Translations under genes and position numbers: made by a program
NCBI GenBank assembly: GCA_937975645.1
Contig: CALJTV010000005.1
Location: 2,021 to 66,020 of the forward strand
Direction: 5' to 3'
Source: an uncultured Dehalococcoidia bacterium
GTDB taxonomy: Bacteria > Chloroflexota > Dehalococcoidia > GIF9 > UBA5629
Length of the DNA stretch: 64,000 bases
The notes under the pieces: model-generated
Databases searched by the model: none
What the model was told of the DNA's origin: nothing
The model's input: only the letters and a program-made list of their open reading frames with translations
Shown here: piece after piece, positions 1 to 64,000 of the stretch
Numbering within the stretch: position 1 is the first letter of the stretch
Layout of the letters: each line of letters opens with the position of its first letter

Positions 1-927
1 CTGTACATCCCACTTGTCAGCCGGGGCAAAGCTATAGGTGTCCTGAAAGTCAGCAATAAGACCCACAGGAGACTGTTTACCAGATACGACCTCGAGATGC
101 TCACTATACTTGCGGGTCAGGCGGCAACAGCTATAGAAAACGCCAGCCTTTTTAGCGAGATCAAAGTGGAGAAATCAAGGCTCTCTCGTCTGGTTAAAAA
201 GATCTTGCAAGCACAAGAGGAAGAGCGCTCCAGGGTATCCGACGAACTCCACGATACCATCGTCCAGTGGATTGTGAGCGCCTCCTACCACAGCCAGACG
301 GCCAAAGCTTTGATCGCCAGAGGAAAATTCAACGATGCCACTCTGGAACTGGAGGAGGCTAACCGGATAATCGACCAATCAATACGTGAGATCCGCCGCA
401 TCATCATTAACCTCCGACCTAACTTGCTCAGCGAACTTGGCTTACTAGAAGCCCTCCAGTACCACCTCAGAGCTATGGAAAGGGAGAGTGGGATTGTTTG
501 TCATTTTGCGGTGCAGGGTAAACCTCGCCCCCTCACCTGGCCCCGGGAAATAACCATATACCGCATAGTTCTGGAAGCGCTAAACAATATCAAAAAGCAC
601 TCCCGAGCGAACGAAATGGAGCTCGTCATCTGGTTCTCGCCAGATACGGTGCGAGTCTCGGTGGCAGACAACGGCATAGGGTTCGACCTCACAAAGGTAA
701 CCGAGAATGCCCATGAAAATGGTAGTATCGGTTTGTTGAGCATGCAAGAACGGGCAAACATGGTCGGTGGCGAACTGAAAGTAGAATCAAGCCCGGGTGC
801 CGGGACCACCATAACCCTCCTCATCCCCACCAGAAAGCGCGAGAACAAAAACGGCAACGGTGTACCGCCATTACCTATCAATGTCAAAGGAGGTAGCCAT
901 GACCACCATCAAAGTCATGATAGTTGA
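1..927 (+). CDS. Sensor histidine kinase, C-terminal part (end of GAF + HisKA_3 + HATPase_c); 5' end lies outside the window
   Basis: Frame 1 is open from nt 1 (LYIPLVSRGKAIGVLKV...AIENASLF, a GAF-like end). H-box 'SRVSDELHDTIVQ' is typical of NarX/DegS-type HisKA_3. ATP-binding boxes: 'EALNNIKKHS', 'DNGIGF', 'GLLSMQERA..GGELKVESSPGAGTT'. Confidence 0.85.
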   Translation: MYIPLVSRGKAIGVLKVSNKTHRRLFTRYDLEMLTILAGQAATAIENASLFSEIKVEKSRLSRLVKKILQAQEEERSRVSDELHDTIVQWIVSASYHSQTAKALIARGKFNDATLELEEANRIIDQSIREIRRIIINLRPNLLSELGLLEALQYHLRAMERESGIVCHFAVQGKPRPLTWPREITIYRIVLEALNNIKKHSRANEMELVIWFSPDTVRVSVADNGIGFDLTKVTENAHENGSIGLLSMQERANMVGGELKVESSPGAGTTITLLIPTRKRENKNGNGVPPLPINVKGGSHDHHQSHDS

Positions 928-1531
928 TGACCACCGTGTCGTCAGAGAAGGGCTACGCAGCATGCTACAGCTCGATCCCACCATCGAAGTGGTAGGTGAG
1001 GCAGACTGTGGGGAAAAGGTGCTAAAAGACGTGGAAAAACTGTCACCGGATGTTATCTTGATGGATGCCAAGATGCCAGATATGAGCGGCATCGAGGCTA
1101 CAAGACAGCTCAAAGAGCGGGGATGTAATGCCAAAATAGTCATCCTCACTGGCTATGAAGACAAGTATCTAACACAAGCCGCCGAAGCCGGCGCAACCGG
1201 CTACCTAGTCAAAGCTATTAGCCAAGAGGAACTGGTAAATGCGGTAAAATCAGCCTACTACGGTAAATCGCCGCTGTCGCCTGAGGTGACCCAGAGCCTG
1301 TTCCATACCTTCGCCACTTTTTCTAGACTCAACCGCAACAACCTGCTCACCCCACGCCAGCTTGAAATCCTCAGGCTCATCGCTGCCGGCGCCACCAACA
1401 AACAAATTAGCCAGAAGCTGTTTATCAGCGAGGCTACCGTCAAGAGGGAGACCAATGCCATCTTTGAAAAACTGGACGTTGTCGATAGGGCACAGGCAGT
1501 AGCCGAAGCCTACCGAAGAAACATCCTCTAG
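899..1531 (+). CDS. NarL/LuxR-family response regulator (REC + HTH_LuxR)
   Basis: 'KVMIVDDHRVVREGL', 'DVILMDAKMPDMSG', 'GATGYLVK', and C-terminal 'LTPRQLEILRLIAAGATNKQISQKLFISEATVK'. ATG at 899 follows AAAGGAGGT. The ORF-track start at 860 has no RBS and overlaps the kinase further. Confidence 0.9.
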   Translation: MTTIKVMIVDDHRVVREGLRSMLQLDPTIEVVGEADCGEKVLKDVEKLSPDVILMDAKMPDMSGIEATRQLKERGCNAKIVILTGYEDKYLTQAAEAGATGYLVKAISQEELVNAVKSAYYGKSPLSPEVTQSLFHTFATFSRLNRNNLLTPRQLEILRLIAAGATNKQISQKLFISEATVKRETNAIFEKLDVVDRAQAVAEAYRRNIL

Positions 1532-1562
1532 CTCAGCCATCGCGTGCCATCGACTACTACGC

Positions 1563-1586
1563 GAAAGCCCCAGCAAAGGGGCTTTC
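1563..1586 (+). terminator. Stem-loop after the response regulator gene (candidate intrinsic terminator)
   Basis: Perfect 9-bp stem GAAAGCCCC (1563-1571) / GGGGCTTTC (1578-1586) with a 6-nt loop. It is followed by CTGCTTTCTC, a weak and interrupted T-tract. Confidence 0.5.
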
Positions 1587-1668
1587 CTGCTTTCTCAGTA
1601 ACAAACACCCAAACAATCAGACAAGCGCCAGTCTGATGTAACTTTTCTGCTCACAAAACATTAGCTTT

Positions 1669-2250
1669 TTGGTCGCTTTTTTGTTGCCTTTTAGCACTTC
1701 CAGTCCCTTTGCACCAACTGCCACAATATGCATGAACATCTCAGCAAAGCGGGGGATGACAATGGATATAGCAATGTACAGCCGTCTTTCCAATTCTATG
1801 CATAGCGACAATCGTGACACAGCCATACGTGTAATGCTCATTGAAGCCAGACAGGCAATGCGGGAGGGATTGAGACAGATGCTCGAGGACGAAAACGGCA
1901 TCGAAGTAATCGCCGAGGCACCCGATACCCACACCGCGATTAGCCAGCTGAAGACGCTAGCACCAGACAGCATCATCGTCGATATTGAACCGGAAGTCGA
2001 CCATACTCCCGAAAAGGTGGAACGCCTGAAGAAAGTAATACGGCTACTCAGAAAAGCCGCCGAGCAAGCCAGCATCATTATCCTCAGCGACAACCATGAG
2101 CTACTGGCACCGGCAATTACCAGCGGTATAGCAGGCTACCTGACAAAAAGCGTTAATCGCGATGAACTCGCAGTAGCAGTGCGCATAACTAACCTGTGGC
2201 GGCTGGTGCTTTTCTCGAATCAGCAAAATTTCGCTCTGGTCAAGATTTAG
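1669..2250 (+). CDS. Stand-alone receiver-like protein (NarL-subfamily REC fold, atypical acidic pocket, no output domain)
   Basis: 'IRVMLIEARQAMREGLRQML' has E-A where the canonical DD pair sits. 'DSIIVDIEPE' retains a candidate phospho-Asp. An insertion replaces the usual MPxMxG. 'IIILS' and 'GYLTK' retain the conserved S/T and K. There is no HTH. The true start is uncertain (several in-frame Met codons between 1669 and about 1790). Confidence 0.55.
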   Translation: MVAFLLPFSTSSPFAPTATICMNISAKRGMTMDIAMYSRLSNSMHSDNRDTAIRVMLIEARQAMREGLRQMLEDENGIEVIAEAPDTHTAISQLKTLAPDSIIVDIEPEVDHTPEKVERLKKVIRLLRKAAEQASIIILSDNHELLAPAITSGIAGYLTKSVNRDELAVAVRITNLWRLVLFSNQQNFALVKI

Positions 2251-2365
2251 ACCTTCTTGAACGCAGCGATATAAAGGAGGTGAGAGTAGGAAAGATGTAA
2301 GACAATAAACACCACCAAATAGAATGGCATCACGCCATCACAGACCCAGAGAAAGGAGGTAACAA

Positions 2366-2986
2366 GTGGACAAACTGATCAAAACTATCTCAAGGCTGCA
2401 CAAGGGGGAAAGAGGTATGACTGGACTGGAGACAGCCATCATACTCATTGCCTTCGTCACTGTGGCTGCAGTATTCGGCTACGCAGTGCTGAGCGCCGGA
2501 CTGTTCTCCGCTGAAAGGGGTAAAGAGGTCATCTTCGCCGGTGTCGAGCAGGCAAAGACCAACCTGGAGGTGTCAGGGTCGGTCATCGGGTATGCCAACA
2601 ATGAGACACAGGAACTTACCACACTGCTGATAACAGTAAAGAACGCGGTCGCTGGTAACCCCATCGATATGACCCCCAACTGGGGGGATACTCTAGGACA
2701 GAACAAGACGGTCATCAGCCTTAAGACTGCTACTGAATACCTTCCCAACATAGCCTGGAACGTGACACCGGTAGGCGCAGCCGACAGTGACTACCTGCTC
2801 GAGGTCGGGGAGCAATTCCAGATCGAAATCGACCTCACTAACCTTGATGGAAATGGCACCGGGCTGGCCATTCCACTGGGACCCAACGACAAGTTCTCCA
2901 TCCAGGTCAAACCAGCGCTCGGCTCCACCATCATCGTGCAGCGGACATTGCCACCCGAGCTTGATACCGTTATGGACCTGTACTAA
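2366..2986 (+). CDS. arlB: Archaellin (archaeal flagellin, ArlB/FlaB family) with a class III (type IV pilin-like) signal peptide
   Basis: The N-terminus '...HKGERG|MTGLETAIILIAFVTVAAVFGYAVLSAGLF' closely matches the conserved archaellin N-terminus (compare crenarchaeal FlaB '...KG|LAGLDTAIILIAFIITAAVLAYVAINMGLF'). GTG start sits 7 nt after AAAGGAGGT. It is the first gene of the arl cluster. Confidence 0.85.
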   Translation: MDKLIKTISRLHKGERGMTGLETAIILIAFVTVAAVFGYAVLSAGLFSAERGKEVIFAGVEQAKTNLEVSGSVIGYANNETQELTTLLITVKNAVAGNPIDMTPNWGDTLGQNKTVISLKTATEYLPNIAWNVTPVGAADSDYLLEVGEQFQIEIDLTNLDGNGTGLAIPLGPNDKFSIQVKPALGSTIIVQRTLPPELDTVMDLY

Positions 2987-3025
2987 AAAGACCGTCGCTT
3001 GGTGAGGCACTGTCCTGAACAACAT

Positions 3026-3063
3026 CTCTCGGGCATCCTCACTGAAGTGGGGATGCCCGAGAG
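3026..3063 (+). promoter_or_regulatory. Strong intra-operon stem-loop between arlB and the next gene (attenuator or mRNA 3'-stabiliser candidate)
   Basis: Perfect 13-bp inverted repeat CTCTCGGGCATCC (3026-3038) / GGATGCCCGAGAG (3051-3063), extendable by G-U and C-G pairs to an 8-nt loop. It lies 40 nt after the arlB stop. It is followed by GCAAAAAGG, so there is no U-tract. Confidence 0.5.
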
Positions 3064-3083
3064 GCAAAAAGGGGACTTGTGAA

Positions 3084-3791
3084 ATGGGACTGGAACAGAG
3101 GATAACAGCCCTCGAAGATGAAATCAAAGTCCTGAAGAACGAAATAAAGGCGGTTCTTCTGGACATAAGAGAGCATTACCTGCAACTGAGCAATCCCTTC
3201 ACCTCTCTCAACACCCTAAAAGTCCCCAGTGTAGATGAGAGCGACGGATTAACTAACGACCAAGACAAATACGTAATAGAAGAAGGTAAGCACACCTCAC
3301 GGAATAGCAAGCCCCCCATACTATCCAAACCTGCTGAAATAAAGGAAGAGCCGGCAATGCATGACCACCAGTTCGTTACTGCCGAGCCCTCGGCTTCCGA
3401 CCTGGAAATGCTCCACTCCGTCGAGAACCATTCAATACCAGCAAGACCCAAAAGGCAGTCATTTAGGACGACGCACGACAGCAGTTTTGACTTGGTGGTG
3501 ATCGCAGGGCTCACCCAGTGGGTAGACCAAGCAACAGCCACTTTAGGTAAAGAAAGGGCTGAAGCCCTTGTTGAAATAGCCTATACCATGCGGCATTTCT
3601 CTACTGAGGTAAGAGATGCGCTTATTAGACTGATAAGGCTTTCGCCACGCGAAAATGGCATCAGCAAGATGATAGGCGCCAAGGACTATCTCGCAGTGCT
3701 CGCCCAACTGGACAACCTGCTAGCAAACGAGCACCACGAAAACACCCTGCTCTCCATCCTTACCATGATGAAGGAGGCTTCGGATGGATAA
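3084..3791 (+). CDS. arlCDE: ArlC/D/E-like archaellum accessory protein (N-terminal FlaC-type coiled coil + C-terminal FlaD/E-like domain)
   Basis: Heptad coiled coil 'LEQRITALEDEIKVLKNEIKAVLLDIRE'. The C-terminal 'LVVIAGLTQWVDQATATLGKERAEALVEIAYTMRHFSTEVRDALIRLIRL' resembles the FlaD/E C-terminal domain as I recall it. Its position between arlB and arlF/G matches euryarchaeal synteny. Confidence 0.6.
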   Translation: MGLEQRITALEDEIKVLKNEIKAVLLDIREHYLQLSNPFTSLNTLKVPSVDESDGLTNDQDKYVIEEGKHTSRNSKPPILSKPAEIKEEPAMHDHQFVTAEPSASDLEMLHSVENHSIPARPKRQSFRTTHDSSFDLVVIAGLTQWVDQATATLGKERAEALVEIAYTMRHFSTEVRDALIRLIRLSPRENGISKMIGAKDYLAVLAQLDNLLANEHHENTLLSILTMMKEASDG

Positions 3792-4251
3792 AGCATTGGT
3801 CACCATCCTGCTAATCATAGCCGGTGTGGTCTGCACCATGGTCATAGTCAATGCAGTATACCCACTAATAACCGGGACCAGCGGGGCACTGACAGATGCG
3901 GTCCAGAGGATAGACGACCGCATCAGGAGCAACATCAAGATCATCGAAATCTCCTCCAATGGCACAGATGTTTACATTTGGATAAAGAATATAGGCGCAT
4001 CTACCATCGGTGCCATCGATAAAAGCGATGTCTTTTTCGGTCCCGAAGGCAACTTCGCCCGAATACCGTTTGGAAGTACCGGCTCACCGCTGCCATATTG
4101 GGACTACACCCTAGAGGACGGTAGTGACGCTTGGAAACCATCTTCGACCTTAAAAATTACCATTCATTTACAGCAAGCCCAGTCCGGCACCCAGTTCATC
4201 AAATTCATTACGCATAACGGGATATCGGACTGGCAGCTATTTAGCATGTAG
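3784..4251 (+). CDS. arlF: ArlF/ArlG-family archaellum stator-like protein (N-terminal TM helix + beta-sandwich); ArlF by synteny
   Basis: N-terminal hydrophobic helix 'LVTILLIIAGVVCTMVIVNAVYPLI' followed by a beta-rich domain of about 120 aa. The 8-nt overlap (ATGGATAA) with the upstream gene indicates translational coupling. The F versus G assignment rests on gene order only. Confidence 0.6.
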   Translation: MDKALVTILLIIAGVVCTMVIVNAVYPLITGTSGALTDAVQRIDDRIRSNIKIIEISSNGTDVYIWIKNIGASTIGAIDKSDVFFGPEGNFARIPFGSTGSPLPYWDYTLEDGSDAWKPSSTLKITIHLQQAQSGTQFIKFITHNGISDWQLFSM

Positions 4252-4255
4252 CAAA

Positions 4256-4753
4256 ATGGAGAACTTAGTAATAACTCTAGCCTGTATTAGTCTGATACTG
4301 TTCGGAGCAGCAAACGTGATGATGGTCTCCTTACACTCAGTAGACGAATTCAGCCAGTCATGGAGCAACATCCAGAAATTGGCTAACGAAAGGGTACTCA
4401 CCAAGATAACTGCCACAGGTGCCGAAATTAACACACAAGGCGACCAGGTAACAATAACATTGCTGAACGAAGGAAATACATCCCTGTCTCAGTTCATCGC
4501 ATGGGACGTTATTTTAAGATATGGCGATGGGGATACGATCCGCTTACCGCACGGGCAGACAACACCGGGCTGGAGCATTTCCAGCATCTCATTCCAGGGA
4601 CTGCCCGAGACCCTCCAGCCAAGTATCCTAGACCCGGGGGAAGAAATGAACATCGTCCTAAGGCTATCAACCCCAGTGAGCGAAAACACTACCAACATGG
4701 TGACAGTCTCAACCCATAATGGCATCACCACCAGAATACTTTTCAGGAGGTAG
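4256..4753 (+). CDS. arlG: ArlF/ArlG-family archaellum protein (second paralogue); ArlG by synteny
   Basis: Same architecture: TM helix 'LVITLACISLILFGAANVMMVSL' plus a beta-rich domain. The gap from the upstream gene is 4 nt. It lies immediately upstream of arlH. Confidence 0.6.
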   Translation: MENLVITLACISLILFGAANVMMVSLHSVDEFSQSWSNIQKLANERVLTKITATGAEINTQGDQVTITLLNEGNTSLSQFIAWDVILRYGDGDTIRLPHGQTTPGWSISSISFQGLPETLQPSILDPGEEMNIVLRLSTPVSENTTNMVTVSTHNGITTRILFRR

Positions 4754-4758
4754 AAAAG

Positions 4759-5472
4759 ATGCCACAAACAGACACCGAGCCCAAAAAAGAACTGACGGTA
4801 TGTACCGGACAGAGCGAGATAGATAAAAGATTGGGCGGAGGCATACCCATGGGTTCATTGGTCCTCCTCGAAGGGCAATCAGACTCAGGCAAGTCGGTCC
4901 TGGTCCAGCAAATGACCTGGTCCTCCCTTCAAAACAACCTAAGAATACTGTTCTACACCACCGAAAATACGGTTAGAAGCCTGGACAAACAGATGGAAAG
5001 CTTAGGGTTAAGCATTACCGACTACATCCTCCTGGGCTGGGTCAAAATATTCCAGATAAAGTCCACTATCAGTATGCGGGACAATGCTTTCGGCACCATC
5101 GTCAAAGGCATCGAAGCGCACCCCGAATACAAAGTTGTGGTCGTAGATGCCGTAACACCGTTCATAGCCCACAGCTCCACAGAGGAGATAATCCGCTACT
5201 TCGAAGCATGCAAAGGGCTGTGCGATAGTGGTAAGACTATTCTTAACGTAGCACATACCTATGCCTTTGATGAGCAGCTACTTATACGAATAGGTTCAGT
5301 TTGCGATGCCCACCTACGTCTGCGAATCGAAGAGGTGGGAGAAAAACTGGTCAAAGTACTTGAGGTGGCAAAAATAAGAGGTGCTGATAAGAACACCGGG
5401 AACATTATCAGCTTCGATGTAGAACCCGGCATGGGACTAAAGGTACTGCCAATGGGCAGAGCCAAAGCTTAG
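4759..5472 (+). CDS. arlH: ArlH (FlaH), KaiC/RecA-like ATP-binding protein of the archaellum motor
   Basis: 'IDKRLGGGIPMGSLVLLEGQSDSGKSVLVQQM' (Walker A GxxxxGKS), Walker-B-like 'KVVVVDAV', about 237 aa. AGGAGG lies 6 nt upstream of the ATG. It sits directly before arlI. Confidence 0.8.
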   Translation: MPQTDTEPKKELTVCTGQSEIDKRLGGGIPMGSLVLLEGQSDSGKSVLVQQMTWSSLQNNLRILFYTTENTVRSLDKQMESLGLSITDYILLGWVKIFQIKSTISMRDNAFGTIVKGIEAHPEYKVVVVDAVTPFIAHSSTEEIIRYFEACKGLCDSGKTILNVAHTYAFDEQLLIRIGSVCDAHLRLRIEEVGEKLVKVLEVAKIRGADKNTGNIISFDVEPGMGLKVLPMGRAKA

Positions 5473-5487
5473 AGTGAGGGACACCAT

Positions 5488-7260
5488 ATGCCGCAGGTGG
5501 TACTGCCGTTTGAAGTTAAACCAGGCAAGCAAAAGGACACAGCGACTTCCATGGCGAGCATCCAGCAAAGCTTGTCACCAGACTTTCAGGAGGTCACTAG
5601 AAGGAGCCCATTTCTGCTCCGCTACCTCTGCATGTTGCCCCTTAAGGAAATCGGTCTGCCTAGATATTGTGCCAAGCTGGAAAGGAGTATGTCTGAGATA
5701 CGTAAGCCGAACATCATCTACCCCGTCAAAGGCGGCACCTTTGTCCACATTCTTTTCGACCCTGATGACGCCCGCCACCACTACATCATCATCGAGCCAA
5801 TCCTCAACGATAACCTAGAACCGCTGCTCCAAGAGTTGGAACTAAGGATGCTTAACTTGTCCGACCTATTGCTAACCACCAAGAGCGACGATGAAGACTC
5901 CAAGAAAGCCACTTTCCTCCGCATACTGGACGAGCTGTGCGAGGTCACCACTACTACACCGGCACAGAACACATCTGCTAAGAACAACAAAAAAAACGGT
6001 AAGTTGCCATTCCACCCAAATGACCTTAAAGCCCTCCTTTCCAGAAAGGTCGATAAAATCCAAGTTACCCCTCACCAGCTGCAATGCCTTAAGTATTTGA
6101 TAATCAGGGACAAACTTGGGCTGGGAATAATAGAACCTCTAGTACGTGACACTTACCTCGAAGACATCAGCTGCAGCGGCATGGGTATGATTTATGTGGA
6201 GCATAAAATCTTCCACAGTCTTAAGACCACCATATCATTCCCTACCCACGAGGAGCTGGACTTGTTTGTCATGCGCCTCTCCGAGCGTATGAAGAAACCG
6301 GTCAGTATCCACAACCCCATTTGTGATGCTACCCTACCGGATGGCTCCAGAATAAACATAGTTTACGGGAAGGACATCTCAAAGCGTGGCTCCAATTTCA
6401 CCATACGCCGTTTTAGCGAAACACCACTTTCCGTGTTGGAACTGATAGAGATGGGAACACTGGATTACAACATGGCAGGGTACCTGGCAGTAATGATAGG
6501 CGAGGGTATGAACACCTTCGTCTGCGGCGAGACAGCTTCAGGAAAGACGACCACACTCAATGCGCTGACCACCTTTATCCACCCGAATGCCAAGATAGTA
6601 AGCATAGAGGACACCCCAGAACTTCAGGTGCCACACAAAAACTGGATAAGGGAAGTAACGTCGACCAAGGAAGGAAGCGAGAGCGGGGTGACCATGTTTG
6701 ACTTACTTAAAGCAGCGTTGAGGCAGCGCCCGAATTTCATCATAGTGGGCGAGATCCGCGGTGCTGAGGGCGCCATAGCCTTTCAGGCAATGCAGACAGG
6801 TCACTCGGTCATGGCAACTTTCCACGCTGCCTCGGTGGAAAGGCTGATACAGCGCCTTACCGGAAACCCAATAAATGTCCCCAAAACATACATGGACAAC
6901 CTGAACCTGGTGGTTATTCAGAGCGCCGTGAAACTGCCGTCAGGCAAGACAGGACGCAGGATGACCAGTATATGCGAAATTGTAGGATATGATCCAGTCA
7001 ACCAGTCCTTCTCGTTCGTCGAGGTCTTCCGCTGGGACTCTGTCAACGACTCTTTCATCTTTAGTGGCTTCGGCAACAGCTACCTGATGGAATACAAGAT
7101 AGCACCAAAATTGGGGATCCCCCAGTTCCAAAAGAAAAGAATCTATGCGGAGATCGACCGCAGGGCTAAAGTACTGGAGAAACTGCACAAGCAAGGGGTA
7201 ACCAACTTCTATGAACTTCTCAGCATTCTTGCCAAAGCTAAAAACGAAGGACTCTTCTAA
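5488..7260 (+). CDS. arlI: ArlI (FlaI), type II/IV secretion-family hexameric ATPase of the archaellum
   Basis: 'VCGETASGKTTTLNAL' (Walker A), 'IVSIEDTPELQ' (Asp box), 'PNFIIVGEIRGAEG' (Walker B), 'GHSVMATFHA' (His box). The N-terminal domain is long, with a low-complexity insert. Confidence 0.9.
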   Translation: MPQVVLPFEVKPGKQKDTATSMASIQQSLSPDFQEVTRRSPFLLRYLCMLPLKEIGLPRYCAKLERSMSEIRKPNIIYPVKGGTFVHILFDPDDARHHYIIIEPILNDNLEPLLQELELRMLNLSDLLLTTKSDDEDSKKATFLRILDELCEVTTTTPAQNTSAKNNKKNGKLPFHPNDLKALLSRKVDKIQVTPHQLQCLKYLIIRDKLGLGIIEPLVRDTYLEDISCSGMGMIYVEHKIFHSLKTTISFPTHEELDLFVMRLSERMKKPVSIHNPICDATLPDGSRINIVYGKDISKRGSNFTIRRFSETPLSVLELIEMGTLDYNMAGYLAVMIGEGMNTFVCGETASGKTTTLNALTTFIHPNAKIVSIEDTPELQVPHKNWIREVTSTKEGSESGVTMFDLLKAALRQRPNFIIVGEIRGAEGAIAFQAMQTGHSVMATFHAASVERLIQRLTGNPINVPKTYMDNLNLVVIQSAVKLPSGKTGRRMTSICEIVGYDPVNQSFSFVEVFRWDSVNDSFIFSGFGNSYLMEYKIAPKLGIPQFQKKRIYAEIDRRAKVLEKLHKQGVTNFYELLSILAKAKNEGLF

Positions 7261-8749
7261 AGGAGCGAAGAGCGCCCAGAACAAAAAAGAGTCCGTCAAT
7301 ACCGAACTGCTCGGTGTCGACCTGTTCTGCCACCTGACATATATGGCAGCCGTTTCAACATCAAAACTGCCACGCCACATCGTCTTCGAGTACGCAGCCA
7401 AATTACCCTACATATCTTCTCGATACATAAGAGATGTTACCTTCTTGGCACATCAGCTAAATTACGACTATCCTGAAGCATGCCGCATGATAGGGCAGAG
7501 GGCTAAAGAGCCCGAAGTGCGAGCCCTCCTCCTCAGAATGTCAAACTCCTTCGCCTCGGGCGAGGATGAAGGGGAGTTTCTAGCCAGAGAGGCTTCTGTG
7601 GCCGGTGAAATATATTCAGAACAGTACCAGCACAGCGTCGAAAGCCTGAAAAAATGGACTGATGCTTATGCCGCACTCATCCTTTCCGCTGCCCTCATCG
7701 TGGTCATCTGCGTGGTCTCCATGCTCATCTTCCCCATGGACAAGAACACCATAGCCGTGCTCACCTGGTTCATGCTTGTAGCTATAATGGCTGGCGGCTG
7801 GATTATGTACCGTGCCTCGCCAAAAGAGACCAAGACACACTCTCTCGAAATTAAGTCGCCAGAGCAAGAGATAGGCACCAAACTGTTCAAAGTCATGGTG
7901 CCTCTAGCTGGCATCGTTGGGCTGGTGTGCTTAATTGCCGGGGCACCGCTGGGTGTCACCATGTTGTTACTCGCTGTCCTGCTCCTTCCCCCAGGTCTAG
8001 CACTGTTTATCGACGACCGGAAAATAGACAAAAGAGATGCCGAGATAGGCGGCTTTCTCAGGTCAGTGGGCAGCATCAGTAAAGCTATAGGTGCCACCAT
8101 AGCTGAGACGCTGGACAGACTGGACTACAACGCCCTTCACTCTCTTAAAAATCTCGCTCAGAAATTAAAAGCTTCGCTGAGCTTTGGCATCACACCGCAG
8201 CTATGCTGGCAGAGGTTTGTTGGCGAAACAGGAAGCGAGACCATCCACCGCAGCGTACGCACCTTCTATGATGGTGTCGAACTCGGTGGCGACCCAGAGG
8301 TAATCGGTACCGAATGTGCCGACCTCGCCATGAAGGTCTCTCTGTTGCGAGAAAAAAGGAAAGCAGTGGCTTCGAGCTTTTCCTATCTTTGCATAGTGAT
8401 GCATACAGCCATAGTAGCGCTGCTTGTAGGCATCTATCAGGTCGTACTCAAATTCTCAGAAGCCCTGCAAACGGCTGGGGAATCAGGTGCTATGGAGGGA
8501 CTCACCGGTCTGCCCGTGTTCCAGCTTATCCACGATGCCAGTCAGCTTTCTCAGCTTAAACTCATGACTACAGCCCTGATAATCGTACTCACGCTGGTAA
8601 ATCCTGCAGCAATAAAATTTGTCGAAGGGGGTCACAATTACAAGTACCTTTTCTACCTCAGCATAACTCTGGCGATCTCAGGGCTCTGTCTTCTAGCTGT
8701 CCCCTCTATGGTATCCAACGTGTTCGGTTTCATATCCTTAATAAAGTGA
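7211..8749 (+). CDS. arlJ: ArlJ (FlaJ), polytopic membrane platform protein (TadB/C-GspF-like, duplicated)
   Basis: 'LFCHLTYMAAVSTSKLPRHIVFEYAA' matches the conserved FlaJ N-terminal motif. Multiple TM segments are present and the domain is duplicated. The only in-frame start upstream of the conserved block is ATG 7211, a 50-nt overlap with arlI. Confidence 0.85.
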   Translation: MNFSAFLPKLKTKDSSKGAKSAQNKKESVNTELLGVDLFCHLTYMAAVSTSKLPRHIVFEYAAKLPYISSRYIRDVTFLAHQLNYDYPEACRMIGQRAKEPEVRALLLRMSNSFASGEDEGEFLAREASVAGEIYSEQYQHSVESLKKWTDAYAALILSAALIVVICVVSMLIFPMDKNTIAVLTWFMLVAIMAGGWIMYRASPKETKTHSLEIKSPEQEIGTKLFKVMVPLAGIVGLVCLIAGAPLGVTMLLLAVLLLPPGLALFIDDRKIDKRDAEIGGFLRSVGSISKAIGATIAETLDRLDYNALHSLKNLAQKLKASLSFGITPQLCWQRFVGETGSETIHRSVRTFYDGVELGGDPEVIGTECADLAMKVSLLREKRKAVASSFSYLCIVMHTAIVALLVGIYQVVLKFSEALQTAGESGAMEGLTGLPVFQLIHDASQLSQLKLMTTALIIVLTLVNPAAIKFVEGGHNYKYLFYLSITLAISGLCLLAVPSMVSNVFGFISLIK

Positions 8750-9384
8750 GGCTGTGTATGGACTTCTGGCAATTCGGCATTTACATAGTGATACTCAGCG
8801 GGGCTTCCTCCCTAGTAATCATGACCATAGTCCTCATGGTGAGAAAAATGAGCCAACATACACCTCCACAGTCTAGAGCTAAAAGTAAAACCACCGCTAA
8901 CGAGTGGGCACATGCACCATCCAGCAAGGGTACGGCTGCGTCCGCTACACCACCCACACCAAGCCTCACAGAACAAAGCAAGGTCACCCACGAGGAAACA
9001 ATACAACCGGAACCAGCACAGGAGAGTGCCAGGCTGGATATCACTGAAGAATTGTCGCTGTCAAGCCCGTTGAGCACACCGGGAACAATAGAACCCGCTT
9101 TGCTAGGCGGGGCTAGCGTGCTTGAGCCATCAGGAACAATCGAAACGGTGCTGACAGAGGCGAGCAGCGTGGCACCCGAACAAGCCGATGACCAAACAAA
9201 CGAAGAGTATGACGCAGCAAACAATGAAAACGACGACCCGTTGAGTATCTTCCACATGGAGGATACTCAGGAAAACCCTATCTCTGAACTCAGCGTTTCA
9301 CTCCCTGATATCGATGCATCAAGTCTGCTCAAGGAAGGCAAGGAGATTTTGAGAATTCTGGGGGTCGAAGCAGAAGAGTACTAA
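8746..9384 (+). CDS. Single-pass membrane protein with a long acidic, S/T/P/E-rich, probably disordered domain; unknown function
   Basis: GTG 8746 overlaps the arlJ stop (GTGA); an alternative ATG is at 8758. TM helix 'FGIYIVILSGASSLVIMTIVLMV' is followed by RK. The remainder is low-complexity and acidic, ending in an amphipathic 'LLKEGKEILRILGV'. I recognise no family. Confidence 0.55.
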   Translation: MRLCMDFWQFGIYIVILSGASSLVIMTIVLMVRKMSQHTPPQSRAKSKTTANEWAHAPSSKGTAASATPPTPSLTEQSKVTHEETIQPEPAQESARLDITEELSLSSPLSTPGTIEPALLGGASVLEPSGTIETVLTEASSVAPEQADDQTNEEYDAANNENDDPLSIFHMEDTQENPISELSVSLPDIDASSLLKEGKEILRILGVEAEEY

Positions 9385-9400
9385 AGTACAGGGGGTTACT

Positions 9401-11116
9401 ATGAACAGACAGGATATTCTCCAACAAAAAGACTTACCATCCAATTTCAGACAGAATCCCCTGCCGCAGAAAAAGCGCCACACTACAACTTCCCTGTTCG
9501 GAACCGCTGCGCGCGGTCCCGTGCGCTACTTCTGTTTCGCAATGTTGCTGGCATCATTGCTATTCTCTGCAAGCAAAGTATCTGCTGACAATAGCAAACC
9601 GCGCATCAGTGTACTTCCGGGGCAGGGTCCTGTAGGGACCGAGGTCATCGCACAAATATCTGGCTTCCCAGCTAAGACAGGGGTACTCATCGCCGCACGA
9701 GAGAAGACTTGCATCGTGCAGAAAACAGTAACAGATAACGACGGCGTTGCCCTGGCAACCTTCAAAATAGCAGAGCAGCCAGCCGGCTGGTGTCAGATAT
9801 GGGCTTACGACGAGACAAACATAGCTTGGGTAATGTTCACGGTCGTACCCTCGGTCGAACTCAGTAAAACATCCGGGTACGTCGGCGAAGAAGTGTCCGT
9901 CAATGCCTACGGCTTGGCTGAAAAAAGAGAGGTTACAGTGTATTTCGACGGGAAAAAGGTGGCAGTAGGACAGACGAACGAAAAAGGCACGGCGAGCGGC
10001 CTGACTTTCAAAGTGCCGAAGAGCTGCCGGGGTAAGCACACCATAACAGTCGACGACGGCAAAAACGAGAGCCAGGAGACATCGTTCCTCGTCCACCAGA
10101 AGTTCACTATGGCACCCAAAAGCGGGCAGCCCGGCACCGAGGTCACGGTCTCTGGCACTGGGTTCGCTGCCTCCACCGATGTGATCATCTATTTTGACGA
10201 TAGAGATGTTGCTTTAGCACCCACAGATGACACAGGTAGCTTCACCGCCAACTTTAGGGTGCCTAAAGCTGCCGGAGGAATGCACAGCATCAAGGCTGAC
10301 GATGGCACCAACCGCTACTATGAGGACTTTGCCATCGAAGCTGCGATAGTGCATAACCCCAAAGAAGGTGCTGTTGGCGAAAAGGTGGTTATCGAGGGTG
10401 CCGGCTTTACCCCCAACACACCAGTAACAATCAGTTTCGACAACAAGAAGATCGGGACCACCACCTCTACAAGCGAAGGCTCCTTCATCTTCACCTTCAA
10501 CGTGCCGTCCTGCCTCCACGGCGAACGGACAATTACCGTGTCGGACGGCTCTGTCACCAGACAGGCTAAGTTTATGGTGGACTCCACACCACCTCCTGTA
10601 CCTCGCTTGCTTAGCCCATCAGGCGGCTCCCGTCTTACCAGTGTAACCACCTTCGAATGGGAAGAGGTCACAGACGCCAGCGGTGTCAAGTACGTCCTTG
10701 AAATAGCAACCGATACAGAATTTTCAAACGTAATTATCTCCGCAAAAAACCTGGCTTCTCCCCGATTTACACTTTCCCAGGAGCAACAAAAGCTACTCAA
10801 ACCAGCCAAGACCCCCTACGTATGGCGGGTAAGAGCCATCGATGGTGCTTTCAATTCAAGCGATTGGGCTGAGACAAGATCATTCTTCGTCGGAGCCACT
10901 GTATCTACCGTGGTGAAAAATATGCCGCCTTGGGTGACTTATTCATTGCTTGGCTTGCTTTTTGCCCTGATCGCCACCTTTTTCTACTACCTTGGCTATA
11001 TAAGAAACCAGAAACAGAGCGACTATGCTGAATTGACAATTGACGAGCAAACTCCCCAATGGGAGCAATACGACGAGACCAACTACACTGGTAGCAAAAA
11101 AATGGGTTACAAATGA
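9401..11116 (+). CDS. Cell-surface protein: signal peptide, 4 tandem Ig-like (IPT/TIG-like) repeats, one Fn3-like domain, C-terminal TM anchor
   Basis: Signal-like 'FCFAMLLASLLFSASKVSA|DN'. The repeats carry 'G.PGTEVTVSGTGF...V.IYFD...TD..G.F...F.VP....G.H.I...DG'. Also present: 'TTFEWEEVTDASGVKYVLEIATDTEF...WRVRAIDG' and the TM 'WVTYSLLGLLFALIATFFYYLGYI'. The gap after the upstream gene is 17 nt, with GGGGGT before the ATG. Confidence 0.75.
   Translation: MNRQDILQQKDLPSNFRQNPLPQKKRHTTTSLFGTAARGPVRYFCFAMLLASLLFSASKVSADNSKPRISVLPGQGPVGTEVIAQISGFPAKTGVLIAAREKTCIVQKTVTDNDGVALATFKIAEQPAGWCQIWAYDETNIAWVMFTVVPSVELSKTSGYVGEEVSVNAYGLAEKREVTVYFDGKKVAVGQTNEKGTASGLTFKVPKSCRGKHTITVDDGKNESQETSFLVHQKFTMAPKSGQPGTEVTVSGTGFAASTDVIIYFDDRDVALAPTDDTGSFTANFRVPKAAGGMHSIKADDGTNRYYEDFAIEAAIVHNPKEGAVGEKVVIEGAGFTPNTPVTISFDNKKIGTTTSTSEGSFIFTFNVPSCLHGERTITVSDGSVTRQAKFMVDSTPPPVPRLLSPSGGSRLTSVTTFEWEEVTDASGVKYVLEIATDTEFSNVIISAKNLASPRFTLSQEQQKLLKPAKTPYVWRVRAIDGAFNSSDWAETRSFFVGATVSTVVKNMPPWVTYSLLGLLFALIATFFYYLGYIRNQKQSDYAELTIDEQTPQWEQYDETNYTGSKKMGYK
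9602..10579 (+). repeat. Four tandem intragenic repeats of about 81-83 codons (Ig-like domains)
   Basis: Protein residues about 68-148, 149-231, 232-312 and 313-393 align on shared motifs (GxxVxVxGxGF, YFD, F.VP, G.H.I). The copies are diverged at the DNA level. Confidence 0.7.
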
Positions 11117-11136
11117 ACTGAAAAAGGAGTCAGACA

Positions 11137-12885
11137 ATGATGAGCACACGCATCTATCGCAAACTAAAAATTGAGTCCCGGCAATTGAAATGGCTCATCC
11201 TGGCTATGGCTGGGACCGTCCTGGCAGCAATACAGATAATGAACTGTGTTTTCTCAGGAAAAGAGCCAATCCATGGTGTGTTTGACTGGGCCTTCGCCAT
11301 GGCAATAATTGCTGCGCTTGTCATTTTCAGCTTTCAGTATCTGGGTAAAATTCAAGATGAACTGGTAACCAAAGAACAGGAAGCTACCGAGTCCAGGAGA
11401 AGTCTGCAACACATAATCGATAACACCGAGGATGCGGTAATGGTATTCGACAAATCGGGAAACTGCACCTTTGCCAACAGAGCTCTGGAAAGAATGAGCG
11501 GCTACCCGTTAGATAAACTGACCACAATGAATCTTCACGAGATTCTCACTCCTGAAGACTATCGCTTCCTCATGGATAAAATACAGAACAGCCCTTTGGC
11601 CGAGCTTGCCATTTACGATGACTTCTACTGCGCCCTCCAGCGACGGCACGAAGGAAAGGTGCCAGTGAAAATGCATCTCATGCCGGTGAAAAATAGGGCT
11701 GGCGATATATCTGGGTTCGAAGCCGTCATCCGCGAGCTCAGAGACCAACATTATGAGACAGAAAGGACACACCAGGAGAGGGAACGTTGTCTCAAGGCTG
11801 TTGCCAAAGTGGGACAGATCATGCTCGCCTCGCAAACAGAAATACCATACGGACAAATACTGGAGCTGCTCGGTGGGACTATAGAAGCTACCAGTGCCAG
11901 TATAACCCTGCGTAACGGCAGCTCTAACGGCTCAGAAACCCTGATCAAAATAGCTGATTGGCAAAGCCACCACCTTGTCACTGAAACATCTAATGGCGCC
12001 TCTCCCTGCGTCACATTCGGCATGGAAGCCCCGCAAAAGGGGCAGATAGCGAACACCATCGCAGCCCCGGCACCCCACAGCCACCACCCACCGGCACTTA
12101 TCCTGCCCCTGGTCACTTCCGAAGGACCACTGGGATTCATCACCTTTTGCAAGCAGCCAGGAAACGATAAATGGAGCCCGCTCCATATCAATCTATTGCA
12201 GACTGCCTCAAGCATGCTGGCTGGAGCCATTGAACGCCAGAGGACGAACAAGCTACTCAAACAACACTTTATCTCCCTGGCCCGGGCAATGGCTGGCTCT
12301 CTCTCTTTTATCGACCCATATACCGCCAGCCACCAAGAGCATGTGGCTAGGATGGCACGTCAGATAGGCATAAGACTGGGACTGAACAGCGAGCAATGCG
12401 AATGGCTACATTTCGGCGGACTCCTTCACGATATAGGGAAAGCCGCTATCCCTGTTTCAATCCTTTCCAAACCGGGAAAACTAGAAGCAGAGGAATGGGT
12501 ACTGATAAAGTCACACGTTAAGCGGGGCTGCCAGCTCCTGCAAGAAATCGAACTACCTGAAATAGTAATCAAAATGGTGCTACAACACCACGAACGGCTT
12601 GACGGGTCAGGCTACCCCCATGGCGTCTCTGGCGACGAAATCTGCCTAGAGGCACGCATCCTCGCTGTTTGCGACGTGGTTGAAGCCATGGGCTCCCACA
12701 GACCTTACCGCCCTGCCTTGCCACTGGAGCAAATACTTTCTGAATTGAAGAGCAACCGTGGGACCAAGTACGACGAACAAATAACAGAATTGATGCTGGA
12801 ACTGATTACCTCAGATCCGGGATTCATCGTGTCAGACAGCAATTTCAAGGTAGCAACAAGCGCATTACCGGGAAAAACAACCTGA
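11137..12885 (+). CDS. Membrane-anchored PAS-GAF-HD-GYP protein (predicted c-di-GMP phosphodiesterase)
   Basis: Two N-terminal TM helices. PAS ('LQHIIDNTEDAVMVFDKSGNCTFANRALERMSGY'). A central GAF-like region. HD-GYP core 'HQEHVARMA...GGLLHDIGKAAIP...HHERLDGSGYPHG'. AAAGGAGT lies before the ATG, 20 nt after the upstream stop. Confidence 0.85.
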   Translation: MMSTRIYRKLKIESRQLKWLILAMAGTVLAAIQIMNCVFSGKEPIHGVFDWAFAMAIIAALVIFSFQYLGKIQDELVTKEQEATESRRSLQHIIDNTEDAVMVFDKSGNCTFANRALERMSGYPLDKLTTMNLHEILTPEDYRFLMDKIQNSPLAELAIYDDFYCALQRRHEGKVPVKMHLMPVKNRAGDISGFEAVIRELRDQHYETERTHQERERCLKAVAKVGQIMLASQTEIPYGQILELLGGTIEATSASITLRNGSSNGSETLIKIADWQSHHLVTETSNGASPCVTFGMEAPQKGQIANTIAAPAPHSHHPPALILPLVTSEGPLGFITFCKQPGNDKWSPLHINLLQTASSMLAGAIERQRTNKLLKQHFISLARAMAGSLSFIDPYTASHQEHVARMARQIGIRLGLNSEQCEWLHFGGLLHDIGKAAIPVSILSKPGKLEAEEWVLIKSHVKRGCQLLQEIELPEIVIKMVLQHHERLDGSGYPHGVSGDEICLEARILAVCDVVEAMGSHRPYRPALPLEQILSELKSNRGTKYDEQITELMLELITSDPGFIVSDSNFKVATSALPGKTT

Positions 12886-12913
12886 TGCTACGAACCAAGG
12901 TTTATCTGAGCAA

Positions 12914-13069
12914 TCAGCGCTTTGTCGATATCTCCCGATAAGCGGCAATGGCAAAAGCCACTGCCATGAGTCCAAAAGCCACAGCAATAAGAGGGGTGCC
13001 CTGAAACATAGCACCCGCTATGGCACCAAAAAGGGCTGCTACCGTGGCCACTGACCAGATGACCGCCAT
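12914..13069 (-). CDS. Small two-TM membrane protein (51 aa), unknown function
   Basis: 'MAVIWSVATVAALFGAIAGAMFQGTPLIAVAFGLMAVAFAIAAYREISTKR'. The internal ATG at 13069 is preceded by GAGGAGGT at a 9-nt spacing; the longer ORF-track start lacks an RBS. Confidence 0.4.
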   Translation of the reverse strand: MAVIWSVATVAALFGAIAGAMFQGTPLIAVAFGLMAVAFAIAAYREISTKR

Positions 13070-13202
13070 TTTCCTATTTACCTCCTCTCGGCTGCCCGCA
13101 GCACCACAGGTGAAGAGTTCAGGTAACATCTATGCTGCAAAGCTGACTTTGATTACCAGTATACAATAACTGATTGCGTTATGCTAGACTTCACGGAGCA
13201 AA

Positions 13203-13901
13203 TCACCGGTACGCGCGGACAAAATGACACTTCTCGCTTATCCGACAGAGGCAATTCACCACATCTGGATCGTAGAGGATATCCCTACACCTCACAATTT
13301 CTTCCAGCGCCTCTTCAGGGCTATGCGCCGGACGGTATGGGCGGTGGGAAACCATAGAATCAAAAACATCTGCCACAGCCACTATCCTCGCCTCAAGGAT
13401 TATCTCGTCACCACGTAGTCCTGTCGGATACCCGCTTCCATCTAACCTCTCATGGTGGTGCAGCACCACCTGAGCAACAGGCCAGGGAAATTCAAGGTTT
13501 TTTAGCACGTCATGACCGACCTTGGAATGTGACTTGACAAGGTTAAACTCCTCAGCACTAAGCCTGCCTGGCTTGTTAAGAATCTCGCCTGGAAGGGTTA
13601 CTTTGCCTATATCATGGACCATGCCCATCACGCAGATACCATCGTTTTGCTGCTCACTTAGCCCAAGCTCTTTGCCTAGAGCGTAAGCTAACTGGGCTAC
13701 CCTTAGCTGGTGTTCAGCAGTATAAGCGTCCTTCTTCTCACACAGGGTGACCATTGCCCAGATTGCCTTATTCAATACCTTCTGCTCAACGACAAATTCT
13801 GGTCCCGTCCTACCCCTTAGGCCCAAAAGCTCCCAACTTCCATCAATAGGACCGCCACCGTTGTCCCGTCCACAAGAGCGAGTCATTTTTCTGTCCTCCA
13901 C
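13203..13901 (-). CDS. Stand-alone HD-GYP domain protein (predicted c-di-GMP phosphodiesterase)
   Basis: 'YTAEHQLRVAQLAYALG', 'GMVHDIGKVTLP', 'HHHERLDGSGYPTG', 'VADVFDSMVSHRPYR'. Confidence 0.85.
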   Translation of the reverse strand: MEDRKMTRSCGRDNGGGPIDGSWELLGLRGRTGPEFVVEQKVLNKAIWAMVTLCEKKDAYTAEHQLRVAQLAYALGKELGLSEQQNDGICVMGMVHDIGKVTLPGEILNKPGRLSAEEFNLVKSHSKVGHDVLKNLEFPWPVAQVVLHHHERLDGSGYPTGLRGDEIILEARIVAVADVFDSMVSHRPYRPAHSPEEALEEIVRCRDILYDPDVVNCLCRISEKCHFVRAYR

Positions 13902-14048
13902 TTACCCTAGATTTCACTACACTTGCATTGCAATACACAGGGCAGCCAAATCTTGCCGCCGAACACAGGCTAAGCAAAAATCCACCTGATTCTACTGACG
14001 TGTTTTCTAAGGTAAGGGAACGGCGCAGAAACAAAACAGTTTAGTCGC

Positions 14049-14405
14049 CTAAGAACAACGACTACAGTGTCTTTTCCACCGGTCTAGAGCCCCAGCTAAC
14101 CTCTGTCCCACAGTAACAGTCACATCGGACTCCTGAACTGGTTCACCATTTACTGACTCGCCAGCCACTACCACTGTAGCTACTCTACCAGTCCTGTTCT
14201 CCACCCTGTCGGCACAAGCTCGGAAACAACCACACAGGATGACCACCACCTCAGCATTGCCCGATGCTGGAGATACCACCTCGAAATCACTAGAGCTCTC
14301 CGCAACGGTACGCAAATGGCGTGCTATCCGGCTAAGGTCTACATAGGGATTGCAACAGCCACAGAACTTCAGGGCTACTCGGCATTTACGCAAACAATGG
14401 CTCAA
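14049..14405 (-). CDS. Small Cys-rich protein, coupled to abfD; unknown function (possible metal or Fe-S binding)
   Basis: The start lies 3 nt after the abfD stop. Ten Cys in 118 aa, including 'CLRKC', 'FCGCC', 'LCGCFRAC' and the C-terminal 'HCSRCS'. Confidence 0.5.
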   Translation of the reverse strand: MSHCLRKCRVALKFCGCCNPYVDLSRIARHLRTVAESSSDFEVVSPASGNAEVVVILCGCFRACADRVENRTGRVATVVVAGESVNGEPVQESDVTVTVGQRLAGALDRWKRHCSRCS

Positions 14406-14408
14406 TTC

Positions 14409-15863
14409 TTAGCAAACAAACAGAGGTTGCTCGCCTATTTTTGCCAACTTTTCTGCCAGCCGCTTCTTGTGCTCCAGGTTAGCTCGTCTTTCTATCATGA
14501 TGCGCTGCGCCTGAGGTGAACCAGCACCGTGCATCGATTCCACCAGTGCCGTACCACAGGTCATAGACTCCAGAAGGCGGATGAGCCTTATCCTGGTCTC
14601 CGCAGGCACTTCAGCCACACCCCTCATATACTTGTCTACATATTTGCCCACACGGGGGTCTTTCCAGTCATTTTCGGAGGGTGCAGTTGCCAGTATCCCA
14701 CCGGTAATATCGTGTGCCAGCCTGGCGATTTCATAGATATGGCGGGTGACATTGAGCTTGGTGACATTCGCCAGCAGCGGGTCGGCCATATACGAACCAG
14801 CAGGCAGAGCATATCCCTGACAGGAACAGGCAATGGAGCAGCAATACAGCGTCTCAGCAAGATGCACCATCTCCACAATCTTGTCCCTCACATGCGAAGC
14901 TCTGTCCGTCCCTTGAACCTGTGCCAGTGCATATGTGGCACCGATGAGGGCATCGGCGAGCCCGGTCTTGCAGCCGCCATAGTTTTGCCGGTGGGCAGTG
15001 GCAAACCTCTCCACAAGTTCATAGGCGAACTCATACTCCCCACACATGAACACATGCTCCCAAGGGACAAAAACATTATCAAAAACAATTAGCGCCTCAC
15101 CACCGACCATACCGTAGTCCACATTTCCCTGGTCCAAGAAACATTGACATTTGCGCGTGTCGTTCGTCTGACGCCCGAAGATGTGGATCACCCCCGGCGT
15201 GTCCACCGGTACGTAGAAACAAACAGCATAATCGGCATCCTCCTGCTTCATAGCCGCAGTGGGCATGACCAGATGCCCATGGGAATTTACTGCTCCGGTG
15301 ATATGCATTTTGGCACCACTCACCACAACGCCATCGCTCTTTCTTTCCACTACATGGACATACACATCAGGGTCTCTCTGCTGGCTGGGTGAAAGGCGCC
15401 GGTCCCCCTTAGGATCTGTCATTGCCCCGGATATCATAAGGTCCTCAGACTGCACCTTCTTGAGAAGCTCGATAAATCTTCTATGGTACTCCGTCCCCTT
15501 TTTCCGGTCTATTTCATAAGTGACTGAGTACACCGCATTCAGCCCATCATGCCCTACGCACCGCTGAAAGCAGCTTCCTGTCTGCTGACCAATGGCACGT
15601 AGCATCTTCACCTTCTTCACCAGATCATCGTGACTGTGATGTATATGGGTAAAACGGTTCACCTTCTCGCCAGTAAGATGCGAGGTGGCTGTAAGCAGCT
15701 CTTCAAACTCGGGAGCTAAAGCCATGTCATAGGTCAAGGCCGCTGCATTTACATGTGGAGCAAAAGCCGGATGGTCCACAACGCTGTCAATCTTCTCACC
15801 TAAGTAGTAAACCTCTGGTCTCAGCTTCCTCAAGCTCTCCCTATACTCCTTGCCGCTTTTCAC
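14409..15863 (-). CDS. abfD: 4-hydroxybutyryl-CoA dehydratase / vinylacetyl-CoA delta-isomerase family ([4Fe-4S]/FAD)
   Basis: Blocks matching the Clostridium AbfD sequence as I recall it: 'SCFQRCVGHDGLNAV', 'AMTDPKGDR', 'HRQNYGGCK', 'ESMHGAGSPQAQRIMI', and the N-terminus 'EYRESLRKLRPEVYYLGEKI'. Confidence 0.85.
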   Translation of the reverse strand: MKSGKEYRESLRKLRPEVYYLGEKIDSVVDHPAFAPHVNAAALTYDMALAPEFEELLTATSHLTGEKVNRFTHIHHSHDDLVKKVKMLRAIGQQTGSCFQRCVGHDGLNAVYSVTYEIDRKKGTEYHRRFIELLKKVQSEDLMISGAMTDPKGDRRLSPSQQRDPDVYVHVVERKSDGVVVSGAKMHITGAVNSHGHLVMPTAAMKQEDADYAVCFYVPVDTPGVIHIFGRQTNDTRKCQCFLDQGNVDYGMVGGEALIVFDNVFVPWEHVFMCGEYEFAYELVERFATAHRQNYGGCKTGLADALIGATYALAQVQGTDRASHVRDKIVEMVHLAETLYCCSIACSCQGYALPAGSYMADPLLANVTKLNVTRHIYEIARLAHDITGGILATAPSENDWKDPRVGKYVDKYMRGVAEVPAETRIRLIRLLESMTCGTALVESMHGAGSPQAQRIMIERRANLEHKKRLAEKLAKIGEQPLFVC

Positions 15864-16036
15864 AATCGCACCTCCTGAGCCAAGTCTATTTCTGCAACGT
15901 CTACCTCTGTAACAGTCGACGATGCCTCACCAGTTTTTCCCAACCTTATCTTAACTTCAGGGCATTCTATCACGCTGCCTTCTATATCATTTTGAAACTT
16001 AAAAGTCAACACCCTCTACTGTATTCTATTCCCGCT

Positions 16037-16066
16037 CTTGCCATCACAGTCCACATTAGGCTACAA
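16037..16066 (+). promoter_or_regulatory. Candidate sigma70-type promoter for the GH3 gene
   Basis: TTGCCA (16037-16042), 18-nt spacer, TACAAT (16061-16066). It lies 20 nt upstream of ATG 16087. Confidence 0.4.
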
Positions 16067-16086
16067 TTCTGGCACCGAGTTTACAA

Positions 16087-18360
16087 ATGTCTCATAGCAA
16101 CCCTGAGATCGAAGCCCGGGCAAAGGAAATCCTCTCCACGATGACGGTCGACGAGAAGGTAGCCCAGATGGGCTCTGTATGGAGTTTCGAACTGCTGGAC
16201 TCGGGCAGTTTTTCTACAGAAAAAGCAGAAGCCCTAATCAAAAATGGCATCGGGCACGTGGCAAGACCTGGGTTTGGTACCGGACTGGACGCCCGACAGC
16301 TTGCCCACTTTAACAACGAGCTACAGGAGTTTCTTACCAAAAACACCCGGCTTGGTATCCCGGCAATAGTCCACGAAGAATGTCTCAGCGGCTTCATGGC
16401 AAGAAAAGCCACAATTTTCCCACAAATGATCGGCATCGCCAGCTCTTGGGACCCAGACCTGCTGGAGAGGATCGCTACCATAATCAGGACACAGATGAGG
16501 GCAGCCGGAGTCCACCAGGGTCTGGGGCCAGTTCTGGATGTCGCCAGAGACCCTAGGTGGGGGCGGATTGAAGAAACCTTCGGCGAAGACCCCTATCTGG
16601 TAGCTATAATGGGAACGGCGTACGTGAAAGGGTTGCAGGGTGACAACCTGGAAAGAGGCGTCATCGCCACACTTAAGCACTTCGTCGGCTATGGCATGCC
16701 GGAAGGCGGGCTAAACTGGGCACCTGCCACTATCCCCGAACGCATGCTGAGAGATGTGTACCTGCAACCGTTCAAAACAGTCATCGACAAAGCGGGACCC
16801 CTGTCAGTGATGAATGCTTACAACGAAATAGACGGCATTCCTTGCGCCGCCTCCAGGTTTCTGCTCACAAAGACATTGCGATACGAATGGGAATTTGAGG
16901 GTACAGTGATATCAGACTATTACGCCGTGGAGAATCTACACACCTATCATCGCGTCGCTTTCGACAAAGCCCATGCAGCCCGACTAGCACTGGAGGCTGG
17001 CATCGATGTGGAGCTCCCCAGAGCAGACTGCTATACGACACTGGTAGAGCAGGTACAAAGAGGGGACATCCCCCAGACCCTGATCGACATGGCTGTCCTC
17101 CGAATACTGAAGCTAAAACTGCGGCTCGGCCTCTTTGAGAACCCTTACGTTGACACTAACAGCGTCGCAAAAACATTCGACCTAGCAGAGCACCGACAGT
17201 TTGCCCTGGAGGCTGCTCGCAAGGGTATCGTCCTTTTGAAGAACGATGGCAACATCCTCCCTCTGAGAAAAGACATCGCGACGATCGCCGTCATAGGTCC
17301 CAGTGCAGACAGTAGACGGAACTTGCTCGGAGACTATACATACCCGGCACACATGCCGCTCATCGATATGTTTATGCCTCGCAACGACGCTCCTCACAGC
17401 ACAGATGACATTTTAGAGGAGGTAGCACCCCACATAGTGACAGTCCTGCAGGGTGTGACGGCAAAAGCGGGACCAATGACCAGAGTCCTCCACGTCAGAG
17501 GTTGTGAGACCAATGACACTGCAAAAAACGACTTCGAAGAGGCAATAGCTGCGGCAAGGGCTGCGGATGTGGCTATACTGGTGGTCGGGGGTAAGTCAGG
17601 GCTAACACCCGACTGTACCTGTGGAGAAATGAGGGACAGTGCTATTCTCACCCTGCCTGGTGCTCAGGAAGAACTTGTTGAAGCGATCTACCAGACCGGC
17701 ACACCAATAGTCCTCGTAGTGGTGAACGGAAGACCGCTTACTTTAGGCTGGATCAAGGAAAAGATACCAGCGATTATAATGGCATGGCTTCCCGGAGAAG
17801 AAGGAGGTAACGCCATCGCCGATGTCCTCTTTGGTGATTATAACCCCAGCGGAAAACTCCCCGTTACCTTTCCTCAGACATCGGGACAGATACCACTGTA
17901 CTACTCCCACAAACCCTCGGGAGCAAGATCGCAACTCTGGGGCGACTATGCAGATTTGAGCACAGCCCCCGCTTTTGAGTTCGGCTATGGCTTGAGCTAT
18001 ACCTCCTTTCAATTTGCCAAACTGCAAATAGAGCCAACCAAGGTTCCGAAAGACAGCACAGTTAGGATAACCTTTGACATCACCAACTCTGGAGAAAGAG
18101 CAGGTGAGGAAATAGCACAGCTCTACATCAGTGATGTGTTCGCTAGCGTCACCAGACCAGTAAAAGAACTGAAGGGCTTCAAACGCATAGCCTTGGAACC
18201 ATCGGAAACTAGGACAGTGATGTTTGAGCTCCCCGTCGCCAGCCTTGCCTTCCATAATGAGCACATGCAGCATGTCGTAGAACCAGGTACCTTCGAGGTG
18301 ATGGTGGGACACTCATCGACACAAATATCCCTAAAAGGGCAATTCGAGGTGGTCGGATAA
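16087..18360 (+). CDS. bglX: Glycoside hydrolase family 3 beta-glucosidase
   Basis: 'RDPRWGRIEETFGEDPYL', 'KHFVGYG', 'VISDY', 'LPGAQEELVEAI', and a C-terminal Fn3-like domain 'EIAQLYISD...PVKELKGFKRI'. Confidence 0.9.
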   Translation: MSHSNPEIEARAKEILSTMTVDEKVAQMGSVWSFELLDSGSFSTEKAEALIKNGIGHVARPGFGTGLDARQLAHFNNELQEFLTKNTRLGIPAIVHEECLSGFMARKATIFPQMIGIASSWDPDLLERIATIIRTQMRAAGVHQGLGPVLDVARDPRWGRIEETFGEDPYLVAIMGTAYVKGLQGDNLERGVIATLKHFVGYGMPEGGLNWAPATIPERMLRDVYLQPFKTVIDKAGPLSVMNAYNEIDGIPCAASRFLLTKTLRYEWEFEGTVISDYYAVENLHTYHRVAFDKAHAARLALEAGIDVELPRADCYTTLVEQVQRGDIPQTLIDMAVLRILKLKLRLGLFENPYVDTNSVAKTFDLAEHRQFALEAARKGIVLLKNDGNILPLRKDIATIAVIGPSADSRRNLLGDYTYPAHMPLIDMFMPRNDAPHSTDDILEEVAPHIVTVLQGVTAKAGPMTRVLHVRGCETNDTAKNDFEEAIAAARAADVAILVVGGKSGLTPDCTCGEMRDSAILTLPGAQEELVEAIYQTGTPIVLVVVNGRPLTLGWIKEKIPAIIMAWLPGEEGGNAIADVLFGDYNPSGKLPVTFPQTSGQIPLYYSHKPSGARSQLWGDYADLSTAPAFEFGYGLSYTSFQFAKLQIEPTKVPKDSTVRITFDITNSGERAGEEIAQLYISDVFASVTRPVKELKGFKRIALEPSETRTVMFELPVASLAFHNEHMQHVVEPGTFEVMVGHSSTQISLKGQFEVVG

Positions 18361-18383
18361 GACCACCGGAGAGAAGAGAGTTG

Positions 18384-18905
18384 ATGATGCAGGCAAAACC
18401 AAAGGTCTTGTTAACTGAGACCGAAATCAGACAGGCGGTGATTAAATTAGCCGCCGATATAAGGCGAGACTACGAAGGCAAAGCCCTCCTTCTCATCGGC
18501 ATATTAAAGGGTTCGTTTATCTTCCTAGCCGACCTCGTCCGTGAACTTGGGCTACCGGTGGAAATAGACTTTATAAAACTCTCCAGCTATTATTCCGGTA
18601 CAGAGACTTCGGGCAAAGTAAAGGTTGAACTCGGACTGAAAACAGAGGTAAAAGGGAGACACGTACTCGTCGTTGAGGATATTGTCGACACTGGCACAAC
18701 CGTTTCTTTCGCGCTGGGCTACCTAAAAAGAAAAGGACCTGCATCTCTGAAACTCTGCGTCCTGGTAGACAAGCCAGCTCGACATCGTGTACCCATACAC
18801 ATAGACTACCTTGGCTTCACCATACCTGACAGATTTATCGTAGGGTACGGAACCGACTGGAACGAAAAATTCCGTTACCTGAAGGACATCTGCTACATTG
18901 AGTAG
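18384..18905 (+). CDS. hpt: Hypoxanthine(-guanine) phosphoribosyltransferase
   Basis: 'LLIGILKGSFIFLADL', PRPP motif 'VLVVEDIVDTGTT', 'YIVGYG.D'. The track start is TTG 18381; ATG codons are at 18384 and 18387. Confidence 0.9.
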   Translation: MMQAKPKVLLTETEIRQAVIKLAADIRRDYEGKALLLIGILKGSFIFLADLVRELGLPVEIDFIKLSSYYSGTETSGKVKVELGLKTEVKGRHVLVVEDIVDTGTTVSFALGYLKRKGPASLKLCVLVDKPARHRVPIHIDYLGFTIPDRFIVGYGTDWNEKFRYLKDICYIE

Positions 18906-18908
18906 AGG

Positions 18909-20618
18909 GTGGAAAAGTTGAATCTGAGCAAACTTGTCTCTGTTGCCCGCGGGGATGCCCCGGCAGACTTGGTGCTAAAGAATGCCAAGATAGTAAACAC
19001 CTTCGTCGGCATAATAGAAGAGGGCAACATAGCTATTGTTGGTGACAGGATAGCAGGCATCGGAAATTACACAAAAGCACGAAGGGTGATCGACCTCAAA
19101 GGCATCTATGTGGCTCCCGCCTTAATAAACGGACATGTCCACATCGAAAGCTCAATGCTCCATCCAGCATCCTATGCCCAGGCAGTTGTGCCCAGAGGTA
19201 CTACCACCGTGGTCACCGATTTGCACGAAATAGCCAACGTGGCTGGACCCAGAGGACTACAATTTGCCACAGAATGGGCAAAAAGACTCCCCTTGGACAT
19301 GTTCTTAATGGTGCCGTCATGTGTGCCGGCTACCGATATGGAGACAAGTGGCGCCACTCTCACCGCCAGCGATGTCAGAAAAGCCCTGAAACTACCGAAT
19401 GTGCTCGGCCTTGGCGAGATGATGAACTTTCCCGGCGTCATCGCTGGAAACAGGCAGGTCACCGACAAGATCGTTGCTGCAAAGGACCGTGTTATCGATG
19501 GTCACGCCCCCAGTGTGACCGGCAAGCAGCTCAACGCCTACCTTGCCGCCGGCATACGCTCTGACCACGAATCGACCTCTGTCGAGGAAGCCAGAGAGAA
19601 GTTGCGGCGCGGGATGTATTTGATGATCAGAGAGGGCTCTTCTTCAAAAAACCTCTCTGAGCTGCTACCACTGGTCACAGACAAAACTTACAGAAGGTGC
19701 TTCTTTGTTACCGATGACCGCACTTGCACTGACCTGCTGCTTCAGGGTGACATGGATGCCGTGGTCAAAAGGGCGATAAGATTGGGGCTAGAACCTGTCC
19801 GCGCTGTGCAACTAGCCACCATAAACACCGCCGAATACTTCAGACTTTACGATCGCGGTGCCATTGCACCTGGCTATATTGCCAACTTGATAACCACAGC
19901 CGATTTGTCGCAGCTAGAAGTGGAGATGGTCTTCTACAAGGGACAACTTATAGCCAAAAATGGCGAGTTCTTGCTGCCATCCGTTGAAATTACGGAAGGC
20001 GACTTAACAGATACCGTCCACATAAAGCCGTTCGATATCGAGGCACTAAGACTGACCACAAATGAGGAAAGCTTTCCAGTAATCGAAATAGTCCCCGAGC
20101 AGATAACCACCAAGAAAAGGGTCGAAAGGGTCAAGAAACAGGATAGCTCCGTTATACCTGACCTGGAAAAAGACATCCTCAAGCTGGTAGTTGTAGAAAG
20201 ACACAGGGCTACAGGTAATATCGGAAGAGGATTGGTCAAAGGGTTCGGACTAAAGCAGGGAGCGCTGGCTTCGTCCATAGCCCACGACTCCCATAATATT
20301 ATAGCTGTAGGCACAAATGACTATGACATCTTTGTAGCTATAAAGGAAATAGAAAGAATGCACGGCGGGCTGGCTGTCTGCGCCCAGGGGAAGAAGCTGG
20401 CTTCACTGCCGCTGCCAATCGCCGGCCTGCTATCACCAGAACCGCTTGCTACAGTGGTGAACAGATTCAGTAACCTGGAGAAGACCGCTGCTAGCCTGGG
20501 TAATTTACCACCAGCCCCCTTCACATTGCTCTCCTTCCTGGCACTGCCGGTGATCCCCGAGCTAAGACTGACCGACAAAGGGCTGGTAGACGTTCTAGAG
20601 TTCAGGCTAATTGAATAA
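18909..20618 (+). CDS. ade: Adenine deaminase
   Basis: 'PALINGHVHIESSML', 'TTVVTDLHEIANV', 'IDGHAP', about 570 aa. GTG start lies 3 nt after the hpt stop. Confidence 0.85.
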   Translation: MEKLNLSKLVSVARGDAPADLVLKNAKIVNTFVGIIEEGNIAIVGDRIAGIGNYTKARRVIDLKGIYVAPALINGHVHIESSMLHPASYAQAVVPRGTTTVVTDLHEIANVAGPRGLQFATEWAKRLPLDMFLMVPSCVPATDMETSGATLTASDVRKALKLPNVLGLGEMMNFPGVIAGNRQVTDKIVAAKDRVIDGHAPSVTGKQLNAYLAAGIRSDHESTSVEEAREKLRRGMYLMIREGSSSKNLSELLPLVTDKTYRRCFFVTDDRTCTDLLLQGDMDAVVKRAIRLGLEPVRAVQLATINTAEYFRLYDRGAIAPGYIANLITTADLSQLEVEMVFYKGQLIAKNGEFLLPSVEITEGDLTDTVHIKPFDIEALRLTTNEESFPVIEIVPEQITTKKRVERVKKQDSSVIPDLEKDILKLVVVERHRATGNIGRGLVKGFGLKQGALASSIAHDSHNIIAVGTNDYDIFVAIKEIERMHGGLAVCAQGKKLASLPLPIAGLLSPEPLATVVNRFSNLEKTAASLGNLPPAPFTLLSFLALPVIPELRLTDKGLVDVLEFRLIE

Positions 20619-20718
20619 TTCACGTTAATTCAATTAAGGCCGTCGCTTCGCTACAACCGCGGGCTGCCCCGCTGATTGTCCAAGCTCGCCTCCAGGGACA
20701 GGAATGGAGCAAGCCAAC

Positions 20719-21012
20719 CTACTTCACTTTTTTCAAACTGGCTATTAGCTCGTCAACACTCACCGCCGCCAGGGTCATCGTTTGGAGTGTACCCCTCGAT
20801 CCCAGCTCCACAGCAACTCGGCTCACCGTCTCATTATTGGGAGCCTCCAAGATGTTCACAAAATCATAGGGCCCCAGCACAGCGTATTGGGCAAGCACTT
20901 TAACGCCCATAGCCTCGACTTCCCTGTTGACCTCCTTGATGCGATCCGGGTGTTCCTTTATAGTCTTTCTGCCCTCGTCGGTAAGAGTTGTCAGCATAAC
21001 ATAGACCGGCAT
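20719..21012 (-). CDS. GYD-domain protein
   Basis: 'MPVYVMLTTLTDEGRKTI...GVKVLAQYAVLGPYDFVNILEAPNNETV', 97 aa, a typical GYD-family layout. Confidence 0.75.
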   Translation of the reverse strand: MPVYVMLTTLTDEGRKTIKEHPDRIKEVNREVEAMGVKVLAQYAVLGPYDFVNILEAPNNETVSRVAVELGSRGTLQTMTLAAVSVDELIASLKKVK

Positions 21013-21216
21013 CTTTCCACCTCCCCTTCATTATTTGTTTTTAGCTGCCTACACTTCCTGCCCCTGAAGCGCCTTCTTTAATTCTATCAGTTTACCGCCA
21101 TGATTAGAATATCCCAACGAATTCCTGACAAAGAAAAATAGACATCGCCGCTGAGCTGAAAAACAAGGCCCTCAGCCTCAGGATACAGTAAGAAAAGAGA
21201 GGAAAAAATATCCAGT

Positions 21217-21609
21217 CTAAGCAGGTTTCTGGGCTCCTGTCCGTCCACTCCGTGCCAGAACCCTGATTGCTTCAAGTAAGTCTTGGCGGCGGCAGTCTTT
21301 GGTCAGATACCAGCTCGCTCCAGCCTCCAGCGCCGAGCCTACATAATCACCGTAGACAGTAAGGAACAGAACCTTTACATCGGGCAGGTCCTTCTTGATA
21401 CGGCGTGTTGCCTCGGTGCCGTCCATGCCTGGCATATGCGCATCCATCAATATCACATCGGGAAGCAGTTTTCCTGCTTTTGCCACAGCATCCAGACCGT
21501 CCACAGCTTCCCCAACCACTGTCATATCAGCCTGGGGGTCGAGTATGCTTTTCAGCCCTTCTCGCACCACTTCATTGTCATCCACTATCAATACTTTTAT
21601 CTTCTCCAT
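21217..21609 (-). CDS. Single-domain response regulator (REC only, NarL-like)
   Basis: 'MEKIKVLIVDDNEVVREGL', 'DVILMDAHMPGMDG', 'KVLFLTV', 'ASWYLTKD'. There is no HTH. ATG at 21609 is preceded by GGGGGT; the longer track ORF lacks support. Confidence 0.8.
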   Translation of the reverse strand: MEKIKVLIVDDNEVVREGLKSILDPQADMTVVGEAVDGLDAVAKAGKLLPDVILMDAHMPGMDGTEATRRIKKDLPDVKVLFLTVYGDYVGSALEAGASWYLTKDCRRQDLLEAIRVLARSGRTGAQKPA

Positions 21610-21710
21610 TTTTACCCCCTGAAGTGTGAAATTGCCATTCAGTGCCACCACAAGTGTATCGACTGTGCCCAGATATAACAATCAGCATACAAGACAGTTT
21701 GAACATAATG

Positions 21711-21734
21711 AAAAAGGCTGACCCGGGGTCAACC
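21711..21734 (-). terminator. Rho-independent terminator after the NarL regulator gene
   Basis: On the minus strand: GGTTGACC-ccg-GGTCAGCC (8-bp stem with one G-U pair) followed by TTTTT. It lies 35 nt downstream of the stop at 21770. Confidence 0.6.
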
Positions 21735-21769
21735 TTTACTACTACCGTAGACTCGGACTAAAGTATGAC

Positions 21770-22414
21770 CTACAGCCGGATGATGCCCCTCCTAAGCGCC
21801 TCCGTTACCGCTTCGGTGCGGTCATTAACCCCCAGCTTTTGAAATATATTGCTTATATGGGTCTTGACCGTGCTTTCAGAAATAGAAAGCTGGGCGCTTA
21901 TCTCCTTGTTAGCGGCACCCTTAGCCATTAGCTGCAATATCTCTAGCTCCCGCTCGGTAAGTTGCTCCCCGGATGGTGCCCTGCGGGACAACTCCGCAAA
22001 CCGGTCAATCAACTTGGATGCTACCACAGGCTGGATAAGGGACTCGCCTTTATAGACCGCCCTTATCGCTTTGAACAGCTCTTCCCTAGGAGCGTCCTTA
22101 AGCAAGTAGGCTCGTGCCCCAGCCTCTATACCACTAAAAATGTACTCATCATCGCTGTATGTGGTAAGGATTATAAACTTTATATCGGGGTCTGTTGACT
22201 TTATTTGCCGCATCGCCTCAACGCCGTCCATCTCAGGCATCCTGAGGTCCATAAGCACCACATCCGGCTTAAGTCGCCTAGCCATATCCACCGCCTCAAC
22301 GCCATCCTTTGCTTCTCCGACCACCTTGAAATCAGGCTGCCGACTGAGCATAGCAAACAGACCTTCCCGTACTACCGGATGGTCATCAGCAATCAGAACT
22401 TTGATCTGCTCCAC
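21770..22414 (-). CDS. NarL/LuxR-family response regulator
   Basis: 'KVLIADDHPVVREGL', 'DVVLMDLRMPEMDG', 'ARAYLLKD', 'LTERELEILQLMAKGAANKEISAQLSISESTVKTH'. Confidence 0.9.
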   Translation of the reverse strand: MEQIKVLIADDHPVVREGLFAMLSRQPDFKVVGEAKDGVEAVDMARRLKPDVVLMDLRMPEMDGVEAMRQIKSTDPDIKFIILTTYSDDEYIFSGIEAGARAYLLKDAPREELFKAIRAVYKGESLIQPVVASKLIDRFAELSRRAPSGEQLTERELEILQLMAKGAANKEISAQLSISESTVKTHISNIFQKLGVNDRTEAVTEALRRGIIRL

Positions 22415-24548
22415 TGCTCGTCTCCTGAAGAGGAACTATAACCCTAACCATTGTCCCTTTGCCGCTCTCACTCAATACCTCAAAATGACCGTTGATACTC
22501 CGAGCCCTTTCCCTCATACTGATCAGTCCGAAAGTACCGCGCCTTCTCACCTCATCCTCGGAAGGCACCCTTGCTTCGAAGCCTTTGCCGTTGTCAGACA
22601 CCACAAGTTCCACCGCCCTCTCGTCAAACACCAACCTCACCCTCACCTCACTAGCCTCAGCATGTTTTCTAACGTTTGTCAGTGCCTCTTGACATATGCG
22701 CAAAAGCGCCGCCTCCACCTCAGCCGGTATACCGCGTCTGGCACCTATTACCTCAAAACTTGTCCTGATACCAGATACCTGGGTGAACTTGTCCACCTCC
22801 TGCTTCAATGCCTCATAAAGGGGGGACTGCTCCAGAGCCTGCGGACGCAGATTCCATACTGAACGCCGCGCCTCAGCCAGGCTTTTGCGTGCTAGGCTTT
22901 TGGCCTGGTTAATATGACGCTCCGCTGCCGCCACATCCTCGCCCAGAGCTTGCTCTGCTGCCTCCAGCTGCATAATAATGCCGCTGAACCCCTGCGCCAG
23001 TGTATCGTGTATCTCCCTTGCCATCCGGTTTCGCTCCTCCATCACAGCTATCTGCCGCGTCTCCTCATAAAGCCGCGCATTCTCAATAGCTATAGCAAGC
23101 TGGTCAGCCAATGTCTGGGCGGTAAACAAGTCGGCTTCGCCAAAAGCATCAACCTCTGTGCTCTCGATATCGAGGACACCTAAAACTTTATCCCCCAACT
23201 TTACCGGCACAGCCAACTCCGACTTGATATCTCTTAGCGCCTCCACAGCCTTGTACCGGGGTTCCTCACTGATATCATTCGCTAGGATCGGCTCTCCTGT
23301 CTGCGCCACCCAGCCCACTATACTTGACCCACCCACCTCTAATGGTATCTCGACTGGTATTATAGCCTTCTGACCCCCCAAACAGAGGGCTTTTAGTACA
23401 AGTCCCCCCGATTCTGGGTCGAGTAGGAAAATATTAACATTGTGATAGTTAAAAGTCTCGCGGAGCAGATTTCCGACATAGGGGAGCAGCTCATCAAGCT
23501 TGACCACAGAACTTATTTTACGGCTAACTTCGTTTATGGTGCGGAGTTGCTCAGCACGTAACCTCTCCTGTCTCGTCCTCTCCTCAACCTTCCGCTCCAG
23601 GTCGGCATAGGACTCCTTTAAAGCCATGGTCATGGCGTTGAACTGCTCAGCTAGCTGCTGAATTTCATCCCCGGTCTCAACCTTGATTTTGTAGTCAAGT
23701 TCCCCCCTGCCCACCACCTCAACACCTTTAGTTAATGCCAGAATCGGTCTGGTTATCGCCCGCGAGAGCAACACGATCACCACCACTGCAAACAGCACCA
23801 TAACCGAGAACGCGATGATGAACACTAGTTGCGCTTTCTGGACCTGCCTATCAACATATTGGGAGGTCTCCTGCACAGCTTGAGCAATCTCCTCTTTGAA
23901 CTGCTCTGCTGGTGAGGAGTACTCATCAATATAGGTGACCGCTGCCACCACTAGACCAGTTGTGCCCACGGGTACACAATGCATGTATTTCTGCCGCTTC
24001 TCCCCAGACTCATCCGCCCACTCGTAATAGCCCGAAGCTTCTCCGAGAAAACTCCGCTCCACAATCGACGAAAAATATATTGGCTCACCACCCACTTTAA
24101 GCAGATTGACTCCCACCATTCTTACCTCAGGATGAAAATAGACCACACCCTGCCTGTCATAGACAAAAGTATAACCAGTGAGCCCGACCTGTTGTACAGC
24201 TATCTTGCTCACTTCAGGATTGTTTCTCAGCATTGAAATATCCAGCAAGGGGTGCTCTTGCAGAAAAAGCACTAACTGGTTGGCAGTGTACCATGCCCGC
24301 CTTTGAACCAACCGCCTGCCCAGGTCCTCCAGCGCAAAGATACTGCGCTGCGTCACCTCGTCCGCCGTGGTCATGCTCTGCTCTTTTACTAAATAGCTAA
24401 CCTCGTAAATGGTGCGGAATGCCAGCGAACTGGTCACCCCCAAAGATACGAACGCCAGTGCCAGAAAGGGGATAAGTATCTTAGACCTGATGCCGAACCT
24501 TATCCTCGCCCTTCGTCCACCCTCGTCCAGAAAGCGGTCTAACATCAC
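22386..24548 (-). CDS. Sensor histidine kinase: TM - Cache-like extracytoplasmic domain - TM - HAMP - GAF - HisKA_3 - HATPase_c
   Basis: TM helices at about residues 25-43 and 245-265. 'GYTFVYDRQGVVYFHPE' (Cache-like). HAMP 'ITRPILALTKGVEVVGRGELDYKI'. GAF. H-box 'ERNRMAREIHDTLAQ'. 'DNGKGF', 'GLISMRERA'. It overlaps the downstream regulator gene by 29 nt. Confidence 0.9.
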   Translation of the reverse strand: MMLDRFLDEGGRRARIRFGIRSKILIPFLALAFVSLGVTSSLAFRTIYEVSYLVKEQSMTTADEVTQRSIFALEDLGRRLVQRRAWYTANQLVLFLQEHPLLDISMLRNNPEVSKIAVQQVGLTGYTFVYDRQGVVYFHPEVRMVGVNLLKVGGEPIYFSSIVERSFLGEASGYYEWADESGEKRQKYMHCVPVGTTGLVVAAVTYIDEYSSPAEQFKEEIAQAVQETSQYVDRQVQKAQLVFIIAFSVMVLFAVVVIVLLSRAITRPILALTKGVEVVGRGELDYKIKVETGDEIQQLAEQFNAMTMALKESYADLERKVEERTRQERLRAEQLRTINEVSRKISSVVKLDELLPYVGNLLRETFNYHNVNIFLLDPESGGLVLKALCLGGQKAIIPVEIPLEVGGSSIVGWVAQTGEPILANDISEEPRYKAVEALRDIKSELAVPVKLGDKVLGVLDIESTEVDAFGEADLFTAQTLADQLAIAIENARLYEETRQIAVMEERNRMAREIHDTLAQGFSGIIMQLEAAEQALGEDVAAAERHINQAKSLARKSLAEARRSVWNLRPQALEQSPLYEALKQEVDKFTQVSGIRTSFEVIGARRGIPAEVEAALLRICQEALTNVRKHAEASEVRVRLVFDERAVELVVSDNGKGFEARVPSEDEVRRRGTFGLISMRERARSINGHFEVLSESGKGTMVRVIVPLQETSSGADQSSDC

Positions 24549-24599
24549 CTATATAGCACCTCTATCAAACCTGTGTAACCATCCCTCCCGAATCGACGA

Positions 24600-25943
24600 T
24601 TACTGATCGACAGCACCAGTGCCCTTCGCCGTCCACAGTGGCTGAGTGGCAAACGACTCACCAGCCAGCTTTGCCCTCAATGTCTCCACCAGCCCCTTGA
24701 TCGGTAACCTGATCTGCGCCATGCTGTCCCGCTCACGGATGGTAACCTGATTGTCTTCAAGCGATTGGAAGTCTATGGTCACACAAAAAGGCGTACCGAT
24801 CTCGTCCTGCCGGCGGTACCGCCGCCCTATACTCTGCGCATCATCATACTGCGTCATAAAGTAACGGCGTAGCTCTCCGTAGATTTCCTTTGCCAACGGT
24901 ACCAGCCTCTCATTGCGACTTAGCGGTAGCACCGCCACTTTTATGGGAGCAAGGTCTCTGTGCAACCTCAATATCACCCTTTTCTCACCCTCAACCACCT
25001 CCTCGTCATAAGCATCGACAAGAAAGGCGAGCGCCGAGCGATCGACACCCGCCGAAGGTTCGATCACATAGGGTATATAACGCTCGCCAGTCTCATCATC
25101 GAAATAACTTAAGTCCTTTCCACTTTGCTGCGCATGCTGCCTCAAGTCAAAGTCACCCCTGTTGGCAATCCCTTCGAGTTCCGCCCAGCCCATAGGGAAC
25201 AGGTACTCAATATCATAGCAGTCTTTAGCATAGTGGGCTAATTCCTCCTTTGCATGTCGGCGCAGGCGTAAGTTCTCTGGCTTTATCCCCAAACTCAAAT
25301 ACCAGTTGAACCGCTCATTTACCCAGTACTCAAACCAGTGCTCATCCGTCCCCGGCTTTACGAAATATTCAATCTCCATCTGCTCAAACTCTCTGGTGCG
25401 GAAAATGAAATTGCCCGTGGTAATCTCATTACGGAACGACTTTCCAATCTGCGCAATACCAAACGGCAATTTCTTGCGTGACGTCGTCATGACATTCTCA
25501 AAATTTACAAAAATACCTTGAGCCGTTTCTGGTCGTAGATAGATCACATGAGCATCATCCTCCACAGGACCCATAAATGTCTTGAACATCAAGTTAAACA
25601 TCCTGGGCTCTGTAAGTTCGCCACCACAATCGGGGCATCGCTTGCCATTCAAGTCAGTGGCGCGCCACCTCAGGTGACACACTTTACATTCCACAAGTGG
25701 ATCAGAAAACCCAGCAACATGTCCGCTGGCAACCCAGACCTGAGGGTGCATCATTATGCTGCTGTCCAGCCCCACAATATCATCCCTCTCCTGCACCACC
25801 GCACGCCACCAAGCATTTTTTATGTTCCTCTTGAGCTCTACACCTAAGGGACCATAGTCCCAGCAACTCCCCAGCCCACCGTAGATTTCACTGCTCTGAA
25901 AAACGAATCCCCTCCGCTTGCACAGGGAGACCACCTTTTCCAT
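24600..25943 (-). CDS. glyQS: Glycine--tRNA ligase (class II, alpha2 type)
   Basis: '[41 protein letters not shown]', 'LRPETAQG', '[14 protein letters not shown]', 'IEPSAGVDR'. ATG 25943 is preferred over TTG 26003, which falls inside the predicted promoter. Confidence 0.9.
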
Positions 25944-25993
25944 ATCTACCTTACACTGCTCGGGCACTTTGACCTCCTGCAAACACTTACCAC

Positions 25994-26022
25994 AGCTTAT
26001 CAACTTTATGTAATCGTGTCAA
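25994..26022 (-). promoter_or_regulatory. Candidate sigma70-type promoter for glyQS
   Basis: Minus strand: TTGACA (26022-26017), 17-nt spacer, TAAGCT (25999-25994). This leaves a leader of about 44 nt to ATG 25943. Confidence 0.4.
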
Positions 26023-26106
26023 AAGGTGGTTAAGAAGCTGTTAATAAACCCCAGTCTTTGGTGCGACACATAGCAAGGTGTTGACATTCCTGCTAGAATT
26101 AGCTTG

Positions 26107-27762
26107 ATGAAAATTGAGCACAAGCTTATAGTCATCTTCCAGACCATCCTGCTAGCTGCCATTATGTGTTGCCCACTCAGTCTATCATGCTACCGCCCAG
26201 AACCTGTGATGCCCGTTTCCCCACCTACTCCCCCACCACAGGAAGACATCACCCCACCGGAGACAACCCTGATAAGATTCCCAGCAGAAAACATCGGCAT
26301 TAACGAGGTGACCTTTGAATGGAAAGGTAACGACGATATCACATCGACCTCAGAACTGACATTCTCCTTCTTCCTCGAAGGACACGATACCGACTATACA
26401 CCCTTCACCACAGACACTTCCAAGACCTATACGGGACTCCACGCTGGTAAATATACATTTTATGTAAAGTCACGAGATCTAGCAGGCAACATAGATCCAA
26501 CTCCAGCAACAGTTACGTTCGTGGTCGAGACTCCGAAGTCAGAGCCAGATAAAGAGGCAGCCTTTGTGCCAGTCCCCAGTCCCATCCTCATAGTTCCTGG
26601 AGCTGACGTCAATCGCATCGCCGTCACCTACAATAATATAGTCTATGCCGTTGATTCCACCAACTCCCGACTGTACAAATCTGAGCCTGGTGGCATAGGC
26701 TGGAAAGATATCTCGGGGGCACTCGGTGCCGCACCGGCATGGATCGATCTTGCTATAGCACCTGATGACTATAACATCATTGCAGTGGTCACAAATAGCG
26801 GCAGAGAAGTGTACATATCCACAAACGGCGGCGCCAGCTTTGGGAGCACCGCATTGAACAACAAACTGGTTGGTGGTGAGCAAGTGACCTGCATCTCTAT
26901 TTCCCCACAATATGGCAATAACCGCTGGGAGGTAGCAGTTGGAACTTCGACAGGCTTTGGTAATGGACGGGTATGGGTAAACCAAGTCGCCGGCTTCCCC
27001 AGTGGCTGGTATGATATGAGCAGTGGCGCCACAGGCTGGCTACCACCACCGATAACGGGTGCCGACGTTTTCGCGGTCAGATATTCGCCCAACTTCGCTG
27101 TAGACGGCACTTTGCTCGCTATTGTGGCTACCACCCCACCCTCAGACGACGTCTATCTCTACATCGGCAGCCGGGATCTTGGTGACAAACTGACAAAATG
27201 GAACACCCTTTCTGGTTACCCTGTGGAAATCTGCGGGTCGAACCAAGATAGCCCTGGCACCCCTCTCAGGTACGCTGACATAGCCCTGCCAGCAGACTAC
27301 TCCGGGACAACCCCGTGGCACCGCCATGTATATATCTCCTGGAGCGACAACCCACCGGCCACACCCAGTTTCGGCAACCCAAACGACGGCGTATACCGCG
27401 TGGATGACACCGTCTGCTACCGCATTCTTACCAGCCCGGACGCTATATGCAGCTTAGCACACTACGGGACTTTCACTAGAGGCAAACTCCTTGCCGGCGC
27501 TGTATCGAGTACACAAACAGAGATATTCCGGGGACCTCAGACCTATTTTAGCGCTGACCCTTACTCGACCTGCCCCACCTGGCAAAAAAGTCGGAAACCG
27601 CCCACAGGTCCAGGACAGGCGAGAGTAGCCTGGTCCCCCGATGGCAACGTCGCTTACTGCGGTACCAGCTCCACCAGCGGCGGCTATCATGACCAGAGCG
27701 CCTTCTCAGTAAGCACCAACAACGGGCTAACGTGGAACCAGACAGGGCTGATAGACTTCTAA
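26107..27762 (+). CDS. Secreted or anchored protein: N-terminal hydrophobic segment, Ig/Fn3-like domain, BNR/Ycf48-like beta-propeller
   Basis: 'LIVIFQTILLAAIMCCPLSLSC' (signal or lipobox-like). 'VTFEWKGNDD...GKYTFYVKSRDLAGNIDPTPATVTF'. BNR-like 'STNGGASFG' and 'STNNGLTWN'. Confidence 0.65.
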   Translation: MKIEHKLIVIFQTILLAAIMCCPLSLSCYRPEPVMPVSPPTPPPQEDITPPETTLIRFPAENIGINEVTFEWKGNDDITSTSELTFSFFLEGHDTDYTPFTTDTSKTYTGLHAGKYTFYVKSRDLAGNIDPTPATVTFVVETPKSEPDKEAAFVPVPSPILIVPGADVNRIAVTYNNIVYAVDSTNSRLYKSEPGGIGWKDISGALGAAPAWIDLAIAPDDYNIIAVVTNSGREVYISTNGGASFGSTALNNKLVGGEQVTCISISPQYGNNRWEVAVGTSTGFGNGRVWVNQVAGFPSGWYDMSSGATGWLPPPITGADVFAVRYSPNFAVDGTLLAIVATTPPSDDVYLYIGSRDLGDKLTKWNTLSGYPVEICGSNQDSPGTPLRYADIALPADYSGTTPWHRHVYISWSDNPPATPSFGNPNDGVYRVDDTVCYRILTSPDAICSLAHYGTFTRGKLLAGAVSSTQTEIFRGPQTYFSADPYSTCPTWQKSRKPPTGPGQARVAWSPDGNVAYCGTSSTSGGYHDQSAFSVSTNNGLTWNQTGLIDF

Positions 27763-27764
27763 GC

Positions 27765-27793
27765 TTGACATGCGGCAACAAGTGCCCCATAAT
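27765..27793 (+). promoter_or_regulatory. Candidate sigma70-type promoter, implying a near-leaderless HAD-hydrolase transcript
   Basis: TTGACA (27765-27770), 17-nt spacer, CATAAT (27788-27793). ATG 27805 is only 11 nt after the -10, and no SD lies between them. Confidence 0.45.
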
Positions 27794-27804
27794 TTCTCCT
27801 TAGC

Positions 27805-28506
27805 ATGACCAAGGCAGTGTTCTTCGACTTCTACAACACCCTCGCCACCCACCAGCCACCACGTGAAAGGGTCTATGCCGACATCTGTAAAGAACTACTG
27901 GGCATCGACGTCGAGCTTAAGAGACTGTTTACCTCTTTATCCGAAGCTGACATCTACATGCGCCAAGAGACCAGCCGTTTGCCCATGGACAAGAGGTCTG
28001 AGCAGCAAAAGCTGGACTTCTACATCGAATACGTCACCCGAATCCTCAAGGGGGCTGGAGCGAATATCAACCGGGATACCGCCGTGCGAATAATCCCCGG
28101 ACTGCAGAAGCGAAGGTGGGAACTTAAGGTTTGCGATGACACGGTGCCAGCGCTGGAGCAACTGAAAAGACATGGTCTGATAATAGGGCTCATCTCCAAT
28201 GTTATCCAGGATATGGACAGCACCTTCACCCGTCTTGGTCTCCAGCCATATCTCGACATCAAGGTCACTTCAGGAGAGGTAGGGTGCGATAAACCGGAGC
28301 CTGAGATATTTCTAGCGGCTCTAAAGAAGGCGGATGTGCTCCCTGGAGAAACAGTCTATGTAGGCGACCAGTACGAGATAGATGTGGTCGGCGCCCGCGC
28401 TGTCGGTATGCAAGCCGTGCTTATCGACAGGAACGACTATTTCCCAGAAATAACAGACTGCCCCAGAATCAAAAGCCTCACCCAGGTGGTAGAATACATC
28501 ACATAG
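27805..28506 (+). CDS. HAD-superfamily hydrolase, subfamily IA (DxYxT variant as in L-2-haloacid dehalogenase-like members)
   Basis: Motif I 'VFFDFYNTL', motif II 'GLISN', motif III/IV 'K...VYVGDQYEIDVVGA'. Confidence 0.8.
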   Translation: MTKAVFFDFYNTLATHQPPRERVYADICKELLGIDVELKRLFTSLSEADIYMRQETSRLPMDKRSEQQKLDFYIEYVTRILKGAGANINRDTAVRIIPGLQKRRWELKVCDDTVPALEQLKRHGLIIGLISNVIQDMDSTFTRLGLQPYLDIKVTSGEVGCDKPEPEIFLAALKKADVLPGETVYVGDQYEIDVVGARAVGMQAVLIDRNDYFPEITDCPRIKSLTQVVEYIT

Positions 28507-28518
28507 AAGCAAACTACT

Positions 28519-29355
28519 TCAGCGTAATTTAGCTACATAGCCCCCCATGGGTACCCCCAGTGAATCAGCTACAGGCTGACACTTGGCTTTGAGACAATAT
28601 AAAACCCTGCCCTCTGCAGGCAATTCTGAAAGCGATTCCCAGTACCCCATCCCCTTAGCTAGTACCAGGTCAGCACTAGCAAACTCTTTTGTGAACTCAG
28701 CAGATGCTAGAGCCATATCTATACCCGGCGTAGCTGTGCCTGTGGTGATTATTTCACCCAGCTCAACCTCAAGCCCCAGCTCCCTCACATCGTCCAGAGT
28801 GGCATCGTTCTGTACTGGCGCCCCCTTGACTACATAGACCACTCGCACACGCTGTCTCAGCCACCTGACCAGAGGTAAGTCAAACAAGAGTTCACCAGCA
28901 TTGTCAGCAAGGTAGAGAAGTTTCCTTACGCCCATTAGCCTGTCCGCAAACTCCCGCGAGTCATCGATGACAAATTCCACCTTTTGACTCGCTGCCGCCT
29001 TTACTTCGTCAACCGGTCTAAAGAAGTCCATACTGTTGCCCAAAACAGCAAACTCAAGACAACTATGAAAATCGTCGCCGTTCACATGTGCCTGCGCCAC
29101 GATGTCCCTTGCCACAGCCATTTCCCCCTTTTTCATCCTACTATAGGGATCGGGGTTCCCAGTGACCCGCTTGACCACGTCGTGGATCTGGGCAGCGATG
29201 GCAATGGTGACCTTCTCCTGCGAAAAATTCCGCCTCAGGACTTCCAAGCCCTCCCTGATAGCAGCCTTCCTGACCACCCTACTATCGCTTGCTAGCTCAG
29301 CCGCCTGATAGACCAGTCTCTCCAGACAGGAATAACATTCCGCCGCAGCTTTCAT
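28519..29355 (-). CDS. DUF89 / ARMT1-like metal-dependent phosphatase (damage-control phosphatase family)
   Basis: 'CYSCLERLVYQAAE', 'LADNAGELLFD', 'KGMGYWESL', 'LKAKC', about 278 aa. Confidence 0.7.
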   Translation of the reverse strand: MKAAAECYSCLERLVYQAAELASDSRVVRKAAIREGLEVLRRNFSQEKVTIAIAAQIHDVVKRVTGNPDPYSRMKKGEMAVARDIVAQAHVNGDDFHSCLEFAVLGNSMDFFRPVDEVKAAASQKVEFVIDDSREFADRLMGVRKLLYLADNAGELLFDLPLVRWLRQRVRVVYVVKGAPVQNDATLDDVRELGLEVELGEIITTGTATPGIDMALASAEFTKEFASADLVLAKGMGYWESLSELPAEGRVLYCLKAKCQPVADSLGVPMGGYVAKLR

Positions 29356-29435
29356 ATTGCCAGATGGACATTGTAGAAACAGAGGGCTACTGATTTCAAC
29401 TAGAACATTATCTTAAGAACTCTCGCACAAGGGCT

Positions 29436-31220
29436 TTGCCAGCCCCTCAACTAGCTGATACAATATCAAAGATGACCCAGGGGCATAACCTGTTAGCCGT
29501 CTCAGGCAAAACAACAGATAGGGCAAGCCTAGCTGCAAGTGTACTTATCGGCGTGGTCTTCCTTGCCTCAGGAAGCGGCAAGTTGCTTGCCCCGCACGAG
29601 GCACCCGGACAGGTTGTCGACTTGATCAGTGCCATAGTCCCGCAGGCACTTCTCACACCATATGTGCTCCACTTCTTGTACAACATCCTTGTGCCATATA
29701 TACTCCCCAGCGCCGAACTCGTCCTCGGCATCATGCTGCTCATCGGCGCGGTGCCCCGTCTCGCAGCTACCCTGACCACCCCCCTGGCAGTGGCTTTCGC
29801 CTCGACAAATATCTGGGCGCTATCGCGTGGCAATTACCCTACCTGCGCCAGTTGCTTCGGTATCTGGGAAAATATCTTCGGTCACCTCACACCCCTACAA
29901 TCGCTCATCATCGATATCGTCCTGCTTCTACTCGCCCTAGCAGTAATCTTTTTCCACCCTGGCACCTTTCTCTCGAGCCGCAAAAGGTTCTCCGCAGCAG
30001 CTTCCAAAAGTAAACTCTGGCTACACACCCTGCGCCTGAACTTCAAACAATACGGCGTACGCCAATCAGCCATTATGTATTTAACAGCTTTAGGCAGCAA
30101 GACCAGACAAGTATGGAAGACTATCACCAGGGACTGGCGTGTGGCATCCGTTACTATCGCTGCATTTTTTGCCATAGCAGGCTTGGCTTCCTACTTCTCC
30201 GCCCTCAATCTGGTGCCCAGGGTAGAGGGTGTCAACATTTCCGAGATCTCGGACTCGTCCGCATTTGTTAATATTACACTGAACAAGCCAAGGATAGTGA
30301 CCCTCTCACTTTACGACGACCACAGCAACCAGACAGGGGTCTGGACAACGACAGTGCCTGAGACTCAGCATGGGGTCATTCTTGAGGGTCTTCTGCCAGC
30401 TACAAAGTACCACTTCAAAATAACTATCGAAGGTATGCGGCAAAGCCCAACAGCATATTATTTCACCACCACACCCCCCAAGGAACCACCACTAATATCT
30501 CAGATTACTGTCCTGCATGTAGGTGATACCAGCGCTACTATAACCTGGAACACCAACCGCCCAACGACCACCGAGATCGTTTACTGGTCAGCCGGCTCCA
30601 GCGAGCAAAGACAGGTAGTGGGCAACGACCTCACAACACAGCACGAGCTCACCCTAACTGACCTTTCTTCAGAAAGCACCTACTACTTCAGAATAAAAGC
30701 CACGGATGCTTACGGTCAGGACTTCATGGCTGAAGAAGATGGTGTATTCTCGCTAGGTATAGCACCTGAGGTGACAAAGCGTGCCCCGGACTTTACTTTG
30801 CCCTCTCTCGACGGCGATGCTGTACACCTGAGTGAGCTCAAGGGCAAAGTAGTCATGCTCAACTTCTGGAGCATGTGGTGCCCAGCATGTCGAAAGAAAC
30901 TGCCCGTCATTCAGGAGGTTGTCAATAAGTCCATCCCGGAGACAGTAGTACTGAATATCCATCTAGGAGGGCGGGAAGAGACCATCAAGAACTACCTCGA
31001 AAGCCAGGGCTTAGACCTTACCGTTCTTCTCGACAAAGACGGCAGTGTCCAAAACATTTACAATGTAGTCGAGACGCCTACGGTGTATATCCTTGACCGC
31101 GCCGGTATTGTCCGTTTGAAGAACCCTAGGTTCACCAGCGCCGCTGAGCTAGCCATCACCATACGGAAGGTGCTCGATAGTCCTGCCCTCATCGGCGCTA
31201 AGGTAGCTCCAGGACAATAG
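29436..31220 (+). CDS. Fusion protein: DoxX/MauE-like membrane domain (with CxxC) + 2 Fn3-like domains + C-terminal TlpA/ResA-type thioredoxin domain
   Basis: Four or five TM helices with 'YPTCASCFG'. Fn3-like 'TKYHFKITIEG' and 'SATITWNTNRPTTTEIVYW...STYYFRIKATD'. Thioredoxin fold 'APDFTLPSLDG..VHLSELKGKVVMLNFWSMWCPACRKKLP'. The start is uncertain (TTG 29436 or ATG 29472). Confidence 0.7.
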   Translation: MPAPQLADTISKMTQGHNLLAVSGKTTDRASLAASVLIGVVFLASGSGKLLAPHEAPGQVVDLISAIVPQALLTPYVLHFLYNILVPYILPSAELVLGIMLLIGAVPRLAATLTTPLAVAFASTNIWALSRGNYPTCASCFGIWENIFGHLTPLQSLIIDIVLLLLALAVIFFHPGTFLSSRKRFSAAASKSKLWLHTLRLNFKQYGVRQSAIMYLTALGSKTRQVWKTITRDWRVASVTIAAFFAIAGLASYFSALNLVPRVEGVNISEISDSSAFVNITLNKPRIVTLSLYDDHSNQTGVWTTTVPETQHGVILEGLLPATKYHFKITIEGMRQSPTAYYFTTTPPKEPPLISQITVLHVGDTSATITWNTNRPTTTEIVYWSAGSSEQRQVVGNDLTTQHELTLTDLSSESTYYFRIKATDAYGQDFMAEEDGVFSLGIAPEVTKRAPDFTLPSLDGDAVHLSELKGKVVMLNFWSMWCPACRKKLPVIQEVVNKSIPETVVLNIHLGGREETIKNYLESQGLDLTVLLDKDGSVQNIYNVVETPTVYILDRAGIVRLKNPRFTSAAELAITIRKVLDSPALIGAKVAPGQ

Positions 31221-31379
31221 GTAAACACATACCGTCCCCCAATGCTCGTCCTAGCATAATCACAGACTATACACCGCCATTGCCTCACGCCGTGCAGCCA
31301 GACAAGAGAAGACTACACACCGGCAACGCTTTAAGCCACCATCGGGGATTATGCTAAAATTAATCGCAAGGGACAAGTC

Positions 31380-32351
31380 ATGCCTGCAAACTTACCGCCG
31401 CAATATTTCGAGGCTGAAAAACAATACCGGCAGGCTAAGACTCCAGAGGAAAAAATTGAGGCTCTGGAAGCCATGCTTGCGGTCATGCCCAAACACAAGG
31501 GCACAGACAGACTGCATGGCGAACTGCGCAGGAAAATAGCTAAGTTCACCGAGGAGGCGGAACGAAAGGCTGCTATCAGCCGCGCCAGCTTCTACATAAA
31601 AAAGGAAGGGGCTGGACAGGTAGCACTCGTCGGTCTCCCCAATTCTGGCAAATCAAAGCTCCTCGCTGCCGTAACCGATGCCACACCTGAGATCGCGGAT
31701 TACCCCTTCACCACCCAAACACCAAACGTCGGCATGATGAAGTTTGAGAACATCCAGATTCAGATAGTTGATACACCACCGATAACCTCCCGTGGTTCAA
31801 GAATCTGGCTGAACAACATTTTTAGAAATGCCGACCTCCTCGCCATCGTCATTGACCTCGGCGATGAGACAGCATCCCAAATCGACACCGTCCTCAGTGA
31901 ATTAGAAAGGATCGGCATAGTACCCCCAGACTCCCCCATCCAAGGTACCGTAGGTAAACGCCAGAAGAAAATGTTGCTCATCGGAAACAAGATCGACCTC
32001 AACGCTGCTGCACTCCGTTGGGAGCAAATAAAAAAACGCTATCCCAACATGCCCAGCATCTCTATCTCAGCGGCATATGGTAGCAACCTGGAGGAATTCA
32101 AGAAAACCGTTTTCAATACGCTGGAAATCATCCGGGTCTACACCAAAGCACCGGGCAAGAAGCCAGACCTCACAGAACCAGTGATCCTGCAAAAGGGTAG
32201 CACCGTCAAGGAGGCTGCTGAGGCTATACACAAGGACTTCAGATACAAACTCAAGTACGCTGTGGTCTGGGGCTCAGGTAAATTCGATGGTCAAAGGGTG
32301 AGCCAAGAGCACGTGCTGCAGGATGGGGATATAATCGAGCTCCATATCTAA
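31380..32351 (+). CDS. DRG/Rbg-type (Obg-superfamily) GTPase with a C-terminal TGS domain
   Basis: N-terminal 'HKGTDRLHGELRRKIAKFTEE'. G1 'GLPNSGKS', G2 'YPFTT', G3 'DTPP', G4 'NKID'. TGS 'IRVYTK...VILQKGSTVKEAAEAIHKDF...VSQEHVLQDGDIIEL'. Confidence 0.8.
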   Translation: MPANLPPQYFEAEKQYRQAKTPEEKIEALEAMLAVMPKHKGTDRLHGELRRKIAKFTEEAERKAAISRASFYIKKEGAGQVALVGLPNSGKSKLLAAVTDATPEIADYPFTTQTPNVGMMKFENIQIQIVDTPPITSRGSRIWLNNIFRNADLLAIVIDLGDETASQIDTVLSELERIGIVPPDSPIQGTVGKRQKKMLLIGNKIDLNAAALRWEQIKKRYPNMPSISISAAYGSNLEEFKKTVFNTLEIIRVYTKAPGKKPDLTEPVILQKGSTVKEAAEAIHKDFRYKLKYAVVWGSGKFDGQRVSQEHVLQDGDIIELHI

Positions 32352-33301
32352 GGGGATAACAGACCTCTTTTCCTTAACCACAATCCATACAACTTATTCG
32401 CCAGTTCCTCTATATACACCCTATTTTCCAGTTTTGAATACCACCGCTCCGGGACCCCCTCCACCCCCAAGTAAGCACCCGAGATAGCACCAGCCATGGC
32501 CGCTATGGTATCGGTGTCACCACCAAGGCGCACAGCCAGTAAAACAGCATCTTTAAAGGAACTGGCGCGAGAGGCGAAGCAGTATATGGCAGTGGGGACA
32601 GAATTGAAAGCTTCAACGCCATGACCTAACTCGCCAGCAATGAGAGAGACATCGTCCACGCCCATAAGCTTTTTCGCCCTAAGCAGCTTTTCCCTGTACG
32701 CAGTATGCTGGACAAAGTCGATCAGTTTGGATAAAAATGCCTCTGCGTCAAAGCTTGAACCCGGTTGCATCCCGAACGCCACAGCAACAGCATATGCCTG
32801 TAAAGCTGCCCCCTCTTTGCCCAGCTCATGACTATGTGTAATCTGACTCGAGCTATAAGCCACTTCACGAAGGGACTCAATATCATCGTGGTACAAAGCA
32901 CCTACAGGAGCAATCCGCATCGCTGCGCCATTCCCATATGAACCACCGTGATAGACTTTTTCACCCAACCTGTCCCAAGGTTCGCCGCGCCGGAACATCC
33001 GAAACAATAGCGGCGGCCCCGGACCATAACCACGCCAAGGCTCAGCCTCATAGTTGCTGGTAAACACTTCCGTCATATGTGCCCCATCAAAACCTTCTTT
33101 CGCTACCAGAGACTCAGCTACCCCGATCATCATGTGGGTATCATCGGTATACCGGAAGACACCTCTCTCCTCGAGGACAGTTTCGATGGTCTGAAGGTCG
33201 AAGGGAGCCAGACCCTCGAAGCCTGCTCCTACAGCATCACCAACGCCAGTGCCGATGAGTGCACCGACAAACTTCGACCTCAAAAGATCGTCGGGTAACA
33301 C
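32348..33301 (-). CDS. ADP-ribosylglycohydrolase family protein
   Basis: 'GALIGTGVGDAVGAGFEG', 'YTDDTHM', 'GNGAAMRIAPVG', 'GGDTDTIAAMAGAISGAYLG'. Confidence 0.85.
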   Translation of the reverse strand: MLPDDLLRSKFVGALIGTGVGDAVGAGFEGLAPFDLQTIETVLEERGVFRYTDDTHMMIGVAESLVAKEGFDGAHMTEVFTSNYEAEPWRGYGPGPPLLFRMFRRGEPWDRLGEKVYHGGSYGNGAAMRIAPVGALYHDDIESLREVAYSSSQITHSHELGKEGAALQAYAVAVAFGMQPGSSFDAEAFLSKLIDFVQHTAYREKLLRAKKLMGVDDVSLIAGELGHGVEAFNSVPTAIYCFASRASSFKDAVLLAVRLGGDTDTIAAMAGAISGAYLGVEGVPERWYSKLENRVYIEELANKLYGLWLRKRGLLSP

Positions 33302-33426
33302 GCCACAAACCCCCGAGACTTTCTGGCAAGGATTATTATATACTAATCGCTGCAGTTATAGCAGAGCGTTTAGAAACGAAACAAAAATAAAATCGACTCC
33401 GTCACGAACAAGGTAAACGAGTCCAA

Positions 33427-34356
33427 GTGGTAAATCGTAGGACTGCCGATCGGATAAGCAAGATCTCCAAAGATACAGCCCACGGCGCTAGCTGGCTGAC
33501 AAGGCAAGCTATAAGCATCCTGAGCCTTGCCGCCAAAGAAAGCTATGCTGAGACCACCGAACAGTTCATCGAGGAGATGAGACAGACGGCTTTCGCCATC
33601 GCCAAAGCTAGACCAAGCATAGTCTCGATAGTCAATTACGCCAATTCTTTCCTCATCGACCTAATGAGAGCTGGACAACAGAAAGACCTTGGCGCACTCA
33701 AATCATACGCTACAGCGAAAGGGCTAGAACTGATAACGGTTTCAAGACAAGCCTTTTTGAAGACCATAGAATACGCCAGCGCTATAATCAAGGACAACGA
33801 TGCCATCGCAACCTGTAGTTATAGCTCCACCGTATGCCAGACTCTAGCAGCAGCGAAACATAAGGACACCAATTTCCGTGTCCTCATTGCCGAATCCAGG
33901 GTCGACAGCACTAGCTACGGCGAGACCACAGCTATCGAACTTGCCAGACATTCTATACCCACAGAGATATTTGCCGATAACAGTATTTCGCGTCAGGTTG
34001 CAAAAGCCAGCAAGTCAATTATCGGCGCCGATGCTGTTACCGCCAGCGGCTATATTGTAAACGGTACGCCCAGCTTGCGGCTAGCTCAGGCTTCCAGAAA
34101 CAGACAGGTCCCGTTTTATGTGGTCTGCGAGACAGCAAAGTTCGACCTCTTCGGTTACTTGGGCGAATGCACAGAACCAGGATTCGACAGCGTCCCGCTC
34201 AGCATATGCACAGCGGTGATAACAGAAAAAGGCACGATGAGACCAGACTTAGTAGTCGCCTATATTCAGCAAAAAAGTGAGGAAATGGTCCGGCTCTTTT
34301 CCCAACAGGGCTTACAGCCGCTGCAAAGAGAAAACCGGTCAAGCGAACTAAAGTAG
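33427..34356 (+). CDS. eIF-2B alpha/beta/delta-like family protein (sugar-phosphate isomerase family: ribose-1,5-bisphosphate / MTR-1-P isomerase-like)
   Basis: 'GASWLTRQAISIL', 'IATCSYSSTV', 'RVLIAESRV...G', 'IIGADAVTASGYIVNGTPS', 'VPFYVVCETAKF'. GTG start. Confidence 0.7.
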   Translation: MVNRRTADRISKISKDTAHGASWLTRQAISILSLAAKESYAETTEQFIEEMRQTAFAIAKARPSIVSIVNYANSFLIDLMRAGQQKDLGALKSYATAKGLELITVSRQAFLKTIEYASAIIKDNDAIATCSYSSTVCQTLAAAKHKDTNFRVLIAESRVDSTSYGETTAIELARHSIPTEIFADNSISRQVAKASKSIIGADAVTASGYIVNGTPSLRLAQASRNRQVPFYVVCETAKFDLFGYLGECTEPGFDSVPLSICTAVITEKGTMRPDLVVAYIQQKSEEMVRLFSQQGLQPLQRENRSSELK

Positions 34357-34357
34357 C

Positions 34358-35173
34358 ATGGAAGTTGACTACAAGAACCTGCCAGGAATTATCGACACGC
34401 ACGCCCACTTGGACGAGCTCGGCGACTTAGAAACAGCGCTTGAAGATGCCAGGCGAGCCGGTGTAATTGCCGTCATCGCTGTCGGCTCAAATCAAGCATC
34501 TAACGAGAAGGTCCTGGACATCTCCCACCGATACCAGCACTTCGTCTACCCTGCGCTGGGACTCCACCCCTGGGAGCTGGGAGACCTCGACCATAACAAG
34601 ATCAACGACATACTTAGATTCATCGAGCAAATGGGGCGGGAAATTGTAGCTATAGGCGAGATAGGACTGGACTACGATAAAAGAGTTACCAAAAGGGCAT
34701 CCAAAGGACTGCAACAGGCAGTCCTCAAGGATATTCTAGCACTTGCCCGACAATGCGGAAAGCCTCTGATACTGCACAGTCGCTATGCTTGGCAAGACTG
34801 TTTCCAGCTCGTGCAAGAAGCAGGCATCAACGCCAGAAAGGCAGTGTTCCACTGGTTTACCGGACTTTCCAGCGTACTCAGGAACATAATCAGCGCTGGC
34901 TATTTCATCTCCGCTACACCAGCTGCAGAATATCATGAGGAACACAGAAGGGCAGTGAAGGAAACCCCCATAGACAGGCTTCTCCTCGAAACGGACACGC
35001 CGGTGGTTTACGGTCGCGACGCGAAATACCATTCCCGACCTGCCGACATCGTCAGGAGCCTCAAGGCTGTTGCCGAGCTCAAAAAAATGGACGAGTCAAC
35101 CACAGCTTTGCGGACTACTGACAACGCACGAAACTTTTTCAATCTCCAAATACTACAGCACCCAAAACTGTAG
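34358..35173 (+). CDS. TatD-family metal-dependent hydrolase
   Basis: 'IDTHAHLDE', 'GLHPWE', 'IGEIGLDY', 'PLILHSR', 'LLLETDTP'. Confidence 0.85.
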   Translation: MEVDYKNLPGIIDTHAHLDELGDLETALEDARRAGVIAVIAVGSNQASNEKVLDISHRYQHFVYPALGLHPWELGDLDHNKINDILRFIEQMGREIVAIGEIGLDYDKRVTKRASKGLQQAVLKDILALARQCGKPLILHSRYAWQDCFQLVQEAGINARKAVFHWFTGLSSVLRNIISAGYFISATPAAEYHEEHRRAVKETPIDRLLLETDTPVVYGRDAKYHSRPADIVRSLKAVAELKKMDESTTALRTTDNARNFFNLQILQHPKL

Positions 35174-35264
35174 AAGAAGGTTGCCTCATCCAATTTGATT
35201 CTCCAACATCGTTCGATCACCAGAAACTTGCTCCAGTGGTTCGGAAATGTTATAAATTATCATC

Positions 35265-36293
35265 GTGAAGGCAGTCGTCCTTGTCGGCGGTGAAGGCACT
35301 AGACTACGTCCCCTCACTTACCATACAGTAAAAGCTATGGTGCCCATTTTGGACAGACCGTTTCTAGAATACTTACTGCGCCATCTAGTAGATCACAACG
35401 TCGACGAGATCATACTGGCTATGGGCTACAAACCAGACTCTATCAAGAGGTATTTCACCCGTACCCATAGTTTCCTACCTAAACTAGTCTACAGCATTGA
35501 GCCTGAGCCGCTGGGCACCGCTGGCGCCGTGAAATATGCTGAGCAACATCTGGACGATACTTTCTTTGTGCTCAATGGCGATGTCTTTACTACCGTCAAC
35601 CTCACTGCAATGCTCCGCTTCCATAAAGAGAGTGGTGCCAAGATAACCATCGCAGTGACGCCAGTGGAAGACCCAACACGTTTTGGAGTTATCGAGACTG
35701 ACTGCCAGCTCAGAATAAAAAGGTTCATTGAAAAGCCAAGGCGCGACCAGGTGACAACTAACAATATCAATGCTGGCATCTACATCCTCGAAAGGGAGGT
35801 GCTGGAACACATCCCCAGCGGCAAGCGCGTAATGTTTGAGCATGATGTGTTTCCCAAGCTCCTAAGTGCTGGTGAGCCACTCTATGCGTACCCCATAGAC
35901 GCCTACTGGATAGACATCGGCACACTGGAAAATTACCGTCAACTGAACTGTGACCTGCTCACCGGCAAGTGTCCATACCCTGGCTCGGAAACGGCAACAC
36001 TGAGGGTACCCAATGATTGCCTTGTCCACCCGCAAGCCAGATTCCACGGACCGGTTCTGGTAGGCGAGAAATGCAAGATTGGCTACGGTGTCCAGATCAT
36101 AGGTCCAACCGTCATCGGTGCGGGTTGCCAGATTGAAGATTGTGCTATAATAGAAAAGTCTATACTATGGCAACGTGTTACCGTTGGGAAGAACGCAGTG
36201 CTTAAGGACTGCATTGTAGCGAGTAACAGTTACATCGTTGATAGCAGCGGTCTCGAAGGGGTCGTCGTGACCCCTGAGCACCGGACTCCCTGA
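35265..36293 (+). CDS. Sugar-1-phosphate nucleotidyltransferase (mannose-1-P guanylyltransferase-like; NTP_transferase + left-handed beta-helix)
   Basis: 'MKAVVLVGGEGTRLRPLT', 'EPEPLGTAGA', 'FVLNGD', 'YWIDIGT', and C-terminal hexapeptide repeats. GTG start. Confidence 0.8.
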   Translation: MKAVVLVGGEGTRLRPLTYHTVKAMVPILDRPFLEYLLRHLVDHNVDEIILAMGYKPDSIKRYFTRTHSFLPKLVYSIEPEPLGTAGAVKYAEQHLDDTFFVLNGDVFTTVNLTAMLRFHKESGAKITIAVTPVEDPTRFGVIETDCQLRIKRFIEKPRRDQVTTNNINAGIYILEREVLEHIPSGKRVMFEHDVFPKLLSAGEPLYAYPIDAYWIDIGTLENYRQLNCDLLTGKCPYPGSETATLRVPNDCLVHPQARFHGPVLVGEKCKIGYGVQIIGPTVIGAGCQIEDCAIIEKSILWQRVTVGKNAVLKDCIVASNSYIVDSSGLEGVVVTPEHRTP

Positions 36294-36337
36294 ACAGCCA
36301 CCTCAGAACAGTCCATGGGATATTAGGAGGAAAAAGT

Positions 36338-36670
36338 ATGCCGCAGGAGATACACAGTATTGACCAGGAAAATTTCGACAAGGCTGTGCTCCAATCGAAC
36401 AAACCTGTACTGGTTGACTTCTGGGCGCCATGGTGCGCACCATGCCGGGCTATAGCCCCTATTATTGAAGAGTTGGCTAATGAATACCAAGGGAAAATGG
36501 AGTTCGCCAAAGTGAATGTTGACCAAGACCCGTTTATAGCCTCAAAATACGGGGTGATGAGTATCCCTACCCTAATCGTCTTTAAAAGTGGGAGGCCTGT
36601 GGAGCACGCCGTTGGTTACCAATCGAGAGAACAACTAAAAAAAATATTGGACAGAGCTCTGGGAAAGTAG
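36338..36670 (+). CDS. trxA: Thioredoxin
   Basis: 'VLVDFWAPWCAPCRAIAP', 'GVMSIPTLIVFKSG', 110 aa. GGAGGA lies before the ATG. Confidence 0.95.
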   Translation: MPQEIHSIDQENFDKAVLQSNKPVLVDFWAPWCAPCRAIAPIIEELANEYQGKMEFAKVNVDQDPFIASKYGVMSIPTLIVFKSGRPVEHAVGYQSREQLKKILDRALGK

Positions 36671-36676
36671 GAGACA

Positions 36677-37375
36677 ATGTCTGAAATCACTTACGCAGTT
36701 GCCTTCACTGGGGGGATACTCTCCTTCTTCTCCCCTTGCATCTTGCCACTTGTCCCAGCCTATATTGCCAGCCTAGCCGGCATAACCTCAATCGAGACCG
36801 CAGCGCGCCGCAATTATTTCCCCATAATTTTCCATAGCCTCAGCTTTGTACTTGGGTTCTCGCTGGTATTTACCTGCTTCGGCGCTTCAGTAGGGCTTAT
36901 CGGTACTGCCCTGATAGCCCATTCCGTCCTTTTGAGACAGATAGCCGGTTCCCTTATCATAGTCTTCGGTGCACTGATCATTGCTGCCTACAAGCTGTCC
37001 TGGCTCAACTATGAAAAAAACTTCGTTGGACACCTTAGGGGCAATCCGGGGTATCTCCGCTCACTTATCCTCGGCGCTGCCTTTGCCTTGGGATGGACTC
37101 CATGCGTAGGACCAGTGCTGGGTGCCATACTGGCTTTAGCTTGGAGCTCACATACCGCTGTACAGGGCGTGTACCTGCTAGCCATTTACTCACTTGGTCT
37201 GGGTATACCATTTATCCTACTCGGCGTCGCCTGGGGGGCTCTGGTACCGCTGTGGAGAGGTATCAACCGGTACCTAGGACCGATTTCCATAGCCAGCGGT
37301 ATTCTGCTCATTATCGTCGGCATCCTTATCCTTACCGGTAGCCTGGAATGGCTGGCTAGCTTCGTTAGCTGGTAA
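36677..37375 (+). CDS. ccdA: Cytochrome c biogenesis / thiol-disulfide electron transporter CcdA (DsbD TM-domain family)
   Basis: 'FFSPCILPLVPAYI' and 'GWTPCVGPVLGAIL', the two conserved Cys motifs, with six TM helices. Confidence 0.9.
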   Translation: MSEITYAVAFTGGILSFFSPCILPLVPAYIASLAGITSIETAARRNYFPIIFHSLSFVLGFSLVFTCFGASVGLIGTALIAHSVLLRQIAGSLIIVFGALIIAAYKLSWLNYEKNFVGHLRGNPGYLRSLILGAAFALGWTPCVGPVLGAILALAWSSHTAVQGVYLLAIYSLGLGIPFILLGVAWGALVPLWRGINRYLGPISIASGILLIIVGILILTGSLEWLASFVSW

Positions 37376-37420
37376 CTATCTGCCACAAGAAACTAAAAAT
37401 CGCGGAGAATACTAAGAATT

Positions 37421-37933
37421 ATGTCAAAAATAAAGAAAACAAGTGTAAACCTTGTCCTCAGTACTTTGTTGTTAGCTTTCCTAGCCGCCGGGTGCGGGGC
37501 TACAGGCACTATCCCCCAAGTAGGCGATAAGGCACCAGACTTCACTTTGAAAGACCTCAACGGCAATACTGTCCGTCTGAGCCAGTTCCAGGGGAAAACA
37601 GTGCTCCTGGTATTTGCTAGCATCAACTGTAAGGGCTGCGAGGACCAGATGCCCCACCTTGTCACCGTAGCTCAGCAGGAAAAGGAAAACCTTGTCGTCA
37701 TTGAAGTCTATCAGTTCAACGGCACCAACCTGGTGCGGGACTATGTCACCAGAAAAGGATATGTGCATTTTCCTGCTCTTCCTGACCCCAAGGGTGAAAT
37801 AGCTACAAAATACGGTGCCGCCCGCAATCCACCAACAAATTTCATCATAGACAAAAGTGGCACTATTAAATACAGAAAAATCGGTCCCTTCGAAAGCCCC
37901 GAGGAGATAAGCTCCGTCATCAGTTCACTGTAG
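37421..37933 (+). CDS. TlpA/ResA-like thiol-disulfide oxidoreductase lipoprotein
   Basis: Lipobox 'LLAFLAAGC|G'. 'APDFTLKDLNGNTVRLSQFQGKTVLLVFASINCKGCEDQMP' (CxxC). Confidence 0.85.
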   Translation: MSKIKKTSVNLVLSTLLLAFLAAGCGATGTIPQVGDKAPDFTLKDLNGNTVRLSQFQGKTVLLVFASINCKGCEDQMPHLVTVAQQEKENLVVIEVYQFNGTNLVRDYVTRKGYVHFPALPDPKGEIATKYGAARNPPTNFIIDKSGTIKYRKIGPFESPEEISSVISSL

Positions 37934-37968
37934 CCAGACACCATAGGTATAAAGCTATTCTTCCTGCC

Positions 37969-38232
37969 ATGCCAGTAGAACATGAGGTGAGCATTACCGT
38001 CAGGGTGGACACCATTAGGGATGGCACACATGGGATCACCCTAACCACCCCTGACAAACTACTGGGGGAATTGCCCGATAGCAGGGCTGCATTGCTTAGT
38101 CTGAAAGATGACTTGACCGTGTGTATTTATGGGAAAGGCGGTGACCAGCACTACTTGCTCGCCATGCCAGGGACACCAATTCGAGGCAAGCAAATATCTG
38201 ACACCGAAGCAGTCATCGTCGTCCGGTTGTAG
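37969..38232 (+). CDS. Hypothetical protein (87 aa)
   Basis: The ORF has a plausible position after the TlpA-like gene. I recognise no motifs and see no clear RBS. Confidence 0.3.
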   Translation: MPVEHEVSITVRVDTIRDGTHGITLTTPDKLLGELPDSRAALLSLKDDLTVCIYGKGGDQHYLLAMPGTPIRGKQISDTEAVIVVRL

Positions 38233-38245
38233 CCCTACCACAAGT

Positions 38246-38836
38246 TCACCAGGAAACCACGTAGCGCACGATAGTATCGTCGCGCGGCGCCGGGGTAAAG
38301 CCATTAATCCGCGAGTAGCTTTCCCCTACCACCAGTCTAACCTCACGGTCAAACTGCGGCTCAATGAACACCAAGCCCCTGTCTGTAGTATCAAAGGCAA
38401 CTATGGTATGCCCGTAGCCTTCGGGATAGAAAATATCTACTATGGCACACCTGATGCCCCTCTCCTCAGCATTGTTATTTACCTCAGTGGTAAAATCCAC
38501 GCATACATAGGCCCCCTCCTCATAAGTTCGCAAGTTTGTGATGTCCTCAGCTAGAAACTTCTTCATCTCCTGATAGGTAGGGTTACGCAAAACAATGATG
38601 CCCTCCCCAGTAGCCAACTGTGGAGCTGACTTATACCTCTCCCAGCTGGCTGTGTACCCGGACTCATACCCAGCCTGATAGCCCTCTTCCCTGCCCTGTT
38701 CATAGCCCTGAGTGAAACCGACTGCCCGAGCGACCTTGTAGCCATAAGAATAACCCAAGAACCCGGAGCCACCGCATAGCATGACAAAGGCTAAAAGCAG
38801 TCCCAGCACCGTAGCAAGTCTTTGCCCCTGGTCCAT
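38246..38836 (-). CDS. Membrane-anchored hypothetical protein with a G/Y/E/Q-rich linker and a C-terminal domain carrying a possible Cys-His-Asp arrangement
   Basis: ATG 38836 is preceded by GGGAGG. TM 'LATVLGLLLAFVMLCGG'. Linker 'GFTQGYEQGREEGYQAGYESGY'. C-terminal 'YVCVDF...GYGHTIVAFDTTDRG'. Confidence 0.5.
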   Translation of the reverse strand: MDQGQRLATVLGLLLAFVMLCGGSGFLGYSYGYKVARAVGFTQGYEQGREEGYQAGYESGYTASWERYKSAPQLATGEGIIVLRNPTYQEMKKFLAEDITNLRTYEEGAYVCVDFTTEVNNNAEERGIRCAIVDIFYPEGYGHTIVAFDTTDRGLVFIEPQFDREVRLVVGESYSRINGFTPAPRDDTIVRYVVSW

Positions 38837-38977
38837 GTTAAGCCTCCCATACCAAATCTCCGACAGTTCTTCGCCCAGTTTAACCGCTTGCTTTCCGAAT
38901 GGCAAATGATAAATCTACCTTGACGGTAAACATCAAATAGAGTAGGCTATTATGTTACTAAAAGGGGATTATCAGCC

Positions 38978-39334
38978 TTGTGGTGCCGCGGTATCAGAGG
39001 TGCAACTATAGTAACAGAGAATACCAAGGAAGCTATCTTGGCTGCCAGCAAGGAACTGCTTGAAGCTATGGTCAGGGCAAACGAAATAAAAAGCGATGAT
39101 ATTGCCTGTATCTGGTTTACCACCACTCCAGACCTCAATGCAGCCTTCCCGGCAGCCGCTGCTCGTGATATTGGCTGGAGCAATGTTGCTCTGCTTTGCA
39201 GCCACGAAATGAACGTGCCTAATTCTCTCCCCTGTTGCCTGCGAATTCTAATGCTCGTCAATACCACCAAAAGGAGTGATGAAATAGTCCATGTGTATTT
39301 GAAAGGGACCGAGGTACTAAAAGAAGGGGTGTAG
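38978..39334 (+). CDS. aroH: Chorismate mutase, AroH class
   Basis: '(M)[20 protein letters not shown]...[17 protein letters not shown]...[10 protein letters not shown]...HVYLKG' is collinear with B. subtilis AroH ('MMIRGIRGATTV...SATPDLHAVFPAKAVR'). TTG start. Confidence 0.85.
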
Positions 39335-39341
39335 GCAAGAA

Positions 39342-40382
39342 ATGATAGTGGTGATGAGAGTGGGCGCAACTGAAAAAGAAATTGCCGGGGTGGTACAGCG
39401 CATCGAGGACACCGGCTTGAAGGCCCATCTATCTCAGGGTGCCGAGAGGACCATCATCGGTGTCGTCGGGCAAATATTTCCAGAGTTACAGGATATGCTG
39501 GAAATACTCCCAGGGGTGGAAGATGTCATCAGGGTTAGTAAGCCATACAAACTCGCCAGCCGCGAATTCCACCCTATTGATACCATAATCAACGTTGGCG
39601 GTGTCAGCATCGGCGGTAAAGAGGTGGTGGTGATGGCTGGTCCCTGTGCCATAGAAAGCGAAGAACAGGTCATCGAAACAGCCAGAGCTGTTAAGTCCGC
39701 TGGCGCCACCATTCTTCGAGGGGGTGCCTACAAGCCAAGCACCTCGCCTTACAGCTTCCGTGGGTTGGGCAGAGTTGGTCTGGAACTGCTGGCAAAAGCA
39801 AGAGAGGCGACCGGCTTGCCCATTGTCACCGAAGTTATGGCACCTGAAGACGTAGAACTGGTGGCAGAGTATGCTGACATTCTACAAATAGGCGCACGGA
39901 ATATGCAAAATTTCAACCTCCTTGTAGAGGTGGGAAAAACAACTAAGCCGGTCATGCTCAAGCGGGGACTTTCAGCTACAATTCAGGAATGGCTGCTGGC
40001 TGCGGAATACATACTAGCTCAAGGCAACAACCAGCTCATGCTCTGTGAGCGTGGGATCAGGACCTTCGAGACATATACCCGCAATACTTTTGACGTAAGC
40101 TCCATACCTATAATCGAAAAGGTCAGCCATCTGCCAATAATCGCTGACCCGAGCCATGGCACTGGCAAATGGTACCTGGTAACTCCAATGGCACTGGCTG
40201 CGGTAGCCGCTGGTGCCGACGGTATCATGGTCGAGGTGCATCCCAATCCAGACTCAGCCCTCAAAGATGGTGCGCAGTCGCTAACCTTCGACAATTTCCG
40301 TCGCCTGATGGCTCAACTACAACCAATAGCTGAAGCCGTTGGTAGACGGTTGGCTGCTCCTCAAGAAAAATGTCTTCGCTAA
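39342..40382 (+). CDS. 3-deoxy-7-phosphoheptulonate (DAHP) synthase, type I-beta, with an N-terminal ferredoxin-like regulatory domain
   Basis: N-terminal '[42 protein letters not shown]'. Catalytic 'GPCAIES', '[17 protein letters not shown]', '[10 protein letters not shown]', 'KRG', 'DPSHG'. Confidence 0.9.
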
Positions 40383-40388
40383 ACTGTA

Positions 40389-41327
40389 ATGAAAAAAGCT
40401 AGCACCCACATTGAAAAAGAGCTGGTGAAGTTCAAGCCACAGAAAGAGGCCCTTCTATCCATCGGCATCTTCGATGGCGTACATCTGGGACATCAGCGTC
40501 TGCTTTCATATCTAAAACGACAGGCGGAAAGCAAGAATTGCCTCAGCGGCGTGGTTACCTTCAAAACTCACCCTGAGTCAGTACTCTCATCGGGGACTAC
40601 CGTACCCTGGCTAGTCCAACTCGAGGACAGAGTAGCCCTGATCCGCGAAATCGGCATAGACATCATCGTCGTCCTGCCCTTCACTTTAGAACTTTCCCGT
40701 CTCAGCGCTAGAGAATTCATACAGATATTAAAAAAAAGTCTCAAGATGTGCGGGTTGATAATCGGTCCCGATTTTGCGCTGGGCAGAAACCGGGAGGGTA
40801 ACATAGAAAACCTGCGTTCACTGGGCAGAGAGCTCGGTTTCTCGGTTGAGGTTTTCCCGTCCGTAACTCTGGATGGCACCATAATCAGCAGCAGTATTAT
40901 CCGCCGATCCCTGCTTCAAGGCGATATTAAAAAGGTTGAGAGACTGGTCGGACGCCGCTTCAGTATCAAGGGACAAGTTATCAGCGGTGACCGGCGTGGT
41001 ACGACGCTCGGGTTTCCTACCGCCAACCTCAAAATTGAACCTGACCAGGCGTTGCCCGCTGATGGAGTTTATGCTACAATGGTCTACATTGACCGCCAGC
41101 CGCTACCGGCAGTAACCAATATTGGCGTCCGTCCCACATTTGGCGGCAATGAACGCTTCGTGGAGACCCATGTGCTTGATTATAGCGGCAACCTGCTAGG
41201 TCAGCAGCTCAAGGTCGAGTTCCTGGAAAGGATAAGAGAAGAAAAGCGCTTTGCCACTGCGGAGGACCTGAAAGCACAGATCATCAAGGACATCGAAAAG
41301 GCAAGGAAAATCTTGGCTGGACAATAA
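40389..41327 (+). CDS. ribF: Bifunctional riboflavin kinase / FMN adenylyltransferase
   Basis: 'SIGIFDGVHLGHQ', 'GPDFALG', 'ISSS.IR', 'GDRRGTTLGFPTANL', 'GVYA', 'NIG.RPTF', 'ETHVLD'. Confidence 0.9.
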   Translation: MKKASTHIEKELVKFKPQKEALLSIGIFDGVHLGHQRLLSYLKRQAESKNCLSGVVTFKTHPESVLSSGTTVPWLVQLEDRVALIREIGIDIIVVLPFTLELSRLSAREFIQILKKSLKMCGLIIGPDFALGRNREGNIENLRSLGRELGFSVEVFPSVTLDGTIISSSIIRRSLLQGDIKKVERLVGRRFSIKGQVISGDRRGTTLGFPTANLKIEPDQALPADGVYATMVYIDRQPLPAVTNIGVRPTFGGNERFVETHVLDYSGNLLGQQLKVEFLERIREEKRFATAEDLKAQIIKDIEKARKILAGQ

Positions 41328-41328
41328 A

Positions 41329-42513
41329 ATGGACAGGGCTCTCAGGCAGCTCCTGAAACGTGGCGTAGCCGAAATAATCGCAGAGTCTGAGTTGTTGGAA
41401 TTGCTGGAATCCGGCAGACCGCTCAGACTTAAGCAAGGCTTCGACCCCAGTTGCCCCGATATTCACCTAGGACATGTGGTCGGCTTAAGAAAACTACGCC
41501 AGTTTCAGGAACTTGGGCACAAGGTAATACTCATCGTAGGGGACTGGACAGCACAGATCGGTGACCCGACCGGTGTTTCCAGCACCCGCCCCATGCTTAC
41601 ACCCGACGAGGTACGCACCAATGCCCAGACATATATGGACCAGTTCTTCAAAGTGGTGGACAAAGACAAAACTGAGGTGAGATGGCAAAGTGAGTGGTTC
41701 GGTAAATTCGGTCTAGAGGACGTCATAAAGCTTACCAGTAAGTTTACCGTCGCCCAGTTCCTGGCTAGGGAAGACTTCAGTAAACGGTATGCTTCAGGGC
41801 GTCCGATTGCCCTCACCGAACTGCTCTACCCTCTACTTCAGGCTTATGACTCAGTCGCCATAGAAGCTGATGTCGAGTTCGGCGGCACTGACCAGAAGTT
41901 CAATTGCCTTGTGGGTAGAGAGCTGCAGCAAATGTTGGGACAAAAGCCACAGCAAATCCTGCTCGTGCCGCTCCTCATCGGCACCGATGGTAGCCAGAAA
42001 ATGAGTAAAAGTTTGGGGAACTACATCGGTATCGATGAGCCACCTAATGAAATGTATGGCAAAGTCATGTCCGTTCCGGACAGCCTTATCTTGGACTACT
42101 TTGAGCTACTCACCGATGTCAGCGATGAGGAAATCTCTGAATACGCTAATAAAATGTCCAGCGGTGAAATCAATCCCATGGTCGTTAAGAAGCGCCTCGC
42201 TTTTGAAATTGTGTCCCAGTTCCACAGCATAAAAGCCGCACAGCAGGCTGAGGAATACTTTACCAAAGTATTTCAAAGGCGAGAAGCCCCGGACGAGGTC
42301 GTCCCACTCATAGGGCTATCAGGTGACAACGTCACACTGACCATTGCCCTAACACGCGCCGGCTTGACCAAGAGCCGCTCCGAAGCCCGGCGGCTCCTCG
42401 AACAGGGAGCTATAGAGGTCAACGGCGAAAAGCTCACTGAAGACCTTGAACTATCCAGCATTGCTAAGGGAAGCGTAATCAAGGTCGGCAAACGCCGCTT
42501 TGCCTCTGTGTGA
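41329..42513 (+). CDS. tyrS: Tyrosine--tRNA ligase
   Basis: 'GFDPSCPDIHLGH' (HIGH), 'KMSKSLGN' (KMSKS), and a C-terminal S4-like 'SRSEARRLLEQGAIEVNGEK'. Confidence 0.9.
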   Translation: MDRALRQLLKRGVAEIIAESELLELLESGRPLRLKQGFDPSCPDIHLGHVVGLRKLRQFQELGHKVILIVGDWTAQIGDPTGVSSTRPMLTPDEVRTNAQTYMDQFFKVVDKDKTEVRWQSEWFGKFGLEDVIKLTSKFTVAQFLAREDFSKRYASGRPIALTELLYPLLQAYDSVAIEADVEFGGTDQKFNCLVGRELQQMLGQKPQQILLVPLLIGTDGSQKMSKSLGNYIGIDEPPNEMYGKVMSVPDSLILDYFELLTDVSDEEISEYANKMSSGEINPMVVKKRLAFEIVSQFHSIKAAQQAEEYFTKVFQRREAPDEVVPLIGLSGDNVTLTIALTRAGLTKSRSEARRLLEQGAIEVNGEKLTEDLELSSIAKGSVIKVGKRRFASV

Positions 42514-42543
42514 AAACACCGACAAGAAGGAGGACTTGGAACA

Positions 42544-43623
42544 ATGCAGCTAAGAATACCAGGACCAACCCCATGCCCACCACAGGTGCTAAAAGCCGTG
42601 GGGGGGCAGATGATAGACCATCGAGGTGACAAGTTTGCCCAGATCATCCGTGACATCACCGAGAAACTTCAAAAACTCTTCCAGACAAAAAACGACGTTT
42701 TTGTCCTCACAGGTTCAGGCACCGGTGGCATGGAGGCTGCCGTGGTCAATACCTTGTCCCCGGGCGATAAAGTGCTGGCGCTCTCCTGTGGTTTCTTTGG
42801 CGACCGCTTCGCTGAAATCCCGGAGTGTTATGGTGCCGAGGTAAAAAAGTTAAACTTTGAATGGGGTAAACCAGTTGACCCAGATGCCGTCCGCAAAGCC
42901 CTTAAAGAGGATGCCGGCATAAAGGCAGTGTTGGTCACCCATAATGAGACGTCTACCGGCGTCACCAATGATCTCAAAGCAATAAGCAGTGTGGCTAAAG
43001 AGTTCGACAAACTTGTCCTCGTCGATGCCATCAGCAGCCTCGGTTCCATTGAACTACCAGTTGATGAATGGCAGTGCGATGTGGTGGTCACCGCCTCACA
43101 GAAGGGCTGGATGGTCCCTCCAGGACTAGCGATGGTCAGCGTCAGTAAAAGAGCTTGGGAGGCACACGCAAAAGCCAAAATGCCTAGGTACTACTGGGAC
43201 TTTACCAAAGCCAAAAACTACCTGGAAAGGGGACAAACACCTTGGACACCCTGCGTCTCCACGTTCTTTGGCTTGACCGTCGCCCTGGACATGTTGCTTG
43301 CTGAAGGCTTGAGCAATGTCATTGCCCGCCATGCCAGGATCGCCGATTTCACCCGCCGGGGTGTGAAATCCCTGGGCTTGTCCCTTTTCCCCGAAGAAAA
43401 ATACGCTTCCAACACAGTGACCGCGGTAAAGGCTCCAGAGAAACTCACCGTATCAAAGTTCCTGCAGGTACTCAGAGACGAATACCAGGTCGTGCTTTCG
43501 GGCGGTCAGGGCAACCTGTCAGGAAAGATCTTCCGCATTGGACACCTCGGCTGGGTACAGGAAAAAGACATGAAAGAAGTACTTAAAGCGGTATCCAAAG
43601 CCCTTCCCAAGGCAAGCGCATAG
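42544..43623 (+). CDS. Class V aminotransferase (serine-pyruvate / phosphoserine aminotransferase-like)
   Basis: 'IPGPTPCPPQVL', 'VTHNETSTGV', 'VDAISSLG', 'ASQKGW' (PLP Lys). It is adjacent to serA. Confidence 0.8.
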   Translation: MQLRIPGPTPCPPQVLKAVGGQMIDHRGDKFAQIIRDITEKLQKLFQTKNDVFVLTGSGTGGMEAAVVNTLSPGDKVLALSCGFFGDRFAEIPECYGAEVKKLNFEWGKPVDPDAVRKALKEDAGIKAVLVTHNETSTGVTNDLKAISSVAKEFDKLVLVDAISSLGSIELPVDEWQCDVVVTASQKGWMVPPGLAMVSVSKRAWEAHAKAKMPRYYWDFTKAKNYLERGQTPWTPCVSTFFGLTVALDMLLAEGLSNVIARHARIADFTRRGVKSLGLSLFPEEKYASNTVTAVKAPEKLTVSKFLQVLRDEYQVVLSGGQGNLSGKIFRIGHLGWVQEKDMKEVLKAVSKALPKASA

Positions 43624-43657
43624 TACAAGATACAGTTACCAATATGAGGAAACCATT

Positions 43658-45232
43658 ATGAAAGTCCTTATCACCGACCCGCTAGCGCAAGAGGGGATCA
43701 AGGCTCTCAGCTCCCAGCTAGAAGTCGATGTTAAGCTGGGCATAAAACCTGAAGAGCTGCAGAATATTATCGGAGACTACCATGCCTTGATAGTGCGTAG
43801 CGAGACAAGGGTCACCGCCGATATTATCAGAGCGGGCAAGAAACTCCAGGTAATCGCCCGTGCCGGAGTTGGCTTGGACAACATCGATGTCGAGGCAGCC
43901 ACCAGACAGGGTATCGTTGTGGTCAATGCCCCCACCGGAAACACCATCGCCGCTGCCGAACATACCATGGCATTGATGCTGGCGCTAGCCCGGCACATAC
44001 CCCAGGCTAACAATAAGCTCAAATCAGGAGTGTGGCAACGAAATGAGTTCATGGGTACCGAACTGAAGAACAAGACGCTGGGCATCATCGGCTTGGGAAA
44101 TGTAGGCTCCGAGGTCGCCAGACGCGCCCAAGCGTTCAAAATGCGCCTTATCGGCTATGACCCGTTAGTTTCATCGGACTACGCACGCAACCTTGGCGTC
44201 GAACTCGTACCACTGGAACAGTTACTAAAGGAATCTGACTTCGTCACACTTCACCTTCCCTTAACCGAAAAGACGAAATGGCTTATCGGTGCCCGAGAGC
44301 TCGCCAAAATGAAGCCAACAGCACGCATCATCAATTGCGCTCGCGGCGGTCTCATCGATGAGGAAGCCTTGTACCATGCTGTCCAATCTGGCAAAATAGC
44401 TGGCGCTGCCCTGGATGTCTTCTCCAAAGAGCCCATTACTGACAGCCCGCTCTTCCGCTGCGACAACGTCATCGTCACCCCACATCTTGGCGCCTCCACC
44501 ACAGAAGCACAGGCAAGCGTTGCTTTAGAAGTCGCCGAACAGATTATCGCCGTACTAAATAACCAGCCCGCAAAGTACGCCGTAAACGCACCACAGATAC
44601 CCCCCGAGCTTTTTGCAGTCCTGTCTCCATTCATGCAAGTAGCTTCCGTACTAGGTAGTCTCGCCAGGCAGCTTATGGAAGGGCAGATAAGGAGCATCCA
44701 CATCAAGTACAGCGGGGAAATCGCCAATTATGATACTGCCGCTGTGAGGGCTGCAGCCATCGGCGGCTTGCTTGAAGGCATAAGCGAAGAAAGGGTCAAT
44801 CTGGTCAACGCCAGCATCCTCGCCAGCCAGCGGGGGATAAAGGTGCTGGAACAGAAGGAAAGCACCTGCGAGAACTATGCCAGCTTAATAACTTTAGAAG
44901 TGGTCACCGATACAGGAAAGACAACCGTTGCCGGCACTGTCCTGCGGGGCGAGACCCATGTCGTCCGCATAAACGATTTCTGGCCAGACATAGTCCCCAC
45001 TGGAGGCTACTTCCTTTTCAGCGACCACCGTGACCGTCCTGGTCTTATAGGCGCCGTGGGCACCATCACCGGGAAAGCAGACATAAACATCAGTTCCATG
45101 CAACTTGCCCGCCTCCAGCCCAGGGGCAAAGCCCTGATGATCCTAGCTCTGGACGAGGCGCTTTCTGAAGAGCACATACAACAAATCCTGGCACTCCCAG
45201 ATGTCCACACCGCCAAGCTGGTAAAACTGTAG
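43658..45232 (+). CDS. serA: D-3-phosphoglycerate dehydrogenase (long form with ASB and ACT domains)
   Basis: 'GIIGLGNVGSEVA' (NAD fold), 'NCARGGLIDE', 'DVF..EP', 'TPHLGAST', and a C-terminal ACT 'DRPGLIGAVGTITG'. Confidence 0.9.
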   Translation: MKVLITDPLAQEGIKALSSQLEVDVKLGIKPEELQNIIGDYHALIVRSETRVTADIIRAGKKLQVIARAGVGLDNIDVEAATRQGIVVVNAPTGNTIAAAEHTMALMLALARHIPQANNKLKSGVWQRNEFMGTELKNKTLGIIGLGNVGSEVARRAQAFKMRLIGYDPLVSSDYARNLGVELVPLEQLLKESDFVTLHLPLTEKTKWLIGARELAKMKPTARIINCARGGLIDEEALYHAVQSGKIAGAALDVFSKEPITDSPLFRCDNVIVTPHLGASTTEAQASVALEVAEQIIAVLNNQPAKYAVNAPQIPPELFAVLSPFMQVASVLGSLARQLMEGQIRSIHIKYSGEIANYDTAAVRAAAIGGLLEGISEERVNLVNASILASQRGIKVLEQKESTCENYASLITLEVVTDTGKTTVAGTVLRGETHVVRINDFWPDIVPTGGYFLFSDHRDRPGLIGAVGTITGKADINISSMQLARLQPRGKALMILALDEALSEEHIQQILALPDVHTAKLVKL

Positions 45233-45325
45233 CAGGACCAAGCCAGCACCCCGATGAGCTAAATGCTAGGCGGTGCCACCAACACCAGGGGTAAGTCATC
45301 GTCTCTGTCTGCCAATGCACTGTGC

Positions 45326-45354
45326 TTGACACCACTGGGGGGAAAAGATAAAAT
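45326..45354 (+). promoter_or_regulatory. Near-consensus sigma70-type promoter upstream of rpsU
   Basis: TTGACA (45326-45331), 17-nt spacer, TAAAAT (45349-45354). It lies about 68 nt upstream of GTG 45422. Confidence 0.55.
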
Positions 45355-45421
45355 GAGTCTCCGTTGACTTGTCCTCTGTCGAGGGTGGGTATCTACTAAA
45401 GCGAAAAGGAAGTGACTTAAC

Positions 45422-45610
45422 GTGCCCGAGGTAAAACTTGAACCTGGAGAGAGCTTTGAAAGCCTTCTAAGACGTTTCACCAAAAAGGTGCAGCAAGAGG
45501 GGATAATCAGCGAGGTACGGCGGCGTAGCTTCTATGAAAAACCAAGTGTGAAACGGAAACGAAAAGAGGCAGCGAAACGGCGCAAAAGCAGCAGAAGCAG
45601 CTCGAAATAA
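45422..45610 (+). CDS. rpsU: 30S ribosomal protein S21
   Basis: '(M)[47 protein letters not shown]'. GTG start after AAAGGAAGTGA. Confidence 0.9.
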
Positions 45611-45616
45611 GAAAAG

Positions 45617-46069
45617 ATGTCTTCTCTGATCCAGCAGATCAAAACTGATTTAGAGCAAGCGATCAGGAACCGGGACAACCTTAAGTCAACTGTACTACGC
45701 TCACTGATGGCTGCAATAAGAAACGCTGAAATTGCGCAGCAGAAGACACTAGATGATGCTGGCATCATCGCTGTCTTGGAAAAAGAAGCCAAGATGCGCC
45801 GCGAGAGCATAGAGGCATTTGAGAAGGGAAATCGACAAGACCTGGTAACCAAGGAAAGGGCTGAGCTGGATATAATCCTCGGGTACCTGCCCGAGCCCAT
45901 GAGCCGTGATGAAATCATAAAGGCAGCCCGCAAGGTAATCGAAGAACTGGGTGCTAAAGGACCTAAAGACAAGGGCAGGGTCATGTCACAGCTAATGCCC
46001 CAGCTCAGAGGACGAGCATCAGGGCAGGAAATCAGCAATATCGTCTCCGAACTACTGAGCACGGTGTGA
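45617..46069 (+). CDS. GatB/YqeY-domain protein
   Basis: 'LIQQIKTDLEQAIRNRD..K..VLRSLMAAIRNAEI', 'KRRESIE.FEKGNRQDLV.KE..E..I...YLP', 150 aa. The position after rpsU is typical. Confidence 0.8.
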   Translation: MSSLIQQIKTDLEQAIRNRDNLKSTVLRSLMAAIRNAEIAQQKTLDDAGIIAVLEKEAKMRRESIEAFEKGNRQDLVTKERAELDIILGYLPEPMSRDEIIKAARKVIEELGAKGPKDKGRVMSQLMPQLRGRASGQEISNIVSELLSTV

Positions 46070-46137
46070 ACAATAGTGGCATCGGTAACCCATGCCAGGT
46101 CTGAGCGGTATCGTCCTCGACACATGGTAGAACACAT

Positions 46138-46839
46138 ATGAGGTTTGGCATAATCGTTTTTCCCGGTACATGGAGCGATAGGGACTGCTATTACGCTATC
46201 AAAGACATCTTAAACCGGGATGTCAGCTATGTCTGGCACAAGGAGACCGACCTTTCACAGTACGACTGCATCGTGCTACCGGGGGGATTCTCATACGGGG
46301 ACTACCTGAGACCCGGGGCCATCGCCCGTTTCTCACCGGTCATGGCGGCAGTCGAGGAATTTGCCTCTCGAGGTAAACTGGTTATCGGCATCTGCAACGG
46401 ATTTCAAGTCCTCTGCGAGTCAGGGCTGCTGCCTGGAGCCCTGCTACGCAACGACCACCTCGAGTACCGCTGCCAGTGGACCTACCTCCGCGTGGAAAAT
46501 GAGCTCACCCCCTTCACTTCAGTGCTCCAGAAGGGACAGGTGCTTAAGATCCCGATCTCGCACTACGACGGCAGGTACTACGCTGATAAAGCAACACTCG
46601 AAGAACTTGAAATCAACAAGCAGATCGTCTTCCGCTACGCTACCCCCAACGGTAGAACGACCCCTGCAAGTAACCCCAATGGTTCCTTAAACAACATTGC
46701 CGGAATTACCAACAAAGAGAAGAACGTACTGGGGATGATGCCACACCCCGAACGCGCCTGTGAGCCGCTGCTTGGCAGCAGCGATGGCAATCTTATCTGG
46801 GAGTCCATAATTGCCAGTATCCAAGGAAACGCTCGATAG
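46138..46839 (+). CDS. purQ: Phosphoribosylformylglycinamidine synthase, glutaminase subunit
   Basis: '[11 protein letters not shown]', '[12 protein letters not shown]', 'GICNGFQ', 'MMPHPER'. Confidence 0.9.
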
Positions 46840-49018
46840 CATCGCTCTCAGCGAAAAGGAATACCAGCTCATTGTGGAGAGACTCGGTAGAGAGCCAAAT
46901 GAGGTAGAGCTGGGTATGTTCGGTGCCCTCTGGAGCGAGCACTGTGGCTACAAACATTCGAAAGCGCTGCTCAAGCAGTTCCCCTCCCGCGCCAGACAAG
47001 TGCTCGTCAGACCGGGCGAAGAAAACGCCGGCGTTGTAGACATAGGCGATGGGCTGGCAATCGTCATGAAGATAGAGTCACATAACCACCCATCTGCCAT
47101 CGAGCCCTTCCAAGGCGCAGCTACAGGTATAGGTGGCATCGTGAGAGATATCTTTACTATGGGCGCCCGCCCCATCGCCTTAATGAACTCGCTCCGCTTC
47201 GGTCCTTTATCAAACCCGCGCAATCGCTACCTTTTCCACGGCGTGGTGGGTGGCATCGCTGCTTATGGCAACTGCTTAGGAATACCAAATGTGGGTGGTG
47301 AAATCTTCTTCGCCGACTGCTATTCAGATAACCCCTTGGTCAACGCCTTTTGCCTCGGCATCGCTAAAAAGGAAAACCTAGTCAAGTCTAGAGCATACGG
47401 AGAAGGTAACTTGCTAATGCTGGTTGGCGCCGACACCGGACGTGATGGTCTCCACGGTGCCTCCGGACTAGCATCACGGACCTTCGAGGGGGACACGGAG
47501 CTGAGGTCAGCAGTCCAAGTGGGAAACCCTTTTCTGGAGAAGCTCCTCATCGAGGCTTGTCTCGAACTCGCCAGGACCGACTGGATTGTGGGTATGCAGG
47601 ACCTGGGTGCTGCCGGATTGACCAGCGCTTGCGTTGAATCAGCCGCCAGAGGGAACGGAGGTATCGATATTGACGTCCTTAAGGTACCAAGGCGAGAAAA
47701 GGGTATGACACCCTACGAGGTGATGCTCTCCGAGTCTCAAGAGAGGATGCTCATACTTGTGAAGAAAGGATATGAGGCACAGGTAAAGGCACTCTTTGAC
47801 CGCTGGGAGCTCCGCTCGGACATAATCGGCCGGATCACTAGCAACGGCATAGCGCGGGTCAGAGAAGGCGAGAAACTCGTAGCTGAAGTACCCATCGGAC
47901 TGCTGACCTCACCACCCGTATACTTGCGCCGTGTCAAGCCACCGTCCTGGATCGAAGGACTGCAGAAAATCAATCTGAGCTCTATTCCTGATATGTCACC
48001 CCGCAAGGCAAATAAGGCATTGCTTACCCTGCTAGCTTCCCCAAATATCGCCAGCAAACATTCCGTATACCGTCAGTATGACCACCAGGTTGGCAACAAC
48101 ACCGTAGTCCTTCCCGGAAACGATGCTGCAGTGCTCCGTATTAAAGGGACAAAGAAAGCCATCTCCTTGACCACAGACGGAAATGCCAGATATTGCTACC
48201 TGAACCCCTACCTCGGGGGTGCGATCGCTGTAGCAGAAGCCGCAAGGAACTTGGTCTGCACCGGCGCCAGACCGTTGGCAATAACAGACTGCCTCAACTT
48301 TGGCAACCCGGAGAAGGACGATGTCTATTACCAGATGAAGGAATGCATTGCAGGCATGGCGCGTACCTGCCGCGAGCTCAGGATCCCAGTGATAAGCGGC
48401 AATGTGAGCCTCTACAACGAGACTAGGGGCAGGGCAATATACCCCACCCCAGTGGTGGCTATGGTGGGCATCATCGAGGACGTGAGCAAACACTGCACCG
48501 CTGAATTCAAACACGAAGGGGACTACGTATACCTTTTAGGATGTACCCAAGTTGCCGATAGCAGCATCGGGGGCAGCGAGTACCTGCAGGTCATACATGG
48601 CACAGTAAAAGGCAGCCCCGCCATCGACCTCAATCTTGAGAAAAGGCTACAACGCTGCTGCCTGGAAGCAATAAAAAAAGGCATCATCAAATCAGCACAC
48701 GATTGCTCTGAAGGCGGATTGGCTGTAGCTCTGGCGGAAAGCTGCCTGCTTGGTGGCGTGGGCTTTACCAGCTTCGATCTCTACTTTGAGAGCAGACTGG
48801 ATGCCGCCCTCTTCGGTGAAGCCCAGTCAAGAATCGTCGTCTCCGTATCTCCGGAGCACGCTTGGTTGCTGGAAAAGCTGGCAGACCGCTGGGAGGTTGA
48901 AGCACTGAGGCTGGGCATAGTAAGCGGCAAGAGGCTGATAATTAAAGGCTTTATAGACCTATCGCTCAACGAACTGGGCAAAGCTTGGTGGAACGGCTTG
49001 GCAAACTTCTTCAAATAG
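46811..49018 (+). CDS. purL: Phosphoribosylformylglycinamidine synthase subunit PurL
   Basis: '[27 protein letters not shown]', '[21 protein letters not shown]', 'DLGAAGL'. TTG start overlaps purQ by 29 nt. Confidence 0.9.
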
Positions 49019-49028
49019 AGGAGGTAAC

Positions 49029-50315
49029 TTGGCTGAGATCAGTCCCTTCTACGGAGTGCGCTATAATCTATCAATAGTAAAGGATATGGCGTCAGTCATC
49101 TGCCCGCCCTACGATGTCATCTCTAAAGACGAGCAGAAAGCCTACTATGAGAGGAGCCAGTACAACATTATCCGCCTTGAGCATGCCATGGAACTGCCCG
49201 ATGACTCAGCCGATGACAATAAACACGCTCGCGCCGGCGCCACGCTCGATCAATGGCTTAAGCAGGGTGTGCTGGTTACCGACCACGTACCTTCGCTCTA
49301 CATCCATGAACAGACATTCATTTACCAGGGCACCAGGAGGCGCCGCCTTGGATTTACTGCCTGTGTGAGGCTGGAGCCATGGGAAAAAAGGATGGTCCTC
49401 CCCCACGAAAACACCGTCGCCGGCATCAAGAGCGACCGTCTGGACCTTATGCGGGCATGCAACGCCAACTTCAGCCCTCTCCTCGGCTTGTACGAAGACC
49501 CCGGGCAGAAAATCGCCAAACTGCTCAGCGTGCAGACCAGCAGAAAGCCTGTGCTGGACTTCACAGCAAATGGGGAGACACACAGGCTCTGGGTAGCAAA
49601 TGAACCAGAGTTCATCCAGCGTATAAGCCATTTCCTGGCACCCAAGCCAGTCTACATCGCCGACGGGCACCACCGCTACGAGACGGCACTGGCTTACCAG
49701 GCAGAAAAGCGTCAAAATAGCCCGTACGTCAGCGGACACGAGGCTTTCAACTTCGTTATGATGACACTGGTGTCCTTCTCCGACCCCGGCCTGCTGGTCC
49801 TGCCAGTCCACCGCGTGGTCAGAGGCATTTCCAGCGAGAACATGAAACGCTTTATCCACGAATTGGCTACCGTGTTCCACACAGAATCACTGCCCCTCGA
49901 AAACACAGCCAGAATACCGGAGATGAACAGCGTGATAGCCAGAGTGATAGGACTAGAAGAAGGGTCTGTGACCGGATTGAGGCTGCGCCCAGATGTGCAC
50001 ATTAGAGCGGTCATGCCACCAGGACATTCCGATGCCTACAATAAGCTGGAGGTCAGCATCCTGCAACACCTGGTCATCGATAGACTCATTGCCATTGACA
50101 GTAGTGTGTCAATAGCATATACGCCAAGTCCCGAAACAGCTGTGAGGATGGTGGACCAGGGTGACTACCAACTGGCTTTTATCCTGAACCCTATTCCGCT
50201 CAGTGCCATCAAGGCAATAGCCGACGCCGACGATAGGATGCCAGGAAAATCGACCTATTTTTACCCTAAACTGCCGACCGGTCTGGTCATCAACCGCTTA
50301 GAAGGGACCTTATGA
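49029..50315 (+). CDS. DUF1015-family protein
   Basis: 'FYGVRYN', 'ICPPYDVI', 'HENT....K.DR', 'IADGHHRYETA', 'MP.KSTYFYPK'. TTG start after GAGGAGGT. Confidence 0.8.
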   Translation: MAEISPFYGVRYNLSIVKDMASVICPPYDVISKDEQKAYYERSQYNIIRLEHAMELPDDSADDNKHARAGATLDQWLKQGVLVTDHVPSLYIHEQTFIYQGTRRRRLGFTACVRLEPWEKRMVLPHENTVAGIKSDRLDLMRACNANFSPLLGLYEDPGQKIAKLLSVQTSRKPVLDFTANGETHRLWVANEPEFIQRISHFLAPKPVYIADGHHRYETALAYQAEKRQNSPYVSGHEAFNFVMMTLVSFSDPGLLVLPVHRVVRGISSENMKRFIHELATVFHTESLPLENTARIPEMNSVIARVIGLEEGSVTGLRLRPDVHIRAVMPPGHSDAYNKLEVSILQHLVIDRLIAIDSSVSIAYTPSPETAVRMVDQGDYQLAFILNPIPLSAIKAIADADDRMPGKSTYFYPKLPTGLVINRLEGTL

Positions 50316-52040
50316 GCGGGATGTCTGCCTCTTCACAAAGCTGTCGCGAAGTTCCGGTGTGTACAGCTTGTACCTCGCCCTCCCCTCCTCCTTGGCATGA
50401 TACATAGCGGTATCAGCATTTGTCAGCAACACATCAGCCCGGTCACCGCTCTCGGGATAGATAGCAATACCGATGCTTGTGGTTATGTTCAACTTATAAC
50501 CGTTAATTGCAAACGGTTCACCAAAGGAATCGAGTATCTTCTGGGCTACCTTGGTGACATCGTCTACAGCCCCTATCTGCGGGAGCAACAGCACAAACTC
50601 ATCACCACCCATACGCCCTACGGTATCGCTCTTGCGCAGGTTGCTGGCAAGCCTCTGGGCAACGAGCTTGAGGAGCTGGTCACCAACCCCATGCCCATAA
50701 GTATCATTCACTCGCTTGAACCAGTCAAGGTCAAGCATCATCACCGCCAGTCTGCTACCGTTACGCTGCGCCTGAGCTAGCCCCATATTCAACCTGTCAT
50801 CAAGCAGTACACGGTTGGGCAGACCGGTCAACGGGTCATGGGTCGCCATCTCTGACAGCTTCTGTTCCAGCATCTTCCGCTCGGTGACATCGCGGCTGAT
50901 GCCCCTGAAGCCGATGATCTCGCCCTTCTCATTGCGCAAAGGCAAGACCGAGTTCTCCACATATATCTTTCTCCCATCCTTCGTGAGCTGTGTCATGGGG
51001 TACCATCTCAAAGTGGTACCCGTGCGGTATACCGAGTTGTACGCCCGATAGACGTTCTCCCAGTCCTCCTGCGGGGTGTAAGCACGATAGTTAAGCCCTA
51101 CAACCTCGTTCATGGAGTACCCTAGAAGACGGCACAGCGCCTCATTAGCAAATGTAAAGCTGCCCCGCAAGTCCACCTCATAATAAGCCTCGTCCATCTC
51201 CTCAAGCAGCGTCCGGTACCTCTCCTCAGACCGCCTCAACGCCTCTTCTGCTTGTACCCGCTCAGTAACGTCCTCCCCCAGTCCACGAAAGCCAATTATC
51301 TCCCCCTTTTCATTGCGTATCGGGAATGCTGATAGTTCCACCCACCTCACATTCCCATCCTTATCAATATATCTGCTCTTGAAGCCCTTCACTGGTTCGC
51401 CGGTCAGGTATACCTGATTAAAAGTCTTGAAGGTCTTTTCTACATCTTCGATAGGGGTGGTCAGCTTGTAACTGGCGCCGAGCAGCTGCTCTCTGGAAAT
51501 TCCCACGTTTCGACAAAAGGTATCATTGACAAACGTAAAATGACCACGGAGGTCGACCTCGTAATAGGTCTCGTTCATCTCCTCAAGAATACTTCGGAAC
51601 CGCTCCTCCGAACGCTTAAGTTCCTCCTCCAACCTCTTGTACTCAGTGATGTCCATGAAGCTACCTGCGGTAGCCGGCTTCCCATGGTACTGGATTGAGG
51701 TCACTTGCTCCATTATCCATGCCAATCCGCCATTTTTTTTGAGAAACCGGTACTGGTAGGGCTCCGAGACTTTCCCTTTCAGGCTCTCTATCGCCTTCTG
51801 CCGGACAAACTCCCTGTCGTCCGGATGTACCAAGTCTAGCGGGTACTTCTCTTCCAGCTCGTCCAGAGTATACCCGCTCACTGCCAAAAAGCTGGGACTG
51901 GCGTAGACAAACTTCCTCTCCTGGACGATATATATCCCTACACCAATGCGCTCTATCAGGTCGCGCGCCAGCTCAAGGGATACTTCCAGTGAACCTTTGC
52001 TACCCCGGCTTTGCCTATCTGCACTGTTCGCCATAGCCAT
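50310..52040 (-). CDS. Diguanylate cyclase with three PAS domains (PAS-PAS-PAS-GGDEF)
   Basis: 'HDPLTGLPNR', 'RMGGDEFVLL' (GGDEF), three PAS/PAC modules. The 3' end overlaps the convergent DUF1015 gene by 6 nt. Confidence 0.9.
   Translation of the reverse strand: MAMANSADRQSRGSKGSLEVSLELARDLIERIGVGIYIVQERKFVYASPSFLAVSGYTLDELEEKYPLDLVHPDDREFVRQKAIESLKGKVSEPYQYRFLKKNGGLAWIMEQVTSIQYHGKPATAGSFMDITEYKRLEEELKRSEERFRSILEEMNETYYEVDLRGHFTFVNDTFCRNVGISREQLLGASYKLTTPIEDVEKTFKTFNQVYLTGEPVKGFKSRYIDKDGNVRWVELSAFPIRNEKGEIIGFRGLGEDVTERVQAEEALRRSEERYRTLLEEMDEAYYEVDLRGSFTFANEALCRLLGYSMNEVVGLNYRAYTPQEDWENVYRAYNSVYRTGTTLRWYPMTQLTKDGRKIYVENSVLPLRNEKGEIIGFRGISRDVTERKMLEQKLSEMATHDPLTGLPNRVLLDDRLNMGLAQAQRNGSRLAVMMLDLDWFKRVNDTYGHGVGDQLLKLVAQRLASNLRKSDTVGRMGGDEFVLLLPQIGAVDDVTKVAQKILDSFGEPFAINGYKLNITTSIGIAIYPESGDRADVLLTNADTAMYHAKEEGRARYKLYTPELRDSFVKRQTSRS
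50877..51614 (-). repeat. Intragenic tandem duplication (PAS2 and PAS3 of the diguanylate cyclase)
   Basis: 'RSEERFRSILEEMNETYYEVDLRGHFTFVND...PIRNEKGEIIGFRGLGEDVTER' versus 'RSEERYRTLLEEMDEAYYEVDLRGSFTFANE...PLRNEKGEIIGFRGISRDVTER'. Period is about 127 codons (units about 51258-51614 and 50877-51233). Confidence 0.8.
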
Positions 52041-52292
52041 CTTCCCCAGCGCTCCTTGCCCGGAAGTTTTCTAAATTTTAGAGTACATTATACGAATAGT
52101 CAATAGCCCTACCCCAAATTTACTAGTACTTTACAGATAGTAATAAAGTACTAGTCCACCACCCACCAGAGATTTCTCCTCGTCCGGCGCTACTGCAGTG
52201 TTGATTCCCGCCCACAAGCGGAATAAAATGCACAACAACAGGCAGGGGCACGAAATAGGAGCAACGAACGCACAGCAGCGCTGACGACGGCC

Positions 52293-52676
52293 ATGTACCG
52301 GGAAAATAGCAAAAAAGCCGACTTCGGCATCGGCATAGACATAGAAAGTATCTACCGCTTCCGCAGGCTGGCTGCCGATGAGGCTTTTCTGCACCGTGTG
52401 TTCACCCAAAAAGAACTGGACTATTGCCTTGCTCACAGGTCACCGGCACCCCACCTTGCCGCCAGGTTCGCCGCCAAGGAAGCAATCATCAAAGCCCTGT
52501 CAGGGCTAAATAGAGCCATCCCCAGCTACAAAGACATCGAAATAATAAACCAGGAAACTGGCTTGCCCATCGCCCACGTCCACAAAGAAGGTCTTGAAAA
52601 ACTCCATATAAGTCTGAGCTTGTCCCACTCCCGGACTCAAGCCGTTGCTTTCGCCATCATAATAGACACACCGTAG
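52293..52676 (+). CDS. acpS: Holo-[acyl-carrier-protein] synthase
   Basis: 'GIGIDIESI.RF', 'FT..E..Y', 'AARFAAKEAIIKAL', 'ISLSHS'. Confidence 0.85.
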   Translation: MYRENSKKADFGIGIDIESIYRFRRLAADEAFLHRVFTQKELDYCLAHRSPAPHLAARFAAKEAIIKALSGLNRAIPSYKDIEIINQETGLPIAHVHKEGLEKLHISLSLSHSRTQAVAFAIIIDTP

Positions 52677-52727
52677 CAGCCACCCCTTTACTCCTGGACT
52701 GCCCCTGATATGTCCAGGCAAGACATG

Positions 52728-53786
52728 TCACCAGCTATGCTCGATGGCATCTGTAGGACAAACGCTGTGACAATTCACAACGTGCTGCCTGCTGCAGAGG
52801 GCAAAGCCTGGGCAGAGTAATGCCAGCCTCTTCCTGGCATCTTCCTTCACCACAGCTTTGCCACCCCTTCCGCTATCCGCAACCAGCACCTGCGCTGGAC
52901 ATACCTCCGCACATTTACCACAGCCATCGCACAGGCGCATATCGATGGTGATGTAATACTCGCCGGTGCCATCAGAATAGCCGTACTGGGCTTTCCCCAT
53001 CTCGGCACCTTTCCCTTCCAGTCGCTCTTGGGCAAAAAGCGCTGCCCCCAGCGCCCCCACCAGTTGTGGGTCGTCACACAATAGTGGCTCCATCCCGACT
53101 TTCTCTGCCAATCGTCTCACCATTCCCTTGTTCTTGGCAATGCCACCGGTAATGCTAAACTCCCTCTGGATAGAGACGCGGTTCAATAGGTTAACGGCGC
53201 GCACTGTTATGGCATCATGAAGTCCAGCTAGTATATCGCCTTTGCTGACACCCTTTCTCAGATAAGCGATGGCTTCTGACTTAGCAAAGACAGCACACAC
53301 AGTGTTGAACGGGATACCATTCCCGGCTGCCAAGGAAAGTTCACCAATGTCTTGGAGACGCACATTCAATACATCAGCTATCAGCTCCAGAAACCTGCCG
53401 GTACCACCAGCACATTTATCGTTCATTACAAAATTGGTGACCGTCCCTTTCTCATCGCAGTTAATTGCCTTGCAGTCCTGCCCACCCATATCCAGGATGG
53501 TCCTCACCGACGGAAAATACCAGGTTATCCCTTTGGCATGGCAGCTGATCTCGGAGATATTCTCGTTGGCAAAGGGCACCAGCACCCGCCCATAGCCGGT
53601 GGCAACAGTATAGGCAATATCCTCGAGCCTGAGACCCGTGCCGTCAAGGGCTAGCCCAATAGCGGTGTACGCCGTCTTAATGCTCTCCGGACCCGTATCC
53701 GTTATCGCCGACGACAGCACCTCTCCATCCTTCATCACCACCACCTTAGCGGCGCGAGAACCAATGTCTATCCCTGAAACGATCAT
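52728..53786 (-). CDS. BcrAD/BadFG/HgdC-family ATPase (electron-activating subunit) fused to a C-terminal 2x[4Fe-4S] ferredoxin domain
   Basis: ASKHA-fold 'VSGIDIGSRAAKVVVM', 'DMGGQDCKAI', 'NDKCAGGTGRFLE', 'ITGGIAKN'. The C-terminus has 'CDGCGKCAEVCP' plus an atypical 'CPGFALCSRQHVVNCHSVCPTDAI'. Confidence 0.8.
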   Translation of the reverse strand: MIVSGIDIGSRAAKVVVMKDGEVLSSAITDTGPESIKTAYTAIGLALDGTGLRLEDIAYTVATGYGRVLVPFANENISEISCHAKGITWYFPSVRTILDMGGQDCKAINCDEKGTVTNFVMNDKCAGGTGRFLELIADVLNVRLQDIGELSLAAGNGIPFNTVCAVFAKSEAIAYLRKGVSKGDILAGLHDAITVRAVNLLNRVSIQREFSITGGIAKNKGMVRRLAEKVGMEPLLCDDPQLVGALGAALFAQERLEGKGAEMGKAQYGYSDGTGEYYITIDMRLCDGCGKCAEVCPAQVLVADSGRGGKAVVKEDARKRLALLCPGFALCSRQHVVNCHSVCPTDAIEHSW

Positions 53787-54580
53787 CGTTTGGCTCCTTT
53801 TTCATAAACCTCAGCGGCAATCAAAGCAGCACCCACCGCTGCCACGACCCGTGGCTCCTCGGGCACCAAAACACCAAAGCCCAGCTCTTTCTCCAGTACC
53901 CTGACTAGCCCTCTGTTGAGTGCTACCCCACCAGTCACCACCACGTCTCTGACCATCCCCACCCTCTTAATAAGCGATACCACCCGCCCTACTACTGAGT
54001 GGTACACTCCGGCAACTATCTCCTCTTTGGGGGTGGGGGGGACACGGTGTATGTGCGATATTATTTCAGACTCGGCAAACACGGCACAGGTGTTGGTAAT
54101 CTCAGCAAACCTGTTCGGTACAGGTAAGTTGCCCATCTCCGATACTGACATATTCATTAACTTAGCTACCTGCTGCAGGAAAAGCCCCGTCCCTGAAGCA
54201 CACTTGTCCTGGTTTGCCCAGTCCATCAGACGCCCTTTCTCGCTGATCTTGACCACTGTGGTGGTCTCAGCACCAAGGTCTATGACCAGCCTCGCTGCGG
54301 GAAAGAGGAAAAAAGCCCCCCGTGCCAGACAGGTGGCAATGGCTTTCTGCCCCTGCCCAAACGAGACGCCCCTGCTGCCCATCCCTGTCGAGATTATGTA
54401 AACGTCATCGTCCTGTCCGGCACCTGCCTTTTCCAGGGCACACTCAACAGCTTGCCTCGCCGCCTGTTCGACTTCATCCCCCAGTTCATTCACCACATAA
54501 GACGCAATCCTGCCATCTTCCACAACGACTGCTTTAGTCGTCAGACTGCCGATATCTACTCCTACAACTTTCATAGCCAT
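53783..54580 (-). CDS. BcrAD/BadFG/HgdC-family ATPase (second, non-identical activating subunit)
   Basis: 'VVGVDIGSLTTKAVVV', 'DLGAETTTVVKI', 'NQDKCASGTGLFLQ', 'VTGGVALN'. It overlaps the downstream gene by 4 nt. Confidence 0.8.
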   Translation of the reverse strand: MAMKVVGVDIGSLTTKAVVVEDGRIASYVVNELGDEVEQAARQAVECALEKAGAGQDDDVYIISTGMGSRGVSFGQGQKAIATCLARGAFFLFPAARLVIDLGAETTTVVKISEKGRLMDWANQDKCASGTGLFLQQVAKLMNMSVSEMGNLPVPNRFAEITNTCAVFAESEIISHIHRVPPTPKEEIVAGVYHSVVGRVVSLIKRVGMVRDVVVTGGVALNRGLVRVLEKELGFGVLVPEEPRVVAAVGAALIAAEVYEKGAKR

Positions 54581-54586
54581 ACCCCA

Positions 54587-55852
54587 TTAGCGCTCCTCGA
54601 GAAGCTCAAAAAACTGCTCCAGTTTTTCACGCACCTCGTCCTCGGGGGTAACTGTGGAGTCCACCACATCACAGTCCACCACCAGTGTGGGTACTCCTTT
54701 CTCTGCCAAAATGTCCTTGAACAGTTTTATGGTAGCGCAGGAGTGCCGACAGCCCACATCGGCATAGTATATGGCGCCGTCCACTTTATAATCGTCAACG
54801 CACTGGACGATAGCGTTGAGCGCACGCTCGTCAAGAGGTCCGTACATCCGCATTTCTGGTATCATATATGACTTCATCGCAACGCTTTCCAGGGGACGGC
54901 TCGCCTCAAGCCTGCCCTCCCCCCAATAGGTGAAGAACGGCTCGATGACGCTGACTGCCCCGAATTGGCGCGACATCCGGTCAAGGAAGCCCATCAAATA
55001 CATCGGCGGAATGAAAAAAGTCATCAGACGAAAACGTTCCGGTTTTACTGCCCCCCTGCCCTCTCTGACCGCCTCGGTCAATTCTTGGTGTAGGGTCTCA
55101 AGATATTCCAGCGCCTCAGGCTGTCCCGGAAAAAGATAGTCCACAGTAAGCAACTCCAAAAAACCCTGGGGGCGGAAAGGTGTGGGTACATTTTTCCTCA
55201 GTTCGTTTATCTGTCGCACCAGTTCGATCTGCCTGTCCATTCGGGCTACAATCTCTGACAACTTGTCCCAGTCCATCTTCCTTCCTGACCTCTCCTCAAG
55301 AAAACAGATCATGTCCTCCAGCTCGCTTACCAGATAACCTATTTCATGCTGGCTCCGCTTGAACGGACGGTCGAGGAGGAAGCCCGGGCAATGACAGACC
55401 TCCATAATCAACTCTCCACTCTTGGCTGTATTGTCACAGACCATGTTTGACCACAGCATTACATCGGGATGAGGCAGAGCACCGGAAGCAAAAGCACCGG
55501 TCAGTCCCCGGTGAGGTGTACATATCTCCTGTGCCATCCCCAGACGGGCACCAGAAGCTAATATGTCACTGCAATCACCGGTGAACAACGCCATCGTCCA
55601 AGTAGCCGTCTCGGTGTGCATTGGCACCAAGCCCATAGCATAGATGATCTCGGCGGGAAAGAAGACTGTATGCCCCACTAAAAATCCCCCTTCCTCCTTA
55701 GCCCTAAGGATCCGGGCAAAGTACTCTTCCAGCATGCTGTAATACATCAACTGGCTCCGCCGCGCTTCAGGGTCAGCACGCAACATTCGCCGCACCAGAC
55801 GGCATGCCCGGATGATGACACTTAGCTTGTTCTCAGTCATCTGCGAGGTCAT
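54587..55852 (-). CDS. 2-hydroxyacyl-CoA dehydratase / benzoyl-CoA reductase B/C-family subunit
   Basis: About 421 aa. 'HTVFFPAEIIYAMGLVPMHTE', 'CSDILASGARLG', 'CHCPGF', C-terminal 'YYADVGCRHSCA'. It overlaps the upstream gene by 4 nt. Confidence 0.75.
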   Translation of the reverse strand: MTSQMTENKLSVIIRACRLVRRMLRADPEARRSQLMYYSMLEEYFARILRAKEEGGFLVGHTVFFPAEIIYAMGLVPMHTETATWTMALFTGDCSDILASGARLGMAQEICTPHRGLTGAFASGALPHPDVMLWSNMVCDNTAKSGELIMEVCHCPGFLLDRPFKRSQHEIGYLVSELEDMICFLEERSGRKMDWDKLSEIVARMDRQIELVRQINELRKNVPTPFRPQGFLELLTVDYLFPGQPEALEYLETLHQELTEAVREGRGAVKPERFRLMTFFIPPMYLMGFLDRMSRQFGAVSVIEPFFTYWGEGRLEASRPLESVAMKSYMIPEMRMYGPLDERALNAIVQCVDDYKVDGAIYYADVGCRHSCATIKLFKDILAEKGVPTLVVDCDVVDSTVTPEDEVREKLEQFFELLEER

Positions 55853-57012
55853 CTCCTCTTCGCCTCCAGCATCTCGATAAAAGCCTGTACCCTAGTTTTT
55901 ATCTGACCGGAGCCAGACGTCCCGTACTCAATGTCGAGAGCCAGCATAGGTATCCCACACTCCCGCAGTCTCTTCTCCAGCAGCGGTAGGTCATGGGCAT
56001 AGGGGACACAGTACCTTATGGTCTGGCTGACCACTCCGTCCACCCGAAAGCCCAGAGCAGCCTGAATGATGCGGTCGAACCGTTCCTCGGAGGGAAACAT
56101 CCGCGCACAGGGGAAGTTGTTCAGGTAACGGCGAGAAATAGCCTCAGTAAGCGACAACCCACTATCCAGCACCACCGGGTCACCCCAGTACCTGGTGCTG
56201 GTACACAGTTCGTCGGTGACAACCATTCCTCCCTGGTCCTCAATAAACCTCACAAAATCTGCATTGGTCAGCACGCTGCCCACCAACATCAGCCTCACCC
56301 GGCCTGAGGACTTCCTTTCAGAGCGGGAAGCTTCGTCAAGTAAGTCCGCCAACCACTGGTTGAAAACTTCCTTCGGCATCCGGAAGCTGGCATTCAGCAC
56401 CTCCATGGTCTCAGCCCCAGATATCGGTGGCTTCTCCTGCTTTCGCAGGTCATAAAGCTTCCGCAGCAATTCCCTCGACTCATTATAGAGGAGGATAGAA
56501 TGATAGAGTGCCTCCTCGGTTATCTTCAAGCCCAGGTACTCCTCAAGGTGCTGCTTAAACTCCAGCACCTCACAGTGATAAAGCATGTGTGCCCGGTCGG
56601 TGTATTTGCGTGGCACAGTAAGCACGTGGTGGAACGGAGTCCGCACATACTGACGCCACAAATCGAAAAGTCGTCGGGCGCCATCACAGGTGGAACCACC
56701 CACCACACCATCAAGAAAATCGTACTCACCCCTCAGCCCCAGCTGAAGACAGCTACGGGAAAAGGAGCAGTTGTTCACATACATATAGGCATTACCATCA
56801 TCGAGGTCGGTCTCCTGTGAATAGCCCACAATCCGAATGGGCAAAACACCAGCGGCATGGATGACCTCCTCAGGCACATAGGTGCACAACCAGCCAAACA
56901 CCTTTCCACCCCTATCCCTCCACTCCACAAGCTCCCTGTTTCTGGGGAAAGTCCTGTTTACCTCTCTGAACCTTTCCAGCATAGACAGTCCGCTGTCCTG
57001 AACATTAGCCAT
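55849..57012 (-). CDS. 2-hydroxyacyl-CoA dehydratase / benzoyl-CoA reductase B/C-family subunit
   Basis: About 387 aa. 'GGKVFGWLCTYVPEEVIHAAGVLPIRIVG', 'NCSFSRSCLQ', 'STCDGARR', 'TIRYCVPY'. Confidence 0.75.
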   Translation of the reverse strand: MANVQDSGLSMLERFREVNRTFPRNRELVEWRDRGGKVFGWLCTYVPEEVIHAAGVLPIRIVGYSQETDLDDGNAYMYVNNCSFSRSCLQLGLRGEYDFLDGVVGGSTCDGARRLFDLWRQYVRTPFHHVLTVPRKYTDRAHMLYHCEVLEFKQHLEEYLGLKITEEALYHSILLYNESRELLRKLYDLRKQEKPPISGAETMEVLNASFRMPKEVFNQWLADLLDEASRSERKSSGRVRLMLVGSVLTNADFVRFIEDQGGMVVTDELCTSTRYWGDPVVLDSGLSLTEAISRRYLNNFPCARMFPSEERFDRIIQAALGFRVDGVVSQTIRYCVPYAHDLPLLEKRLRECGIPMLALDIEYGTSGSGQIKTRVQAFIEMLEAKRR

Positions 57013-57062
57013 CTAATGACCGTCCCCTCTCTAAACTGCCAGCAATTTACATCGCTAACAGA

Positions 57063-57932
57063 CTACATAGCTACCTCAGGGTGAAAACCAACGAAGATAA
57101 CCCCCGGCCCAGCACCGTAGCCCATCACTGGGCTGAACTCACCGATCACCATACTGAGGCACTTGAAACGTCCCTTAAGCTGCTGTGCAAACCCCTCCGC
57201 TTGGTCAGGCACCGCTGCGTGTGTGACCATAAAATGGAGCTCGCTGGTCTCAGCCTGGCGCTCTATCATATCCATAAGCCGGCTAAGTCCCTCTGCCTTC
57301 TTCCGCACCCTGTCAACAAACTCCACCTTACCATCGTCAGTAAGCTTATTTATCGGCTTGATATTGAGCAGCGAGGCAATCTGTGAGGCAGCCTTGGAGA
57401 TGCGCCCAGTGCGGTAGGCATAGCGCAAAGTGTCCAGCAGCATCAGTCCACCAGCCTTCTGCCTGACACGCCTAGCGTACCCCTCTACCTCATCCAGGTT
57501 TTTGCCCATAGCTGCTGCCCTGGCAGCCGCCAGCACCACCAGACCCTGAGTCGAAGCGCATGCCTTGGAGTCCATCACCCGTATCGTCACGCCGGGCTTA
57601 CGCTCACGAAGCAGGTCAACAGCTATGGTAGCCGTCCTTGAAACAGCGCTCAACGCCGAGGATATGGTGATGAAAAGTATCTCCCTGGATATCTCCGAGA
57701 CCTCCATATAGACGTTGAGCAGGTAGTCGGGTGAGATCGCCGAGGTAACAAACCTGTCCGGGTCCTCCGTTATCAGACGGTACGCCTCGGCAGTCTTCAA
57801 GGTCACACCTTCAATATGGGTCTGTCCATCAACGATTATATTTGCTGCCGGCACGACCTTGATACCAAACTCCTCGACCAGTCCTTCGGGTATGCAGGCG
57901 ACCGTATCCGTCATCACCAGCACTTTTGACAT
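57063..57932 (-). CDS. DegV-family fatty-acid-binding protein
   Basis: 'VLVMTDTVACIPEGL', 'FVTSAISPD', 'ITISSALSA', 'VMDSKACASTQG', about 289 aa. Confidence 0.85.
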   Translation of the reverse strand: MSKVLVMTDTVACIPEGLVEEFGIKVVPAANIIVDGQTHIEGVTLKTAEAYRLITEDPDRFVTSAISPDYLLNVYMEVSEISREILFITISSALSAVSRTATIAVDLLRERKPGVTIRVMDSKACASTQGLVVLAAARAAAMGKNLDEVEGYARRVRQKAGGLMLLDTLRYAYRTGRISKAASQIASLLNIKPINKLTDDGKVEFVDRVRKKAEGLSRLMDMIERQAETSELHFMVTHAAVPDQAEGFAQQLKGRFKCLSMVIGEFSPVMGYGAGPGVIFVGFHPEVAM

Positions 57933-57975
57933 CTGTCACCTCCCGCCCTGTAATCCAAAAGCCTCAAATCCGTCT

Positions 57976-58794
57976 TTAGGAGACCAGATAACCCCCATCG
58001 ACTACTATCATTTCACCAGTAACGTAGCTGGACAAATCAGACGCTAGAAACAGGGCTACCCGGGCAACTTCGTCGGCATCGCCCATCCTCCCCAGCACCA
58101 TCCGGGACATGAACGACTTAAGTTCTTTGAGCTGCGCCTTCTCCTCCTCAGCTGAACCCGACTTACCTAGCTGTGAGAACACCCCCCTCGTCCTGACCGC
58201 CCCAGGCGCGATTGCATTTACACGTATGCCATATTGCCCCAGCTCCCGCGCCAGGCTCTTGGTCAGAGCCCATACCCCACCTTTGGAAGCATCATAGGCA
58301 GACATCCCGCTCGCTGAGGGATGCACCGCCTCTATCGAGGCTATGTTTATGATGCAACCACCCCCCCGCCGCCTCACCATCTCTATGCCTGCATAACGAC
58401 TGCAGAGGAAAGTGCCCCTCAGGTTCACCGCTATCACCTCATCAAAGTCCTTTCCCTCCATCGCACCCAGCAACTTTCTAGGATAAACGCCAGCATTGTT
58501 CACCAGTATGTCAACTCCACCCATCCGTTCAACACAAGTGCTGACCATTTTCCGCACATCGTCCTCTTTACTGACATCGCACAAAAAACACTCAGCCCTG
58601 TACCCCAAAGCCCTCAAGTTTCGAGCTGCTTCCCCCGCCTCTCCAGCAGCCATATCCGCTATCAGCACTGAAGCACCAGCTTCAGCCAGCCTGGACGATA
58701 TGGCAAATCCGATACCCATCGCCCCTCCGGTAACAATAGCTGACTTGCCACTGAGATCGATAAGCTCCCTCAAGGGCCTGCTATCGTCCATCAC
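57976..58794 (-). CDS. Short-chain dehydrogenase/reductase (FabG-like)
   Basis: 'SAIVTGGAMGIG', 'NNAG', 'YDASKGG', 'PG.V.T'. Confidence 0.85.
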   Translation of the reverse strand: MMDDSRPLRELIDLSGKSAIVTGGAMGIGFAISSRLAEAGASVLIADMAAGEAGEAARNLRALGYRAECFLCDVSKEDDVRKMVSTCVERMGGVDILVNNAGVYPRKLLGAMEGKDFDEVIAVNLRGTFLCSRYAGIEMVRRRGGGCIINIASIEAVHPSASGMSAYDASKGGVWALTKSLARELGQYGIRVNAIAPGAVRTRGVFSQLGKSGSAEEEKAQLKELKSFMSRMVLGRMGDADEVARVALFLASDLSSYVTGEMIVVDGGYLVS

Positions 58795-58851
58795 CCATTA
58801 CCAGAAACTGAGAGCATTCCCCCGTAAATATGGTACCTCGTATGGCTAGGT

Positions 58852-58880
58852 ATTATAGGTTCAAGGCTTTGGACTGTCAA
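58852..58880 (-). promoter_or_regulatory. Consensus sigma70-type promoter directed at the SDR / DegV / BCR-like gene string
   Basis: Minus strand: TTGACA (58880-58875), 17-nt spacer, TATAAT (58857-58852). It lies about 58 nt upstream of ATG 58794. Confidence 0.6.
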
Positions 58881-58905
58881 TATCTATATTTTGCAATTCG
58901 ACATA

Positions 58906-58934
58906 TTGACAAAAGTAACAGCCCGTTCTAGAAT
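58906..58934 (+). promoter_or_regulatory. Near-consensus sigma70-type promoter directed at the hotdog-plsX-acpP-fab cluster
   Basis: TTGACA (58906-58911), 17-nt spacer, TAGAAT (58929-58934). It is back-to-back with the minus-strand promoter. Confidence 0.6.
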
Positions 58935-58986
58935 CTTCATACCTAGTATTGCGAGGTATCAGGCAGGCACTAAAGTACATTAGCTT

Positions 58987-59421
58987 TTGAGTGTAGCAAC
59001 AGCTATGGCTGGGCGGAAAATTGACTACTCTTCTCTGGACGTAGGCTTCGAGTTCCCTCCGATGAACCTCGTCATCACCGAAGACTGGTATGAAGCATAT
59101 GCTGAGGCTGTGGGTGAAGACATTGGGCTATGCCGCAAGACAGGGCTGGTCTCCCCAATGGCCATGCTGGCTCTGGCAATGGCGGAGATGTCAAGAAGTG
59201 CCTCCGTGCCTGAGGGCTCCATCCATGTGTCCCAAACTCTCGAGTTCCATCAGGCACTGCGCTTGAATGACATCGTAACTGCCACCGCTGCAGTAACTCA
59301 GAAAATTCAGTCCAGAAAGGTCAACCTGCTTACCGTAAGCCTGCGCCTCTCCAACCAGAAGAACGAGCAGATAGCCTGCGCTGAAACGGAGTTTGTCCTG
59401 GGATACAGCCATGGAGCTTAA
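58987..59421 (+). CDS. MaoC-like hotdog protein lacking the hydratase motif (HadA-like, probably the non-catalytic partner)
   Basis: About 140 aa with a hotdog-like pattern and no D-x-N-P-x-H motif. The start is uncertain (TTG 58987 or ATG 59005). It overlaps the next gene by 11 nt. Confidence 0.6.
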   Translation: MSVATAMAGRKIDYSSLDVGFEFPPMNLVITEDWYEAYAEAVGEDIGLCRKTGLVSPMAMLALAMAEMSRSASVPEGSIHVSQTLEFHQALRLNDIVTATAAVTQKIQSRKVNLLTVSLRLSNQKNEQIACAETEFVLGYSHGA

Positions 59422-59839
59422 AGGGGCGTCGCTCAAGGCACTCACCGCTGGGACTGACCTGCCATTGCTCCAGAAGACCATTACCCAAGCGGACATCGAC
59501 AGGTACGCCAGAGTAAGTGGCGATTTCAACCCAATACACATAAGCCCCGAATATGCCCGCAGTACACCACTGGGCACCACGGTGGCACACGGGATGCTCC
59601 TGCTGGCTTACATTTCACAGGTGATGACCAAAGCCTTTGGTACTGCCTGGCTGGAGAAGGGCAAGATGTACGCCAGATTCAAGGCACCAGCACGCCCTGG
59701 CGATGACATCTCTATCTCGGGCAAGATAACCAAGGTCGACAGTCACGAGGCAAAGACCACAGTACATTGCGAGATATTCTGCCGGAACCAGAACGGCGAA
59801 GAGCTCGTCATAAGCCAAACGGAGGTGCAGGTAACGTGA
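59411..59839 (+). CDS. MaoC-domain (R)-specific enoyl/3-hydroxyacyl dehydratase (HadB-like, catalytic)
   Basis: Hydratase-2 motif 'YARVSGDFNPIHISPEYA'. 'VAHGMLLLAYI'. ATG 59411 is preferred over TTG 59393. The stop overlaps the plsX start (GTGA). Confidence 0.75.
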   Translation: MELKGASLKALTAGTDLPLLQKTITQADIDRYARVSGDFNPIHISPEYARSTPLGTTVAHGMLLLAYISQVMTKAFGTAWLEKGKMYARFKAPARPGDDISISGKITKVDSHEAKTTVHCEIFCRNQNGEELVISQTEVQVT

Positions 59840-60843
59840 AAATAGCAGTTGATGGCATGGGGGGCGACTTCGCGCCTTCAGAGATCGTCATGGGCGCTGT
59901 GGAAGCCGCCCGGACATACAAAGTGGACATCGTCCTTGTGGGTCCGAGAGGACTCATGGAGTCCGAACTGAGCAAACACGACTGCTCTGGACTGAACATC
60001 GAAGTTGTGCATACCGACCAGTACCTGCTCGAGGGTGAACCACCGGCATTCGCCCTGCGCAGGAAGCCAGAAGCCTCGGTCTTTATCGCCACCAAGCTGG
60101 TAAAGGAAGGCAAGGCGGACGCCATCGTCAGCGCTGGACCAACGGGAGGTGTCGTCGCCGCCGCGCTCTATATGCTCGGCACCGTGAGCGGCTTCACCAG
60201 ACCAGTGGTCGGTGGGGCTTTCCTCCGCTTTGCCCCCAATACTGTGATGCTTGATCTGGGCAGCAATGTCGACTGCAAGCCACAAGAGCTGGTCGATTTC
60301 GCCATCGTGGGCACGGTCTACGCCAAAAAGATGCTGGGAATAGAGAACCCCACCATCGCCCTGCTCAGCGTGGGCGCCGAGGAGGGAAAAGGTAATGCAC
60401 AGGCAAAAGAAGCCTATACACTGCTCAAGAACAGCGGTCTCAACTTTATCGGCAACGTTGAAGGGTATGACATACCTCTGGGGAAAGCAAACGTCATCGT
60501 CTGCGATGGGTTTGTGGGCAACATAGTGGTCAAGTTTACTGAGCAACTGGGCAAAGTCATCTGTAACTGGCTGGAACAAGAACTGAAAGACCACTTAGAC
60601 AGAGACAAGCTCGCAGCCATCACCTCTGAATTGTTAAAGGCGACCAATGTCGCCGATTTTGCCGGCGGCGGTCCGCTGTGGGCAGTGAACGGAGTGGCGT
60701 GCGTCGCCCACGGTCGCTGCAAGGCACCAGAATTCTGTAAAGCTATAGGACAGGCTAAACTGGCAGTGGAAGAGGACTGGGTGGGGACCCTGAAACTCGA
60801 ACTCGACGCCGCTAGAGGCAAGCTAAAAATCGGACAGTCTTAA
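59836..60843 (+). CDS. plsX: Phosphate acyltransferase PlsX
   Basis: '(M)KIAVDGMGGDFAPSEIV.GA', 'ADAIVSAGPTGG', 'DLGSNVDCKP', 'VIVCDGFVGNIVVK'. GTG 59836. Confidence 0.9.
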   Translation: MKIAVDGMGGDFAPSEIVMGAVEAARTYKVDIVLVGPRGLMESELSKHDCSGLNIEVVHTDQYLLEGEPPAFALRRKPEASVFIATKLVKEGKADAIVSAGPTGGVVAAALYMLGTVSGFTRPVVGGAFLRFAPNTVMLDLGSNVDCKPQELVDFAIVGTVYAKKMLGIENPTIALLSVGAEEGKGNAQAKEAYTLLKNSGLNFIGNVEGYDIPLGKANVIVCDGFVGNIVVKFTEQLGKVICNWLEQELKDHLDRDKLAAITSELLKATNVADFAGGGPLWAVNGVACVAHGRCKAPEFCKAIGQAKLAVEEDWVGTLKLELDAARGKLKIGQS

Positions 60844-60866
60844 ATCAACAGAGCGGGAGGTCACCG

Positions 60867-61112
60867 ATGGCATCACCAGTAGAAGCAGCAATAACCGAAA
60901 TCGCCTCAAAAATACTGCGTAAGGAAGTGGACCTGACCACAGTGAACAACTTCAAGGAGCTTGGTGCCGATTCACTGGACATCATCCAGATAATCGTAAG
61001 GGTCGAAGACCGGTTCGACATCGAGCTACTCGAGGAGGACCTGCAGAATATAAAGGGTGTTAAGGACTTCGTTGCCTACGTGGAGCGCCGCATCGCGGAA
61101 AAGAACAATTAA
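60867..61112 (+). CDS. acpP: Acyl carrier protein
   Basis: 'FKELGADSLDIIQIIVRVEDRFDIEL' (DSL phosphopantetheine site), 81 aa. Confidence 0.9.
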   Translation: MASPVEAAITEIASKILRKEVDLTTVNNFKELGADSLDIIQIIVRVEDRFDIELLEEDLQNIKGVKDFVAYVERRIAEKNN

Positions 61113-61127
61113 GGGACGGGACAAGCA

Positions 61128-61886
61128 ATGTCATTTGCCGGTAGGACAGCTTTGATAACAGGTGGTTCAAGGGGTATCGGCAAAGCGATCACCCTCAAAC
61201 TTGCCAGCGAAGGTGCTGATGTGATCATAAACTTCCTGCGTAGGCGCAGCGTTGCCGAGGCTACCGCAGAGGAAGTGCGCGCCAAGGGCGTCAAAGCCCA
61301 CCTTATCAAAGCTAATGTGGGCGAACCGGAAGAGATAGACCGCATGTTTGATGAAGTCCGTGACAAGTTTGGTAAGTTGGACATCTTCATAAATAATGCC
61401 GCCTCCGGTGTGGCTAAGGCAGCCTTGGAGCTGGACACCCGGGGCTGGGACTGGACGATGGACATTAACGCGCGCGCCTTCCTGCTCTGCACACAGAGGG
61501 CGGTGAAAGTTATGCCGCGGGGTGGCAGAATCGTGGCTATATCCAGCCTGGGGGCAAAGCTCGCCTGGCCCGCCTACTCAGCGGTAGGCGTATCAAAGGC
61601 TGCACTGGAAGCACTCACCAGATACCTAGCTGTAGAATGTGCCCCCTTGGGCATAACTGTTAATGCCGTGGCCCCAGGCGCTGTGGAAAGCGAAGCCTTA
61701 AAGCTATATGCCAGTCAGGAAACTTTGAGCAGACCGGACTGGAAACAGACCCCGGCAGGGAGAATGATAACGCCCGAAGATATCGCAGACCTGGTGCTTT
61801 TTCTTTGCAGCGAGCATGCCAGCATGATCGTGGGCCAGGTCATAGTAATCGATGGCGGGGTCAGCCTGGCACCGATAAATCTATAG
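61128..61886 (+). CDS. fabL: Enoyl-[ACP] reductase, FabL type (SDR)
   Basis: Collinear with B. subtilis FabL as I recall it: 'ALITGGSRGIGKA', 'KANVG.PE.I..MF', 'LDIFINNAASGV', 'WDWTM.INA.A.L', 'VGVSKAALEALTRYLAVE', 'TPAGRM', 'GQ.I.IDGG'. Confidence 0.8.
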   Translation: MSFAGRTALITGGSRGIGKAITLKLASEGADVIINFLRRRSVAEATAEEVRAKGVKAHLIKANVGEPEEIDRMFDEVRDKFGKLDIFINNAASGVAKAALELDTRGWDWTMDINARAFLLCTQRAVKVMPRGGRIVAISSLGAKLAWPAYSAVGVSKAALEALTRYLAVECAPLGITVNAVAPGAVESEALKLYASQETLSRPDWKQTPAGRMITPEDIADLVLFLCSEHASMIVGQVIVIDGGVSLAPINL

Positions 61887-61896
61887 GAGGAACAGA

Positions 61897-63144
61897 TTGA
61901 GACCCACTGACTTCAGCCCAGAACGTAGGGTCGTAGTCACAGGGCTGGGAGCGATAACCCCCCTGGGGCTTACGGTTGACGACTTTTGGAACGGGCTGGT
62001 CAATGGCATGTCCGGGATCGGATACATTACGCTATTTGACGCCACCAACTACCCGGTGAAGATAGCTGCCGAGGTGAAGGGATTTGACCCCACTCTCTAC
62101 ATGGACGAAAGGAGAGCTGACCGTACCAGTCGCTGTACACAGTTCGCCATGGCAGCAACCAAGATGGCAATGGAAGCAGCAAAGCTCAAGATGGACAACG
62201 AAGCTGCAGAAAAAGTGGGCGTGATGATCTCCACCAGCGGCATGATCTCCTTGCTCGTAGACGAGTCTGACACCATAAAGTCCAGACCAAACCGCATCGA
62301 CCCACTGCTTATCCCTAAGATGGCACCAAGTATGGTGTCATCACAAGTCGCCCTGGAGATCGGGGCCAGGGGGCCCAACACCAGTATCAACAGTGCCTGC
62401 GCCAGCGGCAGCGATGTTCTGGGACTCGCCATGAACCATATACTCTTGGGAAACGCCGATGTCATCATCGCCGGTGGGGCTGAAGCCAACATCAGCCCTG
62501 CAGCTATCGCAACCACCGCCCGTATCGGTGCCCTCTCGCGCGAACCAGACCCCTCGCGGGCAAGCCGCCCCTTCGACCTCAACCGCAACGGCTTCGTCCA
62601 CGGCGAGGGCGCTGGAATCCTCGTCCTGGAGAGTCTGGAGCACGCCCGAAAACGGGGCGCCCCCATCCTGGCTGAGCTCGCCGGCGCAGGCTGGTCCTTC
62701 GACGCCTATAATGACACCGCCCCTGACCCGAACATCGAAGCTATAGCTATCAAAAACGCGCTCAACAATGCCAACCTCACCCCTCAGCAGATCGACTACA
62801 TAAACGCCCACGGCACCAGCACCAAACTCAACGACGCCGCTGAGACCAAAGCCATCAAAATGGTGTTCGGTGAATGGGCATACCGCGTACCAGTAAGTTC
62901 CATCAAGTCCATGATAGGACATCTGGCTTGCGCCGCCGGCGCCATCGAGGCTGTGGCGAGCGTAATGACAATAGTCAAAGGCATTATCCCACCGACCATC
63001 AACCTGGAGACACCCGACCCCGAGTGCGACCTGGACTACGTCCCCAATAAGTCGCGCCGCCAGACAGTCAATGCCTGTCTGTCGAACTCCTTCGGTATGG
63101 GTGGGCAGAACTGCTGCCTGGTATTTAAAAAATTTGATGGGTGA
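61897..63144 (+). CDS. fabF: 3-oxoacyl-[ACP] synthase II
   Basis: 'RRVVVTGLGAITPLG', 'SACASGS' (active Cys), 'INAHGTST..ND', 'KSMIGH', 'NSFGMGGQN'. TTG start after TAGGAGGA. Confidence 0.9.
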   Translation: MRPTDFSPERRVVVTGLGAITPLGLTVDDFWNGLVNGMSGIGYITLFDATNYPVKIAAEVKGFDPTLYMDERRADRTSRCTQFAMAATKMAMEAAKLKMDNEAAEKVGVMISTSGMISLLVDESDTIKSRPNRIDPLLIPKMAPSMVSSQVALEIGARGPNTSINSACASGSDVLGLAMNHILLGNADVIIAGGAEANISPAAIATTARIGALSREPDPSRASRPFDLNRNGFVHGEGAGILVLESLEHARKRGAPILAELAGAGWSFDAYNDTAPDPNIEAIAIKNALNNANLTPQQIDYINAHGTSTKLNDAAETKAIKMVFGEWAYRVPVSSIKSMIGHLACAAGAIEAVASVMTIVKGIIPPTINLETPDPECDLDYVPNKSRRQTVNACLSNSFGMGGQNCCLVFKKFDG

Positions 63145-63152
63145 GGCTGAAA

Positions 63153-63899
63153 ATGTCAAAAGAATTCGAAGGTAAGGTCGCTCTGATAACCGGGGCTTCC
63201 CGTGGCATCGGAAAGGCGATCGCCATCAAACTTGCCAGTCTGGGGGCAAAGGTAATCATCAACTACCTCCAGCAAGACGACAAAGCACAGCAGGTGTTGA
63301 ACGAGGTCTCAGCACTCGGCGGCATGGCACTGCTGAAAAAGGCGGATGTCTCAGACAGCGCGGCAGTCAAGACCATGTTCAGCGAAGTCAAAAATGAACT
63401 AGGGAAGGTCGATATTTTGGTCAACAACGCTGGCATCACCAGAGACACCTTCTTGCTCAGGATGCCGGACAACGACTGGGACGCCGTCATCAACACCAAC
63501 CTGCGTGGGGTCTATCTCTGCACCAAGCAGGCGCTACGATCCATGATAGAGAAGTCATGGGGGCGCATCATCAACATCACTTCGCTGGCAGGACTCCTAG
63601 GCAATGCTGGACAGTCCAACTATTCTGCAGCCAAAGCCGGTATAATCGCCTTCACCAAAAGTATCGCCCGTGAGGTGGGGGCATTGAACATCACCGTCAA
63701 TGCTATTGCCCCGGGGTTTATCGTCACTGATATGACCGACAAACTCCCCGCGGAGACAAAAGACCTTATACTCAGCCGCATCCCGCTGAAGCGGTTCGGC
63801 ACCCCGGAAGATGTGGCTAACCTGGTAGCCTTCCTCGCCAGCGAACAGGCATCCTATATCACCGCCCAGGTGATCGGTGTGGACGGAGGCGTAGTCTGA
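63153..63899 (+). CDS. fabG: 3-oxoacyl-[ACP] reductase
   Basis: 'KVALITGASRGIGKAIA', 'LVNNAGITRD', 'NYSAAKAG', 'NAIAPGFI.TDMT', 'GQVI.VDGG'. ATG 63153 follows GGTGAGG. Confidence 0.9.
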   Translation: MSKEFEGKVALITGASRGIGKAIAIKLASLGAKVIINYLQQDDKAQQVLNEVSALGGMALLKKADVSDSAAVKTMFSEVKNELGKVDILVNNAGITRDTFLLRMPDNDWDAVINTNLRGVYLCTKQALRSMIEKSWGRIINITSLAGLLGNAGQSNYSAAKAGIIAFTKSIAREVGALNITVNAIAPGFIVTDMTDKLPAETKDLILSRIPLKRFGTPEDVANLVAFLASEQASYITAQVIGVDGGVV

Positions 63900-63943
63900 A
63901 GCCAAATGCACTGCAGTGAACGGAAGATGAAAGGAGGTTGAGT

Positions 63944-64000
63944 ATGAAGAAGGTGCGTATCGTCACCGACACCGTCTGCTGTCTGCCCGACAACATAGTC
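63944..64000 (+). CDS. DegV-family protein, N-terminal fragment (continues beyond the window)
   Basis: 'MKKVRIVTDTVCCLPDNIV' parallels the N-terminus of the DegV gene at 57063-57932 ('VLVMTDTVACIPEGLV'). AAAGGAGGT lies before the ATG. Confidence 0.6.
   Translation, partial: MKKVRIVTDTVCCLPDNIV

Follow-up and report, generated by a model that had tools for sequence, protein, structure and literature searches.

An arl2-type archaellum gene cluster with bacterial additions in a Dehalococcoidia chromosome

The window analysed here, a 64-kb stretch of a Dehalococcoidia (Chloroflexota) MAG contig, contains seven plus-strand arl ORFs at positions 2366–8749, in the order arlB, an ArlD/E-type gene (ORF2), arlG, arlF, arlH, arlI and arlJ (Table 1). 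An ORF check confirmed these seven contiguous genes at the coordinates given in a first-pass annotation; 97 nt separate arlB from ORF2, and the following junctions measure −8, +4, +5, +15 and −50 nt. As judged from sequence, the cluster is a real and intact set of genes for an archaeal-type swimming motor. The operon probably extends past arlJ, up to position 12885, as the gene junctions imply a single transcription unit from 2366 to 12885.

Table 1. Features at the archaellum locus, with window positions and the main basis of each assignment.
Feature	Position	Strand	Basis
Sensor histidine kinase gene, 3′ part, cut at window start	1..927	+	Pfam HisKA_3 44.9, HATPase_c 53.8 bits
RR1, NarL/LuxR-type response regulator	860..1531	+	Response_reg 105, GerE 61 bits
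Terminator-like hairpin with T-rich tail	1563–1586		Downstream of RR1
RR2, stand-alone atypical receiver-domain protein	1762..2250	+	Response_reg 49.3 bits
arlB, archaellin, filament subunit	2366..2986	+	Pfam Arch_flagellin 84.6 bits (cut-off 29.5)
18-bp hairpin without U-tract, arlB to next gene	3026..3063	+	Inverted repeat I2
ORF2, putative divergent ArlD/E-type (ArlCDE-slot) protein	3084..3791	+	Homology to Methanosarcina counterpart
arlG, stator/periplasmic filament-like protein	3784..4251	+	NCBIfam ArlG 37 vs ArlF 21.8 bits
arlF, stator protein	4256..4753	+	Exclusion and position
arlH, KaiC-like ATP-binding motor component	4759..5472	+	FlaH PRK06067 254.5 bits (cut-off 194)
arlI, hexameric motor/assembly ATPase	5488..7260	+	FlaI NF058587 672 bits (cut-off 550)
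arlJ, polytopic membrane platform	7211..8749	+	ArlJ NF004703 443 bits, E 1e-132
ORF8, membrane-tethered acidic protein	8758..9384	+	Family HMM; directly after arlJ
ORF9, Ig-repeat membrane protein	9401..11116	+	TIG 48.9, GxPGS_dom 66.5 bits
PAS-GAF-HD-GYP membrane-bound protein, predicted c-di-GMP phosphodiesterase	11137..12885	+	HD_5 128, HD 73.6, PAS 41.5 bits

The arlB product, earlier proposed to be an archaellin rather than Flp, is supported as such by its profile score and by its top PDB match, 9i5h (E 6.5e-31), the sequence of which is identical to 9SIE/9SII, the Litorilinea aerophila archaellum. [quoted passage not shown] The hairpin that follows arlB (folding z-score −5.9) keeps its position in the related loci L001–L007 while its stem sequences differ, with both-side changes in 7 of 14 pairs; it probably stabilises the mRNA or acts as an attenuator, which would set an excess of archaellin over motor proteins.

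ArlH (Walker A motif GQSDSGKS) also scored 184.9 bits with NF052589 and matched FlaH 4yds (E 5e-28), and ArlI (Walker A GETASGKTT) scored only 147 bits against the TadA model and matched FlaI 4ii7 at 460 bits versus 154 bits for CpaF. The ArlJ match to NF004703 is full length yet under the 570-bit equivalog cut-off (Pfam T2SSF, 25.8 bits), and the 50-nt arlI/arlJ overlap is also kept in relatives. For ArlI, ArlH, ArlJ and ArlB, archaellum scores far exceed the Tad or type IV pilus alternatives; on profile evidence, these four family assignments are at or near equivalog level, with the Tad and type IV pilus models far behind.

Profile searches placed ArlB, ArlH and ArlI above cut-offs, and gave weak matches for the stator proteins and no direct match for ORF2. 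ArlF, ArlG and ArlJ all fall under the NCBIfam equivalog cut-offs (110 bits for ArlG, above all ArlG scores). ArlG matched FlaG 5tug (E 3.1e-9) and scored 32.5 bits with Arch_flagellin; ArlF scored 21.7 bits with NCBIfam ArlF, 31.0 with Arch_flagellin and 22.9 with Pfam FlaF_Ig-like (cut-off 28.4), and its PDB matches are ambiguous (FlaG, 5e-4; FlaF, 7e-3). The NCBIfam scores and the 5tug match reverse the arlF-then-arlG order of the first reading: the stator genes run arlG–arlF, the arl2 arrangement that Methanosarcina and Sulfolobus loci also have, and this order, described earlier as euryarchaeal, is common to Archaeoglobus and Methanosarcina and also to Thermoproteota. Neither ORF2 nor its 45 bacterial homologues had a direct Pfam match, and the AF2 model of ORF2 (N-terminal coiled-coil helix, disordered acidic linker and C-terminal five-helix domain) had no fold match in the PDB. 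The ORF2 family HMM matches the same-slot Methanosarcinaceae gene over its full length (E about 1e-29); Pfam Arch_fla_DE recognises that gene above its cut-off (22.1 bits against 21), and the region it covers corresponds in the alignment to ORF2 residues 141–201. The identity of ORF2 as a divergent ArlD/E-type protein is thus proposed solely through its positional counterpart in Methanosarcina.

Downstream of arlJ, the predicted operon continues with three genes. ORF8, with a start (ATG 8758) set from orthologues, comprises a transmembrane helix, about 130 disordered residues and, facing the cytoplasm, two conserved motifs near the C terminus, DDPLxIF and LSxxLxDIDxxxLL; an AF2 model was among the evidence. 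Of 26 bacterial loci, 24 have a family member immediately 3′ of arlJ by HMM search, against none of 5 archaeal ones; the family spans 109 unannotated database clusters, all three independently sampled members lie after ArlJ, and some members are fused to LysM wall-binding proteins or have a LysM protein following them. At the gene level, ORF8 represents a Chloroflexota archaellum-associated acidic family that goes beyond what published accounts mention (PMC12488501). ORF9 combines a signal/anchor at its N terminus and a transmembrane helix at its C terminus (transmembrane segments near residues 36 and 510) with four Ig-like repeats of the IPT/TIG, PGS type and an fn3-like domain; it is syntenic in L001–L007 only (dN/dS about 0.1), and L038–L041 have a LysM protein in the corresponding position. 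The HD-GYP gene, 20 nt after ORF9 and the last of the probable operon, encodes the motifs HDIGK and HHERLDGSGYP and follows ORF9 syntenically in L001–L007 (dN/dS about 0.11).

Upstream, the histidine kinase (545 aa in the L001 orthologue) pairs with RR1 and is kept 5′ of the arl genes in L001–L006. RR1, which shares 94% identity with its L001 counterpart and keeps its place in L001–L006 (dN/dS 0.03–0.05), is a candidate transcriptional regulator of the archaellum locus. RR2, which ends 115 nt upstream of arlB (start at ATG 1762, from the 162-aa L001 orthologue), is syntenic in L001–L007 (dN/dS about 0.1). Its acceptor Asp is invariant, EA, ES, HR or DS stands in place of the DD pocket, Thr/Ser and Lys are absent in L006 and L007, and the tail is unique and conserved. 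The candidate roles of ORF8, ORF9, the HD-GYP protein and RR2 are drawn from conserved linkage and domain content.

The surroundings are bacterial, as initially proposed: PlsX, FabF, PurL/PurQ and a bacterial-type TyrS score above cut-offs, and NarL-type two-component systems, a GGDEF protein and HD-GYP proteins were seen. Two further arguments of the first reading are weak. A Shine–Dalgarno sequence had been reported before every arl gene; arlB has one (AAAGGAGGT), arlF, starting 4 nt past the arlG stop, has none, and such motifs are not exclusive to bacteria. Sigma-70-like sites, also put forward as a bacterial sign, number 11 against 12.0 ± 3.7 expected by chance. The closest relatives are Dehalococcoidia MAGs (ArlI 87–94% identical, flanking genes alike), and the cluster and accessory genes are syntenic in L001–L007. 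The closest archaeal loci found are those of Methanosarcinaceae (ArlI about 54% identical), which match the window in all seven genes and in their order. Neither repeats nor genes for tRNAs or mobile elements were found flanking the cluster, in keeping with the first-pass remark that no transposase, integrase or flanking repeat is visible. All seven arl genes are under strong purifying selection (dN/dS 0.03–0.19, dS 0.5–1.4), and the composition is not anomalous. A neighbour-joining tree of ArlH+I+J (simple distances, archaea represented by Methanosarcinaceae only) separated bacteria from archaea at 100% bootstrap and placed the window inside a 100%-supported sub-clade.

The core of the first-pass reading, that a bacterial chromosome carries a complete and domesticated archaellum cluster gained by horizontal transfer, is supported, except that completeness extends to the seven arl genes and not to the class III signal peptidase, which is absent from the 64-kb window, as are che and glycosylation genes. 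An archaellum gene cluster in Dehalococcoidia is confirmed here but is not new, and earlier reports exist: archaellum clusters occur in 243 of 3,780 Chloroflexota genomes, Dehalococcoidia included, and a functional archaellum has been demonstrated in L. aerophila (Sivabalasarma et al. 2025, PMC12488501); archaellum genes in Chloroflexota were also published in PMC10444878, and Dehalococcoidia clusters of arl2 type are on the published record. What the window lineage adds are bacterial genes beyond those mentioned in these accounts, and the conserved hairpin 3′ of arlB is a further feature of this kind.

We consider it highly probable that the locus is a vertically maintained arl2-type archaellum operon of the published Chloroflexota lineage, acquired from Methanotecta-like Euryarchaeota. 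A chimera of methanogen and Dehalococcoidia DNA, produced by mis-assembly or mis-binning, is effectively refuted. The source is evidently a MAG contig of 203 kb, and mis-binning does happen, given that the related L017 bears an Acidobacteriota label on a low-coverage 5.8-kb contig; however, both junctions (HK–RR–RR upstream; HD-GYP, HpaB and GH3 downstream) recur in L001–L003, both are present without HpaB/GH3 in L005, and L004, cut upstream, shows the downstream junction only. Because the flanks recur in four independent Dehalococcoidia MAG assemblies, the contig is not a chimera. Moreover, related loci (L022, L026, L030, L033 and L036) lie on megabase-scale or complete Dehalococcoidia chromosomes, identity to the closest archaeal proteins is only about 54%, and composition is continuous: tetranucleotide usage in the arl region correlates with that of the remaining window at 0.825, a value inside the 0.823–0.909 spread shown by the window itself. 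Just as strongly disfavoured is a decaying relic without a working machine: several components score under curated thresholds and neither a signal peptidase nor che genes lie nearby, but no ORF is truncated in comparison with its homologues, Walker motifs are intact, translational coupling and the arlI/arlJ overlap are conserved, and the dN/dS values are low.

Somewhat less remote, although still very unlikely, is a separate and more recent transfer from Methanosarcinaceae into the window clade, independent of the published acquisition. Window ArlI is 54–55% identical to Methanosarcina versus 50–56% to other Dehalococcoidia clades, and the window clade is nearest the archaea in a midpoint-rooted tree; against this stand the fully supported archaea/bacteria split, ameliorated composition and the ORF8 family, a shared derived character because it occurs after arlJ in the window and other bacterial clades and is undetected in archaeal loci. 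It is also improbable, if marginally less so, that the cluster makes a non-rotating archaeal-type adhesion pilus or secretion pseudopilus instead of a swimming organelle. Archaella are themselves members of the type IV filament superfamily, the stator proteins score under curated cut-offs, the window has no chemotaxis genes and an Ig-repeat surface protein shares the operon, but archaellum-specific ArlH, ArlG/F and the ArlD/E-type gene are all present in arl2 order, and ArlI exceeds the FlaI equivalog cut-off. The archaellin, furthermore, has its nearest match in the filament subunit of L. aerophila, which powers swimming, and published phylogeny sets archaella apart from pilus clades, with Dehalococcoidia loci in the archaellum clade.

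For the favoured archaellum operon, by analogy with archaea and L. aerophila, a class III signal peptidase, with its gene elsewhere in the genome, would cut pre-ArlB after Gly17. An ArlI hexamer, with ArlH, would polymerise ArlB on the ArlJ platform, and ATP hydrolysis by ArlI would rotate the filament against a stator of ArlG/ArlF and a cytoplasmic ArlD/E-type ring. In the window clade the operon has been extended with bacterial genes for the tethered acidic ORF8, the Ig-repeat envelope protein ORF9 and the putative HD-GYP phosphodiesterase, joined upstream by a two-component system of NarL type and a degenerate receiver. As our best inference, ORF8 and ORF9 may fit the motor to a bacterial envelope, and the regulators may link archaellum expression to bacterial signalling.

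Among known systems, that of L. aerophila, from the same phylum, likewise has arlB, an arlCDE-type gene, arlG before arlF (arl2), arlH, arlI and arlJ in one locus, a signal peptidase outside it and a mature ArlB N-terminus in the same register. It belongs to Caldilineae/Anaerolineae, unlike the Dehalococcoidia host of the window, in which no PilN or PilO-LysM genes were seen beside the cluster and which has instead the TM-tethered ORF8, the Ig-repeat ORF9, the HD-GYP gene, the NarL-type two-component system and the degenerate receiver; function has been demonstrated in L. aerophila only. The Methanosarcinaceae loci (L023, L025 of Methanosarcina sp. Mfa9, and L035) have the seven genes in identical order (identities: ArlI 54%, ArlH 48%, ArlG 42%, ArlJ 36%, ArlB 33–36% and ORF2 23%), with Arch_fla_DE in the ORF2 counterpart. 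They differ in their archaeal host, in a post-arlJ ORF not detectably related to ORF8 (best E 6.8) and in an ArlI whose alignment to the window protein does not begin until about residue 42 of the latter. Sulfolobus acidocaldarius (FlaI 4II7, FlaH 4YDS, FlaG 5TUG and FlaF 4P94) shares the arlG–arlF order and provides the structural matches to ArlI, ArlH and ArlG given above, and its ArlI/ArlJ architecture is also common to the bacterial archaellum, according to the published paper; Thermoproteota, however, have ArlX in the slot of the ArlD/E-type protein and far more distant sequences. The Tad (Flp) pilus, likewise archaeal-derived through ancient transfer according to the literature, is a fellow member of the type IV filament superfamily with an ATPase, a platform and a class III-type prepilin. 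Tad systems (CpaF/TadA, TadB/C and Flp) lack ArlH, ArlF/G and ArlCDE, and Flp is short, whereas the window filament protein has the full archaellin beta-sandwich domain.

The archaellum genes of the window comprise seven consecutive plus-strand ORFs (ORF1–ORF7: arlB, an ArlD/E-type gene, arlG, arlF, arlH, arlI and arlJ), exactly where the first-pass annotation had placed them. The spacings from ORF2 to ORF7 (−8, +4, +5, +15 and −50 nt) imply translational coupling; the sole larger gap (97 nt) follows ORF1, and the 50-nt overlap between arlI and arlJ is kept in relatives. The earlier identification of ORF1 as an archaellin was borne out by a Pfam Arch_flagellin match of 84.6 bits (cut-off 29.5) over residues 17–192 and by its length (206 aa, versus a short Flp pilin), with the TIGR02537 N-terminal domain scoring slightly under its cut-off (18.4 bits; cut-off 20). 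Its best match in the PDB was 9i5h (E = 6.5e-31), whose sequence is that of 9SIE/9SII, the archaellum filament of L. aerophila. Alignments with the PDB archaellins 9i5h/9sie, 7txi and 5tfy open at residue 19 of ORF1, one past their mature-chain start; given that the mature 9i5h and 5tfy chains begin one residue before T19 of ArlB, cleavage is predicted after Gly17, between KGERG and MTGLETAIILIAF. ORF1 has a class III signal peptide; its N-terminal helix is hydrophobic and its globular domain is of archaellin type. ORF6 scored 672 bits with the FlaI model NF058587 (cut-off 550; runners-up, BasE with 202 bits and TadA with 147 bits) and, among solved structures, 460 bits with S. acidocaldarius FlaI (4ii7) versus 154 bits with CpaF, the ATPase of Tad pili. 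These scores set ORF6 apart from Tad, T2SS and T4P ATPases as an ArlI/FlaI-type ATPase. Beside arlI, ORF7 encodes an ArlJ/FlaJ platform protein (ArlJ model NF004703, E = 1e-132, 443 bits over residues 20–507 of 512, under the 570-bit equivalog cut-off; Pfam T2SSF, 25.8 bits, over 25.2). ORF5 is an ArlH/FlaH KaiC-like protein, a type that is archaellum-specific and absent from pili (FlaH model PRK06067, 254.5 bits, cut-off 194; ArlH NF052589, 184.9 bits, under 215; PDB FlaH 4yds, E = 5e-28). Near-identical proteins in IMG already carry the labels 'flagellin FlaB' and 'FlaI'.

The two genes between ORF2 and arlH appear to encode the stator pair ArlG and ArlF, although which of them is ArlF is decided weakly, by low scores and position. 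ORF3 is ArlG-like (ArlG, 37 bits versus ArlF, 21.8 bits; PDB FlaG 5tug, E = 3e-9). ORF4 is weakly ArlF-like (ArlF, 21.7 bits; FlaF_Ig-like, 22.9 bits, under 28.4), with ambiguous PDB matches to FlaG or FlaF; both proteins exceed the Pfam Arch_flagellin cut-off and both lie far under the 110-bit equivalog cut-offs. The scores thus favour arlG followed by arlF, which would reverse the order that had been annotated and give the arl2 arrangement, as likewise reported for Chloroflexota clusters (PMC12488501). ORF2 had no Pfam or NCBIfam match, and none to Arch_fla_DE (PF04659) at E ≤ 1; the rest of the bacterial sequences in alignment A1, 47 in all (45 homologues from databases and those of the related loci L008 and L022), likewise gave no match to that model. 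Among 49 ORF2-family members scanned singly, only the Methanosarcina member matched it (22.1 bits; cut-off 21), the matched region corresponding to residues 141–201 of ORF2. An HMM of the ORF2 family retrieved the Methanosarcinaceae gene of the same slot at full length (E = 2e-29 to 5e-29; 496 ORFs searched), and BLASTP aligned that gene with ORF2 at 23% identity (E = 3e-17). ORF2 is a homologue of the gene that archaeal arl2 loci have between arlB and arlG, in the ArlCDE/ArlX slot. As its Methanosarcinaceae counterpart is both matched by the ORF2-family HMM and itself passes Arch_fla_DE, we regard ORF2 as a putative, divergent ArlD/E-type protein, assigned by transitive homology and position. 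In its AF2 model, a helix predicted with confidence at the N-terminus is joined by a disordered acidic linker to a C-terminal domain of five helices; neither a profile search of the PDB nor Foldseek with this model against the PDB (best E = 1.6) yielded a match.

With one genome scanned per species, 36 related loci were recovered, 31 on bacterial MAGs or chromosomes and five in Methanosarcinaceae. Thirty of the bacterial loci are labelled Dehalococcoidia, Chloroflexota, Chloroflexi or Chloroflexia; the other (L017) is a fragment on a 5.8 kb contig with 0.49x coverage that was binned as Acidobacteriota, for which mis-binning of a Chloroflexota contig is the likeliest explanation, ahead of a new host phylum. 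ArlI is 87–94% identical to that of the window in the best bacterial loci and 49–55% identical in the five Methanosarcinaceae loci. An archaeal cluster on a bacterial contig might reflect a chimeric assembly or a recently acquired island, and we reject both. On tblastn of the window proteins, three independent assemblies (L001–L003) showed the identical gene order on both flanks, and a fourth (L004), cut upstream, revealed the downstream flank alone; the arl genes keep their immediate neighbours in the relatives up to and including L007. The rest of the window consists of ordinary bacterial housekeeping genes (PlsX, FabF, FabL, PurL/Q, bacterial-type TyrS, DAHP synthase, RibF and SerA). In GC content and tetranucleotide usage, the arl region stays inside the window's own spread. 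As the first-pass annotation had noted for transposases, integrases and flanking repeats, the window has no mobile-element genes or significant flanking repeats, nor has it tRNA genes or Rfam families. Recurring flanks, bacterial surroundings, even composition and the lack of island signatures are the grounds for rejecting both explanations.

All arl genes have dN/dS values of 0.03–0.19 against three orthologous loci, indicating that the cluster is functionally maintained. The earlier reading of this locus is therefore upheld in substance, with corrections to its gene order, its operon boundary and its arguments from SD sequences and promoters; sigma-70 promoters, offered as evidence of bacterial wiring, are no more numerous than expected by chance. 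Elsewhere in the window (52728–57012, minus strand), four genes resemble benzoyl-CoA reductase (Bzd type) or 2-hydroxyacyl-CoA dehydratase, including two activase ATPases and double-cubane-type subunits; this cluster indicates that the organism is a strict anaerobe, in keeping with a habitat shared with methanogens.

In a neighbour-joining distance tree of ArlH, ArlI and ArlJ, with Methanosarcinaceae as the only archaeal sample, the bacterial loci were split from the archaeal ones with 100% bootstrap support, and the window fell into a fully supported sub-clade with L001–L003, L005 and L006. The tree agrees with the published conclusion that Dehalococcoidia and Anaerolineae obtained an arl2-type cluster from Methanotecta in one transfer (PMC12488501), its archaeal sampling being too narrow for an independent test. 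The window locus has a bacterial host and groups with the Chloroflexota loci, not inside the archaea; an ORF8-family gene after arlJ is common to these loci. Several of them vary in layout. Two Dehalococcoidia loci carry an insertion of ~1.8 kb between arlI and arlJ, which overlap elsewhere (L020, 4496–6271; L022, 11743–13518). On a 2.2 Mb Dehalococcoidia contig (L033), arlB and the ArlD/E-type gene (5378–6001 and 4640–5284) lie on the strand opposite to arlG–arlJ, a local inversion, and the ArlI match is split. One MAG (MFD04408.bin.2.112) has two archaellum loci on separate contigs (L009 and L010), each ~55% identical to the window ArlI, which agrees with the published finding of second loci in a small number of genomes (PMC12488501).

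The cluster had been taken to end at arlJ (8749), but the operon probably runs on through ORF8, ORF9 and an HD-GYP gene to 12885; these three genes are syntenic throughout L001–L007. A second HD-GYP gene (13203–13901, minus strand) faces the first at the end of the operon, together with a 71-aa ORF with two TM helices (12914–13129). With a PAS-GGDEF gene at 50310–52040, these make the window rich in genes for c-di-GMP turnover.

Features flanking and interrupting the archaellum genes (window coordinates)
Feature	Position	Strand	Remarks
Stand-alone receiver (RR2)	1762–2250	+	Directly upstream of arlB
Perfect 18-bp hairpin	3026–3063		After arlB, immediately ahead of the SD of the ArlD/E-type gene; no U-tract
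ORF8	8758–9384	+	8-nt gap from arlJ
ORF9, Ig-repeat membrane protein	9401–11116	+	16-nt gap from ORF8
PAS-GAF-HD-GYP gene	11137–12885	+	20-nt gap from ORF9

The ORF8 family lies directly 3' of arlJ in 24 of the 26 bacterial loci long enough to show it; no member was found there in the five archaeal loci. A database search with the full-length profile returned 109 clusters, all annotated 'hypothetical'; a 75-aa C-terminal profile gave three matches among 5.8e9 proteins, being too short for a database of that size. Three family members picked independently of ArlI were all encoded directly 3' of an ArlJ gene, in archaellum clusters on metagenome contigs. Archaeal ORFs after arlJ resemble the family in architecture by eye, especially in L029, but their best E value after four HMM iterations was 6.8, and homology to the ORF8 family is not claimed.

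Acidic and mostly disordered, the proteins of this family share two short motifs conserved at the C-terminus. They occur in soluble (with a soluble motif at the N-terminus), membrane-tethered (the window clade, with an N-terminal TM helix) and LysM-linked forms, the last either fused to or followed by a peptidoglycan-binding TM-LysM protein. In the fused form the conserved module is followed by a TM helix and two LysM domains, and in the LysM-bearing clade a short ORF8-family gene is followed by one for a LysM membrane protein, the slot that ORF9 occupies in the window clade. The positive-inside rule predicts a cytoplasmic location for this module in every architecture. One clade has tandem short and long copies (L012, 6548–7977; L018, 7498–9293; L030, 13284–14896; L036, 13298–14751), the long copy consisting of module, TM helix and two LysM domains. 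The family also occurs in L037–L041. Two proteins, P0172 and P0217, are single-module LysM forms; P0172 is encoded directly 3' of arlJ, with no separate short copy (L037). FliM has the CheY-binding motif EIDALL, and the ORF8 motif LSxxLxDIDxxxLL resembles it with different spacing, an idea to which we attach little weight.

Upstream of arlB lie genes for a histidine kinase, a NarL-type regulator and the stand-alone receiver RR2. RR2 keeps the acceptor Asp, has EA in place of the DD pocket, and carries a 7-residue insertion and a unique conserved tail (LWRLVLF…FxLVK); its orthologues in L006 and L007 have lost the conserved Thr/Ser and Lys, and from these residues it looks like a pseudo-receiver. 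The hairpin after arlB occupies the same position in L001–L007, with differing stem sequences and compensatory changes. It possibly sets how much archaellin is made relative to motor proteins, by stabilizing or attenuating the transcript; stabilization of the archaellin part is plausible. As far as we have read, published work on Chloroflexota archaella makes no mention of an ORF8-family component, of the ORF8–ORF9–HD-GYP extension, of these regulators or of the hairpin.

No Peptidase_A24 was found among the scanned ORFs of the 64 kb window; in Chloroflexota the class III signal peptidase (ArlK/PibD or PilD) is encoded outside the locus (PMC12488501). By analogy with archaea and L. aerophila, pre-ArlB would be trimmed by a peptidase encoded elsewhere in the genome, ArlI with ArlH on the ArlJ platform would polymerize ArlB and then rotate the filament by ATP, and ArlG/ArlF and the ArlD/E-type protein would form the stator and cytoplasmic ring. 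Judging from linkage and domains, ORF8 and ORF9 may serve to fit the motor into the bacterial envelope, or ORF8 may replace CheF; the HD-GYP enzyme may lower c-di-GMP while the motility operon is expressed, and the NarL-type system and degenerate receiver may control that expression. Signalling by c-di-GMP is not known from the archaeal donors. A tentative joint reading, which we consider possible but rather doubtful, is that the ORF8 family is an undescribed, lineage-specific eighth archaellum component of Chloroflexota, serving as a motor-to-envelope adaptor (stator anchor) or as a CheF replacement, with the HD-GYP enzyme placing the archaeal motor under c-di-GMP control. Two questions in the literature bear on this: how an archaeal rotary motor is anchored in bacterial envelopes without PilN/PilO, described as 'unknown' in the envelope paper, and what is equivalent to the missing CheF adaptor. 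The ORF8 family, its LysM-linked forms, the Ig-repeat ORF9 and the HD-GYP gene are concrete candidates for the anchoring or CheF role.

That this bacterium encodes an archaellum is confirmed, but the phenomenon was already published. Archaellum clusters were reported earlier in SAR202 isolates and then in 243 of 3,780 Chloroflexota genomes by Sivabalasarma et al. (PMC12488501), who solved the L. aerophila filament, filmed its swimming and noted the arlG–arlF order and off-locus peptidase; later papers addressed chemosensory coupling and the cell envelope. A bacterial archaellum was remarkable before 2023–2025 and has since become established, so the window locus is mainly one more Dehalococcoidia example, its novelty being low for the archaellum and moderate for the accessory genes. 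Among bacteria, ATP-driven rotation with swimming has been demonstrated experimentally only in L. aerophila (PMC12488501); from gene content and purifying selection, we infer the same for the host of the window. A Tad/Flp pilus would have a TadA/CpaF-type ATPase and a short Flp pilin and lack ArlH and ArlF/G; unlike such a pilus, the window locus encodes ArlH, ArlG/F, a full-sized archaellin and an ATPase closer to FlaI than to TadA/CpaF.

Follow-up and report, generated by a model that had tools for sequence, protein, structure and literature searches.

The archaellum (arl) gene cluster of an uncultured Dehalococcoidia bacterium ends, on the plus strand, with a gene for a membrane-anchored HD-GYP phosphodiesterase (PDE, positions 11137-12885), and this arrangement is kept throughout one Dehalococcoidia clade. 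We hold, with confidence a little above even, that the protein is a membrane sensor phosphodiesterase which ties the acquired motor into c-di-GMP signalling. A working bacterial archaellum was first shown in 2025, and how bacteria regulate it is the question addressed here. Most archaellated Chloroflexota are without a recognisable chemosensory system, and CheF, the archaeal adaptor from CheY to the archaellum, is absent from Bacteria (bioRxiv 10.64898/2026.05.11.724246). A clade-wide PDE with intact catalytic motifs in a putative arl operon, with cyclases beside it in several lineages, is a testable candidate for the missing control.

The window, that is, the whole stretch of 64,000 nucleotides that was analysed, contains the following features, numbered from its first letter.

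1-927, plus strand: histidine kinase, C-terminal part (Pfam HisKA_3 and HATPase_c), cut by the window start
860-1531, plus strand: NarL/LuxR-type response regulator (Pfam REC and GerE HTH), conserved in position
1563-1586, plus strand: terminator-like hairpin after the kinase-regulator pair (9-bp stem with 6 GC pairs, T-rich tail)
1669-2250 (longest ORF), plus strand: single-domain receiver directly 5' of arlB (Pfam REC 6e-13; NCBIfam NarL-like)
2366-2986, plus strand: archaellin ArlB (Pfam Arch_flagellin 1.2e-23)
3025-3064, plus strand: perfect 18-bp stem-loop 3' of arlB (MFE -50.8 kcal/mol, z -5.45), followed by an A-rich, not a U-rich, tract
3084-3791, plus strand: X235, a coiled-coil protein of 235 aa at the place of ArlX/ArlCDE, without a family match, conserved in position
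3784-4251, plus strand: ArlG-like stator (Pfam Arch_flagellin; NCBIfam ArlG 3e-9)
4256-4753, plus strand: ArlF-like stator (Pfam Arch_flagellin and FlaF_Ig-like; NCBIfam ArlF)
4759-5472, plus strand: ArlH, KaiC-like ATPase (Pfam KaiC 1.4e-21)
5488-7260, plus strand: ArlI motor/assembly ATPase (Pfam T2SSE 8.6e-40)
7211-8749, plus strand: ArlJ membrane platform (NCBIfam ArlJ/FlaJ 1.1e-132)
8746-9384, plus strand: U212, a 212-aa single-pass membrane protein without a family match, with positional orthologues
9401-11116, plus strand: TIG571, a 571-aa type-I membrane protein (Pfam TIG 6.8e-13; NCBIfam Ig-like)
11137-12885, plus strand: TM hairpin-PAS-GAF-HD-GYP phosphodiesterase (PDE), final plus-strand gene of the arl cluster
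13203-13901, minus strand: stand-alone HD-GYP protein of 232 aa (Pfam HD_5 5e-38), with the HD and HHERLDGSGYP motifs intact
50310-52040, minus strand: diguanylate cyclase with three PAS domains and GGDEF (Pfam GGDEF 4.9e-54), with the GGDEF motif and RxxD I-site intact

Full-length relatives of the truncated histidine kinase have the architecture REC-GAF-HisKA_3-HATPase_c (orthologue at 3795-5441 of locus L008), and the gene is kept upstream of arlB in the clade. The response regulator encoded next to it is probably a transcriptional regulator of the arl locus. The single-REC gene is conserved in clade A, and its start probably lies at about 1756-1762, because the proteins of relatives are called at 154-163 aa.

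From X235 to the end of the PDE gene (3084-12885) all genes lie on the plus strand, contiguous with the arl machinery, and every junction is either overlapping or at most 20 nt long. The gaps are -8 nt for X235/ArlG, 4 for ArlG/ArlF, 5 for ArlF/ArlH, 15 for ArlH/ArlI, -50 for ArlI/ArlJ, -4 for ArlJ/U212, 16 for U212/TIG571 and 20 for TIG571/PDE. The preliminary description had placed the PDE behind the arl genes on the same strand with short gaps and no intervening terminator or promoter. Strand and spacing stand as described, though U212 and TIG571, which stand between ArlJ and the PDE, are not canonical arl genes. Between ArlJ and the start of the PDE gene, the intergenic junctions hold no terminator-like or promoter-like site on the plus strand, and the sole plus-strand match in this interval is a terminator-like site at 9509-9526 within the TIG571 coding sequence. 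The packing of the genes indicates that the PDE is most likely co-transcribed with X235 to TIG571. The stem-loop 3' of arlB, which is probably a partial terminator or an mRNA stabiliser, separates arlB from the rest, so that the PDE is tightly coupled to the machinery genes, and transcripts from the arlB promoter would need read-through to reach it. Because of this strong hairpin, expression of the PDE need not track that of the archaellin. Hairpins of differing sequence occupy the same position in most of 30 Chloroflexota arl loci, with no strong one in L016 and L021.

U212 and TIG571 are clade-specific and co-occur with the PDE, and orthologues of TIG571 are present in all clade A loci. U212 has one TM helix at its N-terminus; a long disordered linker leads from it to a conserved helix motif at the C-terminus. 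In TIG571, a signal or anchor sequence and a C-terminal TM helix accompany IPT/TIG Ig-like repeats and an Fn3-like domain that is conserved. An intramembrane complex of the PDE hairpin with TIG571 and U212 was considered and rejected, since the TM segments of the latter two are not unusually conserved; conservation falls on the Fn3-like domain of TIG571 and the C-terminal helix of U212.

The PDE gene encodes 582 aa from an ATG start, with GGAG 8 nt upstream of the ATG. Its own Shine-Dalgarno (SD) sequence, and the membrane-anchored PAS-GAF-HD-GYP architecture proposed together with it, are both borne out by the present analysis, the latter from several lines of evidence. Pfam assigns HD_5 (2.9e-37), HD (2e-20) and PAS (1.5e-10); GAF_3 reaches 22.9 bits, under its cut-off of 27, and several orthologues match GAF PF01590. 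Two hydrophobic helices were found at the N-terminus by hydropathy. The AF2 model (pLDDT 78.9) displays a helical hairpin, a PAS domain, a GAF-like domain, a long S-helix and the HD-GYP domain. The GAF-like alpha/beta domain (residues 238-340) stands N-terminal to the HD-GYP domain and is joined to it through the S-helix (348-392), and the HD-GYP fold (394-559) is modelled at pLDDT 81-94. Foldseek matched the model to 4MCW, 9RBZ and 4R8Z at E 5e-18 to 3e-11, the top match being the GAF-HD-GYP protein PmGH of Persephonella marina (4MCW, E 5e-18), over 387 columns that include the PmGH GAF domain. Pfam, AF2 and Foldseek are thus concordant on a TM hairpin-PAS-GAF-HD-GYP protein, in which the GAF domain is assigned by the model and Foldseek. 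PmGH, the best structural match, has the GAF-like domain, the S-helix and the HD-GYP domain in common with the PDE; the TM hairpin at the N-terminus and the PAS domain are extras of the PDE. We know of no linkage of PmGH to motility genes.

The catalytic residues of the PDE are invariant among 37 family members. These comprise H431 and D432 of the HD dyad LLHDIGK (PmGH H221-D222); H484, H485, E486, G492, Y493 and P494 of HHERLDGSGYP (residues 484-494); H399, H460 and D513, which align with the metal ligands H189, H250 and D305 of PmGH; K445-P446-G447 (KPG); and R522-P523-Y524-R525 (RxYR). The equivalences to PmGH ligands were read off alignments, and the roles of the residues, as well as the motif definition HHExh[D/N]GxGYP, follow Galperin and Chou (bioRxiv 10.1101/2021.11.05.467447). 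Seven of the eight PmGH metal ligands are kept, together with the GYP, KPG and RxY[K/R] motifs. The exception is the third-metal ligand E185, whose place is taken by Tyr395 (DPYTASH) and which would mark the trinuclear subclass. The tyrosine puts the PDE in the binuclear 'Tyr' subclass, still a bona fide HD-GYP, and the main product is therefore expected to be pGpG. This conservation suggests that the PDE is a catalytically competent HD-GYP phosphodiesterase, with c-di-GMP as its presumed substrate.

It is improbable, in our estimate, that the PDE hydrolyses another nucleotide, 3'3'-cGAMP or mainly pGpG, and that the messenger concerned is other than c-di-GMP. The closest solved homologue by sequence, and best match in the PDB, is V-cGAP3, a 3'3'-cGAMP-specific HD-GYP (3e-39; PmGH, 8e-33), which likewise has Tyr at the position of E185. 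However, many Tyr-type HD-GYPs convert c-di-GMP to pGpG, and the specificity motif of the PDE is the canonical RxY[K/R] (RPYR) and not RxxQ or RxxN, which in its place confer cGAMP specificity (bioRxiv 10.1101/2021.11.05.467447). In addition, the neighbours of the PDE in L119 and L006 are cyclases whose GGDEF or GGEEF motif is of the standard form. Sequence alone is insufficient to fix the substrate, and cGAMP may be possible.

Orthologues of the PDE, all from uncultured MAGs that peat, fen and sediment samples yielded, form a sharply bounded family: full-length members score at least 422 bits, and the next match reaches 276 bits over the HD-GYP domain only. The PDE follows ArlJ, a U212-like gene and a TIG gene in all 16 GTDB species representatives of one Dehalococcoidia clade, and the same position was found in 20 of the 20 family clusters with readable context, 19 of them intact and one decayed. 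The nearest species representative is the Dehalococcoidia MAG DAOTWF010000030.1, with an ArlI 94% identical. Across the clade the identity of ArlI falls to 60% and that of the PDE to 39%, with position, strand and short gap retained, and the genes 3' of the PDE vary between lineages. The gap between TIG gene and PDE measures 17-73 nt in relatives; it always carries an SD-like purine-rich stretch, mostly GGAG, and never a terminator-like site. Where the gap of a distant relative reaches 50-73 nt, its folding z value (-1.1 to -1.6) is not significant, and neither terminator-like nor promoter-like sites are present. The identity of the PDE between pairs of loci rises and falls with that of ArlI, ArlJ and ArlH (r = 0.97-0.98, 105 pairs), a correlation that any vertically inherited gene would show and that rules out only horizontal replacement.

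Such synteny bears directly on the idea that the PDE is a chance neighbour without functional tie to the arl cluster. HD-GYP genes are reportedly prevalent in some Chloroflexi (bioRxiv 10.1101/2021.11.05.467447), so that such a neighbour would be no rarity from the outset, which speaks for this idea. Yet the arrangement has outlasted the replacement of the downstream genes, and all orthologues with known context are arl-linked; the synteny comes close to refuting a chance association, to which we give hardly any credence. The surroundings of 80 generic HD-GYP genes (756 kb in all), taken as a control, were free of arl genes. A metagenome scan had supplied these loci; its patterns, drawn from the PDE family alignment, represent the generic HD-GYP core, and no orthologues were returned. 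By its sequence relatives the PDE gene is of bacterial origin: the genome scan returned bacterial loci only, and the nearest source-named relatives outside the family are bacterial proteins. Archaea essentially lack c-di-GMP and the enzymes for it (review PMC10249747).

An orthologous PDE is absent from all 13 more distant Chloroflexota arl loci. Presence in all 16 species examined of the clade and in none of these other loci denotes a lineage-specific accessory and not a core arl component, and the PDE wiring is not general to bacterial archaella.

The decayed lineage L119/L120 retains the histidine kinase, the LuxR-type response regulator, the REC protein, the PDE and a 7TM-PAS-GGDEF gene intact. 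Its arlB is a pseudogene, and the region from X235 to TIG is deleted save for a fragment of the TIG gene. The PDE has thus stayed intact despite decay of the arl genes and is not strictly motor-dependent. This favours a signalling island, in which the PDE would act with the kinase, the two receiver proteins and, in some lineages, a GGDEF partner in a general lifestyle switch; the arl genes would be merely adjacent, and adhesion, matrix or other functions, and not the archaellum directly, would be the targets. The lack of a c-di-GMP receptor among the products of the arl cluster, described below, also agrees with it. We consider such an island unlikely, since the PDE always follows the TIG gene at a short distance, in the orientation of the arl genes, and strictly co-occurs with two envelope or membrane genes exclusive to these arl clusters. 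Moreover, the L119 arlB remnant is 49% identical to the ArlB of the window, about as similar as the PDE (50%), which makes the deletion look recent. The island would in any case overlap our preferred explanation, coupling of the PDE to the motor, because co-expression with the motor still couples both programmes.

The surroundings of the PDE include further c-di-GMP enzymes. A same-strand GGDEF gene lies directly 3' of the PDE in four lineages, in four different architectures; the motifs are standard in L119 and L006, NGDEF in L021 and missing in L122. These adjacent genes strengthen the c-di-GMP reading of the PDE. In the window itself, the second HD-GYP gene, said earlier to sit immediately beyond the PDE, exists with intact motifs, but it is convergent on the opposite strand and 317 nt away, and is limited to the sub-clade of the window (relatives L001 and L008-L011). 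The PAS-GGDEF cyclase is likewise where it had been reported; its intact GGDEF means that the genome is able to make c-di-GMP, but the gene is on the minus strand and unlinked to the arl cluster.

The search for a receptor gave no candidate. Pfam-A detected no PilZ, EAL or che genes among 59 scanned ORFs of the window (64 kb of the genome), and regular expressions detected no MshEN motif in the ArlI N-terminus or other cluster proteins. The sole PilZ-like string found among the cluster proteins in this way lies in the ArlI ATPase core and was taken as chance. No c-di-GMP riboswitch was found with Rfam, either at gathering thresholds over the whole window or at E <= 1 on positions 1-14500.

The N-terminal hairpin raises a different mode of action. 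It is among the best-conserved regions of the PDE, with D50, W51, F53, M55, L61, V62, F64, S65 and F66 invariant in the family, and the loop between its helices is too short for sensing. The PDE could accordingly be a trigger enzyme or scaffold that works mainly by protein contacts and not by bulk turnover, with the hairpin docked at ArlJ/ArlI and the neighbouring GGDEF proteins as partners. Two further points are in line with this: some of the adjacent GGDEF domains are degenerate (those of L021 and L122), and there is a precedent in RpfG of Xanthomonas, a REC-HD-GYP protein that controls type IV pilus motility; such pili and the archaellum are both members of the type IV filament superfamily. 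Through its GYP motif RpfG brings a PilZ protein and GGDEF proteins to the pilus ATPases PilT/PilU, HD-GYP and GGDEF proteins acting as partners (PMC3749722). RpfG differs from the PDE, however, in that it is a response regulator whose gene belongs to the rpf cluster and not to the pilus operon, and its action on the pilus is through complexes, independent of catalysis, with a PilZ partner. In the PDE all catalytic residues are strictly conserved, which argues for enzymatic activity; no PilZ protein was found nearby, and the TM segments of TIG571 and U212 are conserved to no unusual degree. We regard a mainly contact-based role as quite unlikely.

For the coupling of the PDE to the motor that we prefer, the closest logic is that of PdeH (YhjH) and YcgR in the flagellar regulon of E. 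coli and Salmonella. PdeH is a soluble EAL protein, chromosomally unlinked and controlled via FliA, and its effector is the PilZ protein YcgR, whereas the PDE is an HD-GYP protein of the membrane that carries sensor domains and is encoded within the putative operon of an archaeal-type motor. No PilZ protein or other effector on the motor, of the PdeH/YcgR type, was found within the 64-kb window. Bacterial archaellum clusters of Chloroflexota (Litorilinea aerophila; Sivabalasarma et al. 2025, PMC12488501) share the arl2-type order arlB-X-arlG-arlF-arlH-arlI-arlJ, have a receiver gene close by, and like the window surround an archaeal core with bacterial accessories. The accessories described in that work are PilN and a LysM-PilO (PMC12488501), and c-di-GMP, HD-GYP and GGDEF are unmentioned there and in related papers. 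In the literature searched we found nothing that links c-di-GMP to bacterial archaella.

The following course of events would account for these observations. The PDE may have been appended at the 3' end of a horizontally acquired arl2-type cluster in one clade of the Dehalococcoidia (Chloroflexota). Two further proteins would have come with it, a small membrane tether and an envelope protein with Ig repeats, and the trio would have been inherited with the cluster since. Translated from a transcript shared with X235 to TIG571, the PDE would provide a signal-gated c-di-GMP sink at the membrane whenever the archaellum machinery is made. In motile cells c-di-GMP would thereby be kept low, locally or globally, as PdeH does for the enterobacterial flagellum, and the PAS and GAF domains, in some lineages with the adjacent GGDEF cyclase, could tune this sink to environmental or redox cues. 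The preliminary description had suggested that the archaeal motor is wired into a logic in which low c-di-GMP means motile. Of the three refuting observations named with it, two were checked, and within the clade neither a lack of the gene beside arl clusters nor a loss of the HD or GYP residues was seen. Synteny, intact motifs and GGDEF neighbours agree with that view; the want of a receptor, the restriction to one clade and the persistence of the PDE after arl decay count against it. By analogy with PdeH we infer such a logic, and the effect on motility and the identity of the receptor are likewise conjectural parts of our preferred explanation. If it is true, a machine transferred across domains has joined the second-messenger network of its recipient, and the reach of c-di-GMP extends to a motor that evolved in organisms not using it.

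Outside this clade, we observed that che operons adjoining other bacterial arl clusters end with genes for a degenerate HD-GYP protein and a small protein whose 'EIDAL' motif resembles the CheY-binding motif of FliM. The two proteins are candidate bacterial counterparts of CheF. Conceivably, the archaeal CheY-CheF-ArlCDE input was replaced in bacteria by HD-GYP-based parts: in one clade an active membrane PDE in the arl operon, often with a GGDEF cyclase, would set the local c-di-GMP that directly gates motor assembly or rotation, and in others a catalytically dead HD-GYP with the EIDAL protein would serve as receptor and adaptor at the motor. This broader proposal is tentative. Were both the gating and the adaptor role true, archaellum control by c-di-GMP would be without precedent, and the switch adaptor would be of a new kind.

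The HD-GYP protein of the che operons has lost the HD histidine. It matches Bd1817 (3TM8), itself a degenerate HD-GYP protein like DvhD, over its whole length, and the core of c-di-GMP-bound DvhD (9RBZ) at 1.9 A rmsd. It differs from DvhD and Bd1817 in an extra C-terminal beta domain and in its location in chemotaxis operons, and from the PDE of the window, which is not degenerate.

The phosphodiesterase gene at 11137-12885 (+), here PDE, ends a tightly packed block of archaellum-machinery genes. It closes the following series in the first 13 kb of the window:

First gene, +, 3' part of a HisKA_3 histidine kinase (Pfam)
After the histidine kinase, +, LuxR-type response regulator
After the LuxR-type regulator and before arlB, +, single receiver (REC) protein
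After the single receiver, +, archaellin ArlB
After ArlB, +, 235-aa coiled-coil protein (X235)
After X235, +, ArlG-like, then ArlF-like protein
After the ArlF-like protein, +, ArlH (KaiC-like), ArlI (T2SSE ATPase) and ArlJ (NCBIfam ArlJ/FlaJ, 1e-132), in that order
8746-9384 region, after ArlJ, +, U212, a 212-aa protein with one TM helix
After U212, +, TIG571, 571 aa, with signal sequence, IPT/TIG Ig repeats and a C-terminal TM helix
11137-12885, +, PDE, last of the series

All junctions from X235 to PDE are overlaps or gaps of at most 20 nt. The preliminary description had PDE following the arl genes on the same strand, with short gaps and its own Shine-Dalgarno sequence; this holds, but two non-canonical genes separate ArlJ and PDE. 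It had also seen no terminator-like or promoter-like element before PDE, and none was found in the intergenic junctions from ArlJ to the PDE start. The remainder of the window encodes ordinary bacterial housekeeping functions (tRNA synthetases, purine and fatty-acid synthesis, 2-hydroxyacyl-CoA dehydratase). It belongs to an uncultured Dehalococcoidia (Chloroflexota), whose closest species representative is the MAG DAOTWF010000030.1, with an ArlI identity of 94%. A paralogous second two-component set at 21217-24548 (-), consisting of a Cache-HAMP-GAF-HisKA_3 kinase, a LuxR response regulator and a single REC protein, is also kept in the loci of the close relatives L001 and L002. A Cys-rich 118-aa protein (14049-14405, -) adjoins an HpaB-type hydroxylase gene; its L001 orthologue is assigned to Pfam PF27236, whose name comes from Archaeoglobus fulgidus AF_0334.

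The PDE ORF encodes 582 aa from an ATG start, with GGAG 8 nt 5' of the ATG. Pfam domains HD_5 (2.9e-37), HD and PAS were detected, with GAF_3 sub-threshold, and hydropathy shows two N-terminal hydrophobic helices with just a few loop residues between them. In the AlphaFold2 model (37 family members, pLDDT 78.9), an N-terminal helical hairpin leads into the PAS domain (100-200). Next come a GAF-like domain (238-340) that holds a disordered insert, a long S-helix and HD-GYP (394-559). The top Foldseek match is PmGH (4MCW, E 5e-18, 387 columns), whose GAF-HD-GYP architecture is matched by PDE. The membrane hairpin is more conserved than the PAS domain. Since domain evidence and packing agree with it, the preliminary description of PDE is confirmed, with four corrections: the two genes between ArlJ and PDE, the minus strand of the second HD-GYP gene, that of the GGDEF gene, and a stem-loop behind arlB.

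PDE was aligned to PmGH, V-cGAP3, PA4781 and DvhD, and conservation was scored over 37 family members. PDE retains seven of the eight metal ligands of PmGH, all without variation (H399, H431-D432, H460, H484-H485, D513). The GYP, KPG and RxY[K/R] specificity (RPYR) motifs are likewise invariant, so the HD and GYP residues on which the proposal depended are kept in all 37 members. The eighth PmGH ligand, E185 for the third metal, is replaced by Tyr in PDE (DPYTASH), which places PDE in the binuclear subclass; such HD-GYPs usually stop at pGpG (bioRxiv 10.1101/2021.11.05.467447). The substrate cannot be fixed by sequence because the closest PDB sequence, V-cGAP3 (3e-39), is cGAMP-specific; the specificity motif of PDE is nevertheless the canonical one for c-di-GMP rather than the cGAMP-linked RxxQ/N form. 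Judged by its motifs, PDE is an intact sensor HD-GYP enzyme.

When 5.8 billion proteins were searched, the PDE family came out as 38 full-length clusters with 38-100% identity and at least 422 bits. The score then falls to 276 bits, with the HD-GYP domain alone matched, which marks a sharp family boundary. The source-named relatives outside the family are bacterial PAS-HD-GYP proteins, so the PDE gene is a bacterial addition to an archaeal-derived cluster. Of eight family members looked up directly, seven lie in intact clusters, where PDE comes behind ArlJ, then a ~210-250-aa protein and then a ~555-590-aa TIG protein. The genes 3' of PDE vary, the usual neighbour being a small convergent DUF5658 gene. 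Context was readable for 20 of the 38 clusters, and all 20 are arl-linked.

An ArlI-profile scan of 185,579 species-representative genomes yielded 31 loci, Chloroflexota except one, onto which the window proteins were mapped by BLAST. The loci fall into two groups. In clade A, the Dehalococcoidia clade with a single arlI (ArlI at least 60% identical to that of the window), a U212-like protein, TIG and PDE were found in all 16 loci reaching far enough; PDE was found in none of the 13 more distant loci (tandem-arlI clade and Anaerolineae). PDE at the arl cluster is specific to one clade, within which the proposed synteny is upheld in 16/16 loci; all 20 readable family contexts are arl-linked too, one of them in a decayed cluster. 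The TIG-PDE gap is 17-73 nt across the clade, with an SD-like purine-rich stretch (mostly GGAG) 5' of the ATG, and the PDE of one locus, L021, is without the GAF domain. Pairwise PDE identities follow those of ArlI, ArlJ and ArlH (r = 0.97-0.98). These comparisons fit co-inheritance of PDE with the Arl genes since the base of the clade. As a control, 80 loci around generic metagenome HD-GYP genes contained no arl genes.

U212 and TIG571 (8746-11116, +) are a clade-specific pair that always accompanies PDE. U212 crosses the membrane once, and its long disordered linker leads to a C-terminal helix that is conserved; TIG571 is a type-I membrane protein with IPT/TIG Ig repeats and an Fn3-like domain; they may act in anchoring or sensing at the bacterial envelope. 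In both clades, arl clusters are bounded at the 3' end by the small convergent DUF5658 membrane-protein gene, and clade A has the U212-TIG-PDE block between it and ArlJ. The sub-clade of the window has its DUF5658 homologue upstream of the kinase instead (L008 2205-2534). Tandem arlI pairs characterize a more distant Dehalococcoidia clade (L024-L030, L036, L037), each copy 52-57% identical to the window ArlI. Positions within these loci are:

L003 11829-12167, -, DUF5658 gene, with equivalents in most clade A loci
L027 15247-15618 and L036 8653-8967, DUF5658 genes, examples from several clade B loci
L025 9986-11749 and 11756-13507, tandem arlI genes

A 3.6-kb contig in a Terracidiphilus (Acidobacteriota) bin (L038, JBEKCX010000624.1) encodes arlB, an X235-like protein, arlG/arlF-like genes and a partial arlI (37% identity); no arlH separates the arlG/arlF-like genes from arlI. 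It is either mis-binned or an archaellum cluster outside Chloroflexota.

The window's arlB is divided from the machinery genes by an 18-bp perfect GC-rich stem-loop at 3025-3064 (+), with an MFE of -50.8 kcal/mol and z of -5.45. It is followed 3' by CAAAAAGGGG, an A-rich tract without a U tract. Post-arlB hairpins of differing sequence occur at the equivalent position in most of 30 Chloroflexota arl loci examined (from L001 to L037), across all clades; L016 and L021 lack a strong one. The stem-loop probably acts as a partial terminator, or else stabilises the mRNA, thereby setting how much archaellin is made relative to machinery.

Other genes of c-di-GMP turnover accompany PDE. A GGDEF gene lies directly 3' of PDE on the same strand in four lineages, and their distinct architectures point to recruitment on more than one occasion. 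The window's sub-clade has a convergent stand-alone HD-GYP gene in its place, which is restricted to that sub-clade (L001, L002, L008-L011). The preliminary description had named this gene and a PAS3-GGDEF cyclase; both are present with intact motifs, but on the minus strand, the former convergent with PDE.

L006 11893-14454, PDE strand, 853 aa, PAS x4-GAF-GGDEF, motif GGEEF
L021 16961-19630, PDE strand, 890 aa, motif NGDEF
L122 7336-10653, PDE strand, 1105 aa, no motif, start 1 nt past the PDE stop
L119 11886-13736, PDE strand, 616 aa, 7TM-PAS-GGDEF, motif GGDEF with I-site
Window 13203-13901, -, stand-alone HD-GYP protein, 232 aa, catalytic motifs intact
Window 50310-52040, -, PAS x3-GGDEF cyclase, GGDEF and RxxD motifs intact

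Between both HD-GYP genes of the window lies a 47-aa hydrophobic ORF (12930-13070, -) with two predicted TM helices and no family match; a 51-aa gene is called at the equivalent position in L001.

PDE could instead belong, with the kinase, LuxR and REC genes and the GGDEF gene, to a general lifestyle module that the arl genes merely adjoin. The chief support for this is a decayed cluster (L119/L120, 6004-13736), in which the kinase, LuxR regulator, REC, PDE and 7TM-PAS-GGDEF genes are intact and the motor genes are lost: arlB is a pseudogene (9103-9627), TIG is reduced to a fragment (9720-9869), and the region from X235 to TIG is deleted, with the machinery genes gone. The loss seems recent, because the remnant has diverged little further than PDE has. 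This shows that the signalling genes are able to persist without the motor.

Under the proposed coupling of PDE to the archaellum, PDE is most likely co-transcribed with the machinery genes. It would hydrolyse c-di-GMP and hold it low at the place and time of archaellum assembly or use, its activity being gated by the PAS and GAF domains. The model for such low-messenger logic is PdeH of the enterobacterial flagellar regulon (PMC12713396), to which PDE may be analogous. RpfG provides the precedent of an HD-GYP protein acting on a type IV filament machine, with GGDEF and PilZ partners on PilT/PilU (PMC3749722). Searches of the window for a receptor found none: no PilZ domain in Pfam scans, no MshEN motif in ArlI and no riboswitch. 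The suggested wiring of an archaeal motor to c-di-GMP is partly supported, by synteny and by the catalytic residues, the two comparative tests named in the preliminary description; its function, substrate, transcript structure and receptor are inferred. c-di-GMP has not been detected in archaea (PMC10249747). Neither c-di-GMP nor HD-GYP, GGDEF or phosphodiesterases come up in the papers on bacterial archaella (PMC12488501 and its preprint lineage, PMC13319060, PMC10444878) or in a preprint on their F1 chemosensory system. Coupling of c-di-GMP to motility is already known, but an archaellum operon with its own phosphodiesterase is not. The finding makes the open question of bacterial archaellum control directly testable.

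Bacteria have no CheF, the link between CheY-P and the archaellar switch, and the F1 system occurs in only 58 of 226 archaellated Chloroflexota. HD-GYP-like ORFs near other arl clusters form a separate large family of degenerate proteins. Among its best 120 members, the HD position was readable by motif scan in 73, and the HD histidine is absent in all 73 (QN, KD or EN instead); the remaining members did not fit the scan's pattern for GYP or for HD. The RxY[K/R] motif is mostly altered. The high-confidence model (pLDDT 91.5) matches Bd1817 over its length and carries an additional C-terminal beta domain; its core superposes at 1.9 A on DvhD, a receptor with c-di-GMP bound. In three F1-like che operons with the order (MCP)-cheW-cheA-cheC-cheD-cheY-cheB-cheR, the degenerate gene is immediately 3' of cheR; two of the three abut arl genes (L037, L124), and the stretch read of the L123 contig has none.

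L037 15223-21144, -, che operon with degenerate HD-GYP gene, convergent on the arl cluster
L124 656-11688, che operon with degenerate HD-GYP gene, directly 3' of ArlH and ArlI
L123 1657-11730, che operon with degenerate HD-GYP gene
L012 494-3441, degenerate HD-GYP and EIDAL-protein pair upstream of kinase-LuxR-REC-arlB, with equivalent regions in L015-L017 and L019-L021

The degenerate HD-GYP gene is followed by a gene for a 185-220-aa protein, whose N-terminal peptide (VLTQAEIDALLSS, LLSQSDIDSLVSG or MLTQEEIDAMFSK) matches the CheY-P-binding motif 'EIDALL' of FliM (PMC9126983). The protein also has a linker rich in Pro and Ala, a coiled coil and, at its C-terminus, a zinc ribbon that ends in WWGWWPKKK. 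Within the DNA available, neither the window nor its closest relatives showed the pair; it lies, with the degenerate gene duplicated, just upstream of the kinase-regulator-REC-arlB genes in clade A loci L012, L015-L017 and L019-L021. The degenerate HD-GYP and EIDAL-motif proteins are candidates for a bacterial replacement of CheF.
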